In this document: positions 1-64,000 of the stretch, one piece after another
Layout: each line of letters begins with the position of its first letter
Position numbering within the stretch: the first letter of the stretch is position 1
From: a virus
Lineage: Duplodnaviria > Heunggongvirae > Uroviricota > Caudoviricetes
Length of the DNA stretch: 64,000 bases
IMG/VR virus record: IMGVR_UViG_3300045988_134250
Strand: one strand, 5' to 3'
The notes under the pieces: model-generated
What the model was told of the DNA's origin: nothing
Databases searched by the model: none
Seen by the model: the letters and a program-made list of their open reading frames with translations, nothing else
Position numbers and translations under genes: made by a program

Positions 1-498
1 GTTCGCGTGGTGTGAATGGAATGACAGGCAGGCTGCCGAGCGATTTTCGCAATAAAGCCAGCTGGTCCTCTGCCTTTTTGGCGCTGCTTGCCTCAACGAA
101 TACCAGATGGTTGCTGCGGTCGATCAGGATTTTGGCGAGTGATTTTCTCGTGAAAGCACGAGGAAGAAGAGAGTGAAGCACTTCATCCTTCAGCGAATCT
201 TTTTCGGTCTTCTTCAGCTTTCTGTCTTGCTCTTCTTCAAGTGTCAGGATTTTTTTCTGTAACTCTTCTTTGAGCACTTGAGAAGGTAGGATTTTTTCCT
301 CTCGTTTATGCTGTATCAGAAGAAAACCCTGGTATTCATGGGTGAGGTTGTCACCAAGAACGGAGGTCCAACCAGCTTTAGCCATATCCTGAGAACCGCA
401 TGGGGTAAACACAAACTTGCTAAGGGCTGCATTTACTTCTGCAGTATCCCAGCTAACTTCGCGTGAAAGACGATAGATGAAGATATTTTTGAAAGCGA
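1..498 (-). CDS. rdgC: RdgC-like recombination-associated protein, N-terminal 166 aa only; gene runs off the window edge
   Basis: Manual minus-strand translation from ATG at 498-496: [21 protein letters not shown]...[13 protein letters not shown]...[23 protein letters not shown]...[26 protein letters not shown], matching recalled E. coli RdgC; not in ORF track because incomplete. Confidence 0.75.
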
Positions 499-567
499 CT
501 GATCTCATGTCTCACCATTTGTGTTAGAAAATACATATTAATTATCTAACACAAATGGGTGCATTTT

Positions 568-1221
568 CTATCCTTTCTTGAAATCGAAGTTGCCAGCAGT
601 GGCCTGAAAGGTTCCTCCTGCCTTGAAAGCTATGTCTCCGTTAGCGGTGACAGCAATATTTTCCCCTTTAACATTGATGTTGTTGGTTGATTTGACGTTA
701 ACACTCCCTCCTGCATTCACGATTACATCAGCCGGACCAATGATATATATCTGCCCGGACTCATTCATGCCAATCCTTGAGCCTGCTGCCGTATTGGCAA
801 TTTCATAGCCGCCACCAGCAGTTCGTACTTCAAGAATATTGTTGCGGTGAATAACGAAGTCTTTCGTTGCTGAGATTTGGGGGCGGGGAGGTGCTCCATC
901 TACTTCCGGCGGCGTCCAGCCGTTGCCTTTGCCAGATGCTTCTGGTGCAACGTTTGGAATTCCTCCCGGTGCATCCTGAGCGGCACCAACTATCATTGGG
1001 CGTCTGGTGTCTATTCGACCGTTAACATCTAAATAAGGAAACTCTACCCAGACCAGGTCACCTTTGACTGTGGGTACAAAAGCGTTTCCGATGGGTAACA
1101 GGTATTCCGCCCAGGGTAGATCGTCATCAGGAACGCCATTCCAGTCAGGTAAAACACGGACTTGAGCACGCATAAGCCCTGCCGGGTGCACAGTTCCAAC
1201 AATTTGCGCTCTACGCTTCAT
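568..1221 (-). CDS. Putative phage structural protein with Gly/Asn-rich beta-helix-like C-terminus (baseplate or tail-spike-like)
   Basis: 217 aa ORF; repetitive GGxVNV / NINVKGENIAV segments; start overlaps stop of upstream gene (1218-1221). Confidence 0.35.
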   Translation of the reverse strand: MKRRAQIVGTVHPAGLMRAQVRVLPDWNGVPDDDLPWAEYLLPIGNAFVPTVKGDLVWVEFPYLDVNGRIDTRRPMIVGAAQDAPGGIPNVAPEASGKGNGWTPPEVDGAPPRPQISATKDFVIHRNNILEVRTAGGGYEIANTAAGSRIGMNESGQIYIIGPADVIVNAGGSVNVKSTNNINVKGENIAVTANGDIAFKAGGTFQATAGNFDFKKG

Positions 1222-2198
1222 TTGTTCGGCACTCCCAATATCATTCGTGTTGTGTAGCCTACGCGGTCTTCAAAGTGCGCAACATTTTTTACTATCAGCT
1301 TACGGGGCATTGATTCATCAATGCGGTTTTCCTGGTCATAGCGGTATACGATAATCTCTATCACCATCCCCGGTTTTATATCAGGATTGCCTGCGACTTC
1401 TATATCCATTTTGGGGACGAGAGACAGCTGCATATTACGAAGAGTTTCCATATCAGAGTCGGATATATAACGCACTGGGAGTGAGCTATCGCCATATTCG
1501 ACGTAGCCATCGGTCATGGAATACCCAACAAAACGATATTGATTCTTTGCTGTTGTCGCATGTTCCTGTTGGAGTAGGCGCATTTTGGACAAAGTGTATT
1601 CTGCTTTAGGGTTATTCCCCTCGTAGGTAAATGATGGCGTTTGCTTCATCAGATCAGCCAGGGTGTAAAAGTTAAATTCCCCCCGGCATACCCAACATAA
1701 TGCACCTTTGTCTCGCGCTATCTCCGAAAGCATTTTTGACGGTTTGTCACCGGCATTCAGATGATATGTAACTGCGCGTTTTAGCACGCTGCTGGTAATT
1801 TTAAGCTTGCCGGAATATGCCTTGAATATAGCGTCTGGTGTTTTGTTGGTATGTAAATTTGTGCGCGGGGAGGGGATCTTAAACCTGCGCACGTCTTCAC
1901 TGACAGCAATAACGGTAACAACATCACCAGCCAGCATTGCAGACGTAACAAAGAAATCTGTTTTAAAAGTGCCTGCATTACCGTTTGGATCGCCCATTTC
2001 AGCCACCAGCGATGCACCGTATTTGGCTTTCCAGTCATCAATTACGGTGCCGGTAGCGTCATGAATTTCCAGTTTTAGCAAAGGGGCTTTGAGGCTGGTT
2101 TTTTCTACATATACTGCGGTAAAAATCCAGTCTCGTGGCACTTTGTTATCGTTAATGAGCACTGACTGTAGAAAATATTGTTGTAACTCCTGGGCCAC
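1218..2198 (-). CDS. Hypothetical phage protein (probable virion or morphogenesis protein)
   Basis: 326 aa ORF in a co-directional block of coupled genes; no recognisable motif. Confidence 0.35.
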   Translation of the reverse strand: MAQELQQYFLQSVLINDNKVPRDWIFTAVYVEKTSLKAPLLKLEIHDATGTVIDDWKAKYGASLVAEMGDPNGNAGTFKTDFFVTSAMLAGDVVTVIAVSEDVRRFKIPSPRTNLHTNKTPDAIFKAYSGKLKITSSVLKRAVTYHLNAGDKPSKMLSEIARDKGALCWVCRGEFNFYTLADLMKQTPSFTYEGNNPKAEYTLSKMRLLQQEHATTAKNQYRFVGYSMTDGYVEYGDSSLPVRYISDSDMETLRNMQLSLVPKMDIEVAGNPDIKPGMVIEIIVYRYDQENRIDESMPRKLIVKNVAHFEDRVGYTTRMILGVPNK

Positions 2199-2201
2199 TT
2201 A

Positions 2202-2969
2202 TCACCCCATAGATATCGAGGTTTCGGTAATAATACGTTTTGCGTCCAACTCCCATGCTGTGATCACGTCTGCAATCACACTTATCGGCGCTTGTGTGGC
2301 ATAAATACGCTCTTCTCCAATTGGTGCTGAAACATCCGTAAAGCCGACTTCTTTGGCATCCTGTATCGAGCAAATCAGCGGGACCGGGACACGAACAAGG
2401 TGAGTGGTTGCTTCAAATTGTGTACCTGTCATCAGGCGAAGCCGTGCGCCCAGCGAATTACACATCAGACTCATGGTCGCTTTATCAGTTGCCATTAACG
2501 TAACGTCATACGTCAGAATGGCCTGGGTGTATTCCAGTTCTGCTAAAGGCATTCCGGTATCCGGTTCGCAAAAACTGGCTACTTTTTTGCGGTCAATCTG
2601 CTGATCATCGTTGATATAATTGATATCCATATTGCGTGAGATATTGACCAGGGGGAGAGCATCCCGGTTAATGTTCTGGTTTTCAGGTTTTCTCCCTTGC
2701 CCGGCATTTGCGCGACGAACTGCTTTAAGAAACTCGATCGCATTGTCGAAACGGGCCACATAGACACGCTCTGCTGGTGGACGATTCAGGAATGACGCAA
2801 AGCGTTTTTCTTCCGGCGCGGGGGCCACCAGTAAGATATCAGAAAAAATGTTGCTGATTAGCGTCGCAAACGCGTTATCCACGTTTTCAAAGCCCGTGGT
2901 CTGGAATTTTCCTGTGCGTGAGGTTTGCCATTCACCTGTTCGCGCCAGGAGGGTTTTATTTGAAGTCAT
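2202..2969 (-). CDS. Hypothetical phage protein
   Basis: 255 aa ORF, same operon, overlaps the upstream gene at 2966-2969. Confidence 0.35.
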   Translation of the reverse strand: MTSNKTLLARTGEWQTSRTGKFQTTGFENVDNAFATLISNIFSDILLVAPAPEEKRFASFLNRPPAERVYVARFDNAIEFLKAVRRANAGQGRKPENQNINRDALPLVNISRNMDINYINDDQQIDRKKVASFCEPDTGMPLAELEYTQAILTYDVTLMATDKATMSLMCNSLGARLRLMTGTQFEATTHLVRVPVPLICSIQDAKEVGFTDVSAPIGEERIYATQAPISVIADVITAWELDAKRIITETSISMG

Positions 2970-3769
2970 TCGATCACTCCGTTTTGAGTCGTATCAAAAT
3001 TCCTGGCAGGTATGCAGTAGTAAAGCGAACCAACATGCTGTGTGCCGTAGCTAAAAATACGGTGCACGTACCACCAGCGGCGCGCTACGCCGTTTACCAT
3101 CTCTTCATTCCATTCAAGAATTGAGCCGACGGGGACGTTATTTGCTGCAATACGCAGAATCAGAACATCATCGGTTAAGCCATCCTGCTCACCGTCTGCG
3201 TCAATCGCATGGAAAGAGTCACGCCCGTCAGGGTTATCCAGCACATAAACGATTTCAGGTTCCTGGTAAGTCAGTTCGCGTTGGTTGTTATCCAGTTCGG
3301 TGAATGACTCTTCTCCTGTTTCGTCGCTGACTACCCCATATGTGCCAACATCTGGTCGATATAAGAGAGCCTGAAACGCGTCTGGGCTGGATTCAATAAT
3401 CAGCATCCAGTCTGCGCGGATTTGGTCGTTAAAGGCTTTATGCCCGTTATAGCGTGCTTTTAACTGTGGAGTCGGTTCTCTGCCAGCCAGGGAAGATGGA
3501 AGTATGGCTATATCTGATTCGCCAGCATCCGGAGTAAGGCCACCGTTGCTATCAGCAAAATTATCATGGCTATCAGCTTTGGCGGCGGGTTGCTCTTCCA
3601 GAATGCTGAATGAATCCGAACCGGTATTGCCATGTTCCGGCGCGCCTCCTGCATTCGCTTCAATCGGCGCTGGCGTTTCTCTCTGCGTGCTGTCATGTTC
3701 TGACTCCTTACTTGCCAGGTTTGCATCGTCAGCAAACCATTCGTCAAAACGGCCCATAAGCATCCTCAA
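2966..3769 (-). CDS. Hypothetical acidic phage protein
   Basis: 267 aa ORF, Asp/Glu-rich N-terminal half; first gene of the minus-strand block. Confidence 0.35.
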   Translation of the reverse strand: MRMLMGRFDEWFADDANLASKESEHDSTQRETPAPIEANAGGAPEHGNTGSDSFSILEEQPAAKADSHDNFADSNGGLTPDAGESDIAILPSSLAGREPTPQLKARYNGHKAFNDQIRADWMLIIESSPDAFQALLYRPDVGTYGVVSDETGEESFTELDNNQRELTYQEPEIVYVLDNPDGRDSFHAIDADGEQDGLTDDVLILRIAANNVPVGSILEWNEEMVNGVARRWWYVHRIFSYGTQHVGSLYYCIPARNFDTTQNGVIE

Positions 3770-3919
3770 AGGTCGATCTGTCAGGTATCGAAAGGAAGAT
3801 TTTCTGGAGATTGTGATTTTGGATGAAGGAGGGGGAATTCATAAAATGCACTTGCGCACAGTGCAACGGTGCGCTATAGTTATGGCATTCGGTAATCATC
3901 ACGGAGGATCAAATGACTA

Positions 3920-4222
3920 ATGACCAAAAAAATTAACATAAAGGATTTCAGGGATGCGTGGCTTGATGATTTTTTTGAATTTTCAACACCACATAGAAAG
4001 ATACCTCCTGATATTCATATGACATTGTCACGGAAGTTGGACATTATCAATGCCGCAACTACCTGTAAGGATTTAAGATCACCACCAGGTAATCGGTATG
4101 AGGAACTGTCAGGGAAGCTAAATGGCTATTCATCAGTAAGGGTGAATAAGCAATATAGGTTAATTTTTAGGTGGGTTAACGGAAAGGCCGAGGACTTGTA
4201 TCTCGACCCTCACAAATACTAA
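3920..4222 (+). CDS. higB: HigB toxin (RelE/ParE superfamily, plasmid-killer type)
   Basis: 100 aa; C-terminal GKLNGYSSVRVNKQYRLIFRWVNGKAEDLYLDPHKY resembles recalled HigB family; followed by an HTH antitoxin. Confidence 0.8.
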   Translation: MTKKINIKDFRDAWLDDFFEFSTPHRKIPPDIHMTLSRKLDIINAATTCKDLRSPPGNRYEELSGKLNGYSSVRVNKQYRLIFRWVNGKAEDLYLDPHKY

Positions 4223-4292
4223 AACAGATACCCGGTTACGGACCGGGTTCTGACCAGAGTCCACTTAATACGCACGCTAGTAAGGGCAAAAA

Positions 4293-4631
4293 ATGAAACA
4301 GGCAACCAGAAAACCGACGACCGTAGGTGATATCCTGCTGTACGAATACCTGGAGCCGTTAGAGCTGAAGATCAACGAGTTAGCAGAAATACTTCATGTT
4401 CATCGTAACACCGTAAGTGCTCTTGTTAATAATAATCGTAAGCTAACGATGGATATGGCATATCGCCTGGCAAAAGCATTCGATACTTCTGTAGATTTTT
4501 GGATTAATCTTCAGACCGCAGTAGACCTGTGGGAAGTCGAAAATGATATGCGCGTTCAGGAAGAGTTAAGTCGTATCAATACTGCTGAAAAATTTATTTC
4601 TCAGCGGAACCTGAATAAAAAAGCAGCCTGA
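4293..4631 (+). CDS. higA: HigA antitoxin (XRE-type HTH)
   Basis: 112 aa; HTH segment LKINELAEILHVHRNTVSALVNNNRKLTMDMAYRLAKAF; immediately downstream of higB. Confidence 0.8.
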   Translation: MKQATRKPTTVGDILLYEYLEPLELKINELAEILHVHRNTVSALVNNNRKLTMDMAYRLAKAFDTSVDFWINLQTAVDLWEVENDMRVQEELSRINTAEKFISQRNLNKKAA

Positions 4632-4649
4632 TATAGTAAAACACATACA

Positions 4650-4681
4650 AAAAGCCCACTTAGCAAGTGGGCTTTCCTTTG
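4650..4681 (+). terminator. Rho-independent terminator after higA
   Basis: Hairpin aaagcccact-tagc-aagtgggcttt followed by a T-rich run. Confidence 0.6.
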
Positions 4682-4687
4682 TAATTA

Positions 4688-5047
4688 ATGAACATTAAAC
4701 CTATCCGTACAGAACAAGATTATGAGGCCGCACTGCGTGCGGTCGAACCGATGTTCGATAACGAACCGGAAATGAATACTCCGGAAGGTGATTTCTTTGA
4801 GGTTATGTGTCTTCTCATTGAGGAGTACGAGAAAAAACATTACCCAATTGAGCCACCATCACCTATTGAGGCCATTAAATTCCGTATGGAACTGCAAGGA
4901 CTGACCGTGAAGGATCTGGAACCGGCAATTGGTAAGTCAAACCGTGTTTACGAAGTGCTTAATGGGACACGAAATTTGACGTTACCTATGATTCGTCGTT
5001 TACATGCCCAGTTTGGTATTCCACTGGAAAGCCTGGTTGGCGTTTGA
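4688..5047 (+). CDS. Second HigA-family HTH protein (E. coli K-12 HigA type), with no cognate toxin upstream
   Basis: 119 aa; C-terminus GLTVKDLEPAIGKSNRVYEVLNGTRNLTLPMIRRLHAQFGIPLESL parallels recalled E. coli HigA. Confidence 0.6.
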   Translation: MNIKPIRTEQDYEAALRAVEPMFDNEPEMNTPEGDFFEVMCLLIEEYEKKHYPIEPPSPIEAIKFRMELQGLTVKDLEPAIGKSNRVYEVLNGTRNLTLPMIRRLHAQFGIPLESLVGV

Positions 5048-5052
5048 GTTTT

Positions 5053-5077
5053 GCGGTCTGGATGACCGCTGTTTTTA
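5053..5077 (+). terminator. Rho-independent terminator after the second HigA-like gene
   Basis: gcggtc-tggat-gaccgc stem-loop followed by tgttttta. Confidence 0.55.
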
Positions 5078-5110
5078 TAAAAAATAGATACTAGAAATTT
5101 GGTAGCATAT

Positions 5111-5890
5111 ATGAGTACAGATTCATCAGTAAAGAAGACATCTGAATCAGATAAAGAAAATGAGTCCGTTGTTGATTCCGTCAAGAATACAATGGAATAT
5201 GTTATAAAAGATAAAGTATTTAATAAGCTTTTTGCATATATTTTTATATCTTTTCTGGTTGTTAACTGGAGAGATATATTAATTTTGTTCAAATCAAAAG
5301 AAGATGTTCTATATACTCTGTCAATAGTTTTTACCGGTGAAAAAATACAATTTCTTGATGGCGAGATTTTACCTCCTTGGTTTGCCCACTTTTTCTTGCC
5401 GTTTTTCTATGGTGTGATTGCGTCGATTGTGGCACCAGTAATTACACTTGCGGTATCTTGCATTACAACTAAGGTGTACTATAAAATAAAAATTTTGGAC
5501 AATAAAACAGACGAAAACGAGAAAGAGAAATTAGCAAAAAGAGCCAAGAAAAGAGCTGAGCGTGAAATAGAGGCTAGCTATAGCCAACAAAAGCTGGATG
5601 AAAGAAAAAAAGAACTGGAAGACATTTTAAACAAAATAGAAGATGAAAAAGAAAAATATGATAAAATGAAAGAAAGGTTTGATGATGCCATAACGCTTAC
5701 ATATAAAAATATTCACATTTTGCCTACTCTGTATGAGAATAGGAAATGTAAAATTGAAACTCCGCAGGATTTATATGATTTTATTGCAGCAATAAAGAAA
5801 ACATCATTCTATAGTACTGATTTTAATGAATTGTTCTCTGATATTTCTCGATTGTATTCTGAAATGCAAACTGATTTATCAGAAAAGTGA
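5111..5890 (+). CDS. AT-rich membrane protein with two predicted TM helices and a Lys/Glu-rich coiled-coil
   Basis: ORF track starts at a TTG (5099); ATG at 5111 gives MSTDSS...; hydrophobic FAYIFISFLVVNW and FFLPFFYGVIASIVAPVITLAV; KEKLAKRAKKRAEREIEASYSQQKLDERKKELEDILNKIEDEKEKYDKMKERF. Confidence 0.5.
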   Translation: MSTDSSVKKTSESDKENESVVDSVKNTMEYVIKDKVFNKLFAYIFISFLVVNWRDILILFKSKEDVLYTLSIVFTGEKIQFLDGEILPPWFAHFFLPFFYGVIASIVAPVITLAVSCITTKVYYKIKILDNKTDENEKEKLAKRAKKRAEREIEASYSQQKLDERKKELEDILNKIEDEKEKYDKMKERFDDAITLTYKNIHILPTLYENRKCKIETPQDLYDFIAAIKKTSFYSTDFNELFSDISRLYSEMQTDLSEK

Positions 5891-5925
5891 AAGCCTGGCA
5901 TAGACCACCAGGCTATATGTGTGGT

Positions 5926-7119
5926 TTATGCTTTTTTTACATACGCCATAAACATTTTTTCAGCATGTTCTTGTGGCGTTCCTGCCATGACAAGCGCATC
6001 AATAAACGCCTGCTTCTTCAGTGCGAACTGATCGGCCAGGCGTTGCTGAAGCTCCTTGTTTTTCTGTTTCTCACGTTGCAACGCCGCTTCTTTTGCTGCC
6101 GCCCGTTTTTTCTGTGCGTCTGACAACTTTCTGGCCTTGGTCAGTTGGTCACGTAGCTTGTCAATCTTGCCGTTGTCCTTTGCCAGTTTTGTGCTTAAAG
6201 CGGCCTGGCGCTTCTGATAGAGTCTCCATTCTCGCTTGGCAGCGTCAACGTTCGTTTTACTGCTACGATTGCGATTAAACTCCTTCTCGTCTTCTTTTGA
6301 GAAGTGTTTGGTTGTACGGCGGCGATCGTCACCAAATGCAATTTGCGTTGCAGCCTTTTGTAGTGCACGAGCAATACTCATTTGCCAACTTGCGGACTGT
6401 AACCGCGTCATTGAGTGGATCACGTGTTTACAGGCGACGCCTTGTAGCTTAGGGTTACGAACTTTTGGATAGGCGTATTCTTTTGGCGGGGCCAGGGCAA
6501 AGTTACCCGCAGTAGCGATGTAACGATACCAGTATTGATGACGACCACAGTCACAATCGAAAGACACTCGCCCGGCGCACAGTGATTTAGTGATTTTGAG
6601 AGCTGATTTATCGTCTTCTGCGATGTCATCGACCATCTGATCCCATTCTTCAAAGCGTATCCGGACGATATGGTGCTGGTGGACGGATATATCCGATGCT
6701 TCTACGCGGATATTAATCACGTTGTGGCGAAGAGATACGGGGGTAGCTCTTTTGATACCAGATCCGTCATCCACGGCGTTATTTGCACGCTTAATATCGA
6801 TTGCCTGGCTGGATGCCACCAGCTGGGCGTATGTGATGCCAGCCGTCTTGCTGTCATATTTTTCGCGTGTTTTACTCCGTAGCTTTTCGAAACCTTTCAG
6901 GTCGTCTCGCGTGAAGAACGTGCCGCCTTTTTTCTTCCCTAACTTGAGAATATCTTCGGCGGATTTGTTCCTCAGTCTACCTGGCGTCAGCGTCCGGTGA
7001 GCTTGTCGGCGCTTACGGGTTTGTTCTTTCCTGATAAGCTCGAATATACGCGTGAAGTCCTTAGAGGACAGACCGTCAGTGATATAGCGCCCGTCCTGGT
7101 TTTTCAGGAAATCAGGCAT
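5926..7119 (-). CDS. SWIM-type zinc-finger protein with Lys/Arg-rich coiled-coil C-terminus
   Basis: 397 aa; CDCGRHQYWYRY...GVACKHVIH fits CxC...CxH; C-terminal KKRAAAKEAALQREKQKNKELQQRLADQ. Confidence 0.45.
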   Translation of the reverse strand: MPDFLKNQDGRYITDGLSSKDFTRIFELIRKEQTRKRRQAHRTLTPGRLRNKSAEDILKLGKKKGGTFFTRDDLKGFEKLRSKTREKYDSKTAGITYAQLVASSQAIDIKRANNAVDDGSGIKRATPVSLRHNVINIRVEASDISVHQHHIVRIRFEEWDQMVDDIAEDDKSALKITKSLCAGRVSFDCDCGRHQYWYRYIATAGNFALAPPKEYAYPKVRNPKLQGVACKHVIHSMTRLQSASWQMSIARALQKAATQIAFGDDRRRTTKHFSKEDEKEFNRNRSSKTNVDAAKREWRLYQKRQAALSTKLAKDNGKIDKLRDQLTKARKLSDAQKKRAAAKEAALQREKQKNKELQQRLADQFALKKQAFIDALVMAGTPQEHAEKMFMAYVKKA

Positions 7120-7441
7120 TTTCTATCTCCGGTTCCGCGCTTGCGTAATCACGGATCTTGTTCCTCAGCCATGCCACATCAGGAAGAGTTAACGTGGTCC
7201 CTGCGGGCATTTCTTCCATTTCTGACTCATGGCCCACCAGCACCCGGAATACCCAGCGCAAATCTGCATTGCCATACGCCCGGTAGGCTGCAAGGTCTGA
7301 ACGATATACTTCATCAATCTTTATCGTGTACTGGAAATTATCAGAGTGATACTCCGATACCCGCTTAATCATTTCCTGGTGAAACAGCGCACGAAAAATA
7401 TCGTCTTCAATGTACCTGTCGTCGAGTCTGCTATAGCCCAT
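7112..7441 (-). CDS. Hypothetical protein
   Basis: 109 aa ORF overlapping the downstream gene start by 8 nt. Confidence 0.4.
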   Translation of the reverse strand: MGYSRLDDRYIEDDIFRALFHQEMIKRVSEYHSDNFQYTIKIDEVYRSDLAAYRAYGNADLRWVFRVLVGHESEMEEMPAGTTLTLPDVAWLRNKIRDYASAEPEIENA

Positions 7442-7634
7442 AACAAAGCCTCTCAGTCATAACCTGGGGGAAACTGTATGCAGGGTGTGAAATGTGAGAA
7501 ACAGACAGGCCACCAGTTCAGGGGGATGTGGTTCATAAATCCCCTCACTGGTGACAAGTGACTTTCATTAATCTTTGTGCGGGGGCCAGCTTCATTTGCT
7601 GGCATTAGATTAAAAATTAAACGGAGTGAATGAC

Positions 7635-7769
7635 ATGGATGTTATATTCGAATTATTAATGCTAATTGATCTGTTTATGAACGCTTCATTGACCACTCAA
7701 ATACTCGCGTCAATATTTTTGTTACTCTTCTACCTGGTATTGAGGGAGTTAACAAAGCTACTAATGTGA
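7635..7769 (+). CDS. Candidate small hydrophobic peptide (44 aa)
   Basis: Manual translation MDVIFELLMLIDLFMNASLTTQILASIFLLLFYLVLRELTKLLM; GGAG 9 nt upstream of the ATG; below the ORF-track size cut-off. Confidence 0.3.
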   Translation: MDVIFELLMLIDLFMNASLTTQILASIFLLLFYLVLRELTKLLM

Positions 7770-8465
7770 TCAAAGTATCACGGTATCTTCATCAACTTCT
7801 TTCCCAGTCAGCGACTTTGGCTGGGAGGTGCCTGCTTTAACTTTTTCATGCCCAATAATGGACAGGAACGAAGCGAGTATGCCTGTTTTTTGCTCTTTCT
7901 CGACTGTACCGGTCATCTGCTCTACGTAATCCGCACTGGCAACATTGTGGTATACGGTCGCGTAGCAACACAGGATCATCAAAATATGTTCCGGCCTAAT
8001 ATCCTGCCAGTTCACCCGGTAAACTTCTTCTCCGTTACCGTTGTATTCGGTGTCAACGATGGAGTCGGGAATTTCGAAAGCACCTTTATTGTTTTGCGGC
8101 AGGGATAATAGCTTCTGGAGTTTTAGCTCTCTGTATCTTTCCATCCCTACGATGATCGCAGCTCTGCCGTCGGCATGACGTGTCTTGAGTGTTACCTGGC
8201 TTGCTCCGGTGCCAGCGGAGATCGTTGGCGTAATTTCGTCTACCAGCACCTTAAATTTGCTTTTCCGCAGGGCTGCTATAGCTGGAGGAATCTTTTGCTT
8301 TTGTTCCAATGCTGACGCGGGAAGGGGTTTTACTTCGTTAATCACGAGAGCACCGTCTTTCAGTATTGCAGTGAGCATTTGCGGTTTGCTGGTGGTCAGG
8401 CTGAATATTGCTATCTTCTCCATTGTCCTTCCTCCACGGATGACGGATACAAAAAAAGGCCGCAC
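7770..8465 (-). CDS. Hypothetical phage protein (true start may be the internal Met near 8423)
   Basis: 231 aa ORF; a hairpin plus A/T run at 8452-8476 overlaps the annotated start. Confidence 0.4.
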   Translation of the reverse strand: MRPFFVSVIRGGRTMEKIAIFSLTTSKPQMLTAILKDGALVINEVKPLPASALEQKQKIPPAIAALRKSKFKVLVDEITPTISAGTGASQVTLKTRHADGRAAIIVGMERYRELKLQKLLSLPQNNKGAFEIPDSIVDTEYNGNGEEVYRVNWQDIRPEHILMILCCYATVYHNVASADYVEQMTGTVEKEQKTGILASFLSIIGHEKVKAGTSQPKSLTGKEVDEDTVIL

Positions 8466-8691
8466 ATGGCGGCCTGCTTTGGCGTTATGACTCCCTACCG
8501 CGCTTCGGCTGAAAGTTAATCGTCAAAAGAACCTTCAACGGGAGCCGTTAGCGCGATGGATTATGTGCAGTTTGTGATTTCCAAAATAGTGTCAACCACT
8601 TTTTGTGGATTTTATTTTTTGACCGAAATTTGGCCTAAATCATGTTGATGTAGTTGATTGTTTTTGTAACATAAAACTTCATTTTGTTTAC

Positions 8692-9315
8692 ATGAAGGAC
8701 GGTGTAGTGAAGTTAAGGGTTTTAGGGACCGCGCTCGCGGCTATGTTGGGATGCGTATCTGTTAATACAGCCAATGCAACTGCGTTACCTGCACAATTCA
8801 GGGCAGGGCAGCAGGTTATGAATAACGCTGGTGGGGATCATTCACAAGCGGCAATTATGGACTTTTGCAAGAGAGAGGGCATTCCATTACGGCCTGTTGG
8901 AACTCAGTTTATTGGTAAAACTGACTTTTGCGTTTTTGCATATACAGCATATCTGACGGACAAAGCTATAACAAAAACAGGTTATTCAACCAAAGATACT
9001 CTTTCCAGATTAAGTCAGGGATGGCAGCAATTCGAAGTGTATCGCCAGCAAGGATTAGGTGAGTTATTACAACCACTTTTTATGCTTGCGCTGGTGCCCG
9101 AGGGGCAGCAATTTTTGGTTAAAAAGGGAATGCTTCGCCAAAGTGATATTGCCGGGTTCGATAGCATGATGGCTTATGAGCGCAAACTAACCGAGCAGCG
9201 AAATAAAAAACCATCTGCTTCATGTGTGCAAAGTAAAACAGCAGAATACAGTGCAGTAGCCGGGCCTTTAGCCAAACAAATGGCAGAGCAATGGTGTAAA
9301 AAATACGGGCAATAA
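8692..9315 (+). CDS. Putative secreted protein
   Basis: 207 aa; N-terminal hydrophobic signal-like segment LRVLGTALAAMLGCVSVNTANA. Confidence 0.45.
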   Translation: MKDGVVKLRVLGTALAAMLGCVSVNTANATALPAQFRAGQQVMNNAGGDHSQAAIMDFCKREGIPLRPVGTQFIGKTDFCVFAYTAYLTDKAITKTGYSTKDTLSRLSQGWQQFEVYRQQGLGELLQPLFMLALVPEGQQFLVKKGMLRQSDIAGFDSMMAYERKLTEQRNKKPSASCVQSKTAEYSAVAGPLAKQMAEQWCKKYGQ

Positions 9316-9335
9316 GTTACGCAGCGGAGGCAGAA

Positions 9336-9728
9336 TTGAAAAGATTGGCTATTGCTTTACTGGCGTCTTTCCCTTTGATCGCGAGCGCCGGAAATTTACA
9401 AGTTAAGTGCGGTAGGTTTGATATAAAAATCTATCCAGATGCCATATTTCTGAATGGGAATAAGGTTGATAACGCACACCGAAAAACTGAATCTGACGTA
9501 ATGAGCTATGTGTTCCAGGAGTATGCGGAGATGGGGGGAACTTACACGCTGTACTCGCTGGATGTTCCTTCTCGCGGTGATATGACATTATCCCATCAAT
9601 GGCAGAACGCCGATGGCGAAGCTCTGCGCGAGGTTAAAACAGAAAAATGTGGCACTTTCCATTCTTTTAAAGGGAAAGCGCCAAATGTTAAATCTGTGCT
9701 TGAAAAACAGCGCGCAGGTGAGCTTTAA
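9336..9728 (+). CDS. Putative secreted or periplasmic protein
   Basis: 130 aa; signal peptide MKRLAIALLASFPLIASAGN; convergent overlap with the minus-strand gene at 9725. Confidence 0.5.
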   Translation: MKRLAIALLASFPLIASAGNLQVKCGRFDIKIYPDAIFLNGNKVDNAHRKTESDVMSYVFQEYAEMGGTYTLYSLDVPSRGDMTLSHQWQNADGEALREVKTEKCGTFHSFKGKAPNVKSVLEKQRAGEL

Positions 9729-10036
9729 ACACCTTTAACCACGGAGATGCCGTTCCCTGCACGATAGCGGCGGGGAACGGAATTCTCCATCAGGTCACGA
9801 ATTACTCCCGCCTCATGTAGTTCCTCTGTTTCCCAGTATCTGTTTGTCACCAGATCGAGGCTGGCTATGACCTTGTGCCGGTCATTAGGCATAGCCAATT
9901 TTTCTGCTATAACCATCAGTGAAAACTCTTCATCCAGTAGGATTTGATACCAGACTTTTGACAGTTCCAACTCTCTAATGAGGGTGAAGCGCCGCTCAAG
10001 TGTGGCGGCAGAATAAGTGAAATCTATTTTTTTCAT
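9725..10036 (-). CDS. Hypothetical protein downstream of the Rha-like gene
   Basis: 103 aa ORF. Confidence 0.4.
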   Translation of the reverse strand: MKKIDFTYSAATLERRFTLIRELELSKVWYQILLDEEFSLMVIAEKLAMPNDRHKVIASLDLVTNRYWETEELHEAGVIRDLMENSVPRRYRAGNGISVVKGV

Positions 10037-10095
10037 CGTGCGGATAATCCGATTATTTGGCAGTTAAATCCCCGGCGTCGCCGGGGATGCAGCAT

Positions 10096-11037
10096 TTAAC
10101 TAACAATCCAGTCCATAGCAATAACATCCTCTGGAGCTAAATCAATAGCATGGATTTTCCCGTCACGGATGGTGCGCCAGTGCTTTCGTGATCCACCTTC
10201 GGGCCACACCCATATACCTTCAGGCCAGGAAGAACGACGACACACTGTTGCGTATCCAGTCCTGATCTTCTCTCTGGCGGTATGTAGTGACAGATTATCC
10301 TTTGGGCTTTCAGGCACAGGATGGTGGATTGCCTGAAACATCCCCATCTTTGGATGATACCAGCGTTTATTGCGTGGTTCTGCCTCCGACATCACCTGCT
10401 TAAAGGCTTTCCGGAAGGGGGCAAGGGCCACAATGGAGCGTCGCGCAAGCAAGCCATCGGGGGTCAAAAACTCATGTGTATCGGTGGGAATCCGGTAAGC
10501 GTTGACAAGGTTACGGCATTTGGCTTCAGTCAGGCCACATTTCGCCGCCAGCTGGCGGTAGCCAATGTAGCCTTCCGGCATATTGCCTTTCTTGATTTGC
10601 TCAACGGTTTCAGCGACCCTGGACACTTGTGCCGATACCTCGGCTACCTGGGCATTTACGGCGTTGATCCGGCGTTCATGCTCAAGATGCATTTGCGCCA
10701 TTTCAGCCAGGATTTCGGCTTTTGATTTTAACTGTACCCGGGCATTCTCCAGTTCGCGCCAGCGGTCCACCAGCCGGGCGGTAAATTCGGGAGAGAGCTG
10801 CGCGACGACGACAATACTATCGCGCTTGCCTTGTTCGCCTTCGAAGAAATAGGCTTTTGTGTATTTATTAGGGCTAAGTGATTGATTATTCTCAACTGTA
10901 GCCAATGGCGTATGTTGGATAACTCCTTTAGCAACAAGTCTTTCGATGCTGCGTTTAACATCAGAGTGACGACTTCCCACCAGTTCCGCGATCTCAATAC
11001 TGGTCATTGTCGCTTTTTGAGAGATGGACAGATTCAT
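10096..11037 (-). CDS. Rha-family phage regulatory protein (antirepressor-like) with a C-terminal W-rich small domain
   Basis: N-terminus MTSIEIAELVGSRHSDVKRSIERLVAKG typical of Rha; C-terminus REKIRTGYATVCRRSSWPEGIWVWP...EDVIAMDWIVS shares the motif of ORFs 27497-27937, 35584-36159 and 49844-50044. Confidence 0.75.
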   Translation of the reverse strand: MNLSISQKATMTSIEIAELVGSRHSDVKRSIERLVAKGVIQHTPLATVENNQSLSPNKYTKAYFFEGEQGKRDSIVVVAQLSPEFTARLVDRWRELENARVQLKSKAEILAEMAQMHLEHERRINAVNAQVAEVSAQVSRVAETVEQIKKGNMPEGYIGYRQLAAKCGLTEAKCRNLVNAYRIPTDTHEFLTPDGLLARRSIVALAPFRKAFKQVMSEAEPRNKRWYHPKMGMFQAIHHPVPESPKDNLSLHTAREKIRTGYATVCRRSSWPEGIWVWPEGGSRKHWRTIRDGKIHAIDLAPEDVIAMDWIVS

Positions 11038-11252
11038 CAGTGCACCTCCACGCAGTTCATCGGCAGATTCCAGTAATTGAGGATCTCCATCGCATCAAGA
11101 GTGAAGCGAGCAGCAAAAATGCAGGGTTCTTCGGGAAGGTATGAGCGCGCCTCTGCTTCGGTAGCAGCCATGACGCAGATATACAGGTGTTTTTGGCAGG
11201 AATAGAAACGCCAGATAAATTCAGAATGAGTTGGGGTAGGGATAGTAGCCAT
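11037..11252 (-). CDS. Small protein preceding the Rha gene; paralog of 50748-50972
   Basis: 71 aa; shares SEFIWRFYSCQK / AATEAEARS with the 74 aa ORF upstream of the second Rha gene. Confidence 0.5.
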   Translation of the reverse strand: MATIPTPTHSEFIWRFYSCQKHLYICVMAATEAEARSYLPEEPCIFAARFTLDAMEILNYWNLPMNCVEVH

Positions 11253-12063
11253 ATTGGCAGCCTCCTTTGACTAAGTTAAGGAGCTACCGCGTGAGGTTCC
11301 AATCTCAATGGCGGTAGCACTGACTGGGTTGGAACTACCGGCGTCAAAGGGAACCGGCCTGCCTTTCGGCAGCCCAGCCAGCACTACCATTGATCTCTGA
11401 GCTAAACGCTAAGTATGGCTGTGCGATGGCATGACACAAAAAAAGACGCGTTCGGCGTCTGTGTCGCCTTTGACATTATCCGGGGTTCCAATCCCGGCAC
11501 CCGTTTTTCTAAGGTGCCGTAGAAATATACCCCACGATAATGCCAGGGCGCAACAGTCAGTATTTTATGCTTTGGCGGATTTCTTCCTGACTTGCTTGCA
11601 GGCGTAGGCCATTGCTTTAGCTTTCACTTCATCCAGCTTCCCGGTGATCACTTCTTTTCCGAGAGTGACAAACCAGTCATAGCAACCGCCAGTAATGTTC
11701 TTGATTTGAAAGTTGAGGTAGCGAACAGTCATTTTGACACCCCCGGCGCGAGCAAAGAATGCAGATTATCGCGTGAGTGGTGGAAGACGAGTGATGGGAA
11801 AAGACTGTAGTTGTTCATAGTGTTGTGACTCCTTGCTTTCGGAGCCGCCATCGACTGTTCCACGGTCTGGTGGCGGCGCAATAAAGGCTGGAACACCGTG
11901 AGTCAACGGGGGCTTTTCAGCCACCTATATTGCACCGCCATAGGTATGGCGGAGGCAATAATACGAAAAACTAAACAGTTTGTCTCAAAAAGTTGACCGG
12001 TGTGCCAATCGGTAGTGAATGTACATCGGAGAGTTTTTCAATTCAACTTAAAATGTTAGAAAA

Positions 12064-12642
12064 CTAATTTATCAACTCAATCGCCATCTGATACAACGTC
12101 ATTTCATCGGCATTGTGCCGCATGAAATCTGCTTTTCCGCCTATTTTTCCGTCAGCATGAACAGGGACCAGCCAGGGATATTGTTCTCTGACCTCGGCTG
12201 GCGCTGCGTACTGGTGGTGCCATTTACACAAAGGGAGGACATATTTATGCGCGTTCTCTGCCGTTCTCCCGAAGATATGGTGCAGGGATACCACTGGGCT
12301 ATGTTGCCCGTGAATATGGCAGGCAATGCAGGGGAGAGCACCGATAGCGGTCTGTATCCGGCGTTCATCGGCTGTGAGTGATCTGCCTTTCAGGCCGCGT
12401 GACGTGCGTGTTTTTTTGGACGGAGCGGATACAGCTTTATCTTTTCTCCGCTGTTCATATTGCTTTGCTTTTTCAATTTTCTTTTGCCGATATTCAGGCG
12501 ATGCGGCTTTTTCTCTCGCTCGCTGCTGCTGGCGTTGAGCTTGTTGAAGGCGCTTTGCCCTTTGTTCCTCTCGCCAGGCCGGGTCAGCCAATTTTTGCAT
12601 GGCTTTTTGTCTCTGTTTCTCCCAATAACTCTGTTTCTGCAT
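12064..12642 (-). CDS. ref: Ref-like HNH endonuclease (recombination enhancement function family)
   Basis: 192 aa; Lys/Arg/Gln-rich N-terminus then CIACHIHGQHSPVVSLHHIFGR...LPLCKWHH, an HNH-type Cys/His cluster as in P1 Ref. Confidence 0.65.
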   Translation of the reverse strand: MQKQSYWEKQRQKAMQKLADPAWREEQRAKRLQQAQRQQQRAREKAASPEYRQKKIEKAKQYEQRRKDKAVSAPSKKTRTSRGLKGRSLTADERRIQTAIGALPCIACHIHGQHSPVVSLHHIFGRTAENAHKYVLPLCKWHHQYAAPAEVREQYPWLVPVHADGKIGGKADFMRHNADEMTLYQMAIELIN

Positions 12643-12914
12643 GATGGCAGTCTCTTACTTTTCAACGATTTTTCTATGATTGATCAAAATGGTTAGATAT
12701 TCAAAATTGATTTTCTAACACAAAACATTAATATCATTCCTGATAACTGTTTGGAGGACATGATGCTTATAGCTTTAAGTGCGATCCACCAGCCATCTGT
12801 GAATGAGATTGGCCTGTTCTATGTGTTGTTTTTCGGGGCGTTGGCGCTACTTGAGCTTGGTATTGAGCTTTTCGCAGTGCTTATGTTTTGCGTCACGATT
12901 CTGGGGAAATTTTG

Positions 12915-13526
12915 ATGGTGAAACGTGTTTTGAAAATTTACATCGCGGGGCCGATGACTGGTTATCCAGATTACAACCGTGCGGCGTTTAATGCGAAAGC
13001 GAGCGAGTTGATGGCTGAAGGGCATATCGTTCTGAATCCAGCTATGTTACCTGGTGGCCTTTGTCAGAGTGAATACATGGATATTTGCCTGGCAATGGTG
13101 CGTTCTGCTGATGCGATCTACTTGCTCAATCGATGGGAAGAATCGGTTGGTGCTCGCGCAGAGCACGCGCTGGCTGAAAAGCTGGGGCTGACTGTAATTT
13201 ATGAGTCACCAACCAACATTGAATGCCAGGTTGCTCCGCATATTTACCGGGAACTGGTCAATGCACTGCGTGATATCGCTGCTGTATATCACGGCACAGA
13301 ACAGCTTCGTGAGCGTTTAGCCCATACCATTTCCTATTACCTGTCTTTATCTCATGAGCACAAGCTCCGCCAGAAGGTAATGATCAAATTTATCATGAGG
13401 TTATCGAAATCCCTGGCAAACGCCGATCCAAAGAATCCATTACCGAAAGAGGCAATGAATTACCTGAAGTCCTGCAACGTTGTTTCTGAAGATGGCGTTC
13501 TTTTGGTTAGAAGGAGTTCTGCGTGA
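12915..13526 (+). CDS. DUF4406-like protein (nucleoside 2-deoxyribosyltransferase-like fold)
   Basis: Start taken at internal ATG 12915 (MVKRVLKIYIAGPMTGYPDYNRAAF...); Rossmann-like IYIAGPMTG motif. Confidence 0.6.
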   Translation: MVKRVLKIYIAGPMTGYPDYNRAAFNAKASELMAEGHIVLNPAMLPGGLCQSEYMDICLAMVRSADAIYLLNRWEESVGARAEHALAEKLGLTVIYESPTNIECQVAPHIYRELVNALRDIAAVYHGTEQLRERLAHTISYYLSLSHEHKLRQKVMIKFIMRLSKSLANADPKNPLPKEAMNYLKSCNVVSEDGVLLVRRSSA

Positions 13527-13840
13527 GCTGGCGGGGATGGGGAAGGGCAGAAATCATGATACTCCGCCAGTGCGCCGGAACTATGACGGTCGAGAGTATT
13601 GGGAAGCTGATCGGTCGTACCGGTGATGCCGTCAGGACTAAAGCGCGGGAGTTGGGGATCAGCATGATTCTGAAAGGAGACTTTCATCCGTCAGCCAAAT
13701 TCCGGCAGAGCGATATAGAACTGGCGCGGCAGCTTCATCAGTGTGGTGTTCCCCGCCGTGAGATCGCGGAAAAACTCGAAATGCCCCTGGGCATGATTAA
13801 TCAGTACGTTTATTTCGAAAGGAGAGTACATGAAGTCTGA
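13523..13840 (+). CDS. Small phage protein with a probable HTH
   Basis: 105 aa; overlaps the upstream stop (translational coupling). Confidence 0.45.
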   Translation: MSWRGWGRAEIMILRQCAGTMTVESIGKLIGRTGDAVRTKARELGISMILKGDFHPSAKFRQSDIELARQLHQCGVPRREIAEKLEMPLGMINQYVYFERRVHEV

Positions 13841-14333
13841 AGGTTTAACGCCAGCACAACTGGCAGAGCGTAACGCTGAGTATGTAACGGAAATTTCCCG
13901 ACTTGAGAAAGCGTGTGCTGCGCTGGCGGCGGAGAATGCGAGACTGAATGCGATATGTGAGGATCGCCGCACGTTCATTATGAATGGCGTGCAGCTTGGC
14001 TTTATCAAGGTGCCAACAGTGGAAATAGATCCAGCTCTCGAAACAATTCGTCTCGCCCTATCACCACAAAAAACCACTCCTGCGACCGACACTTTCCTGG
14101 ATGAAGTGAAGACTGAAGCACGCAAGGAGGGCGCTTACTTTGTGGCGAACAGGATGCTGGCTGCTTGGGAAGCTGGTTTTATTGATGATACTGCGAAGAA
14201 CGCCGCGGATATTGCCCGGATGATTCTTACCTCTACTGAGTTTATGGCTAATGCGCGGGAAGGCGATTTTGACCGCTCATTCTCTGATGGCGTTCTCGAA
14301 GATATCGCCGAACAGCTTAGAAAAGGAAGGTAA
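13830..14333 (+). CDS. Ead/Ea22-like coiled-coil protein (paralog family, copy 1)
   Basis: Contains ACAALAAENARL encoded by gcggcgctggcggcggag-like DNA shared with three paralogs. Confidence 0.6.
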   Translation: MKSEGLTPAQLAERNAEYVTEISRLEKACAALAAENARLNAICEDRRTFIMNGVQLGFIKVPTVEIDPALETIRLALSPQKTTPATDTFLDEVKTEARKEGAYFVANRMLAAWEAGFIDDTAKNAADIARMILTSTEFMANAREGDFDRSFSDGVLEDIAEQLRKGR

Positions 14334-14336
14334 ACA

Positions 14337-14585
14337 GTGAGTAATACCGCACGACTACAGCTTGGTTTTTCACCGCTATCAAAAACCATCGTGTTGGCAA
14401 AAATGCGTGACTTAGGGGATGGAACAAAACGTCGTGTTGGCAATGATCGCGGTCGTGATGTAACCAACGAGGCCGCTCAACTCCTCTGGCATCTGGTCAT
14501 GGCAGAAGGCGGTGAAATTAATTGGGAGCTGGATGATGGTTCTCGCATGGTATTGAAGGCAGAAAAGCAGGAACCACCACAGTGA
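14337..14585 (+). CDS. Hypothetical small protein
   Basis: 82 aa ORF in the plus-strand early-type operon. Confidence 0.4.
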   Translation: MSNTARLQLGFSPLSKTIVLAKMRDLGDGTKRRVGNDRGRDVTNEAAQLLWHLVMAEGGEINWELDDGSRMVLKAEKQEPPQ

Positions 14586-14857
14586 ATATCGACACCACGA
14601 TAACGCTCGATACGGCCCTAAATACCGGTCTGGCACTTCTTGGTTGGCTTTACATCATGTCCCGTACCTGGCGATGGCTGGGTTCCATTTTCCTAAAAGA
14701 GTGGAAAAAACGGCGCAAACAGGAACTACGCCAGAAGGCATTAGAAGCGTTCTATGACGCATTTGAACTTAGCCGCATTGAACCAGGCACAACAGCCAGA
14801 ATAGCGACAAAAGGCGACCTGATGATAGTGATGTTCAGACAGGAGAAAACCAAATGA
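14582..14857 (+). CDS. Small membrane protein
   Basis: 91 aa; TM segment LNTGLALLGWLYIMS; start overlaps the upstream stop. Confidence 0.45.
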   Translation: MNIDTTITLDTALNTGLALLGWLYIMSRTWRWLGSIFLKEWKKRRKQELRQKALEAFYDAFELSRIEPGTTARIATKGDLMIVMFRQEKTK

Positions 14858-15078
14858 CAGAACAGACGATGACAAATCGCGAACTTGTTGATGCCGCGAT
14901 TGAACTTGCTGGCGATTTTTATTCCATGATGGGGTACACGCATCGCCCAGGCTTCAAATATTGGGAGTCTCCGCACCCGCAAGAGCAACGGGTATTTCAA
15001 ATGGCCTGCCGCGCTTTTGAAGTTATTCGCGGTTCTGATGTGATGGACGCGGTTGCTGATTTGGAGGATGAAGAGTGA
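14854..15078 (+). CDS. Hypothetical small acidic protein
   Basis: 74 aa, coupled to flanking genes. Confidence 0.4.
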   Translation: MTEQTMTNRELVDAAIELAGDFYSMMGYTHRPGFKYWESPHPQEQRVFQMACRAFEVIRGSDVMDAVADLEDEE

Positions 15079-15386
15079 ACACAATTAAAGAAATGCCGGT
15101 AGAACGTGATGAATATGGCTGCTGGACACATCCGGAGTATGAGAAGTTTTGCGCAGGTCGTGAATATATTTCCACTGAGGAATTTGACGCCTGGATGAAG
15201 GAAAATAATCTTCAGTGGACTATTCGCAGTATGGATGAAGATGATTTTGATCTGGACGCAGCTGGTCCCGATATTGCCGCCTGGGAACCGGAGCGACCAG
15301 AGGGTGAAGGCTGGTTTGTTGGCTCTATTCATGACACTGAAGATGGTCCGGTTTGTATCTGGCTGCGTGAGAAGGTTGCCGCATGA
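15075..15386 (+). CDS. Hypothetical small acidic protein
   Basis: 103 aa, coupled. Confidence 0.4.
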
Positions 15387-16075
15387 CCCAGGCTCTGCAT
15401 GAAGTGAATTTATATAGCCGTATTGATGGTTCTGGCTATAGAAACATATGGGTTGTTGGTGATCTGCATGGTTGCTACACCAGACTGATGTCCGAACTCC
15501 ATCGTGTGGATTTTGACCCGGCGCAGGATTTACTGATATCGGTTGGCGACCTTATCGATCGCGGTACTGAAAATGTCGAATGTCTGGAACTATTGCAGAT
15601 GCCCTGGTTCAGGGCAGTAATGGGGAACCATGAGCGGTTGATGCTTGATGCGTTAAGTCCTGATGGCAACGTGAATAACTGGCTAATGAATGGCGGACAA
15701 TGGTTCTTCATGCTGGACACTGATCAGGAAATATTAGCCAAGGCGCTGGTGGAGCTGGTAAAGCGTCTGCCATATATCATTGAGTTGAACACCGGGCATG
15801 AAACTATCGTTATAGCCCATGCCGACTATCCAGGTGGAGAGTACCAGTTCGGTAAGGATGTGTCGCTTTTTGATGTTGTCTGGTCGCGCAGTCGCGTCGG
15901 TGATTCGATAGATGGCATTGGTGGAGAAATCACAGGCGCAGATCGCTTTATCTTTGGGCACACACCGGTACGAAGACCAAAAGCATACTGGAATCAGCAC
16001 TACATAGACACGGGCGCGGTTTTTAGCGGAAATCTGACGCTAATGCAGGTGAAGGGAGGGCAGCTTAAAGTCTGA
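15383..16075 (+). CDS. Ser/Thr protein phosphatase, lambda-PPase / calcineurin-like metallophosphoesterase
   Basis: 230 aa; GDLHGCY, GDLIDRG and GNHE motifs; equivalent of the P1 ppp-type gene. Confidence 0.8.
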
Positions 16076-16173
16076 TCAAATCATTTACGCACTCAAAATT
16101 ACGTTAGAACATTGATTTTAGTTTTCTAACATATTATTTTACCGATCGGAACAAAACAGAGTCGGTATGCATT

Positions 16174-17169
16174 ATGAGTGCAATAATCACCCCATATGTC
16201 GTAAATGAAACTGGTGTGGCTGTCTTTCCTGTAGATAAGCCCACCAGCAATTACATCGGCGCAGGACGCCGTTTTCTTATATCCCCATTGCCGCGTGAAC
16301 AGGCTGAAAACACCCCTGATGGTGTCGTTGACCTGAATTATTCACTGGTTGCCAACCAGTCACTGGCACCCTTTTTTCAAAGTGAGCGCGTATTTAACGC
16401 GTTAGGTGGTGAGGATTCTCTCGTTCACTGGGTTAGCACCAACATTCACGATTGCCAGGTGCATGATAAGCGCGATTGCAGCCACCAGCTAACCACCCAT
16501 TTCTATAACGGTTCTGCCGTTCGCCTGTGCTGGAAGCATGATGCGGAATACATGATGAAGGGATACGGCAAGCTGGAAGACCAACTGTCACTGAATCGCG
16601 CCAACTGGATTATGAACTGGGCTGCCAGCGAGTTAAAACTTCCGCCAGATCGCGATCTGAGCATGGTTGAACTCACCTTTTGGGCCATTCGCCGGAATCT
16701 TAAAGACGAACTGCCTGATGAAGCTGGTCGCATTGCATTTTGTCAGCCAAAAACTGAAATCCCTACCGGCACTCTGAAAGAGTCGGATATTACTTGGGAG
16801 CATAGTACCCGCGAGCTGGTGGATATTTCCGCAGAGCAGATCGTCAATCTGTCCGTCGATGAAGATTCTGGCCTCCTATATATGCGCCGTCCAAAAACCT
16901 TACTCGGAAAAAGCCCGGCTTATCTCCGGTTTGTGGTGTCTCGCCCGTGTGTAGGCTGCGGCGGCAAGGTTAATCACCCATTCATGTACCGCGCCCGCTC
17001 GTTAAACGAACACGACCGCTGGACTGTTCCTCTTTGCGATGACTGCGCCAGAAGCGCAGAAAACGATGTCCGGGCATGGGAAAAAGCACATGGCATACGC
17101 CTTTACGTAGCCGCTAACCAGCTTTTCGACTTCGCCATTGAGCGCGGAGTGATCACGTTCAATAACTGA
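16174..17169 (+). CDS. Hypothetical protein with C-terminal zinc-ribbon-like Cys cluster
   Basis: 331 aa; CVGCGG...CDDCARS; palindromic GTTAGAAC...TTCTAACA site about 40 nt upstream. Confidence 0.5.
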   Translation: MSAIITPYVVNETGVAVFPVDKPTSNYIGAGRRFLISPLPREQAENTPDGVVDLNYSLVANQSLAPFFQSERVFNALGGEDSLVHWVSTNIHDCQVHDKRDCSHQLTTHFYNGSAVRLCWKHDAEYMMKGYGKLEDQLSLNRANWIMNWAASELKLPPDRDLSMVELTFWAIRRNLKDELPDEAGRIAFCQPKTEIPTGTLKESDITWEHSTRELVDISAEQIVNLSVDEDSGLLYMRRPKTLLGKSPAYLRFVVSRPCVGCGGKVNHPFMYRARSLNEHDRWTVPLCDDCARSAENDVRAWEKAHGIRLYVAANQLFDFAIERGVITFNN

Positions 17170-17182
17170 TGGGAGCAATGCA

Positions 17183-17476
17183 ATGAGTCAAGGTAATGGT
17201 GACGGAGCTGCAAAGTGCAGAATCTCCACTTGTTTGATTAATGACAAAAAAATAGAACCGTGCGCGGCGTTGGCACAATCTCTGGAGCAGGATGCTGAAT
17301 ACACGACGCGGAAAGGTCTGCTGAAATACAAAATCTATAACCATGAATTAATTCATTCACAAGACCTGATCATGCTGCGGTCTGGTGAATTTTCTAAATC
17401 GCCTATTCGAGTTTCATTTTGCCCATTCTGTGGTGAAAGTCTGAAAACGTGGGAAGCGGAGGCAACCAGTGAATAA
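17183..17476 (+). CDS. Small protein with CxxC motif
   Basis: 97 aa; FCPFCGESL. Confidence 0.4.
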   Translation: MSQGNGDGAAKCRISTCLINDKKIEPCAALAQSLEQDAEYTTRKGLLKYKIYNHELIHSQDLIMLRSGEFSKSPIRVSFCPFCGESLKTWEAEATSE

Positions 17477-18113
17477 CCGCTTTTACATGATGTGCTTGCG
17501 TGAAACTGTGGGTAATAACGCCTCATTCCATTGCCATAACGGCAATGGTTACAGTTCTGATATCGATCGCGCTCATATTTACACGCTGGAAGAAGCCCAA
17601 AAAGCCTGGAATTGTGGGCGAGATATCGATCAGCCTGTTTGTGCCGATAGTGTGGATGCAATGGCTGTGTGGCACGTTGATTGCCAGTACATCCCTACAG
17701 AAAGCCTGATTGAGTCAGATTGCACTGAGTATGTGGCCTACAAAAAAGGTAGCTGGAACGGCAACGATGTTTACTGGCTTCAACACGGTGGATTGCCAAC
17801 AGATGACTTCAGTAAAGCGACCATCTTTAGCTTCGCCAACAAAAACGAACCAGGAATAGTTTGGTTGCCATTTTCCATTGCTGATGCAGCAAAGCGCCGG
17901 ACGTTCAATATCAATAACTTTAACCGCAGAACAATGGTTCAGGGCGCAGGTTTGGTCATGCCTGACTGGTTGAAAGAGCAGAACAGAAGAAAGAAGTCGC
18001 GAAGCGGGAAGGTGCGTTGGAATTGTCCGCATTGCGGAAAAATAACCTGGCAGTACAGCCCATATGATTTTGAAGGCTGTCGTGATTACAACTGTGAAGG
18101 ATGGCGAGAATGA
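17469..18113 (+). CDS. Hypothetical Cys-rich protein
   Basis: 214 aa; C-terminal CPHCGKITWQYSPYDFEGCRDYNCEGW. Confidence 0.45.
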   Translation: MNNRFYMMCLRETVGNNASFHCHNGNGYSSDIDRAHIYTLEEAQKAWNCGRDIDQPVCADSVDAMAVWHVDCQYIPTESLIESDCTEYVAYKKGSWNGNDVYWLQHGGLPTDDFSKATIFSFANKNEPGIVWLPFSIADAAKRRTFNINNFNRRTMVQGAGLVMPDWLKEQNRRKKSRSGKVRWNCPHCGKITWQYSPYDFEGCRDYNCEGWRE

Positions 18114-18823
18114 CAATTGACTATCAGGTACTGCGTGAGGCGGCAGAAAAGGCAACACCAGACGAATGGGTCGCATTTATTTCGACGGATACTGGTACTT
18201 ATGCGGTGCACACGCCCGGTGATGAACGATGTGAAGACGTTATCAAATGGACCGGCTTTGATGGACAGAAAAATGCAGAGAACAACGCTCGTTATGTTGC
18301 CGCGTTCAACCCAAAGGTTGCACTGGAGCTTCTTGGTGAAATTAAGCGCCTGGAGGACACAAATATTGATGCTATGTGTCGAATTGCAGAGCTTGAGACT
18401 AATCTCGCGGCGCTGGCGGCGGAGAATGAACTGGCTCGTAAGGCAGTTCAGGCATTCTGCGATGTTGTTGGCGACAACACCGAGGTTATCGCTGAGGAGG
18501 TTGGGCGAGATGGCGTTCTGGTTATTTTGGAGGCCATGAAGGCAACAGGAAATATGCCAGCCACCGATGCTTTTCTGGCTGAAATTCGTGCGGAAGCACG
18601 CAACGAGGGAGTTAACTATACCGCCAGCCGTCTTGCTGCTGCGTTCAATCACGGATTTATCAATAAGTCTTTGCGTGAAGTTTTCGACGTTACACGCATG
18701 ATTTTGTCAGCGAAAGAAGAGTTGGCTAATGAAGCGCATCCGATTGATGGCCTGTCTGGTGAATATGCGGAGAAATCCCTTGAAGAATGGGCGGAACAGA
18801 TTCGCAAAGGAGCTGACAAGTGA
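18101..18823 (+). CDS. Ead/Ea22-like protein (paralog family, copy 2)
   Basis: 240 aa; LAALAAENELARKA motif; N-terminus YQVLREAAEKATPDEW shared with ORF 19759. Confidence 0.6.
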   Translation: MARMTIDYQVLREAAEKATPDEWVAFISTDTGTYAVHTPGDERCEDVIKWTGFDGQKNAENNARYVAAFNPKVALELLGEIKRLEDTNIDAMCRIAELETNLAALAAENELARKAVQAFCDVVGDNTEVIAEEVGRDGVLVILEAMKATGNMPATDAFLAEIRAEARNEGVNYTASRLAAAFNHGFINKSLREVFDVTRMILSAKEELANEAHPIDGLSGEYAEKSLEEWAEQIRKGADK

Positions 18824-19230
18824 AGAAGATGATTTTTATCGCGGCATTGTTGGTGAATATCCAACAAGTGCATGCTTCAGCAGCTATTGTAGCCTCTACC
18901 GCCGCGACTACGGCTGCTGTAGCTGCTGCGAACTCTGCGAATATCGCAAACCAACAGGCACAGCGTGCTGCTAATGCATCAGCCAGCGTTCACTCAATCA
19001 CCATTAAGAGCAGTAAGCAAAATCTGGGATTCATAACGTGCGGCACGCGTTCTAATGAAGCTGTAGGTTCACTTGGATGTACGGTATATGGGGGTAGTGA
19101 GAATAGAGAAATTCCATGGAAAACGTGGCCCGGATACGTTCTTGGCTCGAAGCTCCCGGCCAGTTATGAAGTAAACGCCGTATCGTTTGATCACTATAAC
19201 GGCGTGGCAACGGTCTATTTTGCATATTGA
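18820..19230 (+). CDS. Putative secreted small protein
   Basis: 136 aa; signal peptide MKKMIFIAALLVNIQQVHASAA then Ala/Thr-rich stretch. Confidence 0.45.
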   Translation: MKKMIFIAALLVNIQQVHASAAIVASTAATTAAVAAANSANIANQQAQRAANASASVHSITIKSSKQNLGFITCGTRSNEAVGSLGCTVYGGSENREIPWKTWPGYVLGSKLPASYEVNAVSFDHYNGVATVYFAY

Positions 19231-19772
19231 GGCTCCGCATGAAATTCTCCAAATTTTCTGAGTTGGTGAATCGTATTTTGTTGAATCGTATTTTGTCCAA
19301 CAACCACAGCCATCGTCGCGATATGGATGTAACGATCGTTGTTCATTCGCCTGGCAGCATTGGTTCAACACCCTCAGTTGAGGTTCAGTCAATTCACGCT
19401 GGTTTTGATTGGGATTCCGGGAAAGTGCTGATTTTCCCAGCACAGCCACTGACCACTCTAACACCAGAACAGATTACTGATATTACTGATAGTGTGCGCA
19501 AAGGTCAGTCCTGGCACGCATATCAGGAATACAAGAAGCATAAAGAGCAGTTGGAAAAATTATCGATTGAACTTGATACCGCAAAACAGCGCATTGCAGA
19601 GCTGGAGAGCAATCGCGCGGCGCTGGCGGCGGAGCATGGTATTCAGATTGCAATAAATGAACTGCTTGCTCTGGCCCCGCGTCTGGATAAACGAGCGGTG
19701 GATGCACTCTCTGTGGCTGTGGAGCACCTGTGTAAACTGATTAAGAAGGAGGCAGTCAGTGAGCAAAATTAA
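19227..19772 (+). CDS. Ead/Ea22-like protein (copy 3)
   Basis: 181 aa; NRAALAAEHG motif. Confidence 0.5.
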   Translation: MRLRMKFSKFSELVNRILLNRILSNNHSHRRDMDVTIVVHSPGSIGSTPSVEVQSIHAGFDWDSGKVLIFPAQPLTTLTPEQITDITDSVRKGQSWHAYQEYKKHKEQLEKLSIELDTAKQRIAELESNRAALAAEHGIQIAINELLALAPRLDKRAVDALSVAVEHLCKLIKKEAVSEQN

Positions 19773-20397
19773 TTACCAGGCACTGCGTGAGGCGGCAGAG
19801 AAAGCAACGTGGGGAGACTGGGACTCATATAAACCACACCGTGGCGCACGTGGTTATAAGGTCCGACTAAGTGGTCAGGCCATTGCGCAACACGTTCTGA
19901 AAAACAACGCTGAATTTATTGCTGCCTTTAATCCAAAGGTTGCTTTGGCATTACTGGATGAACTGGAAAGAAACCAGCAATACATCAAATCTCGCGACCA
20001 GGAGAACGAGGATATTGCGCTTACGGTAGGGAAGCTGCTAATCGAAAACGGCCGGCTTGTTGCCGATACGCTACGCCACTTAGCTGATAACGAAATCGAC
20101 TCTGATTATTTTGCTATCACCTCAACGAATGAGAACGGTACTGAAATTGATCATGAGATGGCTATTACCGATTACGCACTGCAAGCTGCCGGAACTGTAG
20201 ACGAATTGGTTGCGGCGTTGGAATCCGCAGAGAAGCGCATTGCAGAACTGGAAGCACGGGAAATATCGCTCCCAGAACGTAGCAGCATGCTTCATCGAAC
20301 AGATTTTCACGAGGATTACCAAACGGTAATGGCATACAAAGTTTCTGAAGTCATCGATGCAATCCGCGCTACTGGCATTCGCATCAAAGGAGAGTGA
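19759..20397 (+). CDS. Ead/Ea22-like protein (copy 4)
   Basis: 212 aa; N-terminus YQALREAAEKATWGDW; ELEAREIS coiled coil. Confidence 0.5.
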   Translation: MSKINYQALREAAEKATWGDWDSYKPHRGARGYKVRLSGQAIAQHVLKNNAEFIAAFNPKVALALLDELERNQQYIKSRDQENEDIALTVGKLLIENGRLVADTLRHLADNEIDSDYFAITSTNENGTEIDHEMAITDYALQAAGTVDELVAALESAEKRIAELEAREISLPERSSMLHRTDFHEDYQTVMAYKVSEVIDAIRATGIRIKGE

Positions 20398-20398
20398 G

Positions 20399-20809
20399 AT
20401 GAACGCTATAACCAAAGAACGTATCAAATTATTCATTAAAAATCCGCTTGATAACGGACTTACTCGTGGCGAACAAATGGAACTGGCACGAATTGCTCTG
20501 GCATCGCTGGAAGCAGAGGCAGTTATGTTCTGTATATCAGGACAAAATGTAGATTCAGAAGAACATGTATCAACCAGCAAAGCGGTTGTTGATGCCTGGG
20601 TTGAAGAATGGAATCAGGTTGACGGAAGTCCTGGCGAACCACTGTACAAAACTATGCCACTCTACTATCACGCTGCCTTGCCAGCGCCGGTAGTGCCGGA
20701 TGAAATGTATTGGCAGGATGCGCCAGTTGAAGGCAGCAGCAAAGCGGCTGCATACGCTACAGGCTGGAACGCCTGCCGCGCCGCTATGCTTCATGGGAAA
20801 GGAGAGTGA
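20399..20809 (+). CDS. Hypothetical protein, short paralog of 21085-22605
   Basis: Start at ATG 20399 (MNAITKERIKLFIKNPLDNGLTRGEQMELARIALASLEAE) with AGGAG upstream; about 105 nt of the 5' end repeated at 21097. Confidence 0.5.
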   Translation: MNAITKERIKLFIKNPLDNGLTRGEQMELARIALASLEAEAVMFCISGQNVDSEEHVSTSKAVVDAWVEEWNQVDGSPGEPLYKTMPLYYHAALPAPVVPDEMYWQDAPVEGSSKAAAYATGWNACRAAMLHGKGE

Positions 20810-20810
20810 T

Positions 20811-21074
20811 ATGGCAACTTTAACAAAAAAAGAACGGGCATGGTTGAACGAATTACAGGACGTTCTTGATCGCTGCCCATCACCGAAAAAAATTGGTTTT
20901 TACACCATTGGCGATAAAAGCATTTACCTGTATGACCTGCGCCGCATGGATGAAATCATGGAGACTCTTGATAATCGTTCGTCGATGGATTGGTGTGTTG
21001 CTGTTCATGATATGAATGCAGGGTTTGATGAAAAGATTTTGTTCCCCTCATCAGTTGAAAGCACTGCGGGTTAA
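20811..21074 (+). CDS. Hypothetical small protein
   Basis: Start at ATG 20811 (MATLTKKERAWLNEL...), 1 nt after the upstream stop. Confidence 0.45.
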   Translation: MATLTKKERAWLNELQDVLDRCPSPKKIGFYTIGDKSIYLYDLRRMDEIMETLDNRSSMDWCVAVHDMNAGFDEKILFPSSVESTAG

Positions 21075-21084
21075 GGAGTAACAC

Positions 21085-22605
21085 ATGACCACTATTACCA
21101 AAGAACGTATTGAATTGTTCATTAAAAATCCGCTTGAAAACGGGCTTACCCGTGGTGAACAAATGGAACTGGCACGGATTGCGCTGGCATCGCTGGAAGC
21201 AGATCCAGTTAAACGAGTTAACTCAGATCAGATGCGCCGAGTCTGCTTAGAAGCTAATCGCCATTTAGATAAATATGACGCGATGGCGAAAGAGGTAAAT
21301 AAGTTGCTTGGACGCATCGCCCCGCCAGCGCCGGTAGTGCCGGAAGAAGCAACTCCGGAAAACGTAGAAATGCTCTCTGGCTATGTTTCCACGTACAAAT
21401 TAACCGATAGCGAGCGCGATATTGCTGCCGAAATATGGAACGCCTGCCGCACCGCCATGCTTCAGTCCGGAAACTTTCGGGAAAGCAAGAATTCGTCAAC
21501 CAATAATTTTCGGGAAATCGCGGAAACGTCAACCAACTATCCGGTAATTCCTAGTGAGGTGTTGTCAGCAATCCTGAAGTTTGCCAGAGTTCGTGCCGAT
21601 TTCGATGATTTTGACGGTGACAGGCGAGGTATCGGTGATTGTCTGGATGAGGCCGAGCAAGAGCTTATCGTTACCATTAACAAATATGCCAGTCAGTTGG
21701 CAGCAGAACCGATAGCGACTAATGACGTTCGAGAGCAAACAGCCGTTCCGCCAATACAGGCTGATGTCGCGCAAGCAATTGAAAATCTCAAGCAGAAGTT
21801 AGTGGAATGCAATCGCTATAACTACTGCGCAGATGCAGTTAAAGGCGTAGAGGATGCCAGCCGCGTCTTGGCACTCCAAAATCAAAATATGTCAGCACCG
21901 GTAACGCCGGAGGCCATTGAAAACGCAATTGAATATATCCGCAGTATCGCTTTTCACATCGATGAAGACGATTACCACGGCAAGCATATTGCGTATTTCA
22001 TGCGACAAGCATTGGCCTGGCTGGAAGGGCATTCATGCAGCGACGACAGGCTGGGTAAGGCCGACAATCAACCCGCATCTGGTAACCAGTCTGCCGAATC
22101 CAATCGCGGTAATGAGTGGACCGGCAATCCTGATATTGATAACGCCATCATCATGCTCGACCGCATAGATACGGCGGAAAGTTGCGATGATGACCGTATT
22201 GAGGCCGTTAAGGCTGTGTTGCGTAGACTGGCAGGCAACTATCCGGATATTCCGGATAGTTCGGTGCCAGCGCCAGGAAAGGGCGTCACCGGTGAACGTA
22301 TCCGCATTAAGCCGCATGTTTATCGCGAACTGGTTAACCGTCTCCACGATACAGCGATCAAGTGTGCTGGCACCCAGCAATTACGAGAAAGAATTAGCCG
22401 TGTTTTGGGCGACGTTATTACACCAGATCATCATAAACAAGCCGAGAAAAGTGGCCTGGAAAGGTGTCGCCTTGAGGCGGCATTAAACATTAAGCCGGGG
22501 CATACGCTTGGCATTATTGATGCACTATTGGTTCATAAGATGGCCAGGGCTTTATTGCCGCTGGTGGCTGAAAAGCATGAGGTGGACCATGCCAACGAAA
22601 GCTGA
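21085..22605 (+). CDS. Hypothetical protein, long paralog sharing its N-terminal domain with 20399-20809
   Basis: 506 aa; MTTITKERIELFIKNPLENGLTRGEQMELARIALASLEA. Confidence 0.5.
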   Translation: MTTITKERIELFIKNPLENGLTRGEQMELARIALASLEADPVKRVNSDQMRRVCLEANRHLDKYDAMAKEVNKLLGRIAPPAPVVPEEATPENVEMLSGYVSTYKLTDSERDIAAEIWNACRTAMLQSGNFRESKNSSTNNFREIAETSTNYPVIPSEVLSAILKFARVRADFDDFDGDRRGIGDCLDEAEQELIVTINKYASQLAAEPIATNDVREQTAVPPIQADVAQAIENLKQKLVECNRYNYCADAVKGVEDASRVLALQNQNMSAPVTPEAIENAIEYIRSIAFHIDEDDYHGKHIAYFMRQALAWLEGHSCSDDRLGKADNQPASGNQSAESNRGNEWTGNPDIDNAIIMLDRIDTAESCDDDRIEAVKAVLRRLAGNYPDIPDSSVPAPGKGVTGERIRIKPHVYRELVNRLHDTAIKCAGTQQLRERISRVLGDVITPDHHKQAEKSGLERCRLEAALNIKPGHTLGIIDALLVHKMARALLPLVAEKHEVDHANES

Positions 22606-22873
22606 ATTACAGGTGCGCGTAGATGAGCTTGAAAAAGAGAACGCGAGCCTCAAAAAAATGCTGTCGCGGGCGGAAAGGGAATTATCAGGCAAATTATTGC
22701 CAGAAGAACTGCCACCAGCAGATATACCTGATCGAGTGTCCTGGTGGATGAAGTATTTCCGTGCACCGTGGGAGGCGTTTTGGTGCTACGACCATCGCAG
22801 ATGGTGTGATGAGCTTGATAGCAGTTTCCCCTATTTTGCAGAAGGGAACTCTTGCCCTGAATGTAGGCGTTAA
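22589..22873 (+). CDS. Small coiled-coil protein with C-terminal CxxC (tandem paralog 1)
   Basis: Start at ATG 22589 (MPTKAELQVRVDELEKEN); ends WEAFWCYDHRRWCDELDSSFPYFAEGNSCPECRR. Confidence 0.45.
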   Translation: MPTKAELQVRVDELEKENASLKKMLSRAERELSGKLLPEELPPADIPDRVSWWMKYFRAPWEAFWCYDHRRWCDELDSSFPYFAEGNSCPECRR

Positions 22874-23178
22874 TGATGACCGGCGAGCTTTATTTTAAAA
22901 TGGCACGGGAGCGGCGTGTGCATCTGGATCGGATATTTCATCTCCAGAAGAGAGTAGAAGAACTGGAACGTCGTCTGAACTGTTATCCTGTTGATATGGT
23001 GTCTGCAATACCGCCGATTCCAATAGAAATGCAGATCCGCCTATGGATGGAAGAATATGGAATGCCGTGGGAGATATTTTTCTGCTTCGACCATAAACAG
23101 TGGGTAGATGAGCTGGATAATAGTTTCCCATATTTCACAGAGAACACATGCCCAGTATGCAGGAAGAACGGAATATGA
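22873..23178 (+). CDS. Small coiled-coil protein with C-terminal CxxC (tandem paralog 2)
   Basis: 101 aa; ends WEIFFCFDHKQWVDELDNSFPYFTENTCPVCRK. Confidence 0.45.
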   Translation: MMTGELYFKMARERRVHLDRIFHLQKRVEELERRLNCYPVDMVSAIPPIPIEMQIRLWMEEYGMPWEIFFCFDHKQWVDELDNSFPYFTENTCPVCRKNGI

Positions 23179-23699
23179 CAAAATTTGGAAAGCTGGAAGC
23201 TCATTTGCTAACTCGCAACTACCGCCATGATATACACCCATATAGACAGTGGATCGATGAAAGCGAAGGAGTAGTTACATTCCCTCTCTACAGGTTTGAT
23301 GGGATGTTGGCTGGGTATCAGACATATAGACCAGGTGCACCTAAGCAGCATAGCAATCCGAAGATGGCCCGGTATTTCACGCGATCACACGGCAGACAGT
23401 TACTTTGGGGAACCTATCTTCCTTTAAAAGATGGCCCAATATGGATAACTGAGTCTATTTTTAAGAGCGCAGCTGTACACAACGCGGGCGGCAATTCGTG
23501 GGCGCTGTTAGGTTCAACTTTCTCCGCAGGATTACGCCGTCAACTTGCGATGCTGCCGTATGACTTTCGCGTAATAGGTGACAATGATGCGGCTGGTGAA
23601 TCACTTGTGAAGTCTTTCGGAAAAGGTTTTGTGGCCCCGGATCTTGACGAGCTACAACCACATGAAGTGTCTCATTTGATTTTTAGCCATAGCCAATAA
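23175..23699 (+). CDS. Small protein with Toprim-like acidic motifs
   Basis: WITESIF...VIGDNDAAGE resembles the Toprim E...DxD signature; last gene of the long plus-strand operon. Confidence 0.35.
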   Translation: MTKFGKLEAHLLTRNYRHDIHPYRQWIDESEGVVTFPLYRFDGMLAGYQTYRPGAPKQHSNPKMARYFTRSHGRQLLWGTYLPLKDGPIWITESIFKSAAVHNAGGNSWALLGSTFSAGLRRQLAMLPYDFRVIGDNDAAGESLVKSFGKGFVAPDLDELQPHEVSHLIFSHSQ

Positions 23700-23907
23700 G
23701 CATCTCTCCCCTTTGAGGTCACAATTAGTGGCCTTAAACAATGTGTTTTCTACCTCGATTTAGCCTTTATTATCGTTTTGCATTTCTCTAATCCGGGCAA
23801 CGAGGTTACGCTGATTCGTTGGTGATGAATAGTAGCAAAGCGCACAAAATCATCTGCGGTGGTTGATGTACGTAACGCGTTTGCACCAAATGTGTCTCTT
23901 TAATGTA

Positions 23908-23927
23908 TACTGTATAAATGAACAGTA
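23908..23927 (+). promoter_or_regulatory. LexA (SOS) box upstream of the umuD-like gene
   Basis: tactgtataaatgaacagta fits CTGT-N8-ACAG, about 20 nt upstream of the start at 23947. Confidence 0.65.
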
Positions 23928-23946
23928 TTATTGAGGTGAAAACGCT

Positions 23947-24336
23947 ATGGGCTTCCCTTCTCCTGCGGCGGACTATGTTGAAAGCCGAATTTCTCTTGAT
24001 CAGCAACTAATCAGGCATCCATCAGCGACATACTTCATGCGGGCGGCAGACAGCCATCACCGTGAGGGAATATTGCAGGGTGCTTTGCTGGTGGTTGATT
24101 CTTCGCTTACTCCAGTTGATGGTTCGCTGCTTGTGTGCGCTATGGAGGGAGAATATCGCGTAAAAAGATACCGGAAGTATCCGCGCCAGCACCTGGAGGA
24201 TTTAAGCACCGGGAAGAAAGAGGCGTTACCAGTAGATGACGATGGTTACACGGGTAGTAATGCTGTTTTTGGTGTGATCACCCACATTATCAATGACGCC
24301 AGGGGCGGTGAATTTGATGATAGTCCTGCTATATGA
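23947..24336 (+). CDS. humD: UmuD'-like S24 peptidase-family protein (P1 HumD-type), with no umuC partner
   Basis: 129 aa; [36 protein letters not shown] parallels UmuD [37 protein letters not shown]; preceded by a LexA box. Confidence 0.7.
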   Translation: [129 protein letters not shown]

Positions 24337-24470
24337 TTTGTTTTCAGAGAAACCATAGAGAGGCATGACTGGATCTATATCGCCCTGGCCATTTAAATGA
24401 TTCCTCCCATTAGACGCGGTTACTCACTTGAAGATAAGATGAGGTTATAATTCTCTTTTTAGGTACGCGA

Positions 24471-24893
24471 ATGAGTTCGTCTGCTTTTGTCACTGTTGTC
24501 ACTGGAGTAAGCGTTTTTGTCCTAGGTCGACTCATCATCAAGGGGGTTGAGTCTTACATTTCATTCAAGGAACAGTTGGGGGAAATATCGCATCTGTTAT
24601 TGTCTAACCAAGCAAAGCTATCGAATCCCCGCTCTGACTTAAAACAAGAAATCATCCATGATTTGAAAGATGCGGCAGCACAGTTACGGGTGAAGTACGA
24701 ACTATTACCTTTCTATATCAAAATGTTACACATCGGTTTTCGCCTTGTTCCATCAGAAACTGAAATTCGTAAAGCGGCGCAAGAATTGAATCTGATAGCC
24801 TCGATACATGATGGTAAAACCGGAGAGCTGCCATATGAGCACATAGCCAAGATTGGATTACTGCTCAGAATTCCAACCACTTATTCTGCTTAA
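24471..24893 (+). CDS. Hypothetical membrane-anchored protein, AT-rich, between humD and phd
   Basis: 140 aa; N-terminal TM FVTVVTGVSVFVLGRLII. Confidence 0.45.
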   Translation: MSSSAFVTVVTGVSVFVLGRLIIKGVESYISFKEQLGEISHLLLSNQAKLSNPRSDLKQEIIHDLKDAAAQLRVKYELLPFYIKMLHIGFRLVPSETEIRKAAQELNLIASIHDGKTGELPYEHIAKIGLLLRIPTTYSA

Positions 24894-25001
24894 TCCCAGC
24901 AATTGCAAGACTGCATCTCGAGGATTTAAGGCACCAAGAAGTGGTATTCAGCATCATTAAAACCTATAATTGCGTACACATAACGAGCACACGAGGTGTT
25001 T

Positions 25002-25223
25002 ATGCAATCCATTAACTTCCGTACCGCGCGCGGCAACCTTTCTGAAGTGCTCAACAATGTTGAAGCCGGGGAAGAGGTTGAAATCACCCGCAGAGGCCGT
25101 GAGCCAGCAGTAATTGTCAGCAAGGCTACTTTTGAAGCCTACAAAAAAGCGGCGCTGGATGCCGAATTTGCATCCCTGTTTGACACCCTGGACTCCACCA
25201 ACAAGGAACTGGTTAACCGATAA
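25002..25223 (+). CDS. phd: Phd antitoxin (prevent-host-death)
   Basis: [49 protein letters not shown] matches recalled P1 Phd; stop overlaps the doc start. Confidence 0.9.
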
Positions 25224-25603
25224 TGAGGCATATATCACCGGAAGAACTTATTGCGCTTCATGATGCGAATATAAGCCGCTACGGCGGCCTGCCGGGAATG
25301 TCAGATCCGGGTAGGGCAGAGGCCATTATCGGGAGAGTTCAGGCCAGAGTTGCCTACGAAGAGATCACCGACCTTTTCGAAGTCTCCGCCACCTACCTGG
25401 TGGCTACGGCGAGAGGGCATATATTCAATGATGCCAATAAGCGTACCGCGCTAAACAGTGCGCTGCTATTTCTACGCCGTAACGGTATACAGGTATATGA
25501 TGATCCCGTGCTGGTGGAGCTTGCAGTGGGGGCTGCAACTGGTGAAATCCCCGTATCTTCAGTAGCGAAAAAACTACGTGAACTATATGGTTCCAATATT
25601 TGA
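25223..25603 (+). CDS. doc: Doc toxin (death-on-curing, Fic-fold)
   Basis: 126 aa; [25 protein letters not shown]...[11 protein letters not shown] matches recalled P1 Doc. Confidence 0.9.
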
Positions 25604-25638
25604 AAAGAAGCCCGCTCAACCAGGCGGGCTTCTTACTA

Positions 25639-26733
25639 TCACTCAATGATTTTTTCTGCTGTCAGCCAGCTAATTTCTTGCCTGTCTTTCGGCGGTTTTA
25701 GCATGTGGGCGTATTCAGCGACATTCTCCCACGGAATTGTTTTTGCCCACTCAACGATAGCATTGTGATCTGCAGTGAAGAGTGGAATGGTGTGCGATTT
25801 CAACCATTCTAATGTCGTGACGCCATGTTTTTTGGCGTGGTGCTGCGCATGATGCCGGGCTATCACTCGTAATGGTATTGTCCATTCACTACCATCAGGC
25901 ATCGAAAAGCGCATTGTCTTCGGCATATCTGATTCAAGAACAGCCTCCCTAATACCAGGGAACTCACCAAGAATCATACGACGATAGTCATCACTATTTC
26001 GCCCGCCATACCTTTCGGCAAAATGATCAAGATATTCTTGGGTAATAAATGGTGAATCCTCCGCACTCAGCTTAATGGCTTTATATACACCACTCGGATT
26101 ATCTTCAGCTAAAGCACGTCCATGATGTGAATCATAAAAAAAGCCTATTTCCTCTGGTGACGGAATTGAAGTGAGCAATATGCGTGAATCACCACTAGTC
26201 ATGCTTGCCCACACAATGCTGTATGCCCGATCGCTGATATGTGCGGAATCCACAATAATGAATAAAAGATGGTCGGCGTAGTGACCTGCAATGCTATCTT
26301 CATAGTTAAGGCGGAAGTTACAAAAGCACATTCCCCAAAATTCATTGAACATCAGACCGCTATCACCGACCTTAAAATACTCAATGATAAAAGGTTGTTT
26401 TTTCAGCAATGCCTCCCAACATTGCCACACATATGCAACAATTCCTCTTTTGCAAACATTTGATTTTGGATAAACAATTACTGTCCGGGAATCAGGATAC
26501 ATAATCGTATAAAGGGTACTAATAACAGCAAGCACTTGCGGTCGTCCGATCCCATACGGAGTGGTGACAGTAGCTTTTGCATTATTGGGCTGTATAGCTT
26601 CAACAATTTGTTGTTGCTGGTGGCTTAAATCAATATCAAACAATTCTTTTGCTGCCAGTACCCAATTGTCTTTATATTTCTCCACCAGCGACAGCCAGCG
26701 CGGATCTTTATAAATATTGCTCTTAGTCGCCAT
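25639..26733 (-). CDS. Large-terminase (PacB-type) ATPase-domain paralog with degenerate Walker A/B and no nuclease domain
   Basis: Start at ATG 26733 (MATKSNIYKDPRW...) overlapping the upstream stop (ATGGCGACTAA); aligns to PacB-like ORF 31822-33330 (PSHQQQQI, FFYDSHH, EYGGR) but has TTPYGIGRPQ where PacB has TSGHGTGKSS, and IIVDSAH where PacB has LILDEAS. Confidence 0.65.
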   Translation of the reverse strand: MATKSNIYKDPRWLSLVEKYKDNWVLAAKELFDIDLSHQQQQIVEAIQPNNAKATVTTPYGIGRPQVLAVISTLYTIMYPDSRTVIVYPKSNVCKRGIVAYVWQCWEALLKKQPFIIEYFKVGDSGLMFNEFWGMCFCNFRLNYEDSIAGHYADHLLFIIVDSAHISDRAYSIVWASMTSGDSRILLTSIPSPEEIGFFYDSHHGRALAEDNPSGVYKAIKLSAEDSPFITQEYLDHFAERYGGRNSDDYRRMILGEFPGIREAVLESDMPKTMRFSMPDGSEWTIPLRVIARHHAQHHAKKHGVTTLEWLKSHTIPLFTADHNAIVEWAKTIPWENVAEYAHMLKPPKDRQEISWLTAEKIIE

Positions 26734-27490
26734 CTGCCACTTCCTTAACTTCTTCTTTGGCCTGTTCTGCAATCGCCGCACGGCATTTCGCCCTGGCTGT
26801 AGCGATTGCTTCAGCTCGCACATCGTCTGGAATCGTTGACGTGATATACATATCCAGTTCTTCGGCACGGAATACTGTTTGGTCCAGATATTCGCGTAGC
26901 ATCCAGGTAAATTCGAAATCACACGCGATAATCTCTGCGCTACCTTCTGCACCATTTGGGAAATGAATAAATGCCTGTTTAGCCAAACCGATAACACGAC
27001 ATGCGGTTGCCAAAACAGCGACAACTAGGTTTACATTTTCACACGCTACGGGCTGGTTAACGCCGGAGATTACTCCATTTAACTGTCGGTTATATGGAAG
27101 GTAGTTTGAGATGCGTTCTACGCGCCATGTGCCAGTCAGGCTGCCATTTTTAAATATAATTGGTGTAACGGATAGCCCAAGCTCGCGTATAAGTCGTTGC
27201 GCTATAGCAGGATCATTAAACAGGTCTAATGCTACACATTCGAAAGACTGCGCAAGGGCAAACAGTTCTTCCAGAGAGTAGTCTTTGCCCCTGGCGGTGA
27301 TGTAACGACGAACGCCGCTGTCTGCATCACTCCATATAGCTACGCCATGCTCTTCATTCAGCTCTTCATTAAAGCCGAGATACGTCATGATAGTGCGTTC
27401 AATCGTGTCAAACGGCAGTGACATGTCGGCGTTAACAGCCACCAGCAGGCCATTACGCAAGCGGTATTGAATTGTTTTAGTGCTTTCCAT
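26723..27490 (-). CDS. Hypothetical protein translationally coupled to the terminase-like paralog (small-subunit position)
   Basis: 255 aa; stop overlaps the downstream ATG. Confidence 0.45.
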   Translation of the reverse strand: MESTKTIQYRLRNGLLVAVNADMSLPFDTIERTIMTYLGFNEELNEEHGVAIWSDADSGVRRYITARGKDYSLEELFALAQSFECVALDLFNDPAIAQRLIRELGLSVTPIIFKNGSLTGTWRVERISNYLPYNRQLNGVISGVNQPVACENVNLVVAVLATACRVIGLAKQAFIHFPNGAEGSAEIIACDFEFTWMLREYLDQTVFRAEELDMYITSTIPDDVRAEAIATARAKCRAAIAEQAKEEVKEVADGD

Positions 27491-27496
27491 GTCAAA

Positions 27497-27937
27497 TCAC
27501 TCCACAACAAACCAGTCACAGGCCAGCAGGTCGCCAACTGAAGGCACCCACGGAACAACTACACCTTGTGCATTTTTTAAGGCGAAATAAGCACCATACG
27601 GAACGAGGTCGCCGGGGAAATATCCCTTAATGGCTTCCATTCGTGCCGGGTACTGTCCTTCAGGAACCAGCCAGCAGAATTGGTTTTCGCCGTTCCACCC
27701 GCGTCGAGCAACTTTCTTGCCTTCCTTCAGCCACATCAGCGCGTCTGAAAAGTCGGCTGCTTCAAGGTCGATTTCTTCTTGCTGGGTGGTGATGCCACCA
27801 GCAGAAATAGTTACGCTCCCGGTAAGATTAATCATCACGCCGTTGTCATCCGTAATGATGACCGTGGTTCCATTTTTTTTGTGAGCTTTGTATTTGGGAC
27901 GGAACTTAAAAAGCTCTTTCGTTGCCATGTTATTCAT
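27497..27937 (-). CDS. Small protein with W-rich domain resembling DUF2829 (the family that includes Thoeris anti-defence Tad2)
   Basis: 146 aa; ALMWLKEGKKVARRGWNGENQFCWLVPEG ... DLLACDWFVVE; family assignment from memory, not HMM-verified. Confidence 0.5.
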   Translation of the reverse strand: MNNMATKELFKFRPKYKAHKKNGTTVIITDDNGVMINLTGSVTISAGGITTQQEEIDLEAADFSDALMWLKEGKKVARRGWNGENQFCWLVPEGQYPARMEAIKGYFPGDLVPYGAYFALKNAQGVVVPWVPSVGDLLACDWFVVE

Positions 27938-27951
27938 AGTCTTTTCTCTGC

Positions 27952-28446
27952 TTATAACTTTTCGTACTGAAGCGGTGAACGCTTAATTTCAAAGTGGCCT
28001 TCCGATGTGCTACCAAAGCCACCAGCACCACGCTCCGTTTCGTTGAGTTCCTCAACCTCGACTAGTGAGACTTGTTCAACACGCTCAAAAATTCCTTGCA
28101 TGACAGCCATTCCAGGCTTGAGACAAACGCCTTCCCCGCCGGGATCAGTAATCAGTTTTGCCATGATTTCGCCGCGATAATCGGAGTCGATAATTCCTAC
28201 GCAGTTAGCCAGGCGAGTATGTTTTTTGCAGCCCAATCCTGATCGCGGATAGAGTTTCAGACACCAGCCGGGCGGGATCTCCATAGCCAGTCCGGTATAC
28301 ACCCACCAGCTTGAGGAAATTGCACCATTGCTATCGACGCATGGTTTTATTTCAACAGCCTCAAAATCCATCGCCGCCGATCCGGAGGTGGCATAAGCTG
28401 GAAGTTTTGCTGCCGGATGTAGGCGTTTCACTTTTACGTAAATCAT
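27952..28446 (-). CDS. dut: dUTP diphosphatase
   Basis: 164 aa; RSGLG, GIIDSDYRGE and C-terminal RGAGGFGSTS motifs. Confidence 0.85.
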   Translation of the reverse strand: MIYVKVKRLHPAAKLPAYATSGSAAMDFEAVEIKPCVDSNGAISSSWWVYTGLAMEIPPGWCLKLYPRSGLGCKKHTRLANCVGIIDSDYRGEIMAKLITDPGGEGVCLKPGMAVMQGIFERVEQVSLVEVEELNETERGAGGFGSTSEGHFEIKRSPLQYEKL

Positions 28447-28925
28447 TGTTTTTTAGCTCTCTGCGTGAAGGTGTAAACCCGACGTTTGATATGTGGAACG
28501 GTAGGAACAGGAAGACAGGAACTTTCAATAACTCCTTGCTCATCCAGCGATCGCACCGCCCGCAAGAACTGCGACGTGTCGCCGCCAAACTGGCGGGCAT
28601 AGGTGCTGCCGTTATGAAGTATTTGAGCTATTACCCGAGTTTTTGTCTGGCTGTCACGATATGCGAATAGCCGCACGGCCTCTTCTGGCGCAATCGCTAA
28701 CTGATAGCCTTTCCCGGCACGGTGTCGAATGAATCCATGCGCCAGTAGGTTTTTGAGTTCGTTACGAGTGCGAACAGATCCGTAACCCAGGAAGTGTGGA
28801 TTGATAACGACTGGCTTAAACCATTCCGTAGGTGCTTTAGCTAATAGAGCTAACAGCTTCCCGGATAATTCTGGATAGGAAGACGGGTAACAATTCAGAG
28901 ATGGGTAATAAGTTTTCACCGACAC
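28443..28925 (-). CDS. Hypothetical protein, possible winged-helix DNA-binding
   Basis: 160 aa; overlaps the dut start. Confidence 0.4.
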   Translation of the reverse strand: MSVKTYYPSLNCYPSSYPELSGKLLALLAKAPTEWFKPVVINPHFLGYGSVRTRNELKNLLAHGFIRHRAGKGYQLAIAPEEAVRLFAYRDSQTKTRVIAQILHNGSTYARQFGGDTSQFLRAVRSLDEQGVIESSCLPVPTVPHIKRRVYTFTQRAKKQ

Positions 28926-29260
28926 CCCCTTGCAGGATATCGACCGGCATTAGTATCCGGTGCAATAAAGCCGGTAGTGGGGCGAGTGAAAGCGAGATTA
29001 ATCTTCTCGACCATAGTGCGATAATTTTCCTGATAGTGGGCCAGGAGTTTTTCGGCGGCAATGATGGTTACTTTCCGGACGTAGCTTTCTGCTTCCTCCA
29101 GATTTCGCCAGTTTTTTTCGAGGGTAAACACAGGGACGGCCTCAAGCCCGGTCATGATGCCGAACACAACGACAGCATGACTGTTCTTAACACCAGCGGC
29201 GAAGGTTACGGTGTAACCATCCACCTTGAAGCGTCTTGATTCCGTGATTTGACTCTGCAA
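28916..29260 (-). CDS. Hypothetical protein downstream of dre
   Basis: 114 aa; GTGTTAGAAA site about 60 nt upstream. Confidence 0.4.
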   Translation of the reverse strand: MQSQITESRRFKVDGYTVTFAAGVKNSHAVVVFGIMTGLEAVPVFTLEKNWRNLEEAESYVRKVTIIAAEKLLAHYQENYRTMVEKINLAFTRPTTGFIAPDTNAGRYPARGCR

Positions 29261-29333
29261 AGCACCCTCCTAAATAGGCGAGGGTACTTTACAGCAAAGG
29301 CGTTAATCTAAAAAGATGTGTTAGAAATTTAAT

Positions 29334-30362
29334 TTACGAATCCATCAGGCGGCTATTAGCCCCCACAGACACGCCGCCACGGCGAAGATACCGCATAAGT
29401 GTTTCCGGTTTCTTCCAGGTTCCTTCCTGCATGATCTCCACCATAGACACCTGCTTTTCAGCCATATCAATAGCGGCCCCGACGCGTGCACTATGCCCGG
29501 TCCACGTCCGGTATCTTCCTTTGTTTGGCGTAGCATCTCTTTTATTCAGCAACACCCAGGCGTCGCTGAATATTTTCTCCATTGCAGGTGCAGTAAGGGG
29601 CGTTGTCGTGATCCTGGCCTTATTGCTACGGTGTATCGGCGGGAACAGCACTGCGTCAGGATGTTCGCGAAGCCCGGAAACATCCAGCCAGTCATTCAGC
29701 ACAGCGGTAGTGCGACGGGAAAGCACCTTATCAAGCCCGGCGGCGGTCGTTATTGTCTTCGTGTGTGAAATATGTAGCGTGACAGTGTCACCTGTTTGAT
29801 CCAGATCTCCTACACGAATACGCGAGATTTCCGACATACGCATCAGCGTATTGTATGCAACAAAGAGAAAAGCCCGGTTGCGCAGGTCCACCAGCCGTTC
29901 TGACCTGGACAACAGGACGTCGAGCAGTTTCAGATCGTCCCACCGAAGCGGTATAGCCTGGCCTGTTCGTTCGCCTTTTTCAGTTGCCGCTTCGCGCCGG
30001 ATGCGCCGCATAGCCAGAGAAACACTTTTATCATCCGAAAGTGGCGGAAGGCCACAATGCGAAAGCAGCATATTCAGCATGGCGTAGTGCTTATCAATGG
30101 TGGTCGAAGCCAGATCGGCATCATGCAGCTGAAGAAAATACTCGCGGGCCATTTCTGGTGAGATCGGAAACCAGGCAAGCTGGCGAGCGTGACACCAGCG
30201 CGCCCATGAATGAAACACCAACCGGAGGTCGCGCAGAGTATTCGGCGCATAAGCCCCCTGGTCATTCATGAACCGCATAAAGTTTTCTGCGGCCTCCTGG
30301 TACTCTTTGCCAATGTTGCGCAGAAAACCACCGGAGCTGCCAGAGATAATTAATTCACTCAT
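29334..30362 (-). CDS. dre: Tyrosine site-specific recombinase, Cre family (Dre-type)
   Basis: 342 aa; aligns along its length with recalled Cre (NLAFL.IAYNTLLR, WSGHSARVGAA.DMA); rox-type 32 bp site lies about 150 bp upstream. Confidence 0.85.
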   Translation of the reverse strand: MSELIISGSSGGFLRNIGKEYQEAAENFMRFMNDQGAYAPNTLRDLRLVFHSWARWCHARQLAWFPISPEMAREYFLQLHDADLASTTIDKHYAMLNMLLSHCGLPPLSDDKSVSLAMRRIRREAATEKGERTGQAIPLRWDDLKLLDVLLSRSERLVDLRNRAFLFVAYNTLMRMSEISRIRVGDLDQTGDTVTLHISHTKTITTAAGLDKVLSRRTTAVLNDWLDVSGLREHPDAVLFPPIHRSNKARITTTPLTAPAMEKIFSDAWVLLNKRDATPNKGRYRTWTGHSARVGAAIDMAEKQVSMVEIMQEGTWKKPETLMRYLRRGGVSVGANSRLMDS

Positions 30363-30514
30363 GAAACTATTTAACCTCTATATACAGATAACGCTACGCG
30401 AAAAATATAAAAATGACAGGGTAGCTATAAGTTAATTTTCAAGATTCAAGCCTTTGATTCGAGGCGCGTATTTTCAGTGATGTCAATACTGATCATCTAC
30501 CCATAATTATAGCC

Positions 30515-30546
30515 TAACTTTAAATAATGCCAATTATTTAAAGTTA
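30515..30546. other. rox-type recombination site (lox-like inverted repeat)
   Basis: TAACTTTAAATAATGCCAATTATTTAAAGTTA: perfect inverted arms around a GCCA core, matching the recalled Dre target rox. Confidence 0.8.
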
Positions 30547-30756
30547 TAAAATGGCGATTTTTTTTAATCCATCACAGATTGATTCTGACCAGTAACACGT
30601 TGCCTTCATGGTCTTTAATTTGCGAAGCGTGGTTTATACAGTTGGTTTTCTAAATTTGATGACAAAAAATCACAGTTCGATCCTTTACTCACTCTGTTAT
30701 TCGACATAAATTTGTCATAGTAATTTTATGTTAGAAAACTAAATCGAGTAGGAATA

Positions 30757-31794
30757 ATGAGTAAGAAGTCGATCGAGAAAGAGTACAAACGGTTCCTGCA
30801 AACCGCTGAACGGTGGAAAGAGCTGGTGGTCGCAAACTCTGTTTTCCATGATACCAGTTATGCTGGCGAGGAATTCCGCCATGTTGCATTAACGCATGAC
30901 CAAAACATATTAGAAGAAGCTGAAAAATGTCTTGCTGAATGGAAAGCCTTCGTTGACATGTGCCGCGATGCCGACGGCAAAGCGTCGAACATTGTTGAGT
31001 CTGTATATTCTCCGATCCCATTCATCATTGAGGACACCAATCAAAGCACGCATGTTGTTGTGCAAAGCGCTACAACAACACGTACATTTACACGTGAACA
31101 ATTGCTCAAAAAATACGACAAAATCATAAAGAAAAGCCTGAAAAATAGGGTTTTTTCTCAAATCGTAGGTGCTCTTGAAGAAGAACAGCGCTTCTTTGAA
31201 GCTGAGCCTGAAGGCGAGATCTACCGGGCGCGTAAAGAGGCATATACAGATGTTGTGCTGACAACAAACATCGAAGGCAGCAATGCCCTTTCTCGCTTTA
31301 GAGTTGGCGCACATGGCGCATTGGTTTTCGCAAGACTACCGAAGACAACGATCCCCGTTGTCAATAATGTTGGTGAGCGCCGGAGCATTACAATTTATTC
31401 TGGCGTCGAATCGGTACCTTGCAGCCTTCTCGGCGATTTTAACTTATATCGTGTTCGTGACCTGGAAAAACACCAGCCAAGCTACGTTGCGAAGTCGTAC
31501 ATCTTAAGGAACATCGATATTCGCAATGAAAGCCTTAAGCAGAAATCCGCTAAGATGCTGGAGGATGCCGATCCGGCTATTCGCCATATCATTGAGCGTA
31601 AGATACGTACATCACGTGAAGCAATGGCAAGGCTGGATAAAATGGATCTGGAATTGTTAGACGTAATGATGGCCTCTGGAGACGACCTGACCGGCATAAA
31701 ACTGAATGAAGCTCGTAAAAAATACGGCAAAGCAATCGAAGAACGTTACGGATACACATTCCCCCAAACGCAGTACGCCGCGAAGCTCTGGTAA
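30757..31794 (+). CDS. Hypothetical protein divergent from dre, in the position c1 occupies in P1; candidate regulator
   Basis: 345 aa; TGTTAGAAAA site about 20 nt upstream of its start; no similarity to recalled P1 C1. Confidence 0.45.
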   Translation: MSKKSIEKEYKRFLQTAERWKELVVANSVFHDTSYAGEEFRHVALTHDQNILEEAEKCLAEWKAFVDMCRDADGKASNIVESVYSPIPFIIEDTNQSTHVVVQSATTTRTFTREQLLKKYDKIIKKSLKNRVFSQIVGALEEEQRFFEAEPEGEIYRARKEAYTDVVLTTNIEGSNALSRFRVGAHGALVFARLPKTTIPVVNNVGERRSITIYSGVESVPCSLLGDFNLYRVRDLEKHQPSYVAKSYILRNIDIRNESLKQKSAKMLEDADPAIRHIIERKIRTSREAMARLDKMDLELLDVMMASGDDLTGIKLNEARKKYGKAIEERYGYTFPQTQYAAKLW

Positions 31795-31821
31795 TCACAA
31801 CCGGCCCCGCATCGCGGGGCT

Positions 31822-33330
31822 TTATATATCCAGATCCGGCATTTCGATATCCGCCAGAACCTGATCTCGGAAAGTTGCCATTTCGGCACCAATATCTTCA
31901 TTAGCAGGCACATAGTCCACCAGCATAGTGAAGCAGTAGGTATCCCATCGGTCAGGCGATTTGATGTTTAGCTTTTGCCGCATGTGCTCTTTGCGCATCA
32001 TCGCCATTTTCCCTTCTTCATTCAGTAAAAAGGGGATTTTTGACGCTTGCTCTGCCGTTTTAGGGTCACTGTCTATCCGCATACGCCCTGACTTTATGGC
32101 ATCTCGCGCCATAATATTTGCGTAGGCACGCTGATTAACAAATCGCTCCCTGTCTTTGTTCGCAAACATGGGTTTTCCCCACCGAATACGTACCGGGTTC
32201 GCACCACGACGCACCAACTGCGCACACGTATCAGAACCAAAACCATCAGCATCAACCGCGATTGTTATATTCGGGTATTTTTCCGGCGTACATTCGTTAT
32301 ATATGAAGTCAGCAAAGGCCAATGGGTCCATAGTGCCAGGCATCTCCATTACCTTAAAGTTAACAACGCGCCGCTTATCCCTGTGACCTGATACCTTGCA
32401 GATGTTGAGGACCGACTTATCTCGCCCATTACCAACGTCAGCCGTTGCCACCCATCCCCAGTTTTTCTCCAACAACACCTTGCGGCGAGCAGAGCGATCG
32501 CATTCATCACGACCAAGCAAATAGCCGTTAATTTCTCGTGGGAACTGACCAAGCACCTTGACCATGTACTCAATAGAATCGCGCCCACCATATTCCAGAA
32601 GCTTCTCCTTGATGAATTGTGGTGTGACGAACGGTGATTCTTCCGAGTTAAGAACAATTGCTGTCCAGATCCCTTTCGGGTTGTCTGGGGTTTTTGCTCG
32701 AGAATGGTGCGAATCGTAGAAATAACCACTTGGCCTTGTTGGCTGGGATAGCATCAACATCCGGTTATCTTCTTCAGTAAGAGCACCGGTCATTACGCCG
32801 ATCGCCTTATCAGATATACCAGATGCTTCATCCAGAATTAGAAGCAAATGTGCCGCGTGTTCCCCCGCCAGCGCTTCTTCGTTGCCGAGTCGATAACCTT
32901 TGCAGAGAACTTCCCAAATCCCCTTACGGGAGCGCTCATAAAACATGGTGTCAGAGAGGACAAAATAGGTCTGCAACCACCCATGACGCTTAACTGCATT
33001 CGCCCAATACTGTTTAACGTATTTGAATACGCCTGTTTTTACCTGGCCTATCTTGTTAGCAACAATGATGACACGGGCATCGGGGAACAGGATCATAAAA
33101 ATCAACAGCAACATCGCGGTAAGGGACGACTTCCCCGTTCCGTGTCCGGACGTGACGGTCGTCCTACTCCCCGTTTCCTGCACTGACTGAATGATCTGCT
33201 GCTGCTGGTGGGAGGGGAACATCCCAAAAATATCGACTACAGCCTGGGTAAAGTTGTAGCGGTATTTGATTACCATATCGCGCCAGCGTGGATCGCTGGT
33301 GACGCATTTAATCTTGCGCCCGCCAGCCAT
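31822..33330 (-). CDS. pacB: Terminase large subunit (PacB-type)
   Basis: 502 aa; Walker A TSGHGTGKSS, Walker B LLILDEASG, C-terminal nuclease-like region VATADVG...IAVDADGFG; start overlaps the pacA-like stop. Confidence 0.75.
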   Translation of the reverse strand: MAGGRKIKCVTSDPRWRDMVIKYRYNFTQAVVDIFGMFPSHQQQQIIQSVQETGSRTTVTSGHGTGKSSLTAMLLLIFMILFPDARVIIVANKIGQVKTGVFKYVKQYWANAVKRHGWLQTYFVLSDTMFYERSRKGIWEVLCKGYRLGNEEALAGEHAAHLLLILDEASGISDKAIGVMTGALTEEDNRMLMLSQPTRPSGYFYDSHHSRAKTPDNPKGIWTAIVLNSEESPFVTPQFIKEKLLEYGGRDSIEYMVKVLGQFPREINGYLLGRDECDRSARRKVLLEKNWGWVATADVGNGRDKSVLNICKVSGHRDKRRVVNFKVMEMPGTMDPLAFADFIYNECTPEKYPNITIAVDADGFGSDTCAQLVRRGANPVRIRWGKPMFANKDRERFVNQRAYANIMARDAIKSGRMRIDSDPKTAEQASKIPFLLNEEGKMAMMRKEHMRQKLNIKSPDRWDTYCFTMLVDYVPANEDIGAEMATFRDQVLADIEMPDLDI

Positions 33331-34694
33331 TAATCATCCTCCGGCGGTTCTATCGCGATATCATCATCTCCGGCGTCATACCCTGCATCAGATGCATCAT
33401 AATCACCGTAAATTTCAGCCGTTGCCGAAGGGTCAATATCCAGCTCTTCGTCGTTGGCCTCGAATTCTCCAGCTTTACGCTCGCCATTGCGGTCGTAATC
33501 TCCGCACCCCAATTCTTCAACAATGGTTGCCACATCCGCCCGGCGCTCTGCCAGCCATTGCGGATGGTTAGCCTGAAGCGTTGCAAACTCCCTTGCCTCT
33601 TTGTCCAGCTGTTCATCATCAACATCATTGACGTCAGAAACAGGTGGTTCGAGAAGAGTGATAGCTTTCGCCGCGCGCGCCGCGAGGATAGCCGGGACGC
33701 TGACACCCTGGCGCTCGATGTATTCAGCAACACCGATATCATCCAGTTCCTCGCGCTCACGCATACGTATAGCGGCGGCGATAACTCTGGCTGCGCGTGC
33801 GTCAGCGCCAATGCGATATTCAATCTCTTTGCCACGCTGTTCGGCCTGTAGGCGTGCTAATTCGAGTTTTTCTCTGGCCTCAGCCTCTTTGAATGCTTGC
33901 TGGCGAGCGCTCTGACGAAGCTTTTCATCCCCCTGTCGCAGCTTTTGTTCGGACTGATATATAGCTGCCAACCTACTGATAAAATCATTCATGTAGTAGG
34001 CCGCGTCACTGATTAGACCGAGAAGGCGCTGCCCAGGGTGCATTCCTTCTGGCTCTTTATCGCCCAAGGCGTCTATTTCCGCCTGTAGACGTTCGGCCTC
34101 CTGATCAACAATGCTTTGATACTGAAGTGCGCGCTCTTGCGCCATTTGAATTGCTAACCGCAGGTGTTCTTCTGCGCCGTTCTTCATCATATCGCGAGCC
34201 ACATTCGTAGTTGGCAATGTGGCACGCTGCACAGCACCGTCAGGGATCATTGCAGAAGATCCCTCAATTTTTGGGGCGTTTTTATCTTCTTCGGGGATCA
34301 TTTTCGCCATTTTTTCGCGCAATGATCTCCTGACAGATTCTTTTATCTCATTGTTATTATTTGAATTATTTTCATGATCCGAAGTTTTCTTTCTCGGCAT
34401 ACTTCGGAAAGAACCTGCGCCCTGCGAATTGTCAATTTCTGTAAATTTTGTTTTTTCTGCACCCTCTTCCAGCTTTTTTGTTGCTCTTCCCGCCCGTTTT
34501 TTTTCAGGTGATTTGGTGCTTTTTTTTGTTGTCTTTACCTGCGACCGCACCTCATTTTTTTTCATATTGAGATGCTTTCTGGCTGTATTGAAGCTAAGGC
34601 CATGCTCCTCACAGTATTCCTTTACAGTGATCCCTTTTTCTTCACGCAACGCTATAAAGCGGGCGCGGTGCTCCTCCCAATTAACCAGACTCAT
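33330..34694 (-). CDS. pacA: Terminase small subunit-like protein (PacA-type), with Asn-rich low-complexity insert and acidic tail
   Basis: 454 aa, coupled upstream of the large subunit; N-terminal HTH-like region; NNSNNNNEIKE segment; C-terminal DASDAGYDAGDDDIAIEPPEDD. Confidence 0.6.
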   Translation of the reverse strand: MSLVNWEEHRARFIALREEKGITVKEYCEEHGLSFNTARKHLNMKKNEVRSQVKTTKKSTKSPEKKRAGRATKKLEEGAEKTKFTEIDNSQGAGSFRSMPRKKTSDHENNSNNNNEIKESVRRSLREKMAKMIPEEDKNAPKIEGSSAMIPDGAVQRATLPTTNVARDMMKNGAEEHLRLAIQMAQERALQYQSIVDQEAERLQAEIDALGDKEPEGMHPGQRLLGLISDAAYYMNDFISRLAAIYQSEQKLRQGDEKLRQSARQQAFKEAEAREKLELARLQAEQRGKEIEYRIGADARAARVIAAAIRMREREELDDIGVAEYIERQGVSVPAILAARAAKAITLLEPPVSDVNDVDDEQLDKEAREFATLQANHPQWLAERRADVATIVEELGCGDYDRNGERKAGEFEANDEELDIDPSATAEIYGDYDASDAGYDAGDDDIAIEPPEDD

Positions 34695-35083
34695 AAAGCA
34701 ACACCACGCTTTTTAACGGCGGCATTCCACAGCTTATTCGCCATGTCCACCAGCTCTCGTTGCTCTTTTCGCGCCTGTTCGACTGATTTCCTGCTACAGT
34801 TTTTAACCAGTAAACTGCCATATTCAGGGGTTCGCCCACGCACCTTGAACTGATATCCGTTCAGGCCATGCAACCAGTATTTTCGTGGGTAAACACGATC
34901 ATCAAGCTCACAGATTGCCCTGCTTGAACGAACAAAATGACGAATGATGTTAGTTACACTTACTCGTGAAACATGGAGATGAGGGTATTTTTCTTTGGCG
35001 AGAGTGGTAATTTCAGTGACTGTCAGATAGCAGTCAGCCCTGATCATGATATCCGCAATTTCTGCGCTGCTGATTTGTTCCAT
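34691..35083 (-). CDS. Small HTH protein immediately upstream of pacA (position of lpa in P1)
   Basis: 130 aa; LTVTEITTLAKEKYPHLHVSRVSVTNIIRHF. Confidence 0.4.
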   Translation of the reverse strand: MEQISSAEIADIMIRADCYLTVTEITTLAKEKYPHLHVSRVSVTNIIRHFVRSSRAICELDDRVYPRKYWLHGLNGYQFKVRGRTPEYGSLLVKNCSRKSVEQARKEQRELVDMANKLWNAAVKKRGVAL

Positions 35084-35191
35084 TAATCCCCCGGGCAGGA
35101 AATGACCGAGGGGATGATAATGAGAATGTTAAAACTGTATAGACTGGTAAAAAGATGAATATGTTAGAAAATTAATACTAAATATCTAATG

Positions 35192-35584
35192 CTACCAGCG
35201 AGACAAACGAACAACATGTTTCACTTTTGCGATCCACTGTCCGCGATAACTATTGATTACGGCCTGTGCCAGCTTCAAATTGGCTTCAAAATCAGCCTTA
35301 CTACCATCAGACTCCACCAGCATTCCTCCATCTATTTCTGGTAAACATAGATAATCCTGCTCAACCTGCAGCGGCATTGATGGCTCTCTGAATGGGGTTA
35401 CTTGCTCTGCTTTCCAGCGAAATCTAACCCTTATCCCCCTGGTGGTCATTACTAGATAGCCTGTTATAGTGCTTTTATGGCCCACATCAGTACGCGTGGC
35501 ATTGCATGACTCGATCTTACAGTTAGCGATAGACCACTCCATATTGGTGGCCTGTTGAGTGCTTAATTTGGTAGTCCCGTACAT
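35192..35584 (-). CDS. Hypothetical protein
   Basis: 130 aa ORF. Confidence 0.4.
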   Translation of the reverse strand: MYGTTKLSTQQATNMEWSIANCKIESCNATRTDVGHKSTITGYLVMTTRGIRVRFRWKAEQVTPFREPSMPLQVEQDYLCLPEIDGGMLVESDGSKADFEANLKLAQAVINSYRGQWIAKVKHVVRLSRW

Positions 35585-36159
35585 CAGAAAGCCTCCCAGT
35601 CAGTCGCGATAATATCCACACCAGTTGCAAACCAGTCTGTCTGCGCCTGTAAATCCCCATTCATCATTACCAGGCGAGGCATCACCATCACATCGCACCC
35701 TTCCACAATATCGAATGCCTCTTCCGGCAAGAATTCGAAGAGCTTTTCTTTGCTGCCAATACTGCCACGGAACATCGATATATAGCTCCCTTTGGGCCAT
35801 GATGTCCGCCGGGCATCAAGCCCTTTCATCATCCAGTAAAAAGCCGAGGAAAAAGGGATATTCTTTTTGCCAATGATTACATTATTCGCTTCTGTGTATT
35901 TCAGGAACTTAACTAACCTTACCATTGACTCGGATAACGCAACGTATGGCTCATGATTGATTGCTGACACGCTTACACCGTGCAATCCAACGCTTACCAC
36001 TGTCATATCGCCGCTCTGTGCGGTTTCGATATTGACGCCTTTGCGAACTAATGAGGCGTAAATTTCCTCTCGCTTTTGGGTCCAGCGTTCACGCTTCCCT
36101 ATGAAGTCACTCAAAATGAGATCTTCTTCTGTATATGCGTTATCGTTCGCCATTAACAT
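35584..36159 (-). CDS. Hypothetical protein with C-terminal W-rich DUF2829-like domain
   Basis: 191 aa; FYWMMKGLDARRTSWPKGSYISMF ... DIIATDWEAF. Confidence 0.45.
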   Translation of the reverse strand: MLMANDNAYTEEDLILSDFIGKRERWTQKREEIYASLVRKGVNIETAQSGDMTVVSVGLHGVSVSAINHEPYVALSESMVRLVKFLKYTEANNVIIGKKNIPFSSAFYWMMKGLDARRTSWPKGSYISMFRGSIGSKEKLFEFLPEEAFDIVEGCDVMVMPRLVMMNGDLQAQTDWFATGVDIIATDWEAF

Positions 36160-36602
36160 AACGTTTCCTTTTTTACACGCGCGACTATCCCCCGGAAGTA
36201 CCGGTAGTGATGTCGTAACTTCGTATTAATTAAGGGGTACAGCCTGAGCGGCTATATGATGAATTGAAAGGAGTTGTGGCGGTGGTGCCTCCACCTGCCA
36301 GGTTAGCCACTCCTGGCGACGTCACTTATCAGAACGTAGTGAATGAAAATGGCTTCGTCACGAGCGCATAGCCGCAATTACCACAACGGAAACGGCGCTC
36401 ACGCTAATTAAACGCCTTTTCCTGTTGTGCGCCGTGCTCTTCCGGCTGTCACACCGAATCGCCAGGATGGTGAATCCGCAGTCCGACGCTATGAACGGGG
36501 CTTGCACATTCCGGCTACCTGGTGTGCCCATGCAGTGTTAGTAAAAGGTACCTAACAGCTACACCAGACCGCTAACGACGCATGTGCCATACGCCGTGTT
36601 AC

Positions 36603-36678
36603 AACCAAATGTGGTGGCCCCTACCGGACTTGAACCGGTGACCGTGCGATTATGAGTCGCCCGCTCTAACCACTGAGC
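36603..36678 (-). tRNA. tRNA-Ile2-type (anticodon CAU; ileX-like)
   Basis: GGCCCTTTAGCTCAGTGGTTAGAGCGGGCGACTCATAATCGC...GGTTCAAGTCCGGTAGGGGCCACCA; near-identical to recalled E. coli ileX; encoded CCA. Confidence 0.8.
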
Positions 36679-37116
36679 TAAAGGGCCAGATTACTGTTAA
36701 TTACGCTTACGCTTTTTGCCAGAACCGCGTAAGGCTTTTGCCGCTTGCTCTACCCCGTATGCAACCACCAGCAGAAACAATAATGTCCACTCCGGGTTTT
36801 TATCGGCAAACGCCCAAAAATCCATCACTTGCAGCCACCTTTTAAGACAAAACGCCATTGCTGTTAGGTTGCGGTGCCGGGCGCCTCCCGGTGACGTTAA
36901 CCAGTTAACAATTAACGCCGGATCACTTATGGATTCTCGTTACGCCAGTAAAAAGACCACCTTTACTGTTTTAACTGTTCCGCGTGCGCTTAGCCGCATT
37001 CACCGCAATGGTAAGAGCATTTGGCTGACTGGGCGGCGATGACGCCTGTACGCATTTGGTGATCCGGTTCTGCTTCCGGCATTCGCTTAATTAGCCAAAT
37101 ACCCTTAATGTTGCAC

Positions 37117-37203
37117 TGGCGGAGAGTAATGGAATCGAACCATCATCGCTTGCGCAATGGGACGGTTTTCAAGACCGCTTGAGCACCATGCTCCCTACTC
37201 TCC
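37117..37203 (-). tRNA. tRNA-Ser (anticodon UGA), type II with long variable arm; atypical D-arm
   Basis: 7-bp acceptor GGAGAGT/ACTCTCC, anticodon stem-loop CGGTCTTGAAAACCG as in E. coli serT, T-arm GATGG-TTCGATT-CCATT, discriminator G, CCA. Confidence 0.6.
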
Positions 37204-37338
37204 CGTTATTGTGGCGACCGGTGCTGATCTCCGGCTTGCGGTTATTTCAGACTCTCACGGGCGTTTAATTGCCCCGCCGAACAGCTCTTTTCCGCAATAG
37301 CTGCAATGTCTTTCGCGCATCAGCCTGCGCATTCACCA

Positions 37339-37428
37339 CAATGTTGAGAACACTGGTTGTCACGCTGCAACGCAACATTTATTCGTAGATTGGGATATGA
37401 CCCCGTTACGCCAGTGTTCTCAACGTTG
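37339..37428 (-). repeat. Long hairpin element (18-bp stem, one mismatch) next to a degenerate tRNA 3'-end remnant
   Basis: caatgttgagaacactgg ... ccagtgttctcaacgttg; followed by gtgccggtta, which resembles the tRNA-Thr 3' end. Confidence 0.5.
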
Positions 37429-37575
37429 TAGTGCCGGTTACGGTTCCGGCCAGACCTCTTCCTCAACGGGGTGTTCTCCATACGGACTACCGTTTATTGG
37501 TCGTTCCTGCGGTTTATGTTGTGAAGCCAGATGCTTATCTTCTGGTTGCTTCAAAGAGCTGCACTTCATCACAAC

Positions 37576-37649
37576 GGTAAGAGCATTTATGGCTCGCATC
37601 GCGGGAAAAAGCCCACGGTAGAGAGTCGAACTCTACAAATGCTCTTACC
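37576..37649 (-). repeat. Long hairpin element (13-bp perfect stem, 48-nt loop) directly 3' of tRNA-Thr
   Basis: ggtaagagcattt ... aaatgctcttacc; the same 13-mer ggtaagagcattt recurs at 37012. Confidence 0.5.
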
Positions 37650-37657
37650 TGTTGTGT

Positions 37658-37733
37658 TGGTGCCGGTTAACGGGATCGAACCGCTGACCATTCGCTTACA
37701 AAGCGACTGCTCTACCAACTGAGCTAAACCGGC
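37658..37733 (-). tRNA. tRNA-Thr (anticodon UGU)
   Basis: GCCGGTTTAGCTCAGTTGGTAGAGCAGTCGCTTTGTAAGCGA...AGCGGTTCGATCCCGTTAACCGGCACCA; folds canonically. Confidence 0.8.
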
Positions 37734-37737
37734 AATT

Positions 37738-37824
37738 TGGTGGGGAGTGATGGAGTCGAACCACCCGAGTCGCAATGACAGTAGATTTACAGTCTACCCC
37801 GCTACCCCTACGGACTAACTCCCC
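37738..37824 (-). tRNA. tRNA-Tyr (anticodon GUA), long variable arm
   Basis: Acceptor GGGGAGT/ACTCCCC, anticodon arm GTAGA-CTGTAAA-TCTAC, T-arm GGTGG-TTCGACT-CCATC, CCA. Confidence 0.65.
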
Positions 37825-37829
37825 TAAAT

Positions 37830-37904
37830 TGGCGATGGTGGGTGGATTCGAACCACCGACCAGTTGGTTAACAGCCAACTGCTCTACCGCTGAGCTACAC
37901 CATC
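37830..37904 (-). tRNA. tRNA-Asn (anticodon GUU)
   Basis: GATGGTGTAGCTCAGCGGTAGAGCAGTTGGCTGTTAACCAACTGG...GGTGGTTCGAATCCACCCACCATCGCCA; acceptor GATGGTG/CACCATC. Confidence 0.75.
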
Positions 37905-39139
37905 ACTTGCCGGGTACGTCTCCGGCGAGGGCTTCCACCTCCGTATGCTTTTCGGCGCACCGCGCCCTGGCTGCAATTCGGTAACAGGGGATGCACAACC
38001 CTGGCTTCCAGCGTGATTAGCGCCTTCAGCATGACGGGATATACCCGTTACAAGAAGTTCTCCCAGGATGCCATTAAGCAATGGCTGTTACGCGGGAAGG
38101 ACGCAACAGGTAAGGGCGCTGACCAGAAAGACCTGACCCTTCTCATTCATCTGGTTAATCACACCAGCGCCCTTGCCTGTTATGCCTCCCCGTTCCCTAA
38201 TACACAGACGGGGACACTCTGCGGTCGATTTTTTTGACGGGGGACGACTCATACCCCGTGGCGTCTGGCTTCTTAGCCCGCTACCATCATCAGATCATCG
38301 TTTGCATTTACTTTAATGGTCAGTTTCTAAACCGCCGCAAAGTCGCTAACCATGACGAAAACCCTAAAAAAGCCCACCCGAAGATGGGCAAATACGCTAC
38401 ATCTCACACAAGAAAGAAGCCGACTGCCTGAGCTGGATTCACTTTCAAATGCCCGCTGAAAGGGATCACAAGTCGGCTTCTTTCTTGATGCGGCACTCTC
38501 TCCGCCCGTCACCGCTCTGTCTCGGTTGTCGCGTTTGCCACGCCAGCCGTAACGAGGTTTAAAGTCTTTACACGTTTCCATCACTCGACTGCCGTCTGTG
38601 GCTGTTCGTTGCAGCGGGGGTGCCTCCCCCTGGGGATATCCCCGGCCTTACCCCATTCTTTCAAGACACAATGCAAGGCCACATCCGCATAGGTGCATTA
38701 CCGCAACATTAAGGAGACTCAGGGCAAAAGGTAACCGCCACAAAAATCCCTATGCCTCCTTAATGTTGAAGATGTGCATTGATGATTAGATGCAGCATGT
38801 ACCGTTACTCTCTGCCGGACCATCATCAATGAACACCTTAAAAAGACCTTCCGTGGCTCAACATGTATTGTCGTTTACTCCGCAAAGTGCTCTCTCTGAA
38901 ACCACTTTCCGCACTAAACCTGCTGAACTTTGGCCTGCACGGTGCCAAAGCGTGCTCTTGCATTACTATACATTTCTAACACTTTAATTTGTTAAATGCT
39001 GGTGGGCGAACAATAACCAATAAGTGACTATCAAGCCCAGCAAGCGAAACGTGGGTACCGCCCACCAGCAAGGAAAATTCTATGTTAAGTTATCTTCACA
39101 ATCAATACATTCGAATTGTGATTTTAGATTTCTAACACA

Positions 39140-40348
39140 TTATTTCCCATAAAGATCTTCTACACCCCCATTCTTCTTATCCCATTCGTTCGCCCATACC
39201 CGGCAAGCGTCAATGATTTCCTGACGACGATCTCCTTGCATGAACGGGATGCTTTCATGGAAACAGCTTGGAATGCAGGCCACACTGAATACAGTATCAA
39301 ACTCCGTCTGCTTGATTGCCTCCAGCGTCTCCGGACGCATTTTTAATTCATCGATTGGCGCATCCTTAGAGTCCATAATCCGGCGATATAAGCGCGGAAA
39401 ATCCGTCTCCAGATACGCCATAATTTTATCTGCGAGACATTCGTCTATGTCGGTATTCCAGTCCTTTTCGAAGCCCGGCAGGCGATAGTAAAGCGGCGTT
39501 CCCCATACCGATGGGATCACATCCATCGTTAACAGGCGATTGGTTCTGATTTGTTGATGGTAATTAGCCGTCAGCAGTGCTTCGCCACGCTGCCCAGTTT
39601 CCGCAACCAGGCCGTGCGGATACTCATGGATGTAGGCAATGGCATCCCTTCCATCATACATAAGTGGAAATGTCTCTGGTCTTTGTCCCATGCCACAAGC
39701 ACGGTTCAGATCGTGACCAAGCTGTGAGCACTCTCGCTTTAATGTTTCGATAATGCTCTGCGCTGTAGCCAACTTTTTACGCAGTGTGACGCCTTCGCCT
39801 TGATAATCAATGCATTGCTGATTGAGCTTGGTTAAACGCTCTTTTAGTTCCCGGCGCTCTCTTTTCAGCGTGCGGTTATCCTTCTCCGCAACATCCAGCC
39901 GCTTTGTCAGGCTTGGCGGATAGTCTTTTTTGTAACGGTTCAAATCGGCTTCGGCAGATTTACGCAGTGTATTTGCCTGTTCAAGACGCGCTTCCAGATT
40001 GCCGATCTCATTACGCATATTCGCGGCAAATTGATTAACTGCATCACCCAGGCTTTCAACTGTCGCTGATACGCCTGTGACTTGTGAAAAACGGATCAAG
40101 CCATCATTAACTGCTTGTTGGTATTCCTCAAACTGATCCACCAGCTTATTGTAATCAACTGCCCCATCATCAAGCAGCTTGTTGATTTCCGCCACCAGGT
40201 TATCTGTAGTGGCAATGACACTCTCGTGCAGTCGCTTTGACAGGTCATCACCCGGATTCCGTTTCTGTATAAGAGCGATTTGTGTGCGCAGCGTTTCAAT
40301 TGCTGTCGAGATAATTTCCAGATTAGAAGTATCAGTGTGTTGACTCAT
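39140..40348 (-). CDS. Hypothetical protein with long N-terminal coiled coil
   Basis: 402 aa; TTTCTAACA-type site about 35 nt upstream of the start. Confidence 0.45.
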   Translation of the reverse strand: MSQHTDTSNLEIISTAIETLRTQIALIQKRNPGDDLSKRLHESVIATTDNLVAEINKLLDDGAVDYNKLVDQFEEYQQAVNDGLIRFSQVTGVSATVESLGDAVNQFAANMRNEIGNLEARLEQANTLRKSAEADLNRYKKDYPPSLTKRLDVAEKDNRTLKRERRELKERLTKLNQQCIDYQGEGVTLRKKLATAQSIIETLKRECSQLGHDLNRACGMGQRPETFPLMYDGRDAIAYIHEYPHGLVAETGQRGEALLTANYHQQIRTNRLLTMDVIPSVWGTPLYYRLPGFEKDWNTDIDECLADKIMAYLETDFPRLYRRIMDSKDAPIDELKMRPETLEAIKQTEFDTVFSVACIPSCFHESIPFMQGDRRQEIIDACRVWANEWDKKNGGVEDLYGK

Positions 40349-40425
40349 TGCTATTCCCGTTACTTTGTTAAATTATTTTTCTAACATATTTTATTAGTTT
40401 GATGACAGTATCGAAAGATGCAATA

Positions 40426-40453
40426 AACAAAAAACCCGCTAATTGGCGGGTTT
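40426..40453 (-). terminator. Rho-independent terminator (bidirectional hairpin)
   Basis: aaaaacccgc-taattg-gcgggttttt between the 104 aa and 402 aa genes. Confidence 0.6.
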
Positions 40454-40461
40454 TTATGCAA

Positions 40462-40776
40462 TTACTGTGTTGCAGCCTGATAAATAAGATACGCGATAAA
40501 TACAGGTACGATGGCCCATTGCAGCAATGAAAGTAGCCTCATTACTGTTATTGGGGTAACTCCATCCACGTATTGTTTCTCTGACATTTTCCCGAACCAA
40601 CTAACCGACAACAGTGCCGAGTTTTCCCCCAATTCCAGCTCTCTGAGAGCTTCACGGATTAACGGCGCTGTCACAGCCTTAACCGGTGTGCTCAACGTGA
40701 TACTCCGCGTCCTCCCCGCATCGTCAGCGAACGCCAGACTCACATAATATTTTTTGCTCAATGTACAAACTCCCAA
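40462..40776 (-). CDS. Small protein with C-terminal TM helix
   Basis: 104 aa; C-terminus VMRLLSLLQWAIVPVFIAYLIY. Confidence 0.4.
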   Translation of the reverse strand: MGVCTLSKKYYVSLAFADDAGRTRSITLSTPVKAVTAPLIREALRELELGENSALLSVSWFGKMSEKQYVDGVTPITVMRLLSLLQWAIVPVFIAYLIYQAATQ

Positions 40777-40958
40777 TCATCAGCGCTTGCACTTTCCGGG
40801 GTTATGTGAACCTTATCGCCAGTAACAATATTGCGAGCTTCAAAACTTCCATTGATACGTTTCGAGATCTCAATACATAGAGCCTGCTGCCATGAGCGAC
40901 GACGAGCGATAGCATTAGTTCCTGCAGGGATAAGTTCTGCCACGTTAAGTAACCGCAA
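40758..40958 (-). CDS. Hypothetical small protein
   Basis: 66 aa ORF coupled between the VRR-NUC and membrane-protein genes. Confidence 0.35.
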   Translation of the reverse strand: MRLLNVAELIPAGTNAIARRRSWQQALCIEISKRINGSFEARNIVTGDKVHITPESASADDWEFVH

Positions 40959-40972
40959 AACGATTTCTCCGT

Positions 40973-41467
40973 TTAATCAAGACAAACATACTCCGTGATA
41001 GCTTTTATGGCTTCAGCGGCACTGCGCGCCTCAAAGCAGTAGTAACCGGCTTCTGTGAGGCGAGTCATCCAGACGAGTTGTTCGGGAGTCAGGCGATTTC
41101 TCCCATGTTTCATCTCAATGCGCATTCCGTGGTATCCCCCACAAGCAAGGTCTATAGAAAGATCGGGATATCCCTTCTTTTGGCCCTCTGCCACCATTTT
41201 TATTGCCGTCCTTATGCCTCGCAGGCCACCGTTTGGAGTGGCGTGAGTATGCTCATACACATAACGCATATTGCGATACATCCAGTCCAGGACGCGAACC
41301 TGCTCGTAATGCTCATGGTTCCTTTTGATTAGATCTGGGTTTTTCTCCAGTTCTCTAAGAGCTGCGGCATGTGGGGATGTTTCAGAATATTCACTACGAC
41401 GCCTTCTCTTTCGCGCTATTTTTCTAACACACCCATTGATAGTAAATATGCGAAATAATAACAACAA
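40973..41467 (-). CDS. VRR-NUC-domain nuclease-like protein with Arg-rich N-terminal extension
   Basis: 164 aa; GYPDLSIDLACGGYHGMRIEMK fits the PD-(D/E)xK VRR-NUC pattern; a GTGTTAGAAAAA site lies inside the annotated N-terminal codons, so the start is uncertain. Confidence 0.5.
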   Translation of the reverse strand: MLLLFRIFTINGCVRKIARKRRRRSEYSETSPHAAALRELEKNPDLIKRNHEHYEQVRVLDWMYRNMRYVYEHTHATPNGGLRGIRTAIKMVAEGQKKGYPDLSIDLACGGYHGMRIEMKHGRNRLTPEQLVWMTRLTEAGYYCFEARSAAEAIKAITEYVCLD

Positions 41468-41603
41468 CGTTAGATTTGTAAAACAAGAGAGATACTACTC
41501 AAGGATGGTCTATATGCAACAGGTCGGATTTGCTTTTAGAGTAAAGAGTGACCTTAATCAACAAGGAGGGTAAATCGCATGGCATTTACCCAACCTGTTA
41601 TTT

Positions 41604-41864
41604 TTAAAGGGTTATTTTATCCTGTTCGGATAATTCTTTGATTGTCTTGTCGATTGCGATCAACCAACCTTCATAGGTTAAATCATCAACAAGTTCTACC
41701 AACTTATCATCGGTGTGAGGAAAGTATATCCAGCTCCAGTTCGCAGGGTTTTCTGCTTTTCGCAGCGTAAAAACCTTCTTGTATCGGTGGAACTCAAGGA
41801 TATACCCCTTCGATATGGAATATTCCTTTAGGTCTTCGACCGTAAACCTACGATTCTTTCGCAT
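41604..41864 (-). CDS. Hypothetical small protein
   Basis: 86 aa; start overlaps the upstream stop (ATGA). Confidence 0.4.
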   Translation of the reverse strand: MRKNRRFTVEDLKEYSISKGYILEFHRYKKVFTLRKAENPANWSWIYFPHTDDKLVELVDDLTYEGWLIAIDKTIKELSEQDKITL

Positions 41865-41866
41865 GG

Positions 41867-42301
41867 CTACCCCATAATTCGATATTTCTCTATAGACTCG
41901 TCGTAACTTGTGTACACGTATGGCTCTGTATCATCGGCATAAGGTGCGACTTCCAGAGCATGAACAGGATTGTATACCGCGTCATTTTCCAGGCGATCGC
42001 TCGAATACAGATGCCCAGCCAAAACCGTAAGCGCCGGGCGACTCATTTTGTAGATCTCTGCCACATCACTATCTACAACTTGTCCAAATGATATGTCGCC
42101 GCGCTCCAGCAATAACGTTTTAAGCGCAGGCCACCACGGCCCATAAAGGTGATAAAGCTGTGGATCTCGTTTCAGCCTTTCCACCATGCCATTCAGATAT
42201 GCATCCAGAAACGCCTCTTCACTCCTGCCATTGAGCGCCTGCGGCAAAATGTCCTCAAGGTAGGATTCCGTCGGTTTTACAGTGTCAATTAATGTCGTCA
42301 T
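41867..42301 (-). CDS. Hypothetical protein immediately downstream of the DarB-like gene
   Basis: 144 aa ORF. Confidence 0.4.
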   Translation of the reverse strand: MTTLIDTVKPTESYLEDILPQALNGRSEEAFLDAYLNGMVERLKRDPQLYHLYGPWWPALKTLLLERGDISFGQVVDSDVAEIYKMSRPALTVLAGHLYSSDRLENDAVYNPVHALEVAPYADDTEPYVYTSYDESIEKYRIMG

Positions 42302-42337
42302 TCAAATTCGGCCCCAGTTGGGGCCGCTCCTTATCTG

Positions 42338-45300
42338 TTAGGCCGCATCGGCGATTATTTTACGCAGTTCATCTACCGAGTAACGCGTAGATACCATCCA
42401 TGCAGGACGGTCAAAGTTCACATCAGCAACCGGGTTTGCTTCAAAATTCCAGAAACGTCCGCCAATCTTCTTAATCGCGTCTTTGGCGTTCCGTATTGTC
42501 GAGGAACCTGGTTGGTCGGCAATGAGATAAACCGCGCCAACGTCCTCGCTGACGCTCCACCAGCGCCCGCGAACACGCGCCTTAGCGCGAATCGGCTTAT
42601 CATTAACCACAATGATATAGTCATCATTCGCCGCTTCATCAGCTCTGGCTTCAGCCACTGCCGCCTGCTCTTCTCTTTTGCTTTCAGCCTGCTCAAGCCT
42701 TTCCGCGATCTCTGATTCAGTGGCCCCGCCGTTTTTCAGCGATACATAGTCCTGCCACGTTGCCGATTTGAGCGTATCCGGCAACTCATTCACATAGTCG
42801 CCGTCTTTCAACTCACGGGCGCGGCGGGTAGCCATTTCTACCAGGCGATTAACAGAAACAGCATCAGCAAAATCGTCCTTACTAATGTGTTTTTCATCAA
42901 ATGCATTGATGACAGCCCCCACCTTAATCCACTGTGCTGCCGGTGATTCCAGGGGGTTATCAGCCTGAACAATGGCGAGTTTCGCTCCATCTACCCCATT
43001 ATTCGCCAGCTGTTCCAATGCCGCCCATCCATCTGCATCACTGAGTGATTTATATTGCTCAAACAATGCATCGCGCCAGGCCACCAGCGCAGAACGTGTT
43101 TTTTCGATCTTCGCCTTAATTTTCGCGATCTTGACCTGATTAAACATCCGTTCAATATCATCGATATTGCTAAAGGCTTTCATCCTGCCCTGGAATAAAC
43201 GGTATGCCAGCACGGTCCTCCAGAATGATTCCAGACCTTCTCCGGACGGTTTGCGGAACAAGCTAAGAATATCTTCAGAAGTGACTTTATTAAGCGAACG
43301 ACCTGACAGACCACGCCCAGCCATCCAGTTTTCGAACTCATGGGCAACATCATCCATCGTTGCCTGTGCGCCCCATGCCTGCATTCCCTGGGTGTAATCA
43401 TACCCATACAATGCCTGGAGGAATCCCTCGCCGTCCACGATATTCAGCGGGTTATCACTGGCTTGTATTTTTGCCACTTCACGCTTCAGCGCCTCGTCGT
43501 TGCCATCAGGATATATCCATCGCTCAGGTGCTATATCCGATGCTCGCCCGATTTTTTGGCCTATCACGCCATCATAGGCCGATGACAGCGCGATCTGACC
43601 ATCATCTGTGCGATATGCCCAGTATTTAATAGCTGACCCACCGCCCCATGCATTACCAGGTTTACCAGCAATAACATTCATTACCCCATTGCGAATAGCA
43701 TCATAGAACTGATCGCGAGTAAGTATTGTTGATAGCTGGTGGCACTGAACACCACGCGCAGCCGTTGCGCGCGATTCAGCTACCCCCTCTTCAAAAGTTA
43801 CCGCTTCAATCACAGAGTCAAACGGCAATGTAACGATTGACCCCGGTGCTCGAGCGTAACGACTTGCTCTATCCAGCCAGGCGATACGGCAGAGGTATTG
43901 TGCTTTTTCACCGTCAATTTTTTCCACCCGGACAATCGCTGTTGTTTCGCGATCATCAATGACTGCACGGTAATAACTACCTTTATGCAACAGGATATTC
44001 TTGTCAGTGCGCATATATTCCTGTGGGTTCTGAATAACATCGATACTGATATCCAGCACACCAGACTTAATAGCGCGCTCCACATCACCACGAGAGCGTT
44101 TCATTATGGTATCCGCGTCTTTTGCCCTGGTGATCGCAAACCGCAGCACCCGCGCACGTTTTCTGTAGCTACTCAACTGCTCAAGCGCGTATTTTTGCCC
44201 ATTCCTGTTCGTACCCGCTTTTATCAGGTCGTCAAGATTGCGCTGGTAATACTCTATCTGTTCCATCGCGCTTTTCAGTTCTGTCTCCATCATGCCGATA
44301 TCTTTTCCGGCGGCGTTTGCCGCTTTCAGGTAGATATCGAGAGCATTGTTGGCCTCGCGCTGTGCTTTCAGTTTCAGACGTTCTTCACGCTCTTGCGCCT
44401 GGCGAGCCATGATTGCGCGGCGTTCTTCCGGGTTTGCCGCCAGCATAATGGCGCGTTCATCAGCATCATCCGCATCACCATTGGCGATCTCTGACATGTC
44501 GGATGTCATCACCATCTTGATCCAGTCTTTCTTACGTTTCAGCGTATCCAGACGGAAGTCGTCGAATGTGCCTTTGCCACAATAGTAGTGAACATTGACC
44601 TTTTCTTGCGGTGAACCTACGCGCGCACCGCGCCCATTTCGTTGGTCGATACTGGCTGGTGTCCAGGGTAGTGTCAGGTGGTGGATATCGGTTGTCCCGA
44701 TGTGCAGGTTAATACCTACTTCAGCCTTCTTGTTACAGATTATGATGCGCGTGCGACCTTCGTTATAGTCGGCGGCAATACCTTCCATGCCCTCAAGGCC
44801 AGCATCATTTTTAGCGGAGAGATAATCCTCATATTGGGCAAGTTTGCTGTAGTAGGTTTCCCATGCCCCTTCTTTGTATTCACCGTTTTTGTTTGGAGTA
44901 GGTTCGGTCGGCTTATTCACCTTCTTCAGCTTGATGCCACCAGCCTGGCTAACTGTCGTCGCATTGATAATGCCAATCTCCTGCTCCGGCATTTGCAGTG
45001 CACTGGCGATAATACGGCGCAGCTTCTGGTGCTGGGCTTTTTCATCAATAAAGACGATCTGCTTACCGTTCTTCAGACCTTCACGAAGATTTTCGATCAG
45101 CGCGGCATACTTCGGCGGGATGGGGTGCGACACCTGCTGCATATCAATGCCGGCAGCCGCAATGGCCTTCAGTATTTCAGCTTCCAGTTCAATGCTGGCA
45201 CGTATTTCAACATGCGTCGGATGTTCACTAAAAGCGGTCTTCACTACCTTGCTGGTACGCGTACTGACCAGCCCGCCAGCGCCGTCTTCCTCGGCCTCAT

Positions 45301-48300
45301 CAACATCATCTGCCACTTTACCGCCAGCTACTTTTGGCAAGGCATCAGCAATAGCTTTTACCTGGTCTGCAAGCTCAACGGGGAACTGGAATGTAATCGC
45401 ACTGGCATACAGATCCGGGTCTATAGCAACCTTATCCATGTCACGGATGATGGAGAAGATGAAATCATCCGGTTTGTCGTTAGTGATATGCCCGTTTTCA
45501 TCGACTGTCAGCTCATCATTGCGACTTAACTCCTGAGCACGCTTACGAAGCTCTTCATAAGCAGTCTCCTGCTCCCCTGTCATCGGGATCTGCAAGGTGT
45601 TCTCGATGATGTCGGGAATTTTAACCGTCGCTCCGACATCTGCAGCAGTCTTCAGAGTGGTCCAACGATGGAAAATACCACGCAGGCCGTCAAGGTTCTG
45701 GAAGCCCACCAGCCCCTGCTTCTCTTCCACTTCCCCGGAAATTTTCTGGACCTGAACTGTGGCTGTTTTGCCAAACACACGAACGAAATCATCAGGCGTA
45801 ATGATGCCCATACGCATCCACTCTTCCTGCGGAATGACAGTAGACAGCATGTTGAAGGCATCAATCGGACTGTTCACCAGCGGTGTTGCCGTCAGCATGA
45901 CTACACCACGCCCGTTGTTGCGTTTCATCATGTACGCAGCTTTTACAGCCATGTCGCGGGCCATCTTGGATACTGCCGGGTTAGGCAAATATGCCAGTTG
46001 TCCCGCTTCACGCCCGGCATTAAAGGAGTTGCGGTAGTTATGCCCCTCGTCGGCAATCACGCTATCGAAGTTCATATCCTCAAAGTAAGGGATATTCTGC
46101 TTCTTCGTTGTACCGGTATTCGCGGCCTGATCCTTAATCTTGTTCTTCTTCTGCGCATCACGGTGTTTACCGGACGCCAGGTCAAGACGCCCCATTTCCA
46201 CAGCATTAAAGACAGCTTGCTGTGAGTTCTCCTCGATGGTTTTTTCTCGTAGCGGGATAGACGCGAATTGTTCTTTTGTCATGATGACCGTTCGCCAATT
46301 TGACGACGGGATCATGTTCATACGCTGAACGATAACGGCGCTGGAGGACTCTTTCACAACATTTCTGGTAAGAGGCTGCCCGTTACTGTCGAGGCGTGGT
46401 TCGCCATTTTCATCAAGCACCGGCGCGGTCAGAATATTTCCGCTGTCATCACGAACTTCATCCAAACCGATAAACATCATATTGGCGAAGGCATCAGCAC
46501 TGTAGAAACTCTGTGCCTCGTGATACCAGTTCTGATAAACCGCCTTCGGAACAACAATACACGTGCGTTTAGTGCGACCTGTTTCGAAGTTATACGCCTC
46601 AAGCGCAAGCGCGGTCGTGGTTTTACCCAGCCCGGTACCAAATCCCATGATGCCACGCCCATCTTCTGACAAGCGCCGAACTTCTTCATTCTGATAAGTC
46701 AGAGGAATGCGCTTTCCACTAATCCCTTCCAGGCCAAGCGGTGCGTCAGAATGTGTGAACGGAATGAAACCATTGAATGCGTCGTTATAGTCACGGGCTA
46801 TCTGATCCGCCTGCGGGTGGGTGCGTAACCAGTCGTTAAAGCTAACTTCCAGTTGAGCAATTTTATCCAGGTACTCGTTAGCGTTCTGCCCACGCGGTTT
46901 AACACCGTTCAGGTAGTTTTCTAACTGGTTCAGGAAGCCGTCTTTATTGTTGGCCTTCTTGAACTCATTCCCGTTTTTGCCGTTTACGGTTCGTAGCTGA
47001 TAGCCGGTAAATACCCCGTCCTTACCTTCGTAATCGTCCGGAGATACCAGAATGCCATCGACGACCTTCAGATCAGGTTCAGTGTACTTAAACTCGTCAT
47101 AGCCCTGCTCTGCCAGGAACTCTTTTATCAAGCGGCGATCCAGCCAGCGGGCATTCAGATTAACGGTGACTTTATTTAGTGGCGTGAAAATGCGTTTCTC
47201 TTCGATTTTCGCCAACTGACGCTCAAAGTTCGCTTTCTGCTCACCTGTTGACGCATCACGCCAGCCCACCAGCAGTGCTGTTTTGGTTGCAACATCGCCG
47301 CTGGTGGCGCGGTCCATCGGCAGCAGACAGCCATACCCATCAATAGCGATATCATCAAATTTCGCCAGGTATTCAAGGACCGCGTCGTCGTCCTCTGGCA
47401 GTTCACCAGCAAACGCCTCACGAAAGTCGCCCAGCGTTATAGGATTAAGGGCTACATCACTAAAAAGATGTGCTATCACTTGTTCAGGACGCGTAAAGTC
47501 AATACCGGCAGCACCATCCGTTACATCAAGTCGCCCTGCCAGAAGGTCAGAAGTGGAACCATCCTGTTTCACATTGCCAGTGAACGTCATCCAGTTTTTA
47601 GCGCCAGCTTCAGCAAGCCCATTCAGCTTAATCGCGTGCGGTGGTCCATACTTCGCAACTTCTGCTGCCGCCAAGCGGGATGCATCTGCCAGTTTGTCAT
47701 CAACGTTCACCCCCAGGTTACGCAAATCAAGTGCCTTGTTGATCAACTGACCTATCAGTGCACCGCGCATAACGCGCTCCCTGTCTTTTTCTCGCTGCTT
47801 GCCAGCAAAGCGAATCATTGCTGCCACTTCATCACTGACAACCGATGGATAGTCGGACGCGATCGCCGATATCTGGTCCCATGACAAAGCCAGAATCCCG
47901 TTTGTTGACTGGAACGCGATCTGCAGATCGCCAAACGTCGAAACACCATATCGACTTACATCAAGCGCGGAGGATTTGGTTGTCGTGTCCTGAACCCATT
48001 TCAGACCATCAAACTCATGCCAGATACCGCCTACAAGGCGTTTATCGCCCACTTTCGCGCCCTGCCATGCCTGAGTAGTTACGCCGAGCAAATCCCAATT
48101 GATGCGACTATCAAAGCGACGAGATAGCGCGGTTTTCATCGACTCATTGGATACACGACCGTCTTTTTTCACCACTAGGGTATTGCGGAAGCTGGTACGT
48201 TCCATGTCGCCGTAAACAAATCGCTTCCCTTCGGTTGTAAACCATTTCCCTTTGAGGAAGGTAACCCAAAGGACGTTTGCCGATTTGAGCGTCGAATCAT

Positions 48301-49174
48301 CCGTATCGGGGATCATCTCCAGGAAGGCTTCCGGGTGTTTACGCAATACCCATACGTCCACCACGGTATCTGTACCTGATTCACTGAACGTACCGGAAGG
48401 CATACGATGCGCGCCCAAAAATTCCGCTTTACGGCTGACTTTATCGCGCAATTTTTTGTATTTCGTACCATCAGTCATGCCATTCGGCACCACCAATACG
48501 ATAAGCCCACCAGGTTTAACCTTGTCGATCGTGCGCAGCACAAAGTAATTGCCAACGTTCTTCTCGTTTGCATATGCCGGATCAAGCCCTGCAACGCCGG
48601 AACGGCCTTCGCCAAACGGTACGTTACCAACAGCGTGGTCATACATTGCGTCTTTCGCCGCCAGAGCCTCAAACGCCCCAATGTTCACATCGTCTTCCGG
48701 GTGCAACAGCTGGTTGATTCGACCGGAGATCGGAGACAGCTCGGCGCTGGTCATTATCATTCCCTGCCGTTTTGTCTCCTGGAAAATACCCGTGCCAGCT
48801 GATGGTTCCAGTACGTGACCGCCATCAATACCGTAGTCAGCAAACAGCTCCCATATACCTTCAGCCATAAACTGTGGCGTGTAGTATTCGTATTGGCTGC
48901 CCTCACCATCTGTCAGGCCGCCTTCACCGGTATACCCAGCAAGAATCTGACGTTGTTCGTCAGTTAATTTCGCCCCATCGAAGCCGGGCGGAAGGGAATT
49001 AAGAAGATTTACTGCGGCATTGTTTGCTGCCCGGCGTGTTTTCTGAATACTGACGCCATCGGCTTTCCTGACGCCAAAGGTCGCAACAGCACGTAATTTA
49101 TGCAACCGACTAACAATTTCAATCAGTTCGCCTAAGCTGGAGGCTTCACTGATTGAATGAAGTAGTTTGTCCAA
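42338..49174 (-). CDS. darB: Giant DarB-like antirestriction protein: N6-adenine methyltransferase domain fused to SF2 helicase domain
   Basis: 2278 aa; MTase motifs EPSAGTGIF and GNVPFG; helicase motifs GFGTGLGKTTTA and IADEGHNYRN; size and architecture match P1 DarB. Confidence 0.7.
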   Translation of the reverse strand: MDKLLHSISEASSLGELIEIVSRLHKLRAVATFGVRKADGVSIQKTRRAANNAAVNLLNSLPPGFDGAKLTDEQRQILAGYTGEGGLTDGEGSQYEYYTPQFMAEGIWELFADYGIDGGHVLEPSAGTGIFQETKRQGMIMTSAELSPISGRINQLLHPEDDVNIGAFEALAAKDAMYDHAVGNVPFGEGRSGVAGLDPAYANEKNVGNYFVLRTIDKVKPGGLIVLVVPNGMTDGTKYKKLRDKVSRKAEFLGAHRMPSGTFSESGTDTVVDVWVLRKHPEAFLEMIPDTDDSTLKSANVLWVTFLKGKWFTTEGKRFVYGDMERTSFRNTLVVKKDGRVSNESMKTALSRRFDSRINWDLLGVTTQAWQGAKVGDKRLVGGIWHEFDGLKWVQDTTTKSSALDVSRYGVSTFGDLQIAFQSTNGILALSWDQISAIASDYPSVVSDEVAAMIRFAGKQREKDRERVMRGALIGQLINKALDLRNLGVNVDDKLADASRLAAAEVAKYGPPHAIKLNGLAEAGAKNWMTFTGNVKQDGSTSDLLAGRLDVTDGAAGIDFTRPEQVIAHLFSDVALNPITLGDFREAFAGELPEDDDAVLEYLAKFDDIAIDGYGCLLPMDRATSGDVATKTALLVGWRDASTGEQKANFERQLAKIEEKRIFTPLNKVTVNLNARWLDRRLIKEFLAEQGYDEFKYTEPDLKVVDGILVSPDDYEGKDGVFTGYQLRTVNGKNGNEFKKANNKDGFLNQLENYLNGVKPRGQNANEYLDKIAQLEVSFNDWLRTHPQADQIARDYNDAFNGFIPFTHSDAPLGLEGISGKRIPLTYQNEEVRRLSEDGRGIMGFGTGLGKTTTALALEAYNFETGRTKRTCIVVPKAVYQNWYHEAQSFYSADAFANMMFIGLDEVRDDSGNILTAPVLDENGEPRLDSNGQPLTRNVVKESSSAVIVQRMNMIPSSNWRTVIMTKEQFASIPLREKTIEENSQQAVFNAVEMGRLDLASGKHRDAQKKNKIKDQAANTGTTKKQNIPYFEDMNFDSVIADEGHNYRNSFNAGREAGQLAYLPNPAVSKMARDMAVKAAYMMKRNNGRGVVMLTATPLVNSPIDAFNMLSTVIPQEEWMRMGIITPDDFVRVFGKTATVQVQKISGEVEEKQGLVGFQNLDGLRGIFHRWTTLKTAADVGATVKIPDIIENTLQIPMTGEQETAYEELRKRAQELSRNDELTVDENGHITNDKPDDFIFSIIRDMDKVAIDPDLYASAITFQFPVELADQVKAIADALPKVAGGKVADDVDEAEEDGAGGLVSTRTSKVVKTAFSEHPTHVEIRASIELEAEILKAIAAAGIDMQQVSHPIPPKYAALIENLREGLKNGKQIVFIDEKAQHQKLRRIIASALQMPEQEIGIINATTVSQAGGIKLKKVNKPTEPTPNKNGEYKEGAWETYYSKLAQYEDYLSAKNDAGLEGMEGIAADYNEGRTRIIICNKKAEVGINLHIGTTDIHHLTLPWTPASIDQRNGRGARVGSPQEKVNVHYYCGKGTFDDFRLDTLKRKKDWIKMVMTSDMSEIANGDADDADERAIMLAANPEERRAIMARQAQEREERLKLKAQREANNALDIYLKAANAAGKDIGMMETELKSAMEQIEYYQRNLDDLIKAGTNRNGQKYALEQLSSYRKRARVLRFAITRAKDADTIMKRSRGDVERAIKSGVLDISIDVIQNPQEYMRTDKNILLHKGSYYRAVIDDRETTAIVRVEKIDGEKAQYLCRIAWLDRASRYARAPGSIVTLPFDSVIEAVTFEEGVAESRATAARGVQCHQLSTILTRDQFYDAIRNGVMNVIAGKPGNAWGGGSAIKYWAYRTDDGQIALSSAYDGVIGQKIGRASDIAPERWIYPDGNDEALKREVAKIQASDNPLNIVDGEGFLQALYGYDYTQGMQAWGAQATMDDVAHEFENWMAGRGLSGRSLNKVTSEDILSLFRKPSGEGLESFWRTVLAYRLFQGRMKAFSNIDDIERMFNQVKIAKIKAKIEKTRSALVAWRDALFEQYKSLSDADGWAALEQLANNGVDGAKLAIVQADNPLESPAAQWIKVGAVINAFDEKHISKDDFADAVSVNRLVEMATRRARELKDGDYVNELPDTLKSATWQDYVSLKNGGATESEIAERLEQAESKREEQAAVAEARADEAANDDYIIVVNDKPIRAKARVRGRWWSVSEDVGAVYLIADQPGSSTIRNAKDAIKKIGGRFWNFEANPVADVNFDRPAWMVSTRYSVDELRKIIADAA

Positions 49175-49325
49175 AGGATTTCCCCCTCTAAACCGTAAAA
49201 AATTCCGCTATGCGGTACGGTTGAGAGGGTATGGAGAATGTTATTTTCAGGGGGACGATACTACCGTCAAAATCACATACTCCCCATAGTTTGCCTACTT
49301 ATTAACCCATGACCGGGAGAAAAAT

Positions 49326-49811
49326 ATGGCAAACATTGAACCTCGCTGGCTAATTGAAGCCCGTAAGCACATTGGCTTGACTGAAATAAAAGGCGCTAAA
49401 CACAACCCTGAAATCGTTCAGTTCTGGCGCGACATCAAGCGCGGCGGAATTAAAGACGATGAAACGCCGTGGTGCGCAGCATTTGTCGGTGCAATGCTGG
49501 AACGTGTAGGCATTCGCTCAACAAGATTTGAGTCGGCAAAATCCTATCTGGATTGGGGCGAGAAATTAGATACACCGGCATACGGATGTATCGTTGTATT
49601 TACCCGCGTAGGCGGTGGGCACGTAGGCTTCGTTGTCGGACGCCGCGCCAATGGCGATCTGCTTGTCCTGGGTGGGAACCAGGGGGATGCGGTTAATATT
49701 CGCGCATTCCCAACATCAAGAGTGTCTGGCTATCGCTGGCCTGCTGGCGAACCACGCAATACCGCCCTGTTACCAGTCGGAGACGCAGCAACCTCAACTA
49801 ATGAGGCATGA
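49326..49811 (+). CDS. Putative Cys/His peptidase-like protein (CHAP / TIGR02594-like)
   Basis: 161 aa; PWCAAFV and GGGHVGFVV candidate catalytic Cys/His; family assignment from memory. Confidence 0.4.
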   Translation: MANIEPRWLIEARKHIGLTEIKGAKHNPEIVQFWRDIKRGGIKDDETPWCAAFVGAMLERVGIRSTRFESAKSYLDWGEKLDTPAYGCIVVFTRVGGGHVGFVVGRRANGDLLVLGGNQGDAVNIRAFPTSRVSGYRWPAGEPRNTALLPVGDAATSTNEA

Positions 49812-49835
49812 AAAAAGCCCCGGCCAGGCCGGGGC
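49811..49835 (-). terminator. Rho-independent terminator downstream of the second Rha module
   Basis: gccccgg-ccagg-ccggggc with A-run on the plus strand (U-run on the minus-strand RNA). Confidence 0.55.
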
Positions 49836-49843
49836 ATCACGCT

Positions 49844-50044
49844 TCAAGTCACGATCCAATCATTACCGACTATATCAGCCGTCGATAAATCAACTTCCCG
49901 GATCTGGAGTCCATTAATACAAAACCATCCGGTAGTAGAGTAATTATCAGGCCAGGCCCATACACCAACACTCCATGCTTTACGGCGGCACACTTCAGCC
50001 TGTCCTTCCCTGATTTTTTTTACCGCCTGCATGATGTCCATCAC
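49844..50044 (-). CDS. Stand-alone W-rich small domain protein (DUF2829-like), coupled to Rha
   Basis: 66 aa; AVKKIREGQAEVCRRKAWSVGVWAWP ... ADIVGNDWIVT; homologous to the C-terminal domain fused to Rha at 10096-11037. Confidence 0.5.
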   Translation of the reverse strand: MMDIMQAVKKIREGQAEVCRRKAWSVGVWAWPDNYSTTGWFCINGLQIREVDLSTADIVGNDWIVT

Positions 50045-50748
50045 TCACCTCCCCAACCGATCACCTGGAATTGCCCCATTTTGGGGTGATACCAGCGTTT
50101 TCCTCGGTGTTCAGCCTCCGACATCATCCGGTTAAAAGCATTCATGAAGGGAGATAAGGCCACGATGGAACGACGCGACAATACCCCCTCTGGAGTCAAA
50201 AACTCATGTGTATCGGTGGGAATCCGGTAAGCGTTGACAAGGTTTCGGCATTTGGCTTCAGTCAGGCCGCATTTCGCCGCCAACTGGCGGTAGCCAATGT
50301 AGCCTTCCGGAATATTGCCTTTCTTTATTTGCTCGACGGTTTCAGCGACCTGGCTAACCTTTGACTCAACAGCATGAATCAGCTTTTGCTGCTGAACTGC
50401 ATTCGCAGCCATTGCAGCGATCATCTCTATTTCGGTCAACGGCTGGCGTACTTGTTCTTCCAGTTCGCGCCAGCGGTCCACCAGCCGGGCGGTGAATTCG
50501 GGAGAGAGCTGCGCGACGACAATGATGCTGTCTCGTTTGCCTTGCTCGCCTTCGAAGACGTAAGCCTCAACGCCACGACGCAATCCTAAGTTATTGATTT
50601 TTTCGAAAACAGCCATTGGCGGTTTTCGGATAATGCTTCGAGCAACCATACGCTCAATACTACGTTTAACGTCAGAGTGTTGGCTTCCCACCAGCTCCGC
50701 AATCTCAATGCTGGTCATTGATAGTTTTTCGAGAATGCAGATACCCAT
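50041..50748 (-). CDS. Rha-family phage regulatory protein (second copy, without fused C-terminal domain)
   Basis: 235 aa; MTSIEIAELVGSQHSDVKRSIERMVAR; paralog of 10096-11037. Confidence 0.75.
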   Translation of the reverse strand: MGICILEKLSMTSIEIAELVGSQHSDVKRSIERMVARSIIRKPPMAVFEKINNLGLRRGVEAYVFEGEQGKRDSIIVVAQLSPEFTARLVDRWRELEEQVRQPLTEIEMIAAMAANAVQQQKLIHAVESKVSQVAETVEQIKKGNIPEGYIGYRQLAAKCGLTEAKCRNLVNAYRIPTDTHEFLTPEGVLSRRSIVALSPFMNAFNRMMSEAEHRGKRWYHPKMGQFQVIGWGGE

Positions 50749-50972
50749 CAGTGAGCCTCCGCAATGCCGGGATTGGTAATATTGCGATACCAGGGATTAG
50801 TGTTTGGTTGTGGGGAAGTAGAGAAACGACCAGTAAGAACACCATGCTGATCAGGGATCAGAGAACGGGCTTCTTTTTCGGTTGCGGCAATTGCGAAGTG
50901 ATCGCAGCGTTTTTGCAGGGAGTGGAAACGCCAGATGAATTCTGGACGTGAGCAAGGATTGGCATTAACCAT
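50748..50972 (-). CDS. Small protein preceding Rha (paralog of 11037-11252)
   Basis: 74 aa; PEFIWRFHSLQK / AATEKEARS. Confidence 0.5.
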   Translation of the reverse strand: MVNANPCSRPEFIWRFHSLQKRCDHFAIAATEKEARSLIPDQHGVLTGRFSTSPQPNTNPWYRNITNPGIAEAH

Positions 50973-51385
50973 AGTTACGGCCTCACTAACAGGTTTAACA
51001 ACCTGCCACCCGCTGTCAAACAGGTGGCAGGACGTGACAGGGTTGACAGACTGGCGTTAGTGAAACCAGCAGGCCGAAGCCTCCCCATCACGCCCCACCA
51101 TAATTCGGGCGTAACGCGGTTTACGGACACAAAAATACCGCAATATCGGAAATCTGCGGTTGTCCGCACTAACATTCAGGCTGTCAAACCCGGTCGCAGA
51201 ATTTGCTACGACGGCATGAATATAAGCCTGAAAACATGGAAGATCAACTAAAAATTTCAGCAATGGATGACTTCAGTCGATGATGCAGATCATACATTCC
51301 GTTTTAGAAACAGCAAATTAATTTTCTAACATAAATAATCGGCCGAGCATTTTCCGATCATTGGGATGTTTTGTAGACACACAGG

Positions 51386-52348
51386 TCATCCCCTAAATCC
51401 CGCAGGGATTGACCAATCCTCACGGTCAAATTCAGACCGATAGCCACGCTGTTTCATCAGGTCAAAGGCTTCACCAATGGTTGCACACCCCTGGGAGCCA
51501 GAATAATCCATTGAGAAATCTAGGGCACTGGATTGTTTAGGCTTATTCACTGCGGTAGCGGCACTACGTATCCATGCAAATTTTTTTGCCAGATTTTCAG
51601 CGGTACGATACAGAGCCTGCCGTTTTGCGTGCCCCTCGTCTGAACGACGCTTTGCAGCTCTCGCTTTTGCCGCCGCCAGGCAGTGGTTGGTATGTTCTTC
51701 CCTGATTACTGGTTTTTTATCCAGTACCCCGTTATCCGTTTGAGAACTATCTGCAGGTGAAGCCTTTGGCTGAACCGCGCATGATCTTTCTCTTCTTTTG
51801 GCTATAGAGTGACTCTTATTTTCTATTGGCTGTTCATTTTGAACATGGGGGGACTTGTTCAATTTGAACAGGGGGTTCCCAGTTTCAAAAAAATAACGAA
51901 CCTTTGAAATCAACTGCTTAACCAGTTTTGTGGCGTTGGCAAATTTGATGCCCTGCTTACCCCCTATCTCCATTGCTACATGAATGAAGTGGAGAAATTG
52001 TGTCGTAAACCGATATACGTTACACACCTGGGCATTGTTATTCGCTACCTGATGTTGCTTAACAAGCATTCCGCACTTCGTCGCTTCAGCAAATGCCCGG
52101 CGCACAGTAGAAATACTGCGTCCTGTAATCTCGGACATATCAGCATATGAGCGACGGATCATGTATTCATCGGTAGACCCTGCCAGGTTGGCGAACTCGG
52201 CAATAATGGCGCTATGTGAAGGGGAAAGAAGACCGCTATGACGAGCAAAAAAACTCAACTGATGACCTTTGATTTTTTTGTGGTATTCAGTGTTGTTTTT
52301 ATACTCAGAAGTGTTGAAAGTTACTGAAACTGAATTTAAAATACTCAC
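51386..52348 (-). CDS. HTH-containing protein with basic C-terminal half; candidate replication or regulatory protein
   Basis: 320 aa; YADMSEITGRSISTVRRAFAEATKCGMLVK; TGTTAGAAA site in its upstream region. Confidence 0.4.
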   Translation of the reverse strand: MSILNSVSVTFNTSEYKNNTEYHKKIKGHQLSFFARHSGLLSPSHSAIIAEFANLAGSTDEYMIRRSYADMSEITGRSISTVRRAFAEATKCGMLVKQHQVANNNAQVCNVYRFTTQFLHFIHVAMEIGGKQGIKFANATKLVKQLISKVRYFFETGNPLFKLNKSPHVQNEQPIENKSHSIAKRRERSCAVQPKASPADSSQTDNGVLDKKPVIREEHTNHCLAAAKARAAKRRSDEGHAKRQALYRTAENLAKKFAWIRSAATAVNKPKQSSALDFSMDYSGSQGCATIGEAFDLMKQRGYRSEFDREDWSIPAGFRG

Positions 52349-52409
52349 CAGATAGTTCCGTGAAAAAATCTATCTACCGTATAAATCTATGGCAGTGGAT
52401 TTATACACC

Positions 52410-52446
52410 CAAAAAGCCGCTGAGAAGCGGCTTTTGCTTTTTTGGC
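52410..52446 (-). terminator. Bidirectional Rho-independent terminator after the protease-like gene
   Basis: aaaagccgc-tgagaa-gcggctttt flanked by A/T runs on both sides. Confidence 0.55.
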
Positions 52447-52548
52447 AGTCGCTACCGGAGCAGTGACCGCGATCCTACTCGATCCCATCCACCAGGATCA
52501 ACAGTGTATATAAATACACTATGTTAGAAATTTAACTTAACAAGGCGA

Positions 52549-53547
52549 TTACCCCCTTCTGGAAACGAAGAGTAACGGGGTAGTGTTTTTGTTCTCCTTC
52601 GGTGATAACTCTGGTTCTTTCTTGCCTGATACCGGTAAGCCATAAGTAGCATTTGCCCCAAGAGATTCAAGCATCGCAGCCACTATGCGGGCATCATCTT
52701 CAGACTGCATACGGCAGAGCGCCCGGCGCTGTTCTGCGCTGATAAAAACAGGCATTTCCTGGATAGCTTCACGCAAAATCCGGCGGTATTGCTTTGCATT
52801 TTCCCCCTGGCTTTCCATCATCGCTGTTTGAGCGCGCAGCTTATCTCGAAGCTGTATGTTTTCCACTTCAAGGAGCATCAATTCTGATTCCAGGGCTTCA
52901 CGATGTGCAGATTCGAGCATGGCTTGCTGATTTTTCATTGCTGAAAAGTGGTGAACCAGATCCGTAGCAGCGTTATCGGTAAAACCTTGTTCGATAAGTG
53001 CTGCATGAATAGCCGCATCGCGCTCTTCTGCTGATTCAAGCATCAGGCTTTTCTTGTCGAGGCTGATATAGTTAGGCACAGTTACGTAATCAAAGCCGTG
53101 GAAAGACTTTACCAGGGATACCGATGAATCTGGACCAGATGTAGCCCACGACCAACCACCAGCACCAGAATTAATCATGCCCTGAACAATACGCCCGGTG
53201 TCTGTATCCAGTATTTCCTGCGTATGAGTAACAATGCCGTTGTCGTCAATCGAAATGTCGATAGTCCTGTTTGACGGCACGTTCTCCAATACAACAGGCT
53301 TCCCATCTACCATCACAACAGAGACTTCCGGCAAGTTCAGGCTTTTCGTTTTGTTATAGTGCATCGCCCGGCGACCATGACCGTAATAACCATACATCTC
53401 ACCCAGCGCGATACGCTCTTTTGTTTCTGGCGAGTTGAATGTGTCTCGTACCGACTGAATGACGTAATTTCGGTTGTTCTGCGGTGTGTGTTTGCGGATT
53501 TTCTCTACCAGGGAGAAGCGATCCGTAACAGTATTCAGTGATTGCAT
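52549..53547 (-). CDS. Putative head-maturation protein (protease/scaffold candidate, by position after the portal-like gene)
   Basis: 332 aa, 14 nt after the 560 aa gene; coiled-coil C-terminal half; function inferred from gene order only. Confidence 0.35.
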   Translation of the reverse strand: MQSLNTVTDRFSLVEKIRKHTPQNNRNYVIQSVRDTFNSPETKERIALGEMYGYYGHGRRAMHYNKTKSLNLPEVSVVMVDGKPVVLENVPSNRTIDISIDDNGIVTHTQEILDTDTGRIVQGMINSGAGGWSWATSGPDSSVSLVKSFHGFDYVTVPNYISLDKKSLMLESAEERDAAIHAALIEQGFTDNAATDLVHHFSAMKNQQAMLESAHREALESELMLLEVENIQLRDKLRAQTAMMESQGENAKQYRRILREAIQEMPVFISAEQRRALCRMQSEDDARIVAAMLESLGANATYGLPVSGKKEPELSPKENKNTTPLLFVSRRG

Positions 53548-53560
53548 TATTTCCCTCCGG

Positions 53561-55243
53561 TTAATTGCTCATCACAAATTTTGCAAAGTTTATTAACTGT
53601 TCTGGCGTCCAGTTTTCCGGATCGTCACCGGACGACAACGGCGCGGATTCGTACATACCATGCTCGTTGTTTTGCTCTGATTCATTCGCCTTAAACTCTT
53701 TGATCATGGTGTTGAGAGTGTCATCGTCGATGTGCAACTGCTCAGTGAACAGATAACGCATAAACGCGTCGCTACCAGCCAGTTTCGGGTTGTTCTGGAT
53801 CTGGTCCATAATTTGGGAGATGACAGCAACAAAGTTGGCGCGTGCATCCAGTTCTCGGTTTTCCTCTTCCTGGATAGCTGTGTTCATTGAGTTGAATTGC
53901 ACGTCATAAGGGCGGTTTGTTTCGGTGTAAACCTTGCCGTATTTATAAGCGAGGTGAATGTCCAGAAGCCGATAAATAGTTCGCTGGGCGGCCTGTCTGA
54001 TCCAGTTCGCACGCAATGCAGCCTGGATAGCAGTTTGCTGCCAGCCGCCTTCTCCAAGCCCTCCGCTCATCTGATCAGCCCAGCCAAGCATTGTTGCGTC
54101 AATGCCGAGGCTTGCAGCAAGCTGCCGGAGGTGAAACATAACGTCTTCGATACCACTGATATCTGCGGGTATGGATTGCGTATCAATGGTGATGCCGTTC
54201 TTCCCGTCTCCCATAACAGGTATCAGATGGTTAAGCACAGTCGGAATAGCGTTGGCATTAATCGACCTTTGCGCCACCAGGTCACTATGACGCTTCAATG
54301 CCTGGCTGACGCCACGCGTATAGTTCGCCGCATTAACCGGGTCCAGTGTGTTCGTCGTAAGAGCAATCAGGCGGTCAATTTTGGCTGCATTATTTCGCGT
54401 TGATTTCAGCGCGGCGAGCGAAGCACATAAATTAAGGTAAGGTTCATAGCTGTATTCCAGGAATGAAGTTCCGTAATTCTGCGTCTCCATTAACGGCTTA
54501 TCAGCCTGATCACTTAACAGTGAGTACCCTTTTGTGCCGTAGCTAACCGGAATAACTTTATGCTGTGGCGTCCAATAGGGATTTTTCATGGAAACCAGAT
54601 TCCACGGTTCGGTTATTACTCTGCGCAAACTATGCGTATCCAGAATGTAATCACCACTGAAACCTACCAGCTGGCTACCACGATAAAACTCCTGGACGAA
54701 GTGTGGCAGAGTGTAATAACTGGACTCAATGCCTGTTATCCCCCTGCCCTGTTCAGCATAAGGTCGGACATAAGACACCCCAAAGATCGCCATAATCATG
54801 GCCCATGAAGGAAGTCCGTCATTAATCATCGTCCCCAAATCAGCGGTTAACTCTTCACATCTACTTACTGCCTCGGCATCGGAACCATCCTTTGGCGAAA
54901 GGATGAATGCTTGTCCGGTTTTTTTTGAAGGCGCAAGCGCATGTGCAATGTGAATATTTAAAGCCGTCGAGATAGTCGGGCTTTTAGCCATCGTTTCCAG
55001 GATGTTGTACTTTTGCAGGCGGTCGCCGGGCAGTTCTGCCGAAATTGATACTGTATCTGCCGCGCTTGTCATGCCATCGCTATTGCCACCCAGTATCCCC
55101 GGACGTAAAGCGGACAGACCAGAACGCGCAACGACACTATGACCGCTCGTAAAAACGACCGGATCGGCAGGCGTGACATCGCCACTGTTGAAGGCTTTCT
55201 TCAATGCCGACAGAAAGCCTTTGTTTTTGTCTTTCGTTGCCAT
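53561..55243 (-). CDS. Putative portal protein (P1 prt-like, by size and position)
   Basis: 560 aa in the morphogenesis block upstream of a protease-like gene; no motif verified. Confidence 0.4.
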   Translation of the reverse strand: MATKDKNKGFLSALKKAFNSGDVTPADPVVFTSGHSVVARSGLSALRPGILGGNSDGMTSAADTVSISAELPGDRLQKYNILETMAKSPTISTALNIHIAHALAPSKKTGQAFILSPKDGSDAEAVSRCEELTADLGTMINDGLPSWAMIMAIFGVSYVRPYAEQGRGITGIESSYYTLPHFVQEFYRGSQLVGFSGDYILDTHSLRRVITEPWNLVSMKNPYWTPQHKVIPVSYGTKGYSLLSDQADKPLMETQNYGTSFLEYSYEPYLNLCASLAALKSTRNNAAKIDRLIALTTNTLDPVNAANYTRGVSQALKRHSDLVAQRSINANAIPTVLNHLIPVMGDGKNGITIDTQSIPADISGIEDVMFHLRQLAASLGIDATMLGWADQMSGGLGEGGWQQTAIQAALRANWIRQAAQRTIYRLLDIHLAYKYGKVYTETNRPYDVQFNSMNTAIQEEENRELDARANFVAVISQIMDQIQNNPKLAGSDAFMRYLFTEQLHIDDDTLNTMIKEFKANESEQNNEHGMYESAPLSSGDDPENWTPEQLINFAKFVMSN

Positions 55244-55426
55244 GAGTCACCGCGAAATGTTTTCAGTTTGCGGCAGCATAATCAGTATGTGATTTTTGAT
55301 GATGGATCTTTTCAACTAGAAATATTGGCTGGCCCCTCTCGTAACAAAGTGAAGAATAAAACTTGAATATGCACATTGTGCGCATTAAGATTGAAAAAGT
55401 TGACCACTTTGCTGCGGAGAAATCCC

Positions 55427-55729
55427 ATGAAAAGCTCTTTAATTAATTCCAAATTACACCAACTTGCTATCAAAAATCGAGTTCCTGCATGGTCGGTTTA
55501 CATGCATATCAGCCGCGCATGTCTGAGCAATGAAAACATTTACAATCTGCAAATTCTAAGCCGGGAAGGCAGGACTTTGTTTAGCGTTGCAGAGGATTCC
55601 TATAAGGCCTGGGATATGCTGGATGACGCGTTAAGCCAATACGCGCAAACAGAAGAATGCCAAAAAGAATGGGCCAGGTACTGTGATGAAGGGATGCCAT
55701 GCTGCGGTCTATTCGGCGCAGCTCTGTGA
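55427..55729 (+). CDS. Hypothetical Cys-containing small protein
   Basis: Start at ATG 55427 (MKSSLINSKLHQ...) with GGAGA upstream. Confidence 0.35.
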   Translation: MKSSLINSKLHQLAIKNRVPAWSVYMHISRACLSNENIYNLQILSREGRTLFSVAEDSYKAWDMLDDALSQYAQTEECQKEWARYCDEGMPCCGLFGAAL

Positions 55730-55741
55730 ATCGATTCAACG

Positions 55742-56005
55742 ATGATATACTTCGTTGCGAATCACAGCATTGGCAAAGGGCATATTGTGAAACAACTCCC
55801 ACCAAACACCCCGGAAACTATAATTGAAATCCGCCAGCGAATGGGGCTAACGCAAACGGAGTTAGCCCACAAAATGGGGTATCAACTCCGGGCTTGGCAA
55901 TTCAAAGAAGATAGAAATAAACCGAGACGCCTTATGGCTGGTGAATTTGAGTACCTGTTATTGCTTGCTGGAGAGCATCCTGAATTTATTCTTACACCAC
56001 GCTAA
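55742..56005 (+). CDS. XRE-type HTH protein (position of hxr in P1)
   Basis: 87 aa; IIEIRQRMGLTQTELAHKMGYQ. Confidence 0.5.
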   Translation: MIYFVANHSIGKGHIVKQLPPNTPETIIEIRQRMGLTQTELAHKMGYQLRAWQFKEDRNKPRRLMAGEFEYLLLLAGEHPEFILTPR

Positions 56006-56039
56006 AAAAACCCGCCTGACGGCGGGATTATCAATCATA

Positions 56040-56333
56040 TCAATTCACATCAATGTCTTGATATGATTCGCCAGTATCGTCTTCGTCGTCAGGATCTCCT
56101 TCCACCTCTGGCCACTCAACCTCCCAGCCAACAGTTTCCAGGCTCCGCAGAACAAACACCCCATCGGCATGAATGGTATTCACGATCCCCATTGCGGAAT
56201 TTGTGTTGATAAAGCGTAAATCTTGCGCAATATTTTCTTCCGAAATATCGCCTTCAAATATACGCAATGTGCCGTCATCAGAGCATTCAACAATCCCTCT
56301 AATCCCAGCGGGACTCACAATGCTATACTTCAT
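56040..56333 (-). CDS. Hypothetical acidic small protein
   Basis: 97 aa; overlaps the stop of the large upstream gene. Confidence 0.4.
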   Translation of the reverse strand: MKYSIVSPAGIRGIVECSDDGTLRIFEGDISEENIAQDLRFINTNSAMGIVNTIHADGVFVLRSLETVGWEVEWPEVEGDPDDEDDTGESYQDIDVN

Positions 56334-59300
56334 TTTGCAACTCCTTCATACATCCCAAGAAAAATTCCAGCACGCCGTCATTGTTTAATACAGAGTTAGT
56401 CGCCTGCTCCGGATCGGCATACATCTGCAAGGCCATAGAAAAAATCTCAGTCGCCCTGCAATTGCTTAATGCAGGTGGCTTTGATATAAATCTGCCGCTG
56501 ACAGAACTTACCGTATTTTCCATATAAATTTTAGACATATATCCATGACTTAGGTCGGTTCGCACCAAATACTCAGCACTGCCACGGCTACCAATATTAT
56601 GATAAGAAACTTTACCGTTAGTTTTTGATTTAATGAAGGCTTTGGCCCTCTCCAATAGATGGGGATTTGAATGTTCTATATGGTGACCTATTTCATGCCA
56701 TAATACACGCTCGTGATCACTATTAGCATCAATTGTTATATTCCCATTTCGACTTGCAAAAGCACGAACATTGTTCTTGTGGTTAATATTTTTTAATGTA
56801 GATAAAGTCCCTCCTGAAATAATATAGGCTTTTTCAATCGTCTCGCGAATACTGTATGCTTTACGGGAGAAAGTTTCATTATCGTGACCACTTAACTGCT
56901 CTGCTTCATCAGAAATAGCAATCCCACGACTCCATTCCTTAGACTGGTCATGTGACACATTTGACGATTCAAGAATCATGTCAAATGCGGCTCTGACTTT
57001 TTTATGTACTACATTTTCAAGCGCATTAGGATAGGCTTTTTGTCCACGTGTTAATGAAGCTATTTCATATAGTTCTGCTTGCAAGTCTTCCGGTATGTCC
57101 AGATTAAAAACAAGCATTTTTTTCAGATCATATCCAATCCCATGATCATTCTGGTGCAAAACCTCAGCAAGGTAGTCAGTGAGTTTTTCCTTATTTGACC
57201 TAACTTTATTGATTTGTTCTATAGTAAAGTCAACACGCTCCTTGATTCCGTAATATGAGGAATGCTCTGCTAATTCCACTATCTCCTTAAGCCTGACAAG
57301 TGTCTCAATATACGCATCAGCGATCTCCTCTGCCGTTAGTTCAGAGCTAACTCCGACACTGGCTGTTATTTTCCTACCAGCCGCCATAATATCGTCGATA
57401 TTATGCAAGCTCTTTTTGAATAACTTCAAAGTATTTTGGATTATGCACACCATCTCTTCTGCGCTTCCAGCTTTATTCATTTCCTTTCTAAATCTTAAAG
57501 CTGTTTTCTCTGCAATAGACGCTGGAGATTTTAAATAGTTACCTAACCAAACAAGACAACCATTGCGCAATTCATCAATACTAAAGTCATCAGGAATATG
57601 TTTTGCTGCATTATGTAAAACACGTATAAATTGTTCAGCGGGCACGCCTTCTTCTGATATGTTGCAAAACGTTTCAATATCACAATCAATATTTCTTTCA
57701 TCTGCGAGCGAAGGAGCTTCATCTCCTTTTTCAATCGCGTCACGCAGTGCGTTAGCATAAAAATTGCTGCGTTGATAAGACAATAACATCGTTGTTAACA
57801 CAGCGTCGCTGTATCCATAACGTTTAGCCCACTCCTTAATCTCATTAACGGTGACATTGCGAATATAAAAACCAAGTTCCAAAAATACATTGCGCTTTAT
57901 TTTTTTTGCGGACTCCTTAATTTTTTCTGACACCTTCACGATTCGGATCAAGTCCTCCACGCTGGTCGCATCAGCAATTAGCTTTGAAATGTATGGTTCG
58001 ACCTCTCCTGAAACCGATTCAAACATGGCGAAATTAAGCCCTTTACCTTCGCCATACTCAGCCTCAATTTCATCAGAAACGGCAGATAAAATGCTACGCA
58101 GATCGACATCTCCGCCGCCGAACATATCGCCTAACGCTTGTTGCTGGTGAATAAGTTCATCGTTAATTTTTTGCGCCAGTTTCTTGAAAGCTGCCCCCAT
58201 TCGCTTAGCGCTTCGGTTGTTGGCAACAATAAACAGAGCAAGCGCTTCTGCTTCCGGAGTGCTATCTCCAAACAATCCACGCTGTGCGATCACCTCTTCT
58301 ACTGCCTGACCGTTATCTTTTGCTTCACGAACAAGGTTAATTGCTTCCTGTAGCGCGGCAATAGCCTGTTTATCCAGACCATTCAATTGCTCTATACCGT
58401 CTACCAGTCCGGTTACCGTGTCATGGTGAACATCACCTGAAAGCGACTGCATTTGCGCAAAATCGCTGGCTGCCGTATTTAATGCGGTAAGAATGTTACG
58501 CATTTCCGGATCTGGCTCTTCCGCCACCAGCCGAACAAGCCTTTCATCCTTGTACGCTTTGGCAAAAATTGCATTCTGGATGCGGTCGATAAGTTGTTTC
58601 GTTGGACGCCCATCGGCAGTAAGCAAACCTGCCGTCGCCGTATCACCTATTTCGCGCAAAAACGCACGAATAAACGCATCATTGGACCGCGCCAGTAGAT
58701 TTCCATCATCTGAAGGATTAAATAGCGCCATGACGCTCTCAGTGAGAAATTGCGCATCCGCATACGCTTTTTCACTTGCAGCCATCTCTTGCAGATCGCT
58801 GATGTTTGAATCGCGGGCAAATTGTGCGCGGTCTACATCTGTGAGTCTTTCTCGCACCAATACGGGCATAGACATTTGTGAAATGTCGTCAGGATTCAGA
58901 CCAAACTCTTTTGCATGATCGATCAGGTACTGGCGATATTCATCCGCCTGCCCTTGCTCATAGGCACGCCAGATACCCATGCTCCTTCCGTTGCCGGATT
59001 CAACAACGTTGTCCGGACCAACTATCGGCGCTCCGTGGCTGCTCATGCCGGAATCCGTTAATTGTGCCGGGCGTAAATTGGAGGCAATACGGTTAACCTG
59101 GAGTTTGCTTGATAGCCGTGTACGGTCACGTGGCTGGAGTTCTTCCGGGAAGGCCGGATTAATCGTACCGTCAAGGTTGTTCGAAATGATCAGACTGCTG
59201 GCATCAACGACCTTAAAAGCCGTCTTTACCTCTGCCCCTTTACTGGTGACTACGTAACTACTGCGCCCCTGGCGTGTTTCTCGCCTCTCTAATGAAGAAA

Positions 59301-59364
59301 CCAGCGCAATAACACTGTTAATGTCTGCTGCTTCGGATAGCGCGGAAGTAACTGACTTGTTCAA
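56323..59364 (-). CDS. DdrB-like large virion-associated protein (by position in a dar-type operon), containing an HExxH motif
   Basis: 1013 aa; WHEIGHHIEH near the C-terminus; 4th gene after the holin pair, as in P1 hdf-darA-ddrA-ddrB. Confidence 0.45.
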   Translation of the reverse strand: MNKSVTSALSEAADINSVIALVSSLERRETRQGRSSYVVTSKGAEVKTAFKVVDASSLIISNNLDGTINPAFPEELQPRDRTRLSSKLQVNRIASNLRPAQLTDSGMSSHGAPIVGPDNVVESGNGRSMGIWRAYEQGQADEYRQYLIDHAKEFGLNPDDISQMSMPVLVRERLTDVDRAQFARDSNISDLQEMAASEKAYADAQFLTESVMALFNPSDDGNLLARSNDAFIRAFLREIGDTATAGLLTADGRPTKQLIDRIQNAIFAKAYKDERLVRLVAEEPDPEMRNILTALNTAASDFAQMQSLSGDVHHDTVTGLVDGIEQLNGLDKQAIAALQEAINLVREAKDNGQAVEEVIAQRGLFGDSTPEAEALALFIVANNRSAKRMGAAFKKLAQKINDELIHQQQALGDMFGGGDVDLRSILSAVSDEIEAEYGEGKGLNFAMFESVSGEVEPYISKLIADATSVEDLIRIVKVSEKIKESAKKIKRNVFLELGFYIRNVTVNEIKEWAKRYGYSDAVLTTMLLSYQRSNFYANALRDAIEKGDEAPSLADERNIDCDIETFCNISEEGVPAEQFIRVLHNAAKHIPDDFSIDELRNGCLVWLGNYLKSPASIAEKTALRFRKEMNKAGSAEEMVCIIQNTLKLFKKSLHNIDDIMAAGRKITASVGVSSELTAEEIADAYIETLVRLKEIVELAEHSSYYGIKERVDFTIEQINKVRSNKEKLTDYLAEVLHQNDHGIGYDLKKMLVFNLDIPEDLQAELYEIASLTRGQKAYPNALENVVHKKVRAAFDMILESSNVSHDQSKEWSRGIAISDEAEQLSGHDNETFSRKAYSIRETIEKAYIISGGTLSTLKNINHKNNVRAFASRNGNITIDANSDHERVLWHEIGHHIEHSNPHLLERAKAFIKSKTNGKVSYHNIGSRGSAEYLVRTDLSHGYMSKIYMENTVSSVSGRFISKPPALSNCRATEIFSMALQMYADPEQATNSVLNNDGVLEFFLGCMKELQNEV

Positions 59365-59457
59365 AATACACTCCCCTTACATAGAAAGCAGGAAGTGTAA
59401 AAAGTGTGTGATTTATGGACTTACAGGAAAGTGAAAGGGGCATTTCAGCCCCTTTGA

Positions 59458-59826
59458 TTACCCTGCATAACCGTTGGCTTTCACCCAGCTTATGGTCTGC
59501 TCTTTTGCCTGTTCCAACGTAAGGAACTCGCCAACATAGTTTGAGATCCCACGCAGCGCATCAATAAATTCCATTTGTGTGGACTTTGTGAACACACCGC
59601 CCAGGAAGTCAGTCACTATCTTAGGAACTTCATCTACAACAGGATCAGTCTGTTGTTGCGGTTCCGCTGCCGGTTGCGCGGCAGTCCCCAAGCCCAATTT
59701 CAGCATCACATCAACAATCTGCTTACCAATGGTGACGCGTTGCAATACTGGCGCCGTTTTCTGCGCCTGCATTAGATCTGATAGCTCTTTACCTAATTTC
59801 AGGCGGTCTAAAACAGAGATGGTCAT
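59458..59826 (-). CDS. DdrA-like small protein (by position)
   Basis: 122 aa; start overlaps the stop of the DarA-like gene. Confidence 0.4.
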   Translation of the reverse strand: MTISVLDRLKLGKELSDLMQAQKTAPVLQRVTIGKQIVDVMLKLGLGTAAQPAAEPQQQTDPVVDEVPKIVTDFLGGVFTKSTQMEFIDALRGISNYVGEFLTLEQAKEQTISWVKANGYAG

Positions 59827-61757
59827 TAAGCACCTCCCTGCTGAATTTCAGCCAGAATGTTGATCAGGTAGTCAACTGCTGCACCAACAGTGGCTTCGTT
59901 CTCGTCGTATCGACCTGCGCTGATTAGAGCGTTTGCTGCTTCCTGCACATGATCAAGTTCAGCACTGATGACCGTCAGATCGCGGGATGTAAACTGCTCC
60001 GGCACGGATTTCAGGTACTCCAGTGCTTTATCTGCCTCCTGATCAGCTTCACTTGCTGATTCACCAGCTTCTTCTGGCTCCGGCTCCTGTTCTGGTGCTG
60101 GTTGTGGTTGTGATTCCGGCTCAACCACATGCTCTGTTTTTACTTCGCTTGAATGATTTTGAAGGGCGTTATACACGTCCATAATGAAAAGGTTCTCCCC
60201 ATCACCAAGTGGATACGCCACGTTTGGAAACGCTTTGCGGAAAAGAATTTTCACTTGCGCCTTGAATGTTTTCAGGTCACTGCCAAACAGGTCTACATAG
60301 CCATCAATATGTTTCGACATGCTGGACACAACCAATTGGCCTGCAAAATCTTTCAGCTCATCTTCATCAGGAAGATAGAGCAACTCGTACTGGCTGACTT
60401 CTTCATCTGTCAGTTTACGGTCATACGTAATGATACCGTGACGAGCATATTCGTAATACTGATCAGCCTGGTCAGGACGATCAAGCACGGCTTTATTTCC
60501 ATCCGGCACAGCACCAACACCAGCCGGGCGAGATTGAAGTGCATAGTGGTATTTACCTACATCCTGGCTCTCTGGTTGTGATACTGGGTTCGTCTCGGGG
60601 TCTGTCTGTGGTGGTTCGGGGTCTTCCTGCTGGCCTGGTAACACATCAACTTTATATTTATCTGCGTTATGCTCTCGGTAGGCTTTAAGTAATTTGGTTG
60701 CAGCATCTGCCAAACTGCCTCCTTTGACAGCACTGGCATCAATACTGAATTTACCTTCAGGTGCTACTATCGTAACGAAATTGTCACTGCCGGACGTGAT
60801 ATAATTAACTTCAGCGCCATTATCCAGCACTGTTTTTCCGTCAATGGCAAGATTATGTTTTACATGTCGCAGCTGGTCACTAAACGCTCGTTCCTTCGTT
60901 TTTTCACCTTTAGCAGACAACAATTTATCGCGTTTTTCTTGTAATTCCTCGTTGATGGCTTTCTGGGCATCAAGTTTTTTTTGCATCTCCGTAAGAGCAG
61001 CACGCTTTTCAGTCAGCCCACGTTGCGCAACGTCCACCTGATCAATCATTATTGACCGTTCTTCTGCCAGTTTATCTGCTTCATTGAGATAACTCTCAAT
61101 ATCTGCCTTCATTTTGTCCTGGCGCTCTTTTGCTTTCTTAAATTTTTCGCTGTTACGCTCAATCAAATTAGATAGCGCCTGGCATACCTGGCTTAAAGAA
61201 ACATCTCTCCCACCAATCGGGGCGACAACGTGAGTTACGTTACGCTTATTAAGTAAAAACTGAAATGCAACAAGCTCGTCGTTACTCTTTATTTTTGCCC
61301 CGTCAGCTGTTGGAGAGTGGAAAATTATGCTTGTACTCTGCCCGTCAGTAAGCGGTATCTGCGCGGTCAAAACAGGGATATTAGCTACCCGACGTACACG
61401 ACCGATAATCGCACCACCAATACAATTACGTCCATTTTCATCGGTCCCGGCTTCATCAGTCCCTGCCATAATATTCGTACCATTCAGGCCACGATTCAGC
61501 GCACGGACGAAAGCTCGCATTGTTTGAGCTAACCGAATTCTGGTTGTAGTTATGGACTCAAACATAGCTTCGTCAGACACAACCAGAATTTCATTGCCCA
61601 TATAGGCAAGCTCAATATCTTCTAAGGTCGCCGCCTCAAAAATCAGGTCATCTTCGCTTAATTCTTCTGAAGACCAGCGACTTGGCACATAGCCGGGGAT
61701 CGTATCAGCAAAAGTAGACTGAATATTAATTCGTAAAGGATTGTTAATCATGCTCAT
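59826..61757 (-). CDS. DarA-like antirestriction/capsid-associated protein (by position and size)
   Basis: About 640 aa; start set at an internal Met because the longest ORF overlaps the upstream gene by 47 nt; Glu/Lys coiled-coil and acidic PEPE-rich C-terminal region. Confidence 0.45.
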   Translation of the reverse strand: MSMINNPLRINIQSTFADTIPGYVPSRWSSEELSEDDLIFEAATLEDIELAYMGNEILVVSDEAMFESITTTRIRLAQTMRAFVRALNRGLNGTNIMAGTDEAGTDENGRNCIGGAIIGRVRRVANIPVLTAQIPLTDGQSTSIIFHSPTADGAKIKSNDELVAFQFLLNKRNVTHVVAPIGGRDVSLSQVCQALSNLIERNSEKFKKAKERQDKMKADIESYLNEADKLAEERSIMIDQVDVAQRGLTEKRAALTEMQKKLDAQKAINEELQEKRDKLLSAKGEKTKERAFSDQLRHVKHNLAIDGKTVLDNGAEVNYITSGSDNFVTIVAPEGKFSIDASAVKGGSLADAATKLLKAYREHNADKYKVDVLPGQQEDPEPPQTDPETNPVSQPESQDVGKYHYALQSRPAGVGAVPDGNKAVLDRPDQADQYYEYARHGIITYDRKLTDEEVSQYELLYLPDEDELKDFAGQLVVSSMSKHIDGYVDLFGSDLKTFKAQVKILFRKAFPNVAYPLGDGENLFIMDVYNALQNHSSEVKTEHVVEPESQPQPAPEQEPEPEEAGESASEADQEADKALEYLKSVPEQFTSRDLTVISAELDHVQEAANALISAGRYDENEATVGAAVDYLINILAEIQQGGA

Positions 61758-62364
61758 CCTCCAGGCGCGCGATTTCTTCTTTAAGAGCACGTGTCTTAGC
61801 TACTTCCTGAGACAAGGCAGCTTTAACGTTACCCGTATCTTGCATTACTTTGTCTGACTTGCTCTGGAGTTTAGACAGTTTGTCGTTAGCATTAGCGATA
61901 TCTTCACGGAGTGCATCACGTGATTCTTTCGCTTCAGCTAATTTCTGAGCGTTAGATTTAACTCCCTGCCGCTTCTTATTTCCGTCATCAATATTTTTTG
62001 CTGCACGAGCAAGTTTTCGAGCTAATGACTTCTGGAAAGAAGTTGCTCCGCGATTAAATAAAGCCGCAAGAGATTGCCCCAAAGCCGACATTGTTTTTAC
62101 TGGCTTGAACGGTACTGTTTTACCATTCAGTTTGATCCCAGATATATCACCGGTATCGTTAACCTGAACTTCCATTGTCTGTTCATCAATACCAATAAGG
62201 GTAAACGTGCGCGTCATGATCCCATCTTTCTTCCTGCCATTACTTGCAGGGATCACCCTCGCTATCTTGTAACCACCTTTGCTGATTTCTTTGACGAGTT
62301 TTGCCAGCCCCTTTTCGTTTAACTCATCATAATTAAGAAGAACATAATTATTCTTATTTGACAT
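61744..62364 (-). CDS. Hdf-like protein (by position upstream of the DarA-like gene)
   Basis: 206 aa; Lys-rich coiled-coil C-terminus. Confidence 0.4.
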   Translation of the reverse strand: MSNKNNYVLLNYDELNEKGLAKLVKEISKGGYKIARVIPASNGRKKDGIMTRTFTLIGIDEQTMEVQVNDTGDISGIKLNGKTVPFKPVKTMSALGQSLAALFNRGATSFQKSLARKLARAAKNIDDGNKKRQGVKSNAQKLAEAKESRDALREDIANANDKLSKLQSKSDKVMQDTGNVKAALSQEVAKTRALKEEIARLEDEHD

Positions 62365-62800
62365 CCCAGTCTCCTTTACGCTTTTCGATCGTAAACTGGC
62401 GCTCTATGCAGTCATTGATAGGGAAAATGCGATAAAGCGGATTCAGTCGGCAGTTACCGTTAGTCAATGTGACTTTCAGATCCCACTTCGTTGGCTCAAG
62501 ATATTTCGTATCGATGAGCAAATACTCTTCTCTCTCACCGCGTTTTGAGGCGTCAACTGGTCGCGTTTTCCCTGAAATAACCACAGATGGATTTTTCAGG
62601 TCTTGCAACCAATATTCGATTTGAGCATTGCTGACCCAGCTTCGCTTAACACGTAGCGAAACAGGAAATGCTATAGCGGATTCTTTCACTACAGCGTCAC
62701 CAATACTCAAAATCTCAACACTCTTGCGACGAAAAATGAAACGGTCAATGATGGCAACAAATGCCATGATAAAAATGAAATAATTTCCAAAGTTACCCAT
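62354..62800 (-). CDS. LydB-like lysis-timing protein (antiholin candidate), one N-terminal TM
   Basis: 148 aa; MGNFGNYFIFIMAFVAIIDRF; immediately downstream of a holin-like gene. Confidence 0.45.
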   Translation of the reverse strand: MGNFGNYFIFIMAFVAIIDRFIFRRKSVEILSIGDAVVKESAIAFPVSLRVKRSWVSNAQIEYWLQDLKNPSVVISGKTRPVDASKRGEREEYLLIDTKYLEPTKWDLKVTLTNGNCRLNPLYRIFPINDCIERQFTIEKRKGDWDVK

Positions 62801-63126
62801 TATTTCTCTCCACCTTTTCCCCCATTCGCTATTACGCTTAAGAGATTCAAGACGTAACTAGCTCTGGACTTCAAGCCCTGTAAAATTTCACTACCGTTGT
62901 TACTGGCAATCAGAACAACGCAGAAAATGATACCTTCAGGCCATTCTTGGCTAACCGCCACCCCATACCCCGCAAGCCCGGCTGTTACCGCAGTAAACAA
63001 TTCACTCGCAAGATTGAGCAGGGACGCAGAAATGCGCCCGTCTCTAACTCCGAGAAGGAATACGCCGGTTCCACTTAGTAGGGATGTTATGACTACTACA
63101 GCCAGATTTTCATAATCTGCAAACAT
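62800..63126 (-). CDS. Holin-like membrane protein (LydA-type)
   Basis: 108 aa with 2-3 hydrophobic segments (LAVVVITSLLSGTGVFLLG; IIFCVVLIASN); GGAGGGG RBS before the ATG. Confidence 0.5.
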   Translation of the reverse strand: MFADYENLAVVVITSLLSGTGVFLLGVRDGRISASLLNLASELFTAVTAGLAGYGVAVSQEWPEGIIFCVVLIASNNGSEILQGLKSRASYVLNLLSVIANGGKGGEK

Positions 63127-63229
63127 ACCCCTCCAGAAATAACATCTAATGCGCCACTAACTTAGTCAGTTTGTTATTTCCTTACAGGACATCTTCTAGG
63201 ATCGTATCCTTAGCATACAAGGGAGACAT

Positions 63230-63265
63230 ATGCTTATTGGATACATTCGCATATCAACAAATGAT
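63230..63265 (+). repeat. Inverted partial copy of the cin 5' end (start codon plus about 11 codons)
   Basis: atgcttattggatacattcgcatatcaacaaatgat resembles, in opposite orientation, the cin start atgctgattggctacatacgtgtgtcaacaaatgac at 63915-63880. Confidence 0.55.
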
Positions 63266-63342
63266 GATGCGCCGCGCGATAAATGCACTCTATCTTGTGC
63301 GATAAATGGCATCCACGCGGCGTTTCATTATTTGAAAAAGAA

Positions 63343-63915
63343 TTACATTTCAGGTTGCGTTATGACAGTCCCAACAGGGTGATAGCGGTAGATCGTTGAC
63401 AGTCCAATATCATAGATAATTGCCAGCCGCTTTCTGTCATACCCTTTCTGGAGCAATCTTGCGATCTGCTCATGCTGCTCCTTCGTCAGTTTCGGGCGAC
63501 GTCCTCCAACTCTTCCTTGTACTCGCGCAGCAGCCAGTCCTGCCAGCGTGCGCTCAACTATCAGTTCACGCTCCATTTCTGCCAGTGCACCCATCATATG
63601 AAAAAAGAACCTTCCCATCGGAGTGCTGGTATCGATTGAATCCGTCAGACTGCGAAAATTGACACCTTTTGCGCGTAACTCTTCTGTGAGAGCAATGAGG
63701 TGTTTCATTCTTCTACCCAACCGATCCAGCTTCCAGACCACCAATGTATCCCCTCTTTTAAGGCACTTTAAAGCGCGTTTCAGGCCTGGTCGTTCCGACT
63801 TGGTTCCGCTCATTTTGTCCTCAAAAATCTGTTCACATCCTGCGCACATTAATGCATTGCGTTGCAAATCTGTGTTTTGGTCATTTGTTGACACACGTAT
63901 GTAGCCAATCAGCAT
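63343..63915 (-). CDS. cin: Serine DNA invertase of the Hin/Gin/Cin/Pin family
   Basis: 190 aa; MLIGYIRVSTNDQNTDLQRNAL...GDTLVVWKLDRLGR...C-terminal HTH GLSTIYRY. Confidence 0.85.
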   Translation of the reverse strand: MLIGYIRVSTNDQNTDLQRNALMCAGCEQIFEDKMSGTKSERPGLKRALKCLKRGDTLVVWKLDRLGRRMKHLIALTEELRAKGVNFRSLTDSIDTSTPMGRFFFHMMGALAEMERELIVERTLAGLAAARVQGRVGGRRPKLTKEQHEQIARLLQKGYDRKRLAIIYDIGLSTIYRYHPVGTVITQPEM

Positions 63916-64000
63916 TAAAAATACTCCCTTTTGAGTGGTTAAAGTACTGAGATAATGTGGGGAGGATTTGAGAGATAAACGTTGGTTTGGGGGAAGGCTC

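What the first reader, a model, noticed from the sequence alone, without database searches (positions are those of the whole stretch)
25639..29260. Operon downstream of dre with a coupled pair ending in an inactivated large-terminase paralog, plus dUTPase and a W-rich small protein
ORF 25639-26733 aligns to the N-terminal ATPase domain of the bona fide PacB-like terminase at 31822-33330 (shared PSHQQQQI, FFYDSHH, EYGGR blocks). The Walker A lysine and P-loop are replaced (TTPYGIGRPQ where PacB has TSGHGTGKSS), the Walker B acidic pair is changed (IIVDSAH where PacB has LILDEAS), and the nuclease domain is replaced by an unrelated 115-aa tail. It is translationally coupled to an upstream 255-aa ORF (ATGGCGACTAA overlap), the way terS/terL pairs are, and is co-directional with a DUF2829-like protein, a dUTPase, two unknown proteins and dre. 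A dead terminase paralog kept with its own partner suggests a decoy or regulator of packaging rather than a packaging enzyme. It may correspond to the poorly characterised P1 pdc-type genes, but here it is convergent with doc.
Basis: partly seen in the sequence, partly recalled or inferred. Interest (0 to 1): 0.7.

Follow-up and report, generated by a model that had tools for sequence, protein, structure and literature searches.

The report
Dead terminase paralog in a phage-plasmid
A P1/D6-like phage-plasmid carries, besides its working DNA-packaging enzyme, a second copy of that enzyme's motor domain in which every ATP-using motif is gone; the copy is still kept by selection and belongs to a widespread, unannotated family whose job is unknown and is probably not packaging.

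Summary
ORF 25639-26733 (-), 364 aa, is a paralog of the window's own PacB/TerL: 37% identity over aa 7-259, E 6e-57, with a confident TerL-ATPase fold. The Walker A lysine and serine, the Walker B aspartate and glutamate, and the C-motif glutamine and arginine are lost. The nuclease domain is replaced by an unrelated ~100-aa tail. It is not a decaying pseudogene, because dN/dS is about 0.05-0.16 across six intact alleles. 163 of 749 PacB-bearing plasmids carry a full-length copy alongside a PacB-like match. Related dead copies form mainly one clade and come in three forms: N-domain only, N-domain plus tail, or N-domain plus another C-terminal domain. The tail is a separate domain that sits in recombination or replication gene modules of unrelated phages. 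The upstream 255-aa partner is IsaA-like, not TerS-like, and each gene often occurs without the other. The gene is not P1 pdcA or pdcB. No function has been shown. My best inference (about 0.35) is a binding-only accessory factor in recombination, replication or DNA-end handling. The rivals are a terminase antagonist (0.25) and a mimic aimed at terminase-sensing immunity (0.15). The W-rich DUF2829 protein matches Pfam Tad2-like (anti-Thoeris).

The parts
25639..26733 (-). Pseudo-terminase gene: 364 aa, made of a dead PacB/TerL ATPase domain plus a C-terminal tail domain.
   Evidence: BLASTP to the window's PacB gives 37% identity, E 6e-57. AF2 gives pLDDT above 90 for aa 10-260, and Foldseek top hits are TerL ATPase domains. 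It matches PHROG 5902, 'unknown function'. dN/dS is 0.05-0.16.
25954..26733 (-). N-terminal domain (aa 1-260) with the TerL ATPase fold and lost catalytic motifs.
26536..26565 (-). Degenerate Walker A position: TTPYGIGRPQ (aa 57-66), where PacB has TSGHGTGKSS.
   Evidence: Read from the sequence and the alignment. The Lys and Ser are invariant in 16 live relatives and unconstrained in 13 dead ones.
26230..26271 (-). Degenerate Walker B position: HLLFIIVDSAHISD (aa 155-168), where PacB has HLLLILDEASGISD.
25645..25935 (-). C-terminal tail domain (aa ~267-363), an independent ~95-aa domain family.
   Evidence: It matches standalone ~100-aa proteins. It also matches Cronobacter JK004 gene_35, the C-terminus of Xanthomonas CP2 ORF36, and Bordetella PHB04 gp107. 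It has no Pfam or PDB sequence match. AF2 confidence is low, pLDDT 28-68.
26723..27490 (-). IsaA-like gene (255 aa), translationally coupled to the pseudo-terminase by an 11-nt overlap.
25603..25634 (.). Hairpin terminator shared by the convergent doc and pseudo-terminase transcripts.
   Evidence: (stem 25610-25625 followed by a T-run) and the sequence. It is conserved in D6.
27497..27937 (-). DUF2829 / Tad2-like gene (146 aa).
   Evidence: Pfam PF11195 Tad2-like, E 5.9e-23, 81.6 bits against a cut-off of 25.
27952..28446 (-). dUTPase gene (164 aa).
   Evidence: Pfam PF00692, E 1.7e-14. PHROG 135 dUTPase, E 5e-62.
28443..28925 (-). Unknown ORF (D6 orf116-like).
   Evidence: PHROG 6669, unknown function. 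D6 annotation.
28916..29260 (-). Unknown ORF (D6 orf117-like), with a TTG start after an AGGAGG Shine-Dalgarno.
   Evidence: PHROG 1968. Sequence.
29334..30362 (-). dre tyrosine recombinase, the first gene of the co-directional block.
   Evidence: D6 annotation.
31822..33330 (-). The real PacB/TerL (502 aa), with intact Walker A and B. It is the active paralog.

Best explanation
**Shown**
- The 364-aa protein is a selectively maintained pseudo-enzyme.
- It is an old duplicate of the PacB/TerL ATPase domain that keeps the fold but has lost Walker A, Walker B and the C-motif, and has no nuclease domain.
- It has gained a ~95-aa C-terminal module.
- It is an optional cargo gene sitting at the 3' end of the dre-dut-tad2-isaA gene block.

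**Inferred**
- It acts by binding, not by hydrolysing ATP or moving DNA.
- It does not act in the packaging motor. It acts in the element's early or plasmid-state DNA transactions: recombination, replication or DNA-end handling.
- The TerL-derived domain would supply a DNA-binding or partner-binding scaffold.
- The tail would dock it to recombination or replication proteins. It may modulate a partner nuclease encoded next to it (IsaA-like here, Ref in a relative).

**Confidence**
- About 0.9 for the identity as a selected, dead TerL-ATPase paralog.
- About 0.35 for the proposed arena and mechanism. The confidence field below refers to this second figure.
For: **Identity**
- 37% identity to PacB, E 6e-57.
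- AF2 pLDDT above 90 for the N-domain. Foldseek top hits are the P74-26, T4 gp17, D6E and Sf6 TerL ATPase domains.

**Loss of catalysis**
- Residues conserved in at least 88% of 16 live relatives are unconstrained in 13 dead ones. They are PacB H63, K67, S68, D167, E168, Q196 and R199.
- The replacing residues differ between variants: R, Q, H or E at the Walker A lysine, and DS, TE, AE, MD or NA at Walker B.

**Selection**
- Six alleles are all intact. dN/dS is 0.05-0.16 for the informative pairs, in both the N-domain and the tail.
- 163 of 749 plasmids with a PacB-like match carry a full-length copy. Every listed carrier has a second match in the record, consistent with a resident pacB.

**Not in the packaging module**
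- The gene is never next to pacAB.
- It shows no closer similarity to the resident PacB type than to other types.

**Context of the tail domain**
- In Xanthomonas CP2 it is fused to DUF1351 directly upstream of Erf, an exonuclease, an endonuclease and SSB.
- In Bordetella PHB04 it follows a RecE-like exonuclease and an SMC/AAA_23 ATPase.
- In Cronobacter JK004 it lies downstream of a DnaB-type helicase.
- In P1-type elements the isaA-paralog pair follows ssb.

**Context of other dead paralogs**
- One lies directly after ssb.
- One is translationally coupled to a Ref-like RecA-dependent nuclease. Ref is nearby again in L023.
- One lies in a region with hot, a umuC-like gene and SRAP.

**Domain linkage**
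- The tail and the N-domain occur in both orders and as separate genes.
Against: - There is no experimental or direct computational evidence for any binding partner.
- Early and accessory regions of P1-like elements are rich in DNA-metabolism genes anyway, so the neighbourhood signal for the N-domain is weak. Only about 8 contexts were seen.
- Two contexts, the window and L026, instead place the gene next to Tad2-like and phd-doc. That fits a conflict role.
- Pseudo-enzymes often regulate their active paralog, which favours the terminase-antagonist rival.
- The tail is modelled with low confidence.
- P1 and D6 do without the gene.
Confidence: 0.35

Rival explanations
1. Terminase antagonist or regulator. 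The dead ATPase domain would bind PacA or join the PacB ATPase ring. There it would act as a non-hydrolysing subunit that delays or blocks pac cleavage and packaging. The target could be the element's own terminase (timing control) or that of a superinfecting P1-like rival (exclusion).
For: - It is a true paralog of PacB with the fold retained.
- It has lost both its own hydrolysis motifs and an arginine conserved in 88% of live relatives, PacB R199. I did not test whether that arginine is a trans-acting finger.
- Ring ATPase motors are sensitive to single inactive subunits, and pseudo-enzymes commonly regulate active paralogs (both from general knowledge).
- It shows presence/absence polymorphism and strong divergence between variants (51-66% identity) inside otherwise 92-97% identical backbones. 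That pattern suits a competition gene.
Against: - It is never adjacent to pacAB or to late genes.
- It does not co-vary with the resident PacB type. All variants are about 31-40% identical to all PacB types.
- The N-terminal segment is not jointly conserved between dead and live clades, apart from Q40.
- This reading does not explain the recombination-module context of the tail, or the alternative C-terminal domain of P0016.
- It lacks the C-terminal domain that in several TerLs contacts the portal (general knowledge).
Confidence: 0.25
2. Immune-evasion mimic. An abundant early protein with the TerL ATPase fold would occupy or mislead host sensors that detect large terminases (Avs1-3, Upx). 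Having lost ATP binding, it would fail to complete the ATP-dependent recognition that triggers them.
For: - It lies in the same gene block as a Tad2-like anti-Thoeris gene, here and in the distant relative L026.
- It behaves as accessory, hot-spot cargo.
- EcAvs2 recognises the terminase ATPase domain partly through the ATP bound at its Walker site plus a bridging ATP. Non-terminase, TerL-ATPase-like phage proteins (T4 vs.8, Ksap1/2) fit the same pocket, and the authors suggest they may be anti-defence proteins (PMC13601566).
Against: - Known TerL-like accessory proteins activate Avs2 rather than block it. A binder would be expected to trigger oligomerisation.
- It has no sequence similarity to vs.8.
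- It has no PADLOC match, and no anti-defence library was available to search.
- This reading does not explain the context of the tail domain.
Confidence: 0.15
3. An active ATPase with unorthodox motifs. Some variants carry a lysine one residue downstream of the usual position, as in GIGQKT.
For: - P0004, P0005 and P0006 read GIGQKT or GIGHKS, and two of them keep a Glu at the second Walker B position.
- The upstream Q40 and the P-loop glycines G61 and G63 are invariant in both the dead and the live clade.
Against: - The window's allele has no lysine at all in the loop (GIGRPQ), and has DS at Walker B.
- The residues at these positions vary freely across the clade. That is not the pattern expected of a conserved active site.
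Confidence: 0.05
4. A decaying pseudogene or an annotation artefact with no function.
For: - The catalytic motifs are destroyed.
- The gene is absent from D6 and P1.
Against: - The frame is intact in all six sampled alleles, and dN/dS is 0.05-0.16.
- Full-length copies are found in 163 plasmids.
- Orthologs at 51% identity keep the same length and architecture.
- It has a good Shine-Dalgarno sequence, translational coupling and a terminator.
Confidence: 0.03

Closest known systems
PacB, the large terminase (TerL) of P1/D6-like phages
   Same: The N-terminal ~260 aa are homologous: 37% identity to the window's own PacB and 31-40% to other PacB types. The ATPase fold is the same. They share Q40, the P-loop glycines, and the EExLAG, GxFY..HH, SAEDSP and YGGR..Y..LGxFP blocks.
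   Different: It has no Walker A Lys/Ser, no Walker B Asp/Glu, no C-motif Gln or following Arg, and no nuclease domain. It is not in the packaging module. It is optional, present in about 22% of PacB-bearing plasmids.
T4 vs.8 and Klebsiella-phage Ksap1/Ksap2: TerL-ATPase-like accessory proteins reported as non-terminase activators of Avs2 (PMC13601566)
   Same: They are stand-alone phage proteins with a terminase-ATPase-like fold, no nuclease domain and unknown function. vs.8 lies next to the repair gene denV.
   Different: vs.8 keeps Walker A and B: GGRQSGKS and LYIIDEP. It has no detectable sequence similarity to this protein. It comes from a different TerL lineage. Avs2 activation was not tested here.
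PHROG 5902 (and 20197), 'unknown function'
   Same: The protein matches the whole 359-position profile, E 8.6e-165. Other dead paralogs and the standalone tails match the corresponding parts of it.
   Different: The PHROG carries no annotation and also scores real PacB highly. So the family has been catalogued but not recognised as a dead terminase paralog.
P1 IsaA (for the upstream 255-aa ORF)
   Same: 48% identity over 225 aa. In P1-type relatives the same isaA-paralog pair lies between ssb and hxr.
   Different: In P1 itself IS1 follows isaA, and isaB is unrelated to the paralog. The function of IsaA is unknown, and it is non-essential in P1 (PMC10695390).
Inactive paralog subunits of ATPase assemblies, such as clamp-loader delta-prime and the Rad51 paralogs (from general knowledge, not tested)
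   Same: They are duplicates with a retained fold and degenerate nucleotide motifs that work by binding.
   Different: No assembly partner is known here.

Membership tests
Large terminase subunit (TerL/PacB) | Homology to, and the fold of, the TerL N-terminal ATPase domain | tested here: met
   BLASTP E 6e-57 against PacB. The AF2 model's top Foldseek hits are TerL ATPase domains, E 1e-7.
Large terminase subunit (TerL/PacB) | Walker A P-loop GxxxxGK[ST] | tested here: not met
   The window has TTPYGIGRPQ. The Lys and Ser are invariant in 16 live relatives and unconstrained in 13 dead ones.
Large terminase subunit (TerL/PacB) | Walker B hhhhDE with the catalytic glutamate | tested here: not met
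   The window has IIVDSAH where PacB has LILDEAS. Across the clade the pair reads DS, TE, AE, MD, NA or NS.
Large terminase subunit (TerL/PacB) | C-terminal RNase H-like nuclease domain | tested here: not met
   The alignment to PacB ends at aa 259. A profile of the tail does not hit PacB. The tail belongs to a separate small-domain family.
Large terminase subunit (TerL/PacB) | Encoded next to the small terminase in the packaging module | tested here: not met
   It lies at the end of the dre gene block. The real pacA-pacB genes are at 31822-34694.
TerL-ATPase-like accessory proteins (T4 vs.8 type) | Stand-alone TerL-ATPase-like fold without a nuclease domain | tested here: met
   The definition comes from PMC13601566.
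TerL-ATPase-like accessory proteins (T4 vs.8 type) | Conserved Walker A/B motifs and sequence relatedness to vs.8 | tested here: not met
   vs.8 has GGRQSGKS and LYIIDEP. BLASTP between the two proteins finds nothing.
TerL-ATPase-like accessory proteins (T4 vs.8 type) | Activation of Avs2 | not testable with these tools
   This needs a co-expression toxicity assay or a complex prediction.
P1 PdcA / PdcB | Sequence homology to P1 pdcA or pdcB | tested here: not met
   tblastn of the 364-aa protein against P1 genomes hits only pacB. D6's pdcA-like orf112 and pdcB-like orf98 are different ORFs. The pdcA-like segment is absent from the window.
Small terminase (TerS/PacA), tested for the 255-aa partner | Homology or fold resemblance to TerS | tested here: not met
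P1 IsaA, tested for the 255-aa partner | Sequence homology to P1 IsaA | tested here: met
   48% identity over 88% of the query, E 6e-66. It matches PHROG 2326.
Tad2 (Thoeris anti-defence 2), tested for ORF 27497-27937 | Pfam PF11195 match above the gathering score | tested here: met
   81.6 bits against a cut-off of 25, E 5.9e-23.
Tad2 (Thoeris anti-defence 2), tested for ORF 27497-27937 | Sequestration of the Thoeris signalling nucleotide | not testable with these tools
   This needs a biochemical assay.

The most novel reading that the evidence does not exclude
The dead paralogs are terminase mimics used in conflict. One version is that they poison the packaging motor or terminase holoenzyme of rival P1-like phages. 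The other is that they blunt host sensors that recognise large terminases (Avs1-3, Upx). In both versions, loss of the ATP site and the swappable C-terminal modules are the adaptations that make them inhibitors rather than enzymes or triggers.
Probability: 0.25. Interest if true: 0.85.

Novelty: new variant of a known kind. Interest (0 to 1): 0.6.

Why it matters
Large terminases are the most conserved proteins of tailed phages. They are the hallmark used to find and classify phages, and they are a main target of bacterial pattern-recognition immunity.

A widespread family keeps the terminase ATPase fold under purifying selection with all catalytic motifs gone. That shows the fold has been reused for a non-motor job.

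- **Annotation.** Some records already label these genes 'terminase large subunit'. That miscounts terminases in phage-plasmids.
- **Open question.** It gives a concrete and abundant test case for what TerL-ATPase-like accessory proteins do. That question was raised for T4 vs.8 and Ksap1/2.
- **New domain.** The ~95-aa tail marks recombination modules in unrelated phages and has no assigned family.

Tried and rejected
**Family and structure libraries**
- Pfam, NCBIfam and PADLOC gave no match for the 364-aa or the 255-aa protein.
- PDB sequence searches gave nothing for the whole protein or for a tail profile.

**Searches that failed or were uninformative**
- A word-indexed homolog search with the tail alone returned only fragments.
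- The afdb50 fold library was unavailable.
- A BFVD fold search of IsaA returned only P1's own fragment.

**Ideas tested and dropped**
- P1 isaB is not a remnant of the paralog; there is no similarity.
- IsaA-like is not TerS-like.
- The paralog does not co-evolve with the resident PacB type.
- The paralog is not related to T4 vs.8 by BLASTP.
- No P1 C1 operator consensus is present in the window, so regulation could not be inferred that way.
- The only strong sigma-70-like promoter lies upstream of dre and overlaps rox. No internal promoter was found.

**Literature**
- I found no description of this paralog.
- The P1 genome paper and the D6 genome paper are not in the library, so an earlier mention there cannot be excluded.

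Full report
**What the window is**

The region is 97.6% identical to phage D6 and 100% identical to E. coli plasmids such as NZ_CP074704.1. So the window comes from a D6-type, P1-like phage-plasmid.

The local gene order is:
- humD, orf109, phd and doc on the + strand;
- then, convergent on the - strand, the 364-aa ORF, the IsaA-like ORF, DUF2829, dut, two unknown ORFs and dre;
- then rox, a C1-like ORF on the + strand, and pacB-pacA on the - strand.

**Checking the observation**

- ORF 25639-26733 (-) encodes 364 aa.
- Its ATG follows an AAGGAAG Shine-Dalgarno and overlaps the TAA of the upstream 255-aa ORF within ATGGCGACTAA.
- NCBI's annotation of the identical plasmid uses the same start.
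- A hairpin followed by a T-run lies between its stop codon and doc.
- BLASTP against the window's own PacB gives 37% identity over aa 7-259, E 6e-57.
- The quoted substitutions are correct: TTPYGIGRPQ for TSGHGTGKSS, and IIVDSAH for LILDEAS.
- The PacB alignment ends at aa 259. A profile of the tail finds no match in PacB.

Two small corrections apply. The shared blocks are SHQQQQI, FYDSHH and YGGR, and the tail is about 105 aa.

**The fold is kept**

- An AF2 model built on a 39-sequence alignment has pLDDT above 90 over aa 10-260.
- Its best Foldseek hits in the PDB are the large-terminase ATPase domains of P74-26, T4 gp17, D6E and Sf6, with E from 1e-7 to 1e-5.

**Catalysis is gone**

An exhaustive search of 1.84 billion representative proteins found 793 relatives. 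I examined the best 150.
- 116 have intact Walker A and B motifs. About 105 of them are 440-860 aa long. The 11 shorter ones (176-404 aa) were not examined and may be fragments.
- 22 have degenerate or unusual motifs. About 18 of those are plausibly dead paralogs. The rest are short fragments or carry only a variant Walker A.
- The dead ones are 230-270 aa (N-domain only), 364-366 aa (with the tail) or 444 aa (with a different C-terminal domain).

I then compared 13 dead sequences with 16 live PacB-like ones.
- Conserved in at least 88% of live sequences but unconstrained in dead ones: PacB H63, K67, S68, Q96, K103, W118, D167, E168, N189, Q196 and R199. These include Walker A, Walker B and the C-motif.
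- Conserved in both groups: fold-defining positions including Q40, G61, G63, the EExLAG block, GxFY and GG.
- The replacing residues differ from variant to variant. This is the pattern of relaxed constraint on the active site, not of an alternative active site.

**It is not a pseudogene**

- Six alleles from E. coli and Salmonella plasmids are all intact.
- For the informative pairs (dS up to 0.14 for the whole gene), dN/dS is 0.05-0.16, in both the N-domain and the tail.
- An ortholog at 51% identity keeps the same length and architecture.
- In PLSDB, 163 of 749 plasmids with a PacB-like match carry a copy covering at least 80% of the query. By identity, 34 are at 95% or more, 10 are at 60-80%, and about 119 are near 51%. 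Every listed carrier also has a second match in the record, consistent with a resident pacB.

**Evolution and mobility**

- In a neighbour-joining tree, 13 of 15 dead sequences form one clade beside the live PacB-like clade. P0043 and P0112 fall elsewhere, which may mean a second origin. Long-branch effects cannot be excluded.
- All dead variants are about equally distant (31-40%) from all PacB types. So there is no sign of co-evolution with the resident enzyme.
- Relative to D6, the window has a clean 1.1-kb insertion or deletion (25632-26749) that holds exactly this gene. The shared terminator is kept.
- In P1-type elements the isaA-paralog pair sits between ssb and hxr, a known variable region. 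In P1 itself IS1 and the unrelated isaB occupy that place.

**The partner**

- The 255-aa ORF is IsaA-like: 48% identity to P1 IsaA.
- Its AF2 model (pLDDT 84) is an alpha/beta fold with a long C-terminal helix.
- It is unrelated to PacA.
- IsaA often occurs without the paralog. Examples are D6, P1, and the roughly 200 of 238 plasmids that match the 2.1-kb region without covering at least 80% of it.
- Dead paralogs often occur without an adjacent IsaA.

The 'terS/terL-like pair' reading is therefore not supported. The translational coupling is real and recurs in two diverged lineages.

**The tail**

Residues ~267-363 match standalone proteins of about 100 aa. Twelve positions are invariant in a 10-sequence alignment. 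There is no Pfam or PDB sequence match.

| Phage | Form of the tail domain | Neighbouring genes |
|---|---|---|
| Xanthomonas CP2 | C-terminus of a DUF1351 protein | Directly upstream of Erf, an exonuclease, an endonuclease and SSB |
| Bordetella PHB04 | N-terminal part of gp107 | Follows a RecE-like exonuclease and an SMC/AAA_23 ATPase |
| Cronobacter JK004 | Standalone gene_35 | Downstream of a DnaB-type helicase |
| Contig L023 | N-terminal to the dead domain | Ref-like nuclease nearby |

Every context outside the paralog is a recombination or replication module. The two domains occur in both orders and as separate genes. Both points argue that they work together, in that arena.

**Contexts of other dead paralogs**

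- Directly after ssb.
- Overlapping by 4 nt the stop of a Ref-like RecA-dependent nuclease gene.
- After a radical-SAM gene.
- In a region with hot, a umuC-like gene and SRAP.
- In L026, after a Tad2-like gene and before phd/Fic-doc. This is the same synteny as the window, at only about 25% identity.

In most of these contexts the gene looks like the last gene of its block.

**Interpretation**

- *Shown:* this is a dead, selected, modular derivative of the PacB ATPase domain, carried as optional cargo.
- *Inferred:* it acts by binding.

The tail's contexts and several N-domain contexts point to recombination, replication or DNA-end handling. It may modulate a neighbouring nuclease. I give this about 0.35.

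The grounds are general: pseudo-enzymes often regulate active paralogs, and ring motors are sensitive to dead subunits. It has no contextual or co-variation support.

A mimic aimed at terminase-sensing immunity gets 0.15. Support comes from the Tad2-like neighbour and from a recent report. That report shows Avs2 reads the ATPase domain partly through its bound ATP. It also shows that other TerL-ATPase-like accessory proteins (T4 vs.8, Ksap1/2) fit the same pocket (PMC13601566). Those proteins activate the sensor, however, and vs.8 keeps its Walker motifs and is unrelated in sequence.

**Comparison with what is known**

- The protein fails four of the five defining features of a large terminase. 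It is a paralog, not a terminase.
- It is not pdcA or pdcB.
- PHROG 5902 already groups it, as 'unknown function'.
- Some GenBank records call it 'terminase large subunit'.
- I found no paper describing it, but the P1 and D6 genome papers were not available.

**Other genes in the finding**

- The DUF2829 'W-rich' protein matches Pfam Tad2-like well above threshold.
- The dut gene is a standard dUTPase.
- The two ORFs between dut and dre remain unknown (PHROGs 6669 and 1968).

**Verdict**

This is a new variant of a known kind: a pseudo-enzyme offshoot of TerL, allied in concept to vs.8-type accessory proteins. It is of moderate to high interest because the family is common, selected, unannotated and experimentally tractable.

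Noticed in passing
window 30515-30546: A 32-bp rox site (TAACTTTAAATAAT-TGGC-ATTATTTAAAGTTA, read on the - strand). The only strong sigma-70-like promoter upstream of dre (TTGGCA-16-TATAAT, 30533 to 30506) has its -35 hexamer inside the rox spacer.
   Followed up: partly
window 30757-31794 (+): A 345-aa ORF between rox and pacB. It matches PHROG 1678 (unknown function) and has a weak sub-threshold match to NCBIfam 'phage repressor protein C1' (E 9e-6, 25 bits against a cut-off of 500). It is probably the D6-type C1 analog. No P1 C1 operator consensus occurs anywhere in the window.
   Followed up: partly
window 25560-25588, compared with D6 locus L001 7561-7791: D6 carries a pdcA-like ORF (orf112) between doc and the shared terminator, and the window lacks it. 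Conversely, the window has the 1.1-kb pseudo-terminase segment that D6 lacks. The doc-proximal junction therefore carries two independent insertions or deletions.
   Followed up: partly
L007 2774-4309 (Xanthomonas CP2 ORF36); L030 3992-4555 (Bordetella PHB04 gp107); L006 4995-5291 (Cronobacter JK004 gene_35): The ~95-aa tail is an unassigned domain family. It recurs in recombination or replication modules of unrelated phages: fused to DUF1351 next to Erf, an exonuclease and SSB; after a RecE-like exonuclease and an SMC-like ATPase; and downstream of a DnaB-type helicase. It deserves its own family definition.
   Followed up: partly
L010 6336-7792: In another cre-bearing, 84-kb P1/D6-like contig, a 263-aa dead paralog (P0014) overlaps by 4 nt the stop of a Ref-like RecA-dependent nuclease gene.
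   Followed up: partly
L008 7001-8335 (P0016): A 444-aa dead paralog carries a different ~190-aa C-terminal domain, unrelated to the tail. The dead N-domain therefore combines with alternative C-terminal modules.
   Followed up: no
P0043, P0112 (L022): Two dead TerL-ATPase-only proteins fall outside the main dead clade in the neighbour-joining tree. This may be an independent second loss of catalysis.
   Followed up: no
L026 5276-6693: In a distant phage-plasmid (92.9-kb contig), a dead paralog only ~25% identical to the window's keeps the same local order as the window: Tad2-like, dead paralog, then convergent Fic/doc-phd. An Ldr-type toxin ORF lies in between.
   Followed up: no
window 24471-24893 (+): A 140-aa ORF (D6 orf109) lies between humD and phd. 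It has no PADLOC match. Other family libraries were not searched for it.
   Followed up: no
L002 5995-7089 (MH422554) and P0002: Public records label dead paralogs 'terminase large subunit'. One metagenomic entry (P0002, 438 aa) is extended upstream into the IsaA-like reading region. These are annotation errors that inflate terminase counts.
   Followed up: partly
window 23148-23699 (+) and 42338-49174 (-): The first ORF, at 23148-23699, is annotated as a toprim-domain protein in the identical plasmid. A 2278-aa ORF at 42338-49174 was listed but not examined.
   Followed up: no

Follow-up and report, generated by a model that had tools for sequence, protein, structure and literature searches.

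The window, by which we mean the whole stretch of 64,000 nucleotides analysed here, is closely related (95-98%) to Escherichia phage D6, a P1-like phage-plasmid. Its minus strand, which carries all the features described below, encodes four ORFs in which a sequence-only reading had noticed copies of one small domain: ORF1 (D6 orf114; 27497..27937; 146 aa), ORF2 (D6 orf6; 35584..36159; 191 aa), ORF3 (D6 orf17; 49844..50044) and a Rha fusion (D6 orf82; 10096..11037; 313 aa), whose C-terminal domain is referred to as D4. All four were present at these coordinates with the sequences quoted, and evidence independent of the motif places their similarity far above chance. The four regions are members of the Tad2-like (DUF2829, PF11195) fold family, as had been suggested in that reading; the PF11195 matches, an alignment with ModTad2 and a structural model of ORF3 bear this out. 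Neither outcome that it had named as evidence against itself, the lack of a significant DUF2829/Tad2 match or a structure prediction with differing folds, was observed. The count of four copies was nevertheless too low, as a probable fifth copy, ORF5 (D6 orf11; 66 aa), is located at 40758..40958. Additional Tad2-like copies were sought across the remainder of D6 and none was found.

The five copies are not equivalent, comprising a canonical form (ORF1), an altered form (ORF2) and minimal forms (ORF3, the Rha C-terminus and probably ORF5). Judging from the alignments, they appear to share with SPO1 Tad2 and HgmTad2 the order alpha1, beta1, beta2, (insertion), beta3, beta4, alpha3, beta5. The residues R22, W25, D79 and D84-W85 (SPO1 Tad2 numbering, as for all pocket residues below unless stated) are invariant across all copies.

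In ORF1, an N-terminal extension of 57 aa precedes the Tad2-like domain (residues 58-146, about 27500-27766). ORF1 matches PF11195 with 81.6 bits, well above the gathering score of 25 bits, and covers nearly the whole 73-position profile. Its C-terminal 89 residues align end to end with ModTad2 (8v3e/9eib) at ~50% identity (E ~3e-21), and the Tad2 fold was assigned through this identity to 8V3E. The pocket residues W25, N26, G27, W73, S76 and D79 are all conserved, and all main gcADPR contacts are retained, including the binding-abolishing positions W21/N22 and S90/T92/D93 of HgmTad2; the sole change in the pocket is T78 to G. As every main pocket residue of the solved sponges is kept, a ligand-binding, anti-defence role is well grounded for ORF1. 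Type II Thoeris is inhibited by ModTad2 and by an enterobacterial homolog, both of which bind His-ADPR, and cUMP and cCMP are further ligands of MoTad2. Taken together, Tad2 homologs act against CBASS, Pycsar and three types of Thoeris. Residues 1-20 and 21-146 of ORF1 match residues 1-20 and 100-225 of a longer homolog (P0010), and ORF1 is an in-frame internal-deletion form of the common 225-aa protein.

ORF2 is a two-domain protein, in which the Tad2-like domain (residues 103-190, about 35590-35853) follows an N-terminal alpha-beta3-alpha domain. It matches PF11195 above the gathering score (39.3 bits, profile positions 3-72 of 73). The N-terminal domain was modelled confidently (pLDDT about 80-93) and gave only weak dsRBD-like matches (E about 0.03-0.1), from which no conclusion was drawn. 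Residues 93-191, comprising the Tad2-like half, were modelled at pLDDT ~30-40 only, so the fold assignment of ORF2 rests on the HMM match; a plain sequence search of the PDB with ORF2 returned nothing relevant. W25, W73 and D79 are retained in its pocket, and the WNG motif is replaced by WP-KG, with a proline in place of N26 and no G27. The canonical gcADPR pocket is thus incomplete in ORF2.

Two database names attached to relatives of these proteins suggest a different activity, namely an anti-CRISPR (AcrIIA7-like) or a toxin. ORF1 is similar to AcrIIA7/HgmTad2 chains, including 9kzr and 8kbi (E ~1e-10 to 5e-12), and a protein 55% identical to ORF2 (P0137) is named 'MW1434 family type I TA system toxin' by NCBI. 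Type II-A CRISPR-Cas9 is not known from E. coli or Salmonella. Moreover, Li et al. could not reproduce the inhibition of Cas9 by HgmTad2/AcrIIA7 or homologs, and NCBIfam models, for toxins or otherwise, match none of the five proteins. We consider either activity highly improbable, and both the AcrIIA7 anti-CRISPR function and the type I TA toxin label were rejected on these grounds.

With regard to ORF3, the ATG at 50041 is a likelier start than the GTG at 50044, as it overlaps the upstream TGA in a TGATG junction; the D6 annotation was used as support. The resulting protein of 65 aa (49847-50041) stands alone and is translationally coupled to the upstream Rha gene through this junction. D4 comprises residues 249-313 of the Rha fusion (about 10099-10293), as delimited by identity to ORF3 and by a phrog_7385 match on residues 252-312. 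ORF3 shares 40% identity with the Rha C-terminus (BLASTP E = 2e-20), and pairwise BLAST of either against ORF1 and ORF2 was not significant. ORF3 matches PF11195 with 15.1 bits (E = 0.034), whereas the isolated Rha C-terminus has no Pfam match, PF11195 being absent even at E up to 10. The PF11195 search proposed in the sequence-only reading thus placed ORF1 and ORF2 above the gathering score but left ORF3 and the Rha C-terminus below it. The structure prediction that it had also proposed was informative for ORF3 and, given the low pLDDT, not for the Tad2-like half of ORF2.

These values raise the question of whether ORF3, the Rha C-terminus and ORF5 resemble Tad2 through convergence or by chance, in a shared RRxxW ... 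DW pattern, with only ORF1 and ORF2 as true members. The Pfam scores, which are below threshold or absent, the non-significant pairwise BLAST to ORF1 and ORF2, and an hhalign probability of only 14% for the minimal family against the alignment of the ORF1 clade would all be expected in that case. In contrast, the AlphaFold2 model of ORF3, of high confidence (pLDDT 91.2; H3-11, E18-20, E28-31, E39-43, E46-50, H54-58, E62-64), matches Tad2 and nothing else: the top 16 Foldseek matches in the PDB are all Tad2 crystal structures (TM 0.73-0.77), the remainder have TM < 0.4, and the best matches in BFVD are DUF2829 proteins. A plain PDB sequence search with ORF3 had returned nothing relevant. A transitive link through profiles also exists. 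As a word-indexed homolog search with ORF3 yielded only three near-identical proteins, too few for a profile, an exhaustive HMMER search was used in its place. Among 1.84 billion proteins, the ORF3 and D4 profile reaches P0005 (E = 3e-10) and P0008 (E = 3.7e-4), two proteins that match PF11195 with 23.9 and 37.4 bits, respectively. An hhalign comparison yielded an alignment from end to end (P = 0.002), with the motifs in register throughout. Chance resemblance of the whole minimal group therefore receives almost no credence from us. Going by the predicted structure, ORF3 is of the Tad2 fold as represented by 8SME and 8V3E, an assignment that extends to the Rha C-terminus through the 40% identity of the two. 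A frameshifted variant of ORF3 (P0003) was left out of the alignments, and a 1816-aa PKD-repeat protein (P0009) was rejected as a homolog, being a repeat-driven false match.

The pocket of these minimal copies is markedly reduced. Only W25 and D79 are retained in ORF3 and D4; S or P occupies the position of N26 and V or I that of W73, so that neither exhibits the canonical gcADPR pocket; N26 and W73 are two of the four principal gcADPR contacts in SPO1 Tad2. ORF3 and the Rha C-terminus also lack the beta2-beta3 insertion, from which helix alpha2 of the V-shaped dimer and, in the case of HgmTad2, the cyclic-dinucleotide pocket are derived. The loss of N26, W73 and the insertion places both the tetramer and the canonical pocket in doubt. 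As the gcADPR site was predicted to be functional in about 99% of Tad2 proteins by Li et al., the minimal copies are atypical. ORF3, the Rha C-terminus and ORF5 are outliers by the Pfam sequence rule, and we treat them as divergent representatives of the fold superfamily. That these three score under the Pfam gathering threshold was counted against their being sponges. The altered pockets of ORF2, ORF3 and D4 lower the claim of a gcADPR sponge, but not that of a ligand binder. Thus, the proposal of the sequence-only reading that a ligand-binding module is reused for anti-defence holds well for ORF1, is weaker for ORF2, with its altered loop, and is at most tentative for ORF3 and the Rha C-terminus.

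Selection on the minimal copies is purifying, with dN/dS of 0.07-0.10 for the D4 domain. The minimal gene is the fastest-diverging in its neighbourhood (38% identity vs 54-89%), with its motifs fixed, a combination typical of arms-race genes.

ORF5 is the most divergent candidate. It was found by a six-frame hmmsearch (E = 0.018-0.036) and scored above every one of the shuffled sequences (2000/2000). Its family profile aligns end to end with that of the ORF3/D4 family (hhalign P = 2e-5, probability 74-77%). ORF5 has no Pfam match, one of the six members of its family reaching E = 0.11, and its dN/dS is 0.16-0.46. For this protein taken by itself, convergence or chance as the source of the resemblance is somewhat unlikely, as judged from the profile comparisons. 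ORF5 is placed between pmgM (VRR-NUC) and pmgR, adjoining the darB/ulx anti-restriction genes and outside any immI context; its position next to these genes was counted in favour of an anti-defence set.

The two other minimal copies are each found at the end of a cassette resembling immI of P1. Cassette 1 comprises an isrK-like leader RNA element (11439-11517; Rfam RF01394, 61.3 bits), a C4 antisense RNA (11307-11394; RF01695, 77.1 bits), a leader ORF of 71 aa (11037..11252) and the long Rha/Roi-type anti-repressor with D4 at its C-terminus. Cassette 2 comprises a C4 a1/b1 target element (51173-51225; RF03163, 55.2 bits), a C4 antisense RNA (51020-51105; RF01695, 68.8 bits), a leader ORF of 74 aa (50748..50972), the short Rha/Roi-type anti-repressor (D6 orf18; 50041..50748; 235 aa) and ORF3 as last cistron. 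This second cassette is closed by an intrinsic terminator (49817..49835; a stem of 8 G-C pairs, then TTTTTT), which starts 9 nt past the ORF3 stop codon. Both C4 RNAs (gathering score of RF01695, 45) and the RF03163 element score above gathering. The leader ORFs, taken from the ORF list, are Icd-like in the D6 annotation, and each overlaps the start of its Rha gene by 1 nt. The Rha proteins match PF09669 (Phage_pRha; gathering score 29.9) with 32.7 bits for the long and 30.6 bits for the short form, and the latter also matches phrog_63 (anti-repressor Ant; E = 1e-46). Stretches of 7-9 nt (a2/b2) at the first RBS, ahead of the icd ATGs, are complementary to the C4 loops, and the loop sequences of the two cassettes differ. 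With C4 facing complementary target sites and icd coupled to an anti-repressor gene, both loci can be classed, from their sequence features, as immI of the P1 type. Each minimal module, D4 or ORF3, closes a complete immI-type cassette of C4, icd and a Rha-type anti-repressor. The long Rha is collinear over its full length with the short Rha plus ORF3 (59% identity, E = 7e-135), so one gene pair is seen both fused and split.

Among D4-type loci with enough flanking sequence, 17/17 lie in a C4/immI cassette. Two further loci of distant D6-like elements (L010 and L011) have C4 followed directly by the minimal Tad2 gene, without a Rha gene; sites of 7-11 nt complementary to C4 lie upstream of its ATG, with b2 at its RBS, and C4 is predicted to control the minimal gene directly. 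In five other loci (L043-L047), the Rha part is interrupted and the ORF with the Tad2-like domain is still open. These arrangements support a role of its own for the minimal module under C4 control, and the conserved partner of the module is the C4 cassette rather than Rha. The sequence-only reading had missed the fused and split gene pair, the C4-controlled immI setting and C4 as the conserved partner, as well as the fifth copy.

The constant presence of the module in C4/immI cassettes, L010 and L011 included, and the fused and split forms of one gene pair within one genome could also be explained if the minimal module were part of the anti-repressor machinery. It would then be an oligomerisation or protein-binding unit for Rha, or one contacting the C1 repressor, acting attached or as a separate subunit, and would itself be the cassette effector where Rha is absent, as in L010 and L011. 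The Tad2 fold is intrinsically oligomerising, forming its tetramer via helix alpha1, P1 Ant is a two-subunit complex (PMC8546580), half of the canonical ligand contacts are gone together with the insertion, and rapid divergence also fits a determinant of immunity specificity. We nevertheless regard such a role as unlikely, as W25 and D79, which are ligand contacts in solved Tad2, are invariant across the minimal family, and the module persists under C4 without a Rha gene and where the Rha part is broken. Furthermore, ORF5 is a similar module outside an immI context, and the Tad2 studies consulted give no known protein-protein role for a DUF2829 protein. Fused and split forms usually suggest that two parts work jointly, an observation that we counted for an anti-repressor role and against a sponge.

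The joining of a ligand-binding fold to a DNA-binding or anti-repressor protein, within a switch operon, could alternatively indicate a sensor, which would bind a host immune or stress nucleotide and allosterically switch the attached or co-expressed Rha-type anti-repressor. In favour of such a function, the core pocket residues are kept and the specificity positions changed, and purifying selection on the fused domain is strong. This is, however, a purely architectural inference, and Tad2-family proteins are not known to signal. L010 and L011, having C4 only, offer no regulator for the module to control, the split form requires an extra putative interaction, and picomolar to nanomolar binding of the sponge type is not an obvious basis for reversible sensing. 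We consider the sensor doubtful.

The explanation towards which we lean, by a small measure, is a graded set of five Tad2-fold small-ligand modules, of which the minimal ones are produced only once C4 control is removed. ORF1 would belong to the canonical Tad2 sponges of the ModTad2 clade, most likely as a homotetramer that sequesters TIR-derived ADP-ribose-type signals (His-ADPR or gcADPR, possibly cyclic mononucleotides) and so keeps Thoeris-type effectors inactive. ORF2 would be a pocket variant borne on a two-domain protein, and ORF3, the Rha C-terminus and probably ORF5 would be insertion-less, 65-aa minimal versions. ORF3 and the Rha C-terminus, as the last cistron and the last domain of immI cassettes under C4 antisense RNA control, would be expressed in a fresh infection or when immunity is escaped, and presumably silent in the lysogen, an argument on timing that is based on P1 biology (PMC8546580). 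Expression only in the absence of C4 control would suit an early anti-defence binder of a putative ligand. On this explanation, the fusion to Rha would be incidental to the coupling of translation at TGATG, and would be tolerated since the Tad2 fold can take partners at its N-terminus; among the relatives with such partners are dUTPase-DUF2829 fusions, forms of 216-233 aa and crAss001_48 fusions. The analysis demonstrates homology, fold, the anatomy of the cassettes, the complementarity of C4 to its targets and purifying selection; we infer oligomeric state, the binding and identity of ligands, the timing of expression and the anti-defence effect, least firmly for the minimal copies.

Tad2 sponges, which rank with the most widespread counter-defences of phages, have so far been studied as single stand-alone genes. 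Five diverged copies in one temperate phage-plasmid suggest a panel of specificities. The insertion-less 65-aa form, with the pocket core only, marks how small the fold can become and may point to a new ligand. Its C4 wiring implies either that an anti-defence gene is switched on during infection and off in the lysogen or that the anti-repressor switch has a new component, and either outcome would inform how P1/D6-type elements manage host immunity. There is also a small chance that the minimal module is not a sponge but a sponge-derived sensor/effector domain of the immI switch, which would bind an immune-signalling nucleotide of the host and tune Rha or act alone under C4; if so, the phage-plasmid would read the alarm state of the host when choosing between plasmid lysogeny and lytic growth. 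Annotators would also gain a rule for spotting sub-threshold Tad2-like genes. The phage-plasmid is common among E. coli and Salmonella of clinical and livestock origin.

Among known systems, ORF1 most resembles ModTad2/MoTad2 from a Myroides odoratus prophage (8V3E, 9EIB) and the enterobacterial TmoTad2, with equal insertion length and main pocket residues. It differs from ModTad2 by its 57-aa N-terminal extension, which is a deletion form of the ~140-aa N-terminal region of its relatives, and by the change of T78/S78 to G. All five copies seem, from their alignment, to follow SPO1 Tad2 and HgmTad2 (8SME-8SMG, 8KBI-8KBM) in fold order and in the R/W/D/DW signature. In contrast to these proteins, ORF2 has WP-KG in place of WNG, and ORF3, the Rha C-terminus and ORF5 have no insertion, and hence neither alpha2 nor a cyclic-dinucleotide pocket. 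Short stand-alone phage DUF2829 proteins of 60-71 aa, such as UniProt A0A8S5M8A0, A0A1L2CVD1 of Pectobacterium phage CBB and A0A2K9VAK2 of Klebsiella phage KpS110, have the same insertion-less fold as the ORF3 model (TM 0.72-0.81). Compared here by sequence and fold match, they share just 14-26% identity with ORF3, have no known association with immI/C4 or Rha, and are annotated as DUF2829, whereas ORF3 and D4 are sub-threshold. The cassettes resemble immI of P1 and P7 (c4, icd, ant1/ant2) in their C4 RNA, a/b sites, icd-like leader and coupled anti-repressor-type gene (PMC8546580). Unlike in P1 and P7, the anti-repressor is of the Rha/Roi type (PF09669) rather than Ant1/Ant2, and there are two cassettes with different C4 loops, as already noted for D6-like plasmids (PMC6799933). 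Each cassette carries in addition a terminal, previously undescribed minimal Tad2-fold module, and the incorporation of such a module into a C4-controlled anti-repressor switch is a link that is reported here for the first time.

At the nucleotide level, the window shares 95-98% identity with Escherichia phage D6 (NC_050154), a P1-like phage whose prophage state is a circular plasmid. The four ORFs named in the sequence-only reading are all present on the minus strand with the sequences quoted there, and they correspond to D6 orf114 (ORF1, 27497-27937), orf6 (ORF2, 35584-36159), orf17 (ORF3, 49844-50044) and orf82 (the long Rha anti-repressor, 10096-11037). Their assignment to DUF2829, the family of the Thoeris anti-defence sponge Tad2, was right, as judged from PF11195 scores for ORF1 and ORF2 and from HMM links and a predicted fold for ORF3 and the Rha C-terminus. 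The four regions are one domain family, in three grades, and the count of four was too low: a probable fifth copy, ORF5, lies at 40758-40958. ORF1 is an ordinary, already annotated family member, as RefSeq describes D6 orf114 as DUF2829. What is new here is a sub-threshold minimal subfamily, its fused, split or solitary integration into C4-controlled immI cassettes, and the occurrence of five paralogs in one element.

ORF1 scores 81.6 bits against the Pfam profile PF11195, "Thoeris anti-defense 2-like domain" (formerly DUF2829; gathering score 25). The 89 C-terminal residues of ORF1 give an end-to-end alignment with the crystal structures of a Myroides odoratus prophage Tad2 (8V3E and 9EIB; E ~3e-21, ~50% identity), with weaker matches to HgmTad2/AcrIIA7, SPO1 Tad2 and SptTad2. 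Relative to a 225-aa protein common on ~90-kb plasmids, ORF1 has an in-frame internal deletion (~79 aa missing), its residues 1-20 and 21-146 corresponding to residues 1-20 and 100-225 of the homolog P0010. The upstream neighbour of ORF1 in the window is a dUTPase gene, some E. coli relatives (P0037, 241 aa) are dUTPase-DUF2829 fusions, and other relatives carry a C-terminal crAss001_48 domain (PF21825); domain shuffling seems to be frequent at this locus (27497-28446, -). A domain of the ORF1 type was found in 205 phage records, with near-identical versions in the P1-like phages SJ46, RCS47 and Ro157c2YLVW.

ORF2 is a predicted member on HMM evidence, with 39.3 bits against PF11195 and nearly the whole profile covered; its Tad2-like half was modelled, from a shallow alignment, at a pLDDT of only ~30-40. 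The N-terminal domain (residues 7-92) gave a confident alpha-beta3-alpha model (also given as alpha-alpha-beta3-alpha); its matches to dsRNA-binding domains and to 1R7L, a Bacillus phage protein, are only weak. The ORF2 homolog P0137 bears the NCBI name "MW1434 family type I TA system toxin", and none of the NCBIfam models matches ORF2. The stop codon of ORF2 overlaps the start of a 130-aa ORF (35192-35584, -; D6 orf5). Nearby, Rfam identifies four tRNA genes within 36615-37904 (-), at 36615-36687, 37661-37733, 37741-37824 and 37833-37904; the corresponding D6 region is annotated with three (Ser, Thr, Asn).

By sequence comparison, ORF3 and the Rha C-terminus are clear homologs of one another (40% identity, E = 2e-20). 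Against PF11195, ORF3 scores no more than 15.1 bits, a Pfam search of the Rha C-terminus returned no match, and pairwise BLAST of either against ORF1 and ORF2 was not significant. Three independent lines nevertheless tie both to Tad2. The first is a transitive HMM link: an exhaustive search of 1.84 billion representative proteins with a joint profile gave no more than eight matches, including P0005 (E = 3e-10) and P0008 (E = 3.7e-4), which themselves score 23.9 and 37.4 bits against PF11195. The second is profile-profile comparison with an alignment of the ORF1 clade, which spanned both from end to end and kept the motifs in register (P = 0.002). The third is the predicted fold. The confident AlphaFold2 model of ORF3 (pLDDT 91.2, pTM 0.75) comprises a helix, four strands, a short helix and a strand; in a Foldseek search of the PDB, the 16 best matches are Tad2 chains without exception (ModTad2, SPO1 Tad2; TM 0.73-0.77), all others falling below 0.4. 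In a viral structure library, the best matches are DUF2829 proteins, including stand-alone forms of 60-71 aa.

ORF5 (66 aa, D6 orf11, phrog_7206; MRLLNVAELIPAGTNAIARRRSW...ITPESASADDWEFVH) was flagged in a six-frame scan of the window with our own profiles (E = 0.018-0.036), and its score exceeded those of 2000/2000 shuffles. Pfam returned nothing for it. A profile of its diverged plasmid homologs (loci L005-L009, 38-79% identity) aligns end to end with the ORF3/Rha C-terminus family (P = 2e-5, probability 74-77%), and the best non-self matches of an independent ORF5 profile are P0005, the Rha C-terminus and ORF2. ORF5 is thus a probable fifth, highly divergent minimal Tad2-like protein. It is encoded on the minus strand between pmgM (VRR-NUC) and pmgR, beside the ulx/darB anti-restriction genes. 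A search of the rest of D6 for more copies found none.

The 313-aa Rha is collinear over its full length with a 235-aa Rha (50041-50748) plus ORF3 (59% identity, E = 7e-135), and the "fusion" and the "stand-alone" copy are therefore a single gene pair, seen once fused and once split. Where the pair is split, the start codon (ATG) of ORF3 overlaps the stop codon of Rha, as TGATG. The fused/split relationship would fit a role of the module within the anti-repressor machinery, which we regard as unlikely, and would also fit a sensor, which we regard as improbable. Both pairs lie on the minus strand, each forming the distal end of a complete immI cassette of the P1 type. Cassette 1 comprises an isrK-like leader (RF01394, 11439-11517), a C4 antisense RNA (11307-11394, 77.1 bits), an icd-like ORF (11037-11252) and the Rha fusion (10096-11037) as last gene. 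Cassette 2 has a c4-a1b1 element (51173-51225) in the position of the isrK-like RNA, followed by C4 (51020-51105, 68.8 bits), an icd-like ORF (50748-50972), the short Rha, ORF3 and a terminator with 8 G-C pairs (49835-49817). A 161-aa peptidoglycan-hydrolase or tail-lysozyme-like ORF (49326-49811, +) converges on this hairpin (49817-49835), which may be a bidirectional terminator. In both cassettes, the icd start is closely preceded by short sites complementary to both C4 loops. Loop sequences differ between the cassettes (CTGTCAA/TCACTAAC vs GTTCCAA/CCTTTGAC), implying two putative immunity specificities in one element. The C1 repressor of P1 is antagonised by the anti-repressor Ant, whose synthesis c4 RNA represses (PMC8546580). 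D6-like plasmids were previously noted to have a second c4-icd region (PMC6799933); the Tad2-fold module within these regions was not noted, and the literature searched yielded no published link of Tad2 with anti-repressors or phage-plasmids.

Relatives indicate which partner is conserved. Outside D6, the two closest relatives of the minimal module are P0005 and P0006, encoded on 88-90-kb contigs with a D6-like order of capsid-proximal, upfB/upfC-like and StbA partition genes. There, the minimal gene directly follows a c4-a1b1 and C4 pair, without icd or Rha, and its ATG is immediately preceded by a site of 7-11 nt complementary to a C4 loop. This third cassette architecture occupies 3752-4291 in locus L010 and 3746-4207 in L011, inserted between the capsid-proximal and upfB/upfC-like genes. 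The N-terminal leader of P0005 can be aligned with the linker in the D6 fusion, suggesting descent by deletion. In the IMG/VR relatives, the ORF3 locus is split in 16/16 and the other locus usually encodes the full 308-313-aa fusion. In five D6-like IMG/VR contigs (L043-L047), the Rha part is interrupted, and a ~120-aa ORF (start MVCLRDAPLW) with an intact minimal Tad2-like domain stays open (match at 2501-2695). Conversely, P0003 and the plasmid match H53 are frameshifted ORF3 variants. C4 lies ~1 kb upstream in 17/17 loci of the Rha C-terminus type with enough flank, all D6-like and so mutually non-independent. The conserved partner of the module is therefore C4 control, and it can persist where Rha is not intact.

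The module also diverges faster than the sequence around it, although its signature residues are kept: its identity is 38% between L010 and L011 vs 54-89% for neighbouring genes, and 40% between ORF3 and the Rha C-terminus vs 59% for the whole Rha-plus-ORF3 alignment. The dN/dS is 0.07-0.10 for the fused domain (at dS ~0.5), 0.16-0.46 for ORF5, and 0.35-0.77, from very few differences, for ORF3.

Published ligand contacts were mapped onto an alignment of the window domains with SPO1 Tad2, ModTad2 and HgmTad2. SPO1 Tad2 contacts its ligand through W25, N26, W73 and D79, plus S76 and T78; in HgmTad2, mutation of W21/N22 and S90/T92/D93 abolishes gcADPR binding, and cyclic dinucleotides are bound via the beta2-beta5 insertion. 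No copy departs from R22, W25, D79 or the D84-W85 pair. ORF1 retains W25, N26, G27, W73, S76 and D79, and ORF2 keeps W25, W73 and D79, with WNG replaced by WP-KG. In ORF3 and the Rha C-terminus, only the contacts W25 and D79 are kept, N26 being S/P and W73 being V/I; the latter position is aromatic in P0005, P0006 and P0008. Both also lack entirely the ~30-residue beta2-beta3 insertion. In SPO1 Tad2 this insertion supplies helix alpha2 of the V-shaped dimer, and in HgmTad2 it supplies the pocket for cyclic dinucleotides. The two copies are therefore minimal Tad2 folds with half the canonical pocket.

The analysis shows homology, fold, the anatomy of the cassettes, complementarity to C4 and selection, and the mechanism is inferred. 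For the minimal modules, we tentatively favour a ligand-binding anti-defence role gated by C4, in which they would be produced at infection or upon escape from immunity, and would stay silent in the lysogen. This reading is favoured because the two central ligand-contacting residues are invariant, the module survives without Rha and evolves like an arms-race gene, and the fold tolerates many N-terminal partners; we hold it at somewhat less than even, given the loss of half the pocket and of part of the dimer interface. ORF1, by analogy, probably acts like ModTad2 and TmoTad2, as a tetrameric sponge of TIR-derived ADP-ribose-type signals, perhaps also of cyclic mononucleotides.

Follow-up and report, generated by a model that had tools for sequence, protein, structure and literature searches.

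The closest described relatives of the RNAs analyzed here are STnc100, which has been detected by RT-PCR (PMC12370729), and PasD, an abundant Hfq-bound sRNA that adjoins Q in lambdoid prophages and that a 2026 preprint relates structurally to STnc100 (bioRxiv 10.64898/2026.05.13.724894). We found no literature description of the hairpin partner or of the tRNA link reported below for elements of this kind. Small stable RNAs also occur beside phage tRNAs in T4, where species 1 and 2 (rnaC and rnaD), of unknown function, have tRNA-like features, are co-transcribed with the tRNAs and are released by tRNA-processing enzymes. To our knowledge these are not a cross-phage family and they have no hairpin partner, unlike the S element described here. 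In mitochondrial transcripts, tRNA-shaped elements act as cleavage signals within polycistronic RNA (tRNA punctuation), and P1 uses RNase P on a non-tRNA precursor, the C4 RNA.

The stretch of DNA that we analyzed (64,000 nt; hereafter, the window) is a D6/P1-like phage-plasmid. We are confident that its tRNA array, which like all features below is encoded on the minus strand, is part of an untranslated stretch of ~2.2 kb in an early operon, that this stretch is homologous to the leader of the P1 "ban operon," and that it holds five functional tRNA genes and four copies of a bipartite module. What an earlier note on this DNA had called hairpin trailers are copies of a widespread, strongly conserved and almost undescribed phage RNA module with two parts, a long hairpin (H) and a multi-helix element (S). 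Taken whole, our explanation—this identity together with a role in punctuating the precursor RNA—has in our judgment a probability of about 0.5.

Upstream, an intrinsic terminator (38366..38389, from a terminator scan) closes an sRNA-like segment that P1 annotates as a "dicF-like region," and the tRNA array sits downstream of it. Toward the other end lie a tciC-like small membrane ORF (36697..36825; 42 aa, 39% identity to P1 TciC, E = 3e-8), without the tciA and tciB found in the P1 and D6 gene maps, and a segment (36440..36610) homologous to the beginning of the PL leader in mEp460-type lambdoid phages, which lack N (comparison with L009:2265-2375); by blastn, the mEp460 leader matches P1, D6, and Ro157c2 at this same position.

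Five tRNAs, all minus-strand, are called by ARAGORN and backed by Rfam tRNA models at 42–76 bits, which bears out the earlier note's five co-oriented genes, including its Ser-TGA and Tyr-GTA candidates; that P1 carries three (Asn, Thr, Ile) agrees with the P1 record. Four encode CCA: tRNA-Asn (GUU; 37830..37904; 75.5 bits; 74/75 identical to Ro157c2 and 68/76 to P1), the class II tRNA-Tyr (GUA; 37738..37824; 41.9 bits; identical to phage Ro157c2 at 87/87 positions), tRNA-Thr (UGU; 37658..37733; 67.2 bits; 74/76 to Ro157c2, 66/76 to P1), and the class II tRNA-Ser (UGA; 37117..37203). The last has the atypical D-arm already remarked upon, an unusually long D stem because of which its best Rfam match is tRNA-Sec (43.5 bits, under that family's threshold); it is identical at 86/87 positions to the D6 tRNA-Ser, a gene whose record notes "AA not called by tRNAscan-SE." The fifth, with a CAU anticodon (36612..36687; 66.7 bits), is called Met by ARAGORN, yet homology identifies it as a tRNA-Ile2 (lysidine, reading AUA), since 75/76 positions match P1 trnI, annotated as an ileX-like tRNA-Ile2. 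The tRNAs are real and match codons over-used by the phage: per 1000 codons, window ORFs use AUA 12.2, ACA 14.7, UCA 12.3, and AAU 26.2 times, versus approximately 4.3, 7.1, 7.2, and 17.7 in E. coli.

The S element begins with a closing stem, P1, whose 5' strand is followed by a short junction and the P2 hairpin; a variable insert of 13 to ~180 nt comes next, and a P4 hairpin directly adjoins the P1 3' strand. Two near-invariant loops, those of P2 and P4, complement each other (GCUGA / UCAGC). This helix order and the complementary loops give a cloverleaf-like layout, with an acceptor-like stem, a D-like arm, the insert at the anticodon position, and a T-like arm. A P2/P4 loop–loop contact is predicted from the complementarity, the invariant loops providing no covariation signal. 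S has no fixed encoded CCA and no sequence similarity to tRNA; its 3' tails are A/C-rich.

The copy of the main type, S-B (37206..37344), scores 76.8 bits with the R1 covariance model (E = 3e-18). It runs from P1 through AAU, a P2 hairpin GCGCA[GGCUGA]UGCGC, the variable region, and a P4 hairpin GCCGG[AGAUCAGCA]CCGGU to the P1 3' strand, and it ends 4 nt before tRNA-Ser starts. It is 95–99% identical to PL leaders of lambdoid phages, with the insert exchanged between lineages. Two copies are of the STnc100 type: S-C (36866..37011; P4 pentaloop CCGGG-AGGCG-CCCGG), directly 5' of the tciC-like ORF, which scores 39.1 bits against Rfam STnc100 (under the gathering score of 47; E = 2.5e-6) and 24.6 bits with R1 (E = 1.7e-4), and S-D (36271..36389; P4 GGUGG-AGGCA-CCACC), the last module ahead of the protein genes, which directly follows an H hairpin. 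The fourth, S-A (37425..37575; core 37516-37577), is of the Sasha/SPN9CC type and invariant in five P1-like phages; the outer stem covaries among its homologues in Sasha and SPN9CC, which reach R1 E-values of 0.002 to 0.0025. We assign S-A and S-D as S by position and fold, their own covariance scores being within noise (S-A, the window's third-best match, 12.1 bits, E = 0.34; S-D, 9.4 bits, E = 1.7). Minimum free energy (MFE) folds of S-B, S-C, and S-D independently yield one architecture, recovering P1, P2, and P4 in S-B, the same layout in S-C (z = -2.6), and the canonical helix order in S-D (z = -2.1), although the thermodynamic z-scores of S units are modest (-1.1 to -2.6). A degenerate S remnant (37909-37926) stands 4 nt ahead of tRNA-Asn.

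The distal part of S-A (37425-37450) consists of a P4-like hairpin and the closing strand, and it is here that a decayed tRNA-Thr 3' end had been suggested. The likeness is real at 37431-37450 (~13/14 nt), but the 3' end of an S element is the better interpretation of this stretch (GCCGG-AACCGUAA-CCGGC-AC-UACAAC), which shows no variation among P1, P7, D6, and Ro157c2 and recurs in Sasha and Magnus.

Covariation in S is strong across the family. Among 60 diverse units, 95% of cells pair, versus 27–50% with the partner column slid, and 12 pairs change on both sides (0/500 shuffles reach the observed values); a second anchor adds the P2 stem variants GCGUA/UACGC, GCACA/UGUGC, and GCCCG/CGGGC. 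As these alignments were gathered by exact-match anchors, part of the S invariance arises by construction. Exact 22-mer and 23-mer cores of the main type each occur in at least 120 IMG/VR contigs, and the 22-mer occurs in 111 stretches of species-representative bacterial genomes across Proteobacteria, from Enterobacterales to Burkholderiales, Pseudomonas, Aeromonas, some Alphaproteobacteria, and Geobacteraceae. Of 5426 complete E. coli genomes, 1108 (~20%) contain a match to the H-B/S-B segment, and no chromosomal row among the matches listed has an annotated feature over the module. H/S modules are also present in lambdoid, T1-like, N4-like, Ackermannviridae, and P22-like phages and in proteobacterial prophages. 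S is a member of a large phage and prophage RNA family of which STnc100 is the only branch cataloged in Rfam, and the earlier suggestion of a structure specific to this cluster fails on the presence of the same modules in unrelated phages and prophages across Proteobacteria.

H is a long hairpin that comes before an S and after a tRNA or another S. Compensatory changes maintain its stem; its loop is hypervariable and constitutes a replaceable slot; in a Massilia genome, an intact tRNA-Gly fills it. Specifically, H-A (37570..37656) has flank X CACAAC, the perfect 13-bp stem with a 48-nt loop that had been noticed 3' of tRNA-Thr (37576-37588 / 37637-37649; inverted repeat I7), and flank Y GUUGUG, and it folds at -44.4 kcal/mol (MFE). 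The loop contains a T-arm-like hairpin (37618-37636; GUAGAG-UUCGACU-CUCUAC), a second hairpin (37600-37617), and a conserved strand, AUGCGAGCCAU; across the 71 IMG/VR contigs that have this loop type, the stems covary. In related phages the arms persist through compensatory changes and the loops differ among the window, P1/D6, and P7, the loop being replaced in P1/D6 as well as P7/Ro157c2; that of P1 and D6 holds an anticodon-less mini-tRNA made of a D-arm and a T-arm, AGAGGGUUCGAAUCCCUAC.

H-B (37334..37433; 98% conserved in P1, P7, and D6; MFE -52.8 kcal/mol) is the second hairpin previously placed at 37339-37428; the hairpin is present, and its 23-nt arms (37334-37356 / 37411-37433; inverted repeat I2), to which X (CACUACAAC) and Y (AUUGUGGUG) belong, are 91% complementary. 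Two further copies were absent from the earlier note. H-C (37003..37116; X GUGCAAC, Y AUUGCGG; MFE -47.9 kcal/mol, z = -2.6) follows tRNA-Ser and has imperfect 31-nt arms (37005-37035 / 37084-37114; inverted repeat I1), and its 3' arm, AAAUGCUCUUACC, is common to H-A (14-nt shared arm; inverted repeat I5). H-D (36382..36429; X CACAAC, Y GUUGUG), a short form recognized by its fold and conserved in D6, is a terminator-like stem without a true U tract. The recurring flank motif corresponds to a four-copy direct-repeat family, D2 (36373, 36995, 37328, and 37561), of which only two copies are exact, and at up to three mismatches the bare motif is found 9 times in the window versus 7.3 expected by chance. 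As the bare motif is no commoner than chance, support for the hairpins comes from position, from folding of the trailers (z = -6.3 for H-A and -5.3 for H-B), and from the covariance model.

A tmRNA-like tag module (38179..38364) lies upstream of the array in the same operon, beyond the region that the earlier note covered. It comprises a conserved 5' part, a resume-like GCA, a 10-codon frame with its stop, a covarying hairpin, and a pseudoknot. The frame reads ANDDLMMVAG plus stop (38273-38305) and ANDDLMMVAA in P1, and 22 further distinct instances carry 10-codon tags of the form AN[DE][DE]...A; in the window's copy we read no canonical in-frame start codon, and against Rfam the module gives only weak permuted-tmRNA matches. 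On its 3' side, likewise beyond that region, is a hairpin seen in the sequence, H0 (38102..38184), and the order tag, pseudoknot, H, S is repeated in other phages.

H, S, and tRNAs are linked. Across phages, H bases covary with the variable part of P1 (AACAC/GUGUU, AUCAU/AUGAU, CCACAAG/CUUGUGG). Of the 32 tRNAs in S loci, 31 point the same way as S and 28 are no more than 600 nt from it; in 10 cases only 3–10 nt separate the S end from the start of the following tRNA, as in tRNA-to-tRNA spacing, and in one locus a tRNA sits inside an S insert (L129). Only ~11–15% of S loci have a nearby tRNA and only ~25–30% of S have H beside them (strict ungapped test), so tRNA processing is not the family's sole role. 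Mosaicism falls at module borders, as with a 161-nt insertion exactly at an S/H junction in Ro157c2. The copies are old, horizontally shuffled building blocks rather than local duplicates: each has its closer relatives in other phages and not in neighboring copies (for S-B, the lambdoid PL leaders; for H-A, Enterobacter phage CobraSix at ~82% identity), which rejects recent serial duplication. The proposal of a serially duplicated and decaying tRNA-plus-trailer unit was right about repeated, tRNA-linked, transcribed-strand units with tRNA-derived debris, but not about their origin.

For the function of the module we tentatively propose, at less than even odds, that it punctuates a polycistronic tRNA/ncRNA precursor through RNA folding and processing. 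The array would be transcribed as a single precursor, in which strand Y, joining H to S, could pair back with X to lengthen the H stem or the tRNA acceptor stem, or alternatively pair forward with X' and close S; by switching Y from X to X', S folding would free the upstream tRNA's trailer. X equals X' (at least 4/5 nt) in 61/91 loci with an H hairpin, an equality that could also be a DNA-level direct repeat and not a selected RNA switch. Cuts of the tRNA type would then release tRNAs and stable S RNAs, the candidate enzymes being RNase P on the 5' flank of each tRNA and of S, and RNase E or RNase III within or near H, such that the module would serve as both punctuation and folding timer. RNase P is said to process the P1/P7 C4 RNA precursor (reportedly described by Hartmann et al. 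in 1995). The abundant Hfq-bound sRNAs already described would be S copies that elsewhere carry a terminator. For this phage, we infer all of these processing steps.

The main rival to punctuation, which we consider unlikely, is processive antitermination or an anti-Rho activity, with H-S acting in cis on elongating RNA polymerase (like put RNA or boxA/nut) or hiding a C-rich Rho-loading sequence. Long untranslated tRNA/ncRNA stretches and genes past terminators would thereby be transcribed, and, with the tether cut by tRNA processing, the polymerase would be re-armed by the new copy that follows each tRNA. Genomic position is consistent with this: S or H-S occupies classic antiterminator sites, namely the ~780-nt PL leader of lambdoid phages mEp460, WGPS2, and 1720a-02 (where no N gene is annotated and a terminator is close behind), the stretch directly upstream of an N-like gene in SPN9CC, and, in CobraSix, MII_001, and many prophages, the place just past Q and the terminator of Q, and the array itself is downstream of a strong terminator without another promoter-like site. 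Terminator-like sites are ~3x enriched within 160 nt after S (60/210 versus 37/420 random windows), and a Proteobacteria-wide partner (RNA polymerase, Nus factors) would account for the invariant loops. However, S is also found between translated genes and directly adjoining tRNAs, and neither sequence nor model similarity to HK022 putL or putR was detected. The H-A and H-C 3' arms contain UGCUCUUAC, which is boxA-like (consensus UGCUCUUUA or CGCUCUUAC), but this string is base-paired inside H and missing from many family members with entirely different arms.

Quite unlikely, and compatible with punctuation rather than exclusive of it, is that the S units are genes for trans-acting Hfq-dependent sRNAs of the STnc100/PasD class embedded in a tRNA operon, which would pair with host or phage mRNAs once released, hairpins and tRNAs merely supplying processing sites. 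S-C is a sub-threshold STnc100 match, a terminator stands right behind ~12–29% of S units, and A/C-rich 3' tails would suit Hfq binding; targets have been mapped for PasD, which is abundant and Hfq-bound and to which STnc100 is structurally related (bioRxiv 10.64898/2026.05.13.724894; PMC12370729). Yet the window copies have neither terminator nor U tail, conservation from Enterobacterales to Burkholderiales concerns structural cores and not a plausible seed for a shared mRNA target, and four or five differing copies in 2 kb would be unusual for a regulator.

We regard as improbable a role at the DNA level, in which conserved cores and X...X' direct repeats are recombination linkers or cassette borders that swap tRNA genes and small modules between phages, RNA structure being secondary. 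Homology to other phages does start and stop at module borders (lambdoid matches begin at the H-B 3' arm or at Y), H loops and S inserts are replaced wholesale with flanks kept, and the Ro157c2 insertion and the frequent X = X' equality fit this pattern. The covariation, however, preserves pairing and not sequence, including G-U pairs, which make sense on the transcribed strand alone; S always has the orientation of the tRNAs and operons; flank sequences vary, unlike the AAC/GUU cores of attC sites; and such different phages seem to have no obvious recombinase in common. Least probable by far is the earlier note's reading of serial duplication and decay within the phage, or of cluster-specific terminators or processing sites, for although H-A and H-C share a 14-nt arm, H loops hold tRNA-like debris and 37431-37450 resembles a tRNA-Thr 3' end, it is largely refuted by distribution and covariation—the modules predate the P1/D6 split, occur in unrelated phages and are maintained by compensatory change—and a terminator scan of the window finds no U tract behind any copy (near the array, a T-rich tail follows just one terminator-like site, 38366-38389), which rules out H/S modules as intrinsic terminators.

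Returning to known systems, GOLLD and ROOL are likewise phage and prophage ncRNAs beside tRNA genes, and a variable region in them sometimes contains a tRNA, but they are far larger, unrelated in sequence and structure and without Rfam matches here, whereas H-S is small, modular, and repeated. With HK022 put, lambda nut, and rrn boxA, the module shares the nature of a structured cis-encoded RNA and a position in promoter-proximal leaders of early and late operons, upstream of terminators, and after tRNAs, as in rrn spacers; it differs in having no similarity to put, a boxA-like string that is paired and not conserved in the family, and no evident dedicated protein partner. The tag module resembles tmRNA in its GCA resume-like codon, 10-codon AN[DE][DE]...A tag, stop in a hairpin loop, and following pseudoknot, and the H-A loop is arranged like a tmRNA tRNA-like domain in permuted order, with a long helix, then a T-arm, a closed acceptor-like hairpin, and an unpaired D-like strand. 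An H-A-type hairpin lies directly 5' of the tag module in MII_001-type prophages, in the gene order of two-piece tmRNA. Unlike tmRNA, the phage module has no G3:U70 pair and no CCA, ARAGORN finds no tmRNA and Rfam scores are far under threshold, similarity to E. coli ssrA is confined to the tag, and in the window the tag ends AG and not AA and the tag module and H-A are ~600 nt apart.

T4 rnaC and rnaD share with S, in the features outlined above, the status of small RNAs with tRNA-like features beside phage tRNAs. As in tRNA punctuation, S would present a tRNA-shaped element within a polycistronic transcript, with cleavage at S as our proposal, although its stems are longer than those of tRNA and its predicted loop–loop contact is unlike the tRNA elbow. 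The nearest likeness is to STnc100 (Rfam RF02076) and PasD, with which S shares the closing stem caUGGUG...CACCAug, the AAU junction, the 5' hairpin, the terminal 5-bp hairpin adjoining the 3' strand, and a prophage setting beside Q, tRNAs, or lysis genes, S-C and S-D belonging to the STnc100 type. The Rfam model misses the main S type (S-B), which has other invariant loops and reaches far past Gammaproteobacteria, and the window copies, without terminators, are internal to a tRNA array.

The long hairpins that lie between the tRNA genes of the window are a local instance of a large and so far unannotated RNA family, in which a hairpin with a hypervariable loop (H; H-A to H-D, all on the minus strand) is followed by a multi-helix RNA element (S; S-A to S-D). 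The earlier note had reported such hairpins and a repeated flank motif, both of which sit at the positions it claimed, and two hairpins join those it listed—one after tRNA-Ser and one at 36382-36429. Hairpins A and B are far more stably folded than their shuffled counterparts (z = -6.3 and -5.3, respectively). The recurrence of the flank motif holds as to position, but, with ≤3 mismatches allowed, the 15-nt motif by itself is no more frequent in the window than expected by chance, and the case for modules therefore rests on other evidence. A terminator role, which that note had left as an option, is ruled out: intrinsic terminators require a GC-rich hairpin plus a U tract, and a terminator scan found a U tract after none of H-A, H-B, H-C and H-D.

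On the transcribed strand, GUUGYGGUGAAU... opens S directly 3' of each H, and S closes ~60-150 nt further on with ...CACCRCAAC; all four window units end in a short hairpin set against the closing strand. An alignment of 60 diverse S units (A1) defines the helices. Specifically, stem P1 (a helix, not the phage) consists of GGUG/CACC plus 3-5 variable pairs and covaries strongly, hairpins P2 (GCGCA/UGCGC, loop GGCUGA) and P4 (GCCGG/CCGGC, loop AGAUCAGCA) both carry compensatory changes, and GCUGA of the P2 loop is complementary to UCAGC of the P4 loop, invariantly so in A1. Pairing is found in 95% of A1 cells versus 27-50% when the partner column is slid, 12 pairs are changed on both sides, and none of 500 shuffles reached the observed values. 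A second anchor set supplied many additional P2 variants, again with pairing retained. Modeled in this way, S would adopt a cloverleaf topology (i.e., closing stem, short junction, 5' hairpin, variable insert, and 3' hairpin abutting the closing strand). An Rfam scan found no tRNA sequence similarity in S, and an S that encodes CCA or could be aminoacylated is rejected, as CCA after stem P1 is not above composition expectation and G3:U70 is absent.

R1, a covariance model derived from A1, was searched against the window with its filters disabled and scores S-B (37206-37344, minus strand) at 76.8 bits (E = 3e-18), S-C (36866-37011, minus) at 24.6 bits (E = 1.7e-4), S-A (37516-37577, minus) at 12.1 bits (E = 0.34) and S-D (36271-36389, minus) at 9.4 bits (E = 1.7). 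The features by which we define main-type S—a significant R1 match with stem P1, P2 and P4 paired—are present in S-B and S-C, and independent minimum free energy folds of S-B, S-C and S-D give the same architecture. By type, S-B is main, S-A is probably of the Sasha/SPN9CC type, and S-C and, probably, S-D belong to the STnc100 type, in which the P4 loop is a pentaloop, AGGCR; the scores of S-A and S-D do not by themselves separate them from noise. The Rfam STnc100 model (RF02076) scores S-C at 39.1 bits against a gathering threshold of 47, over model positions 31-147 only, in a match that begins exactly at GGUGAAU behind hairpin C; it gives none for S-A, S-B or S-D at E up to 10. S-C and S-D resemble STnc100 in their GGUG/CACC closing stem, AAU junction and 5' hairpin, and in a terminal hairpin of 5 bp that adjoins the 3' strand; both are near-members of that family. 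Neither S nor H otherwise belongs to a known Rfam family, the mir-*, Plastid-ycf2 and MicA matches being noise or tRNA antisense. A hammerhead-like CUGAUG...GAAA in S-B is likewise discarded: there is no space for stem II, GAAA is not conserved in the family, and Rfam ribozyme models gave no matches.

Where H exists, its stem runs on into variable nucleotides at its 3' flank (Y) that are also the 5' strand of stem P1. The 5' flank (X) covaries with Y across phages and matches the 3' terminus of S (X'; ≥4 of 5 nt) at 61 of 91 loci; as X pairs with Y and equals X', Y can pair with only one of two partners at a time. Under strict ungapped criteria, H stands beside ~25-30% of S units. In five aligned P1-like phages the arms of H-A are retained by compensatory changes and the loop is wholly swapped: a T-arm-like hairpin, a second hairpin and the strand AUGCGAGCCAU in the window, a mini-tRNA without anticodon in phages P1 and D6, and a short, unrelated loop in P7 and Ro157c2. 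The H-A-type loop occurs in 71 IMG/VR contigs. In a Massilia genome the slot is filled by an intact tRNA-Gly between CACACA and UGUGUG, followed by S and then tRNA-Pro. What had been taken for a decayed tRNA-Thr remnant, GCCGG-AACCGUAA-CCGGC-AC-UACAAC, instead looks like P4 of S-A followed by its closing strand, and is invariant in 5/5 P1-like phages.

The module motifs occupy the same positions in P1, P7, D6 and Ro157c2, and the suggestion that the structures are specific to this cluster fails, as module pieces recur in lambdoid, Enterobacter, SPN9CC, Sasha, T1-like, N4-like, Ackermannviridae and Edwardsiella phages. They lie in the PL leaders of lambdoid phages without an annotated N there (mEp460, an Stx2a phage and 1720a-02; 95-99% identity), downstream of Q in Enterobacter phages (~82% identity), immediately upstream of an N-like gene in the P22-like SPN9CC, and between head and tail genes in Sasha. 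A 40-nt core, always non-coding and often adjoining tRNAs, is ~92% identical in T1-like, N4-like and Ackermannviridae phages and an Edwardsiella phage. An exact 22-mer (GGTGAATGCGCAGGCTGATGCG) and an exact 23-mer (GCCGGAGATCAGCACCGGCCACC) each occur in at least 120 IMG/VR contigs, and from either anchor the other half lies 53-207 nt away in most of the matches listed. Among species-representative genomes, 111 stretches also contain the 22-mer; they belong to Enterobacterales, Burkholderiales, Pseudomonas, Aeromonas, Halomonadaceae and Xanthomonadales, to some Alphaproteobacteria and Geobacteraceae, and to a few MAGs of other phyla. Across the range from Enterobacterales to Burkholderiales, these 22-23-nt cores stay identical. 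The H-B/S-B segment is carried by about a fifth of complete E. coli genomes (1108/5426), with no RefSeq feature annotated over the module among the matches listed. The family also extends to Stx-converting and other lambdoid prophages, virulent T1-, N4- and Vi1-like phages, and the model phage P1, and no Rfam model detects its main S type. In Rfam 15 and the searchable literature (subscription journals lie outside its coverage), we found no description of the main S type or its breadth across Proteobacteria, nor of the cloverleaf-like layout, H slot, array grammar or association with a tmRNA-like tag; literature on phage tmRNA-like RNAs, tRNA-like phage RNAs and P1 ban operon tRNAs likewise held nothing describing these modules. 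Such conservation points to a conserved host partner, e.g., RNase P, RNA polymerase, Hfq or the ribosome.

For a P1/D6-like phage-plasmid, the tRNA cluster as such is unremarkable. ARAGORN and Rfam tRNA models both recover the five co-oriented genes first proposed from sequence, Ser and Tyr included (Asn-GTT, Tyr-GTA, Thr-TGT, Ser-TGA and CAT; all minus strand), each with a cloverleaf, a defined anticodon and a 3' CCA. The atypical D-arm ascribed to the Ser gene is borne out: this tRNA, with anticodon UGA and a class II variable arm, scores best on the tRNA-Sec model (43.5 bits vs. a threshold of 47) because of its long D stem. Judged by identity, the set is a mosaic, with Asn-Tyr-Thr corresponding to a Ro157c2 block (74/75, 87/87 and 74/76), tRNA-Ser to the D6 gene (86/87), and the CAT tRNA to phage P1 trnI (75/76), annotated in P1 as tRNA-Ile2; the last is also 68/76 identical to an ileX sequence, and this homology, together with the enrichment of AUA codons in the window ORFs, makes it a putative tRNA-Ile2, with a lysidine that TilS would introduce, rather than a tRNA-Met. 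Usage of AUA, ACA, UCA and AAU in the window ORFs is well above E. coli levels, an excess consistent with functional tRNAs compensating for codon usage.

The array region is 100% identical to an E. coli plasmid (NZ_CP035876.1), the closest named phages to the window are D6, P7, Ro157c2 and P1, and downstream gene order agrees with D6. On the P1 gene map the homologous stretch is the C1-controlled ban operon, in the order promoter, 'dicF-like region', tRNA-Asn, tRNA-Thr, tciABC, tRNA-Ile and then ban. At 36697-37011 (minus) the window lacks the tciA and tciB of P1/D6, and the STnc100-like S-C leads directly into a 42-aa tciC-like ORF, 39% identical to P1 TciC; in phage P1 the 5' leader of tciA is an S unit equivalent to S-C. 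Just after the CAU tRNA, 36440-36610 (minus) shares homology with the initial ~110 nt of the PL leader transcript in mEp460-type lambdoid phages, which makes the operon leader of the P1 family a mosaic of pieces from lambdoid leaders. An sRNA-like segment at 38366-38489 (minus), which a strong terminator closes, is unlike the P1 'dicF-like region' except in the terminator itself, and Rfam gives no DicF there, only weak MicA and STnc240 noise. In related lambdoid loci (L009:1-169 and L005:1868-1941) Rfam sRNAs scoring above threshold adjoin the modules, namely isrK, a truncated C4 antisense RNA and, just after Q, isrJ; none of the three is found in the window region.

Two P1 genes, upl and plp (2660-3229 of our P1 locus, ~37200-37660 of the window), lie on the strand opposite the operon, overlying S-B, H-B, S-A and H-A. 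The P1 copy of S-B beneath these ORFs scores 68 bits with R1, and the plp reading frame is broken in the window, which suggests annotation artefacts. Both are probably spurious ORFs over structured RNA, and the P1 reference annotation is probably in need of correction; more generally, phage and plasmid annotation pipelines overlook these elements.

Among the 120 viral S loci listed (1.08 Mb), 31 of 32 tRNAs have the orientation of S and 28 are ≤600 nt away, and only 13 of the 120 loci have a tRNA within 500 nt; bacterial loci show a similar tRNA pattern, and the S family is not confined to tRNA clusters. In ten cases the tRNA starts 3-10 nt past the end of S. Given this co-orientation and spacing, S in arrays behaves as a tRNA-equivalent unit. 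Variable inserts of S can contain a complete tRNA or a mini-tRNA with D-arm and T-arm and without anticodon arm, as at L129 (tRNA-Pro) and L093:3942-4058. In T1-like, N4-like and Sasha phages, UGUAGGGGUAUGUAUGG occurs inside a hairpin between S and the tRNAs (L013:1625-1660, L015:2280-2300 and L007:2690-2710); this motif was not seen in the window. Flanking ORFs of GC-rich genomes were mostly uninformative, being spurious. Terminator-like sites just downstream of S are enriched ~3-fold (60/210 vs. 37/420), which agrees with the terminator-bearing sRNA forms reported for PasD (bioRxiv 10.64898/2026.05.13.724894).

These data establish the existence, structure, spread, orientation and modular exchange of the S and H elements. 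As to what they do, we tentatively favor (at a probability of roughly 0.3-0.35) a role as folding and processing punctuation, in which S and H would mark off the units of one polycistronic tRNA/ncRNA precursor; the cloverleaf-like layout, tRNA-like spacing, tRNA slot and Y switch are what recommend it. The main rival, processive antitermination or protection from Rho, strikes us as unlikely. It gains from the position of S in the PL leaders of lambdoid phages without an annotated N there, after Q and upstream of N, and from the setting of the array: the only sigma-70-like promoter match nearby (TTGATT-17-TAGAAT; 39077-39105, minus) lies upstream of the only terminator-like site with a T-rich tail (38366-38389), and both lie upstream of the array, such that the five tRNAs would rely on terminator read-through or an unrecognised promoter. 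However, the HK022 immunity region, when compared, had neither the motif nor R1 similarity at putL/putR, so put RNA of that type, which has a two-stem fold and binds the beta' zinc-binding domain of the polymerase, is rejected on sequence; and a lambda nut or rrn boxA, with its single-stranded GCUCUUUA core, does not fit either, since the boxA-like UGCUCUUAC in the 3' arms of H-A and H-C is paired within a 13-bp stem and is not conserved in the family, many members having unrelated arms in its place. S and H may also serve as trans-acting sRNAs or as linkers at the DNA level, and each of these roles is compatible with the other readings. Integron attC-like sites (RYYYAAC/GTTRRRY cores) can be set aside, as the flanks vary freely (e.g., AUCAU/AUGAU, ACAGGAG/CUCCUGU). 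Whether as punctuation or otherwise, the function of S and H would bear on the expression of long untranslated phage tRNA arrays, on the swapping of tRNA sets between phages, and on the true nature of STnc100 and PasD.

Upstream of the tRNAs, just after the terminator, lies a tag-coding module at 38179-38364 (minus), with its tag frame at 38273-38305 and the sequence ...AAAGUAAAU-GCA AAC GAU GAU CUG AUG AUG GUA GCG GGC UAA. The encoded tag, ANDDLMMVAG, starts from a resume-like GCA and runs to a stop, and ends in AG rather than AA; read by eye, the copy in the window lacks a canonical start codon in frame. A 10-codon frame from GCA is present in all 22 further distinct instances, which come from P1-like, lambdoid, T1-like, N4-like and Ackermannviridae phages and encode ANDDLMMVAA (P1), ANDDLMMAAA (P7), ANDDQFLAVA, ANDEQFLAVA, ANEEMYLAVA, ANEEVYLAVA, ANEEMYLAAA, ANDDVVLMAA, ANDDVILMAA and ANDDLMLMAA; the peptide is kept although codons for D/E and Ala change. 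The stop codon lies within a hairpin loop with compensatory changes between copies (seen by eye; RNAalifold did not predict the hairpin), and a separate covarying hairpin and pseudoknot lie 3' of the tag. Usually, an H 3' arm directly precedes the module, and H and S follow it. It is present in 697/5426 complete E. coli genomes, and 24 of 25 RefSeq rows inspected bear no annotation at the match. We regard the module as an unexplained, potentially important observation, which raises the possibility of phages tampering with ribosome rescue.

It is conceivable, if doubtful, that H, S and the tag module form an unrecognised phage RNA toolkit, spread across Proteobacteria and directed at the translation machinery of the host. 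It would comprise tRNA-shaped S RNAs, hairpin slots holding tRNAs or tRNA-like domains, and a tmRNA-like tag-coding RNA, in some prophages in two-piece tmRNA gene order. Were this so, phage P1 would encode a trans-translation-like or tmRNA-mimicking RNA, with its tag ANDDLMMVAA in the ban operon leader, and plp and upl would be artefacts.

Membership in the tmRNA family, standard or two-piece, is rejected on the tRNA-like domain: the acceptor-like hairpin of H-A differs in having G:U at the fourth pair rather than the third (G3:U70) and lacks CCA. ARAGORN called no tmRNA in the window, its single call in related loci reusing a tRNA-Met, and Rfam gave weak matches of 17-29 bits (thresholds 47-84) and none in six further loci. 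Homology to E. coli ssrA beyond the tag is not significant (z -0.4 to 3.5), nor does a consistent tRNA-like domain precede every tag module, the preceding H loops being variable and mostly not tRNA-like. The tag module has the anatomy of a tmRNA mRNA-like domain, i.e., an Ala resume codon, a short tag (AG-ended in the window), a stop codon in a hairpin, and a pseudoknot. The elements of the H-A-type loop follow the permuted order of a tmRNA tRNA-like domain, and in MII_001-type prophages this loop leads directly into the tag module, an arrangement that corresponds to two-piece tmRNA gene order.
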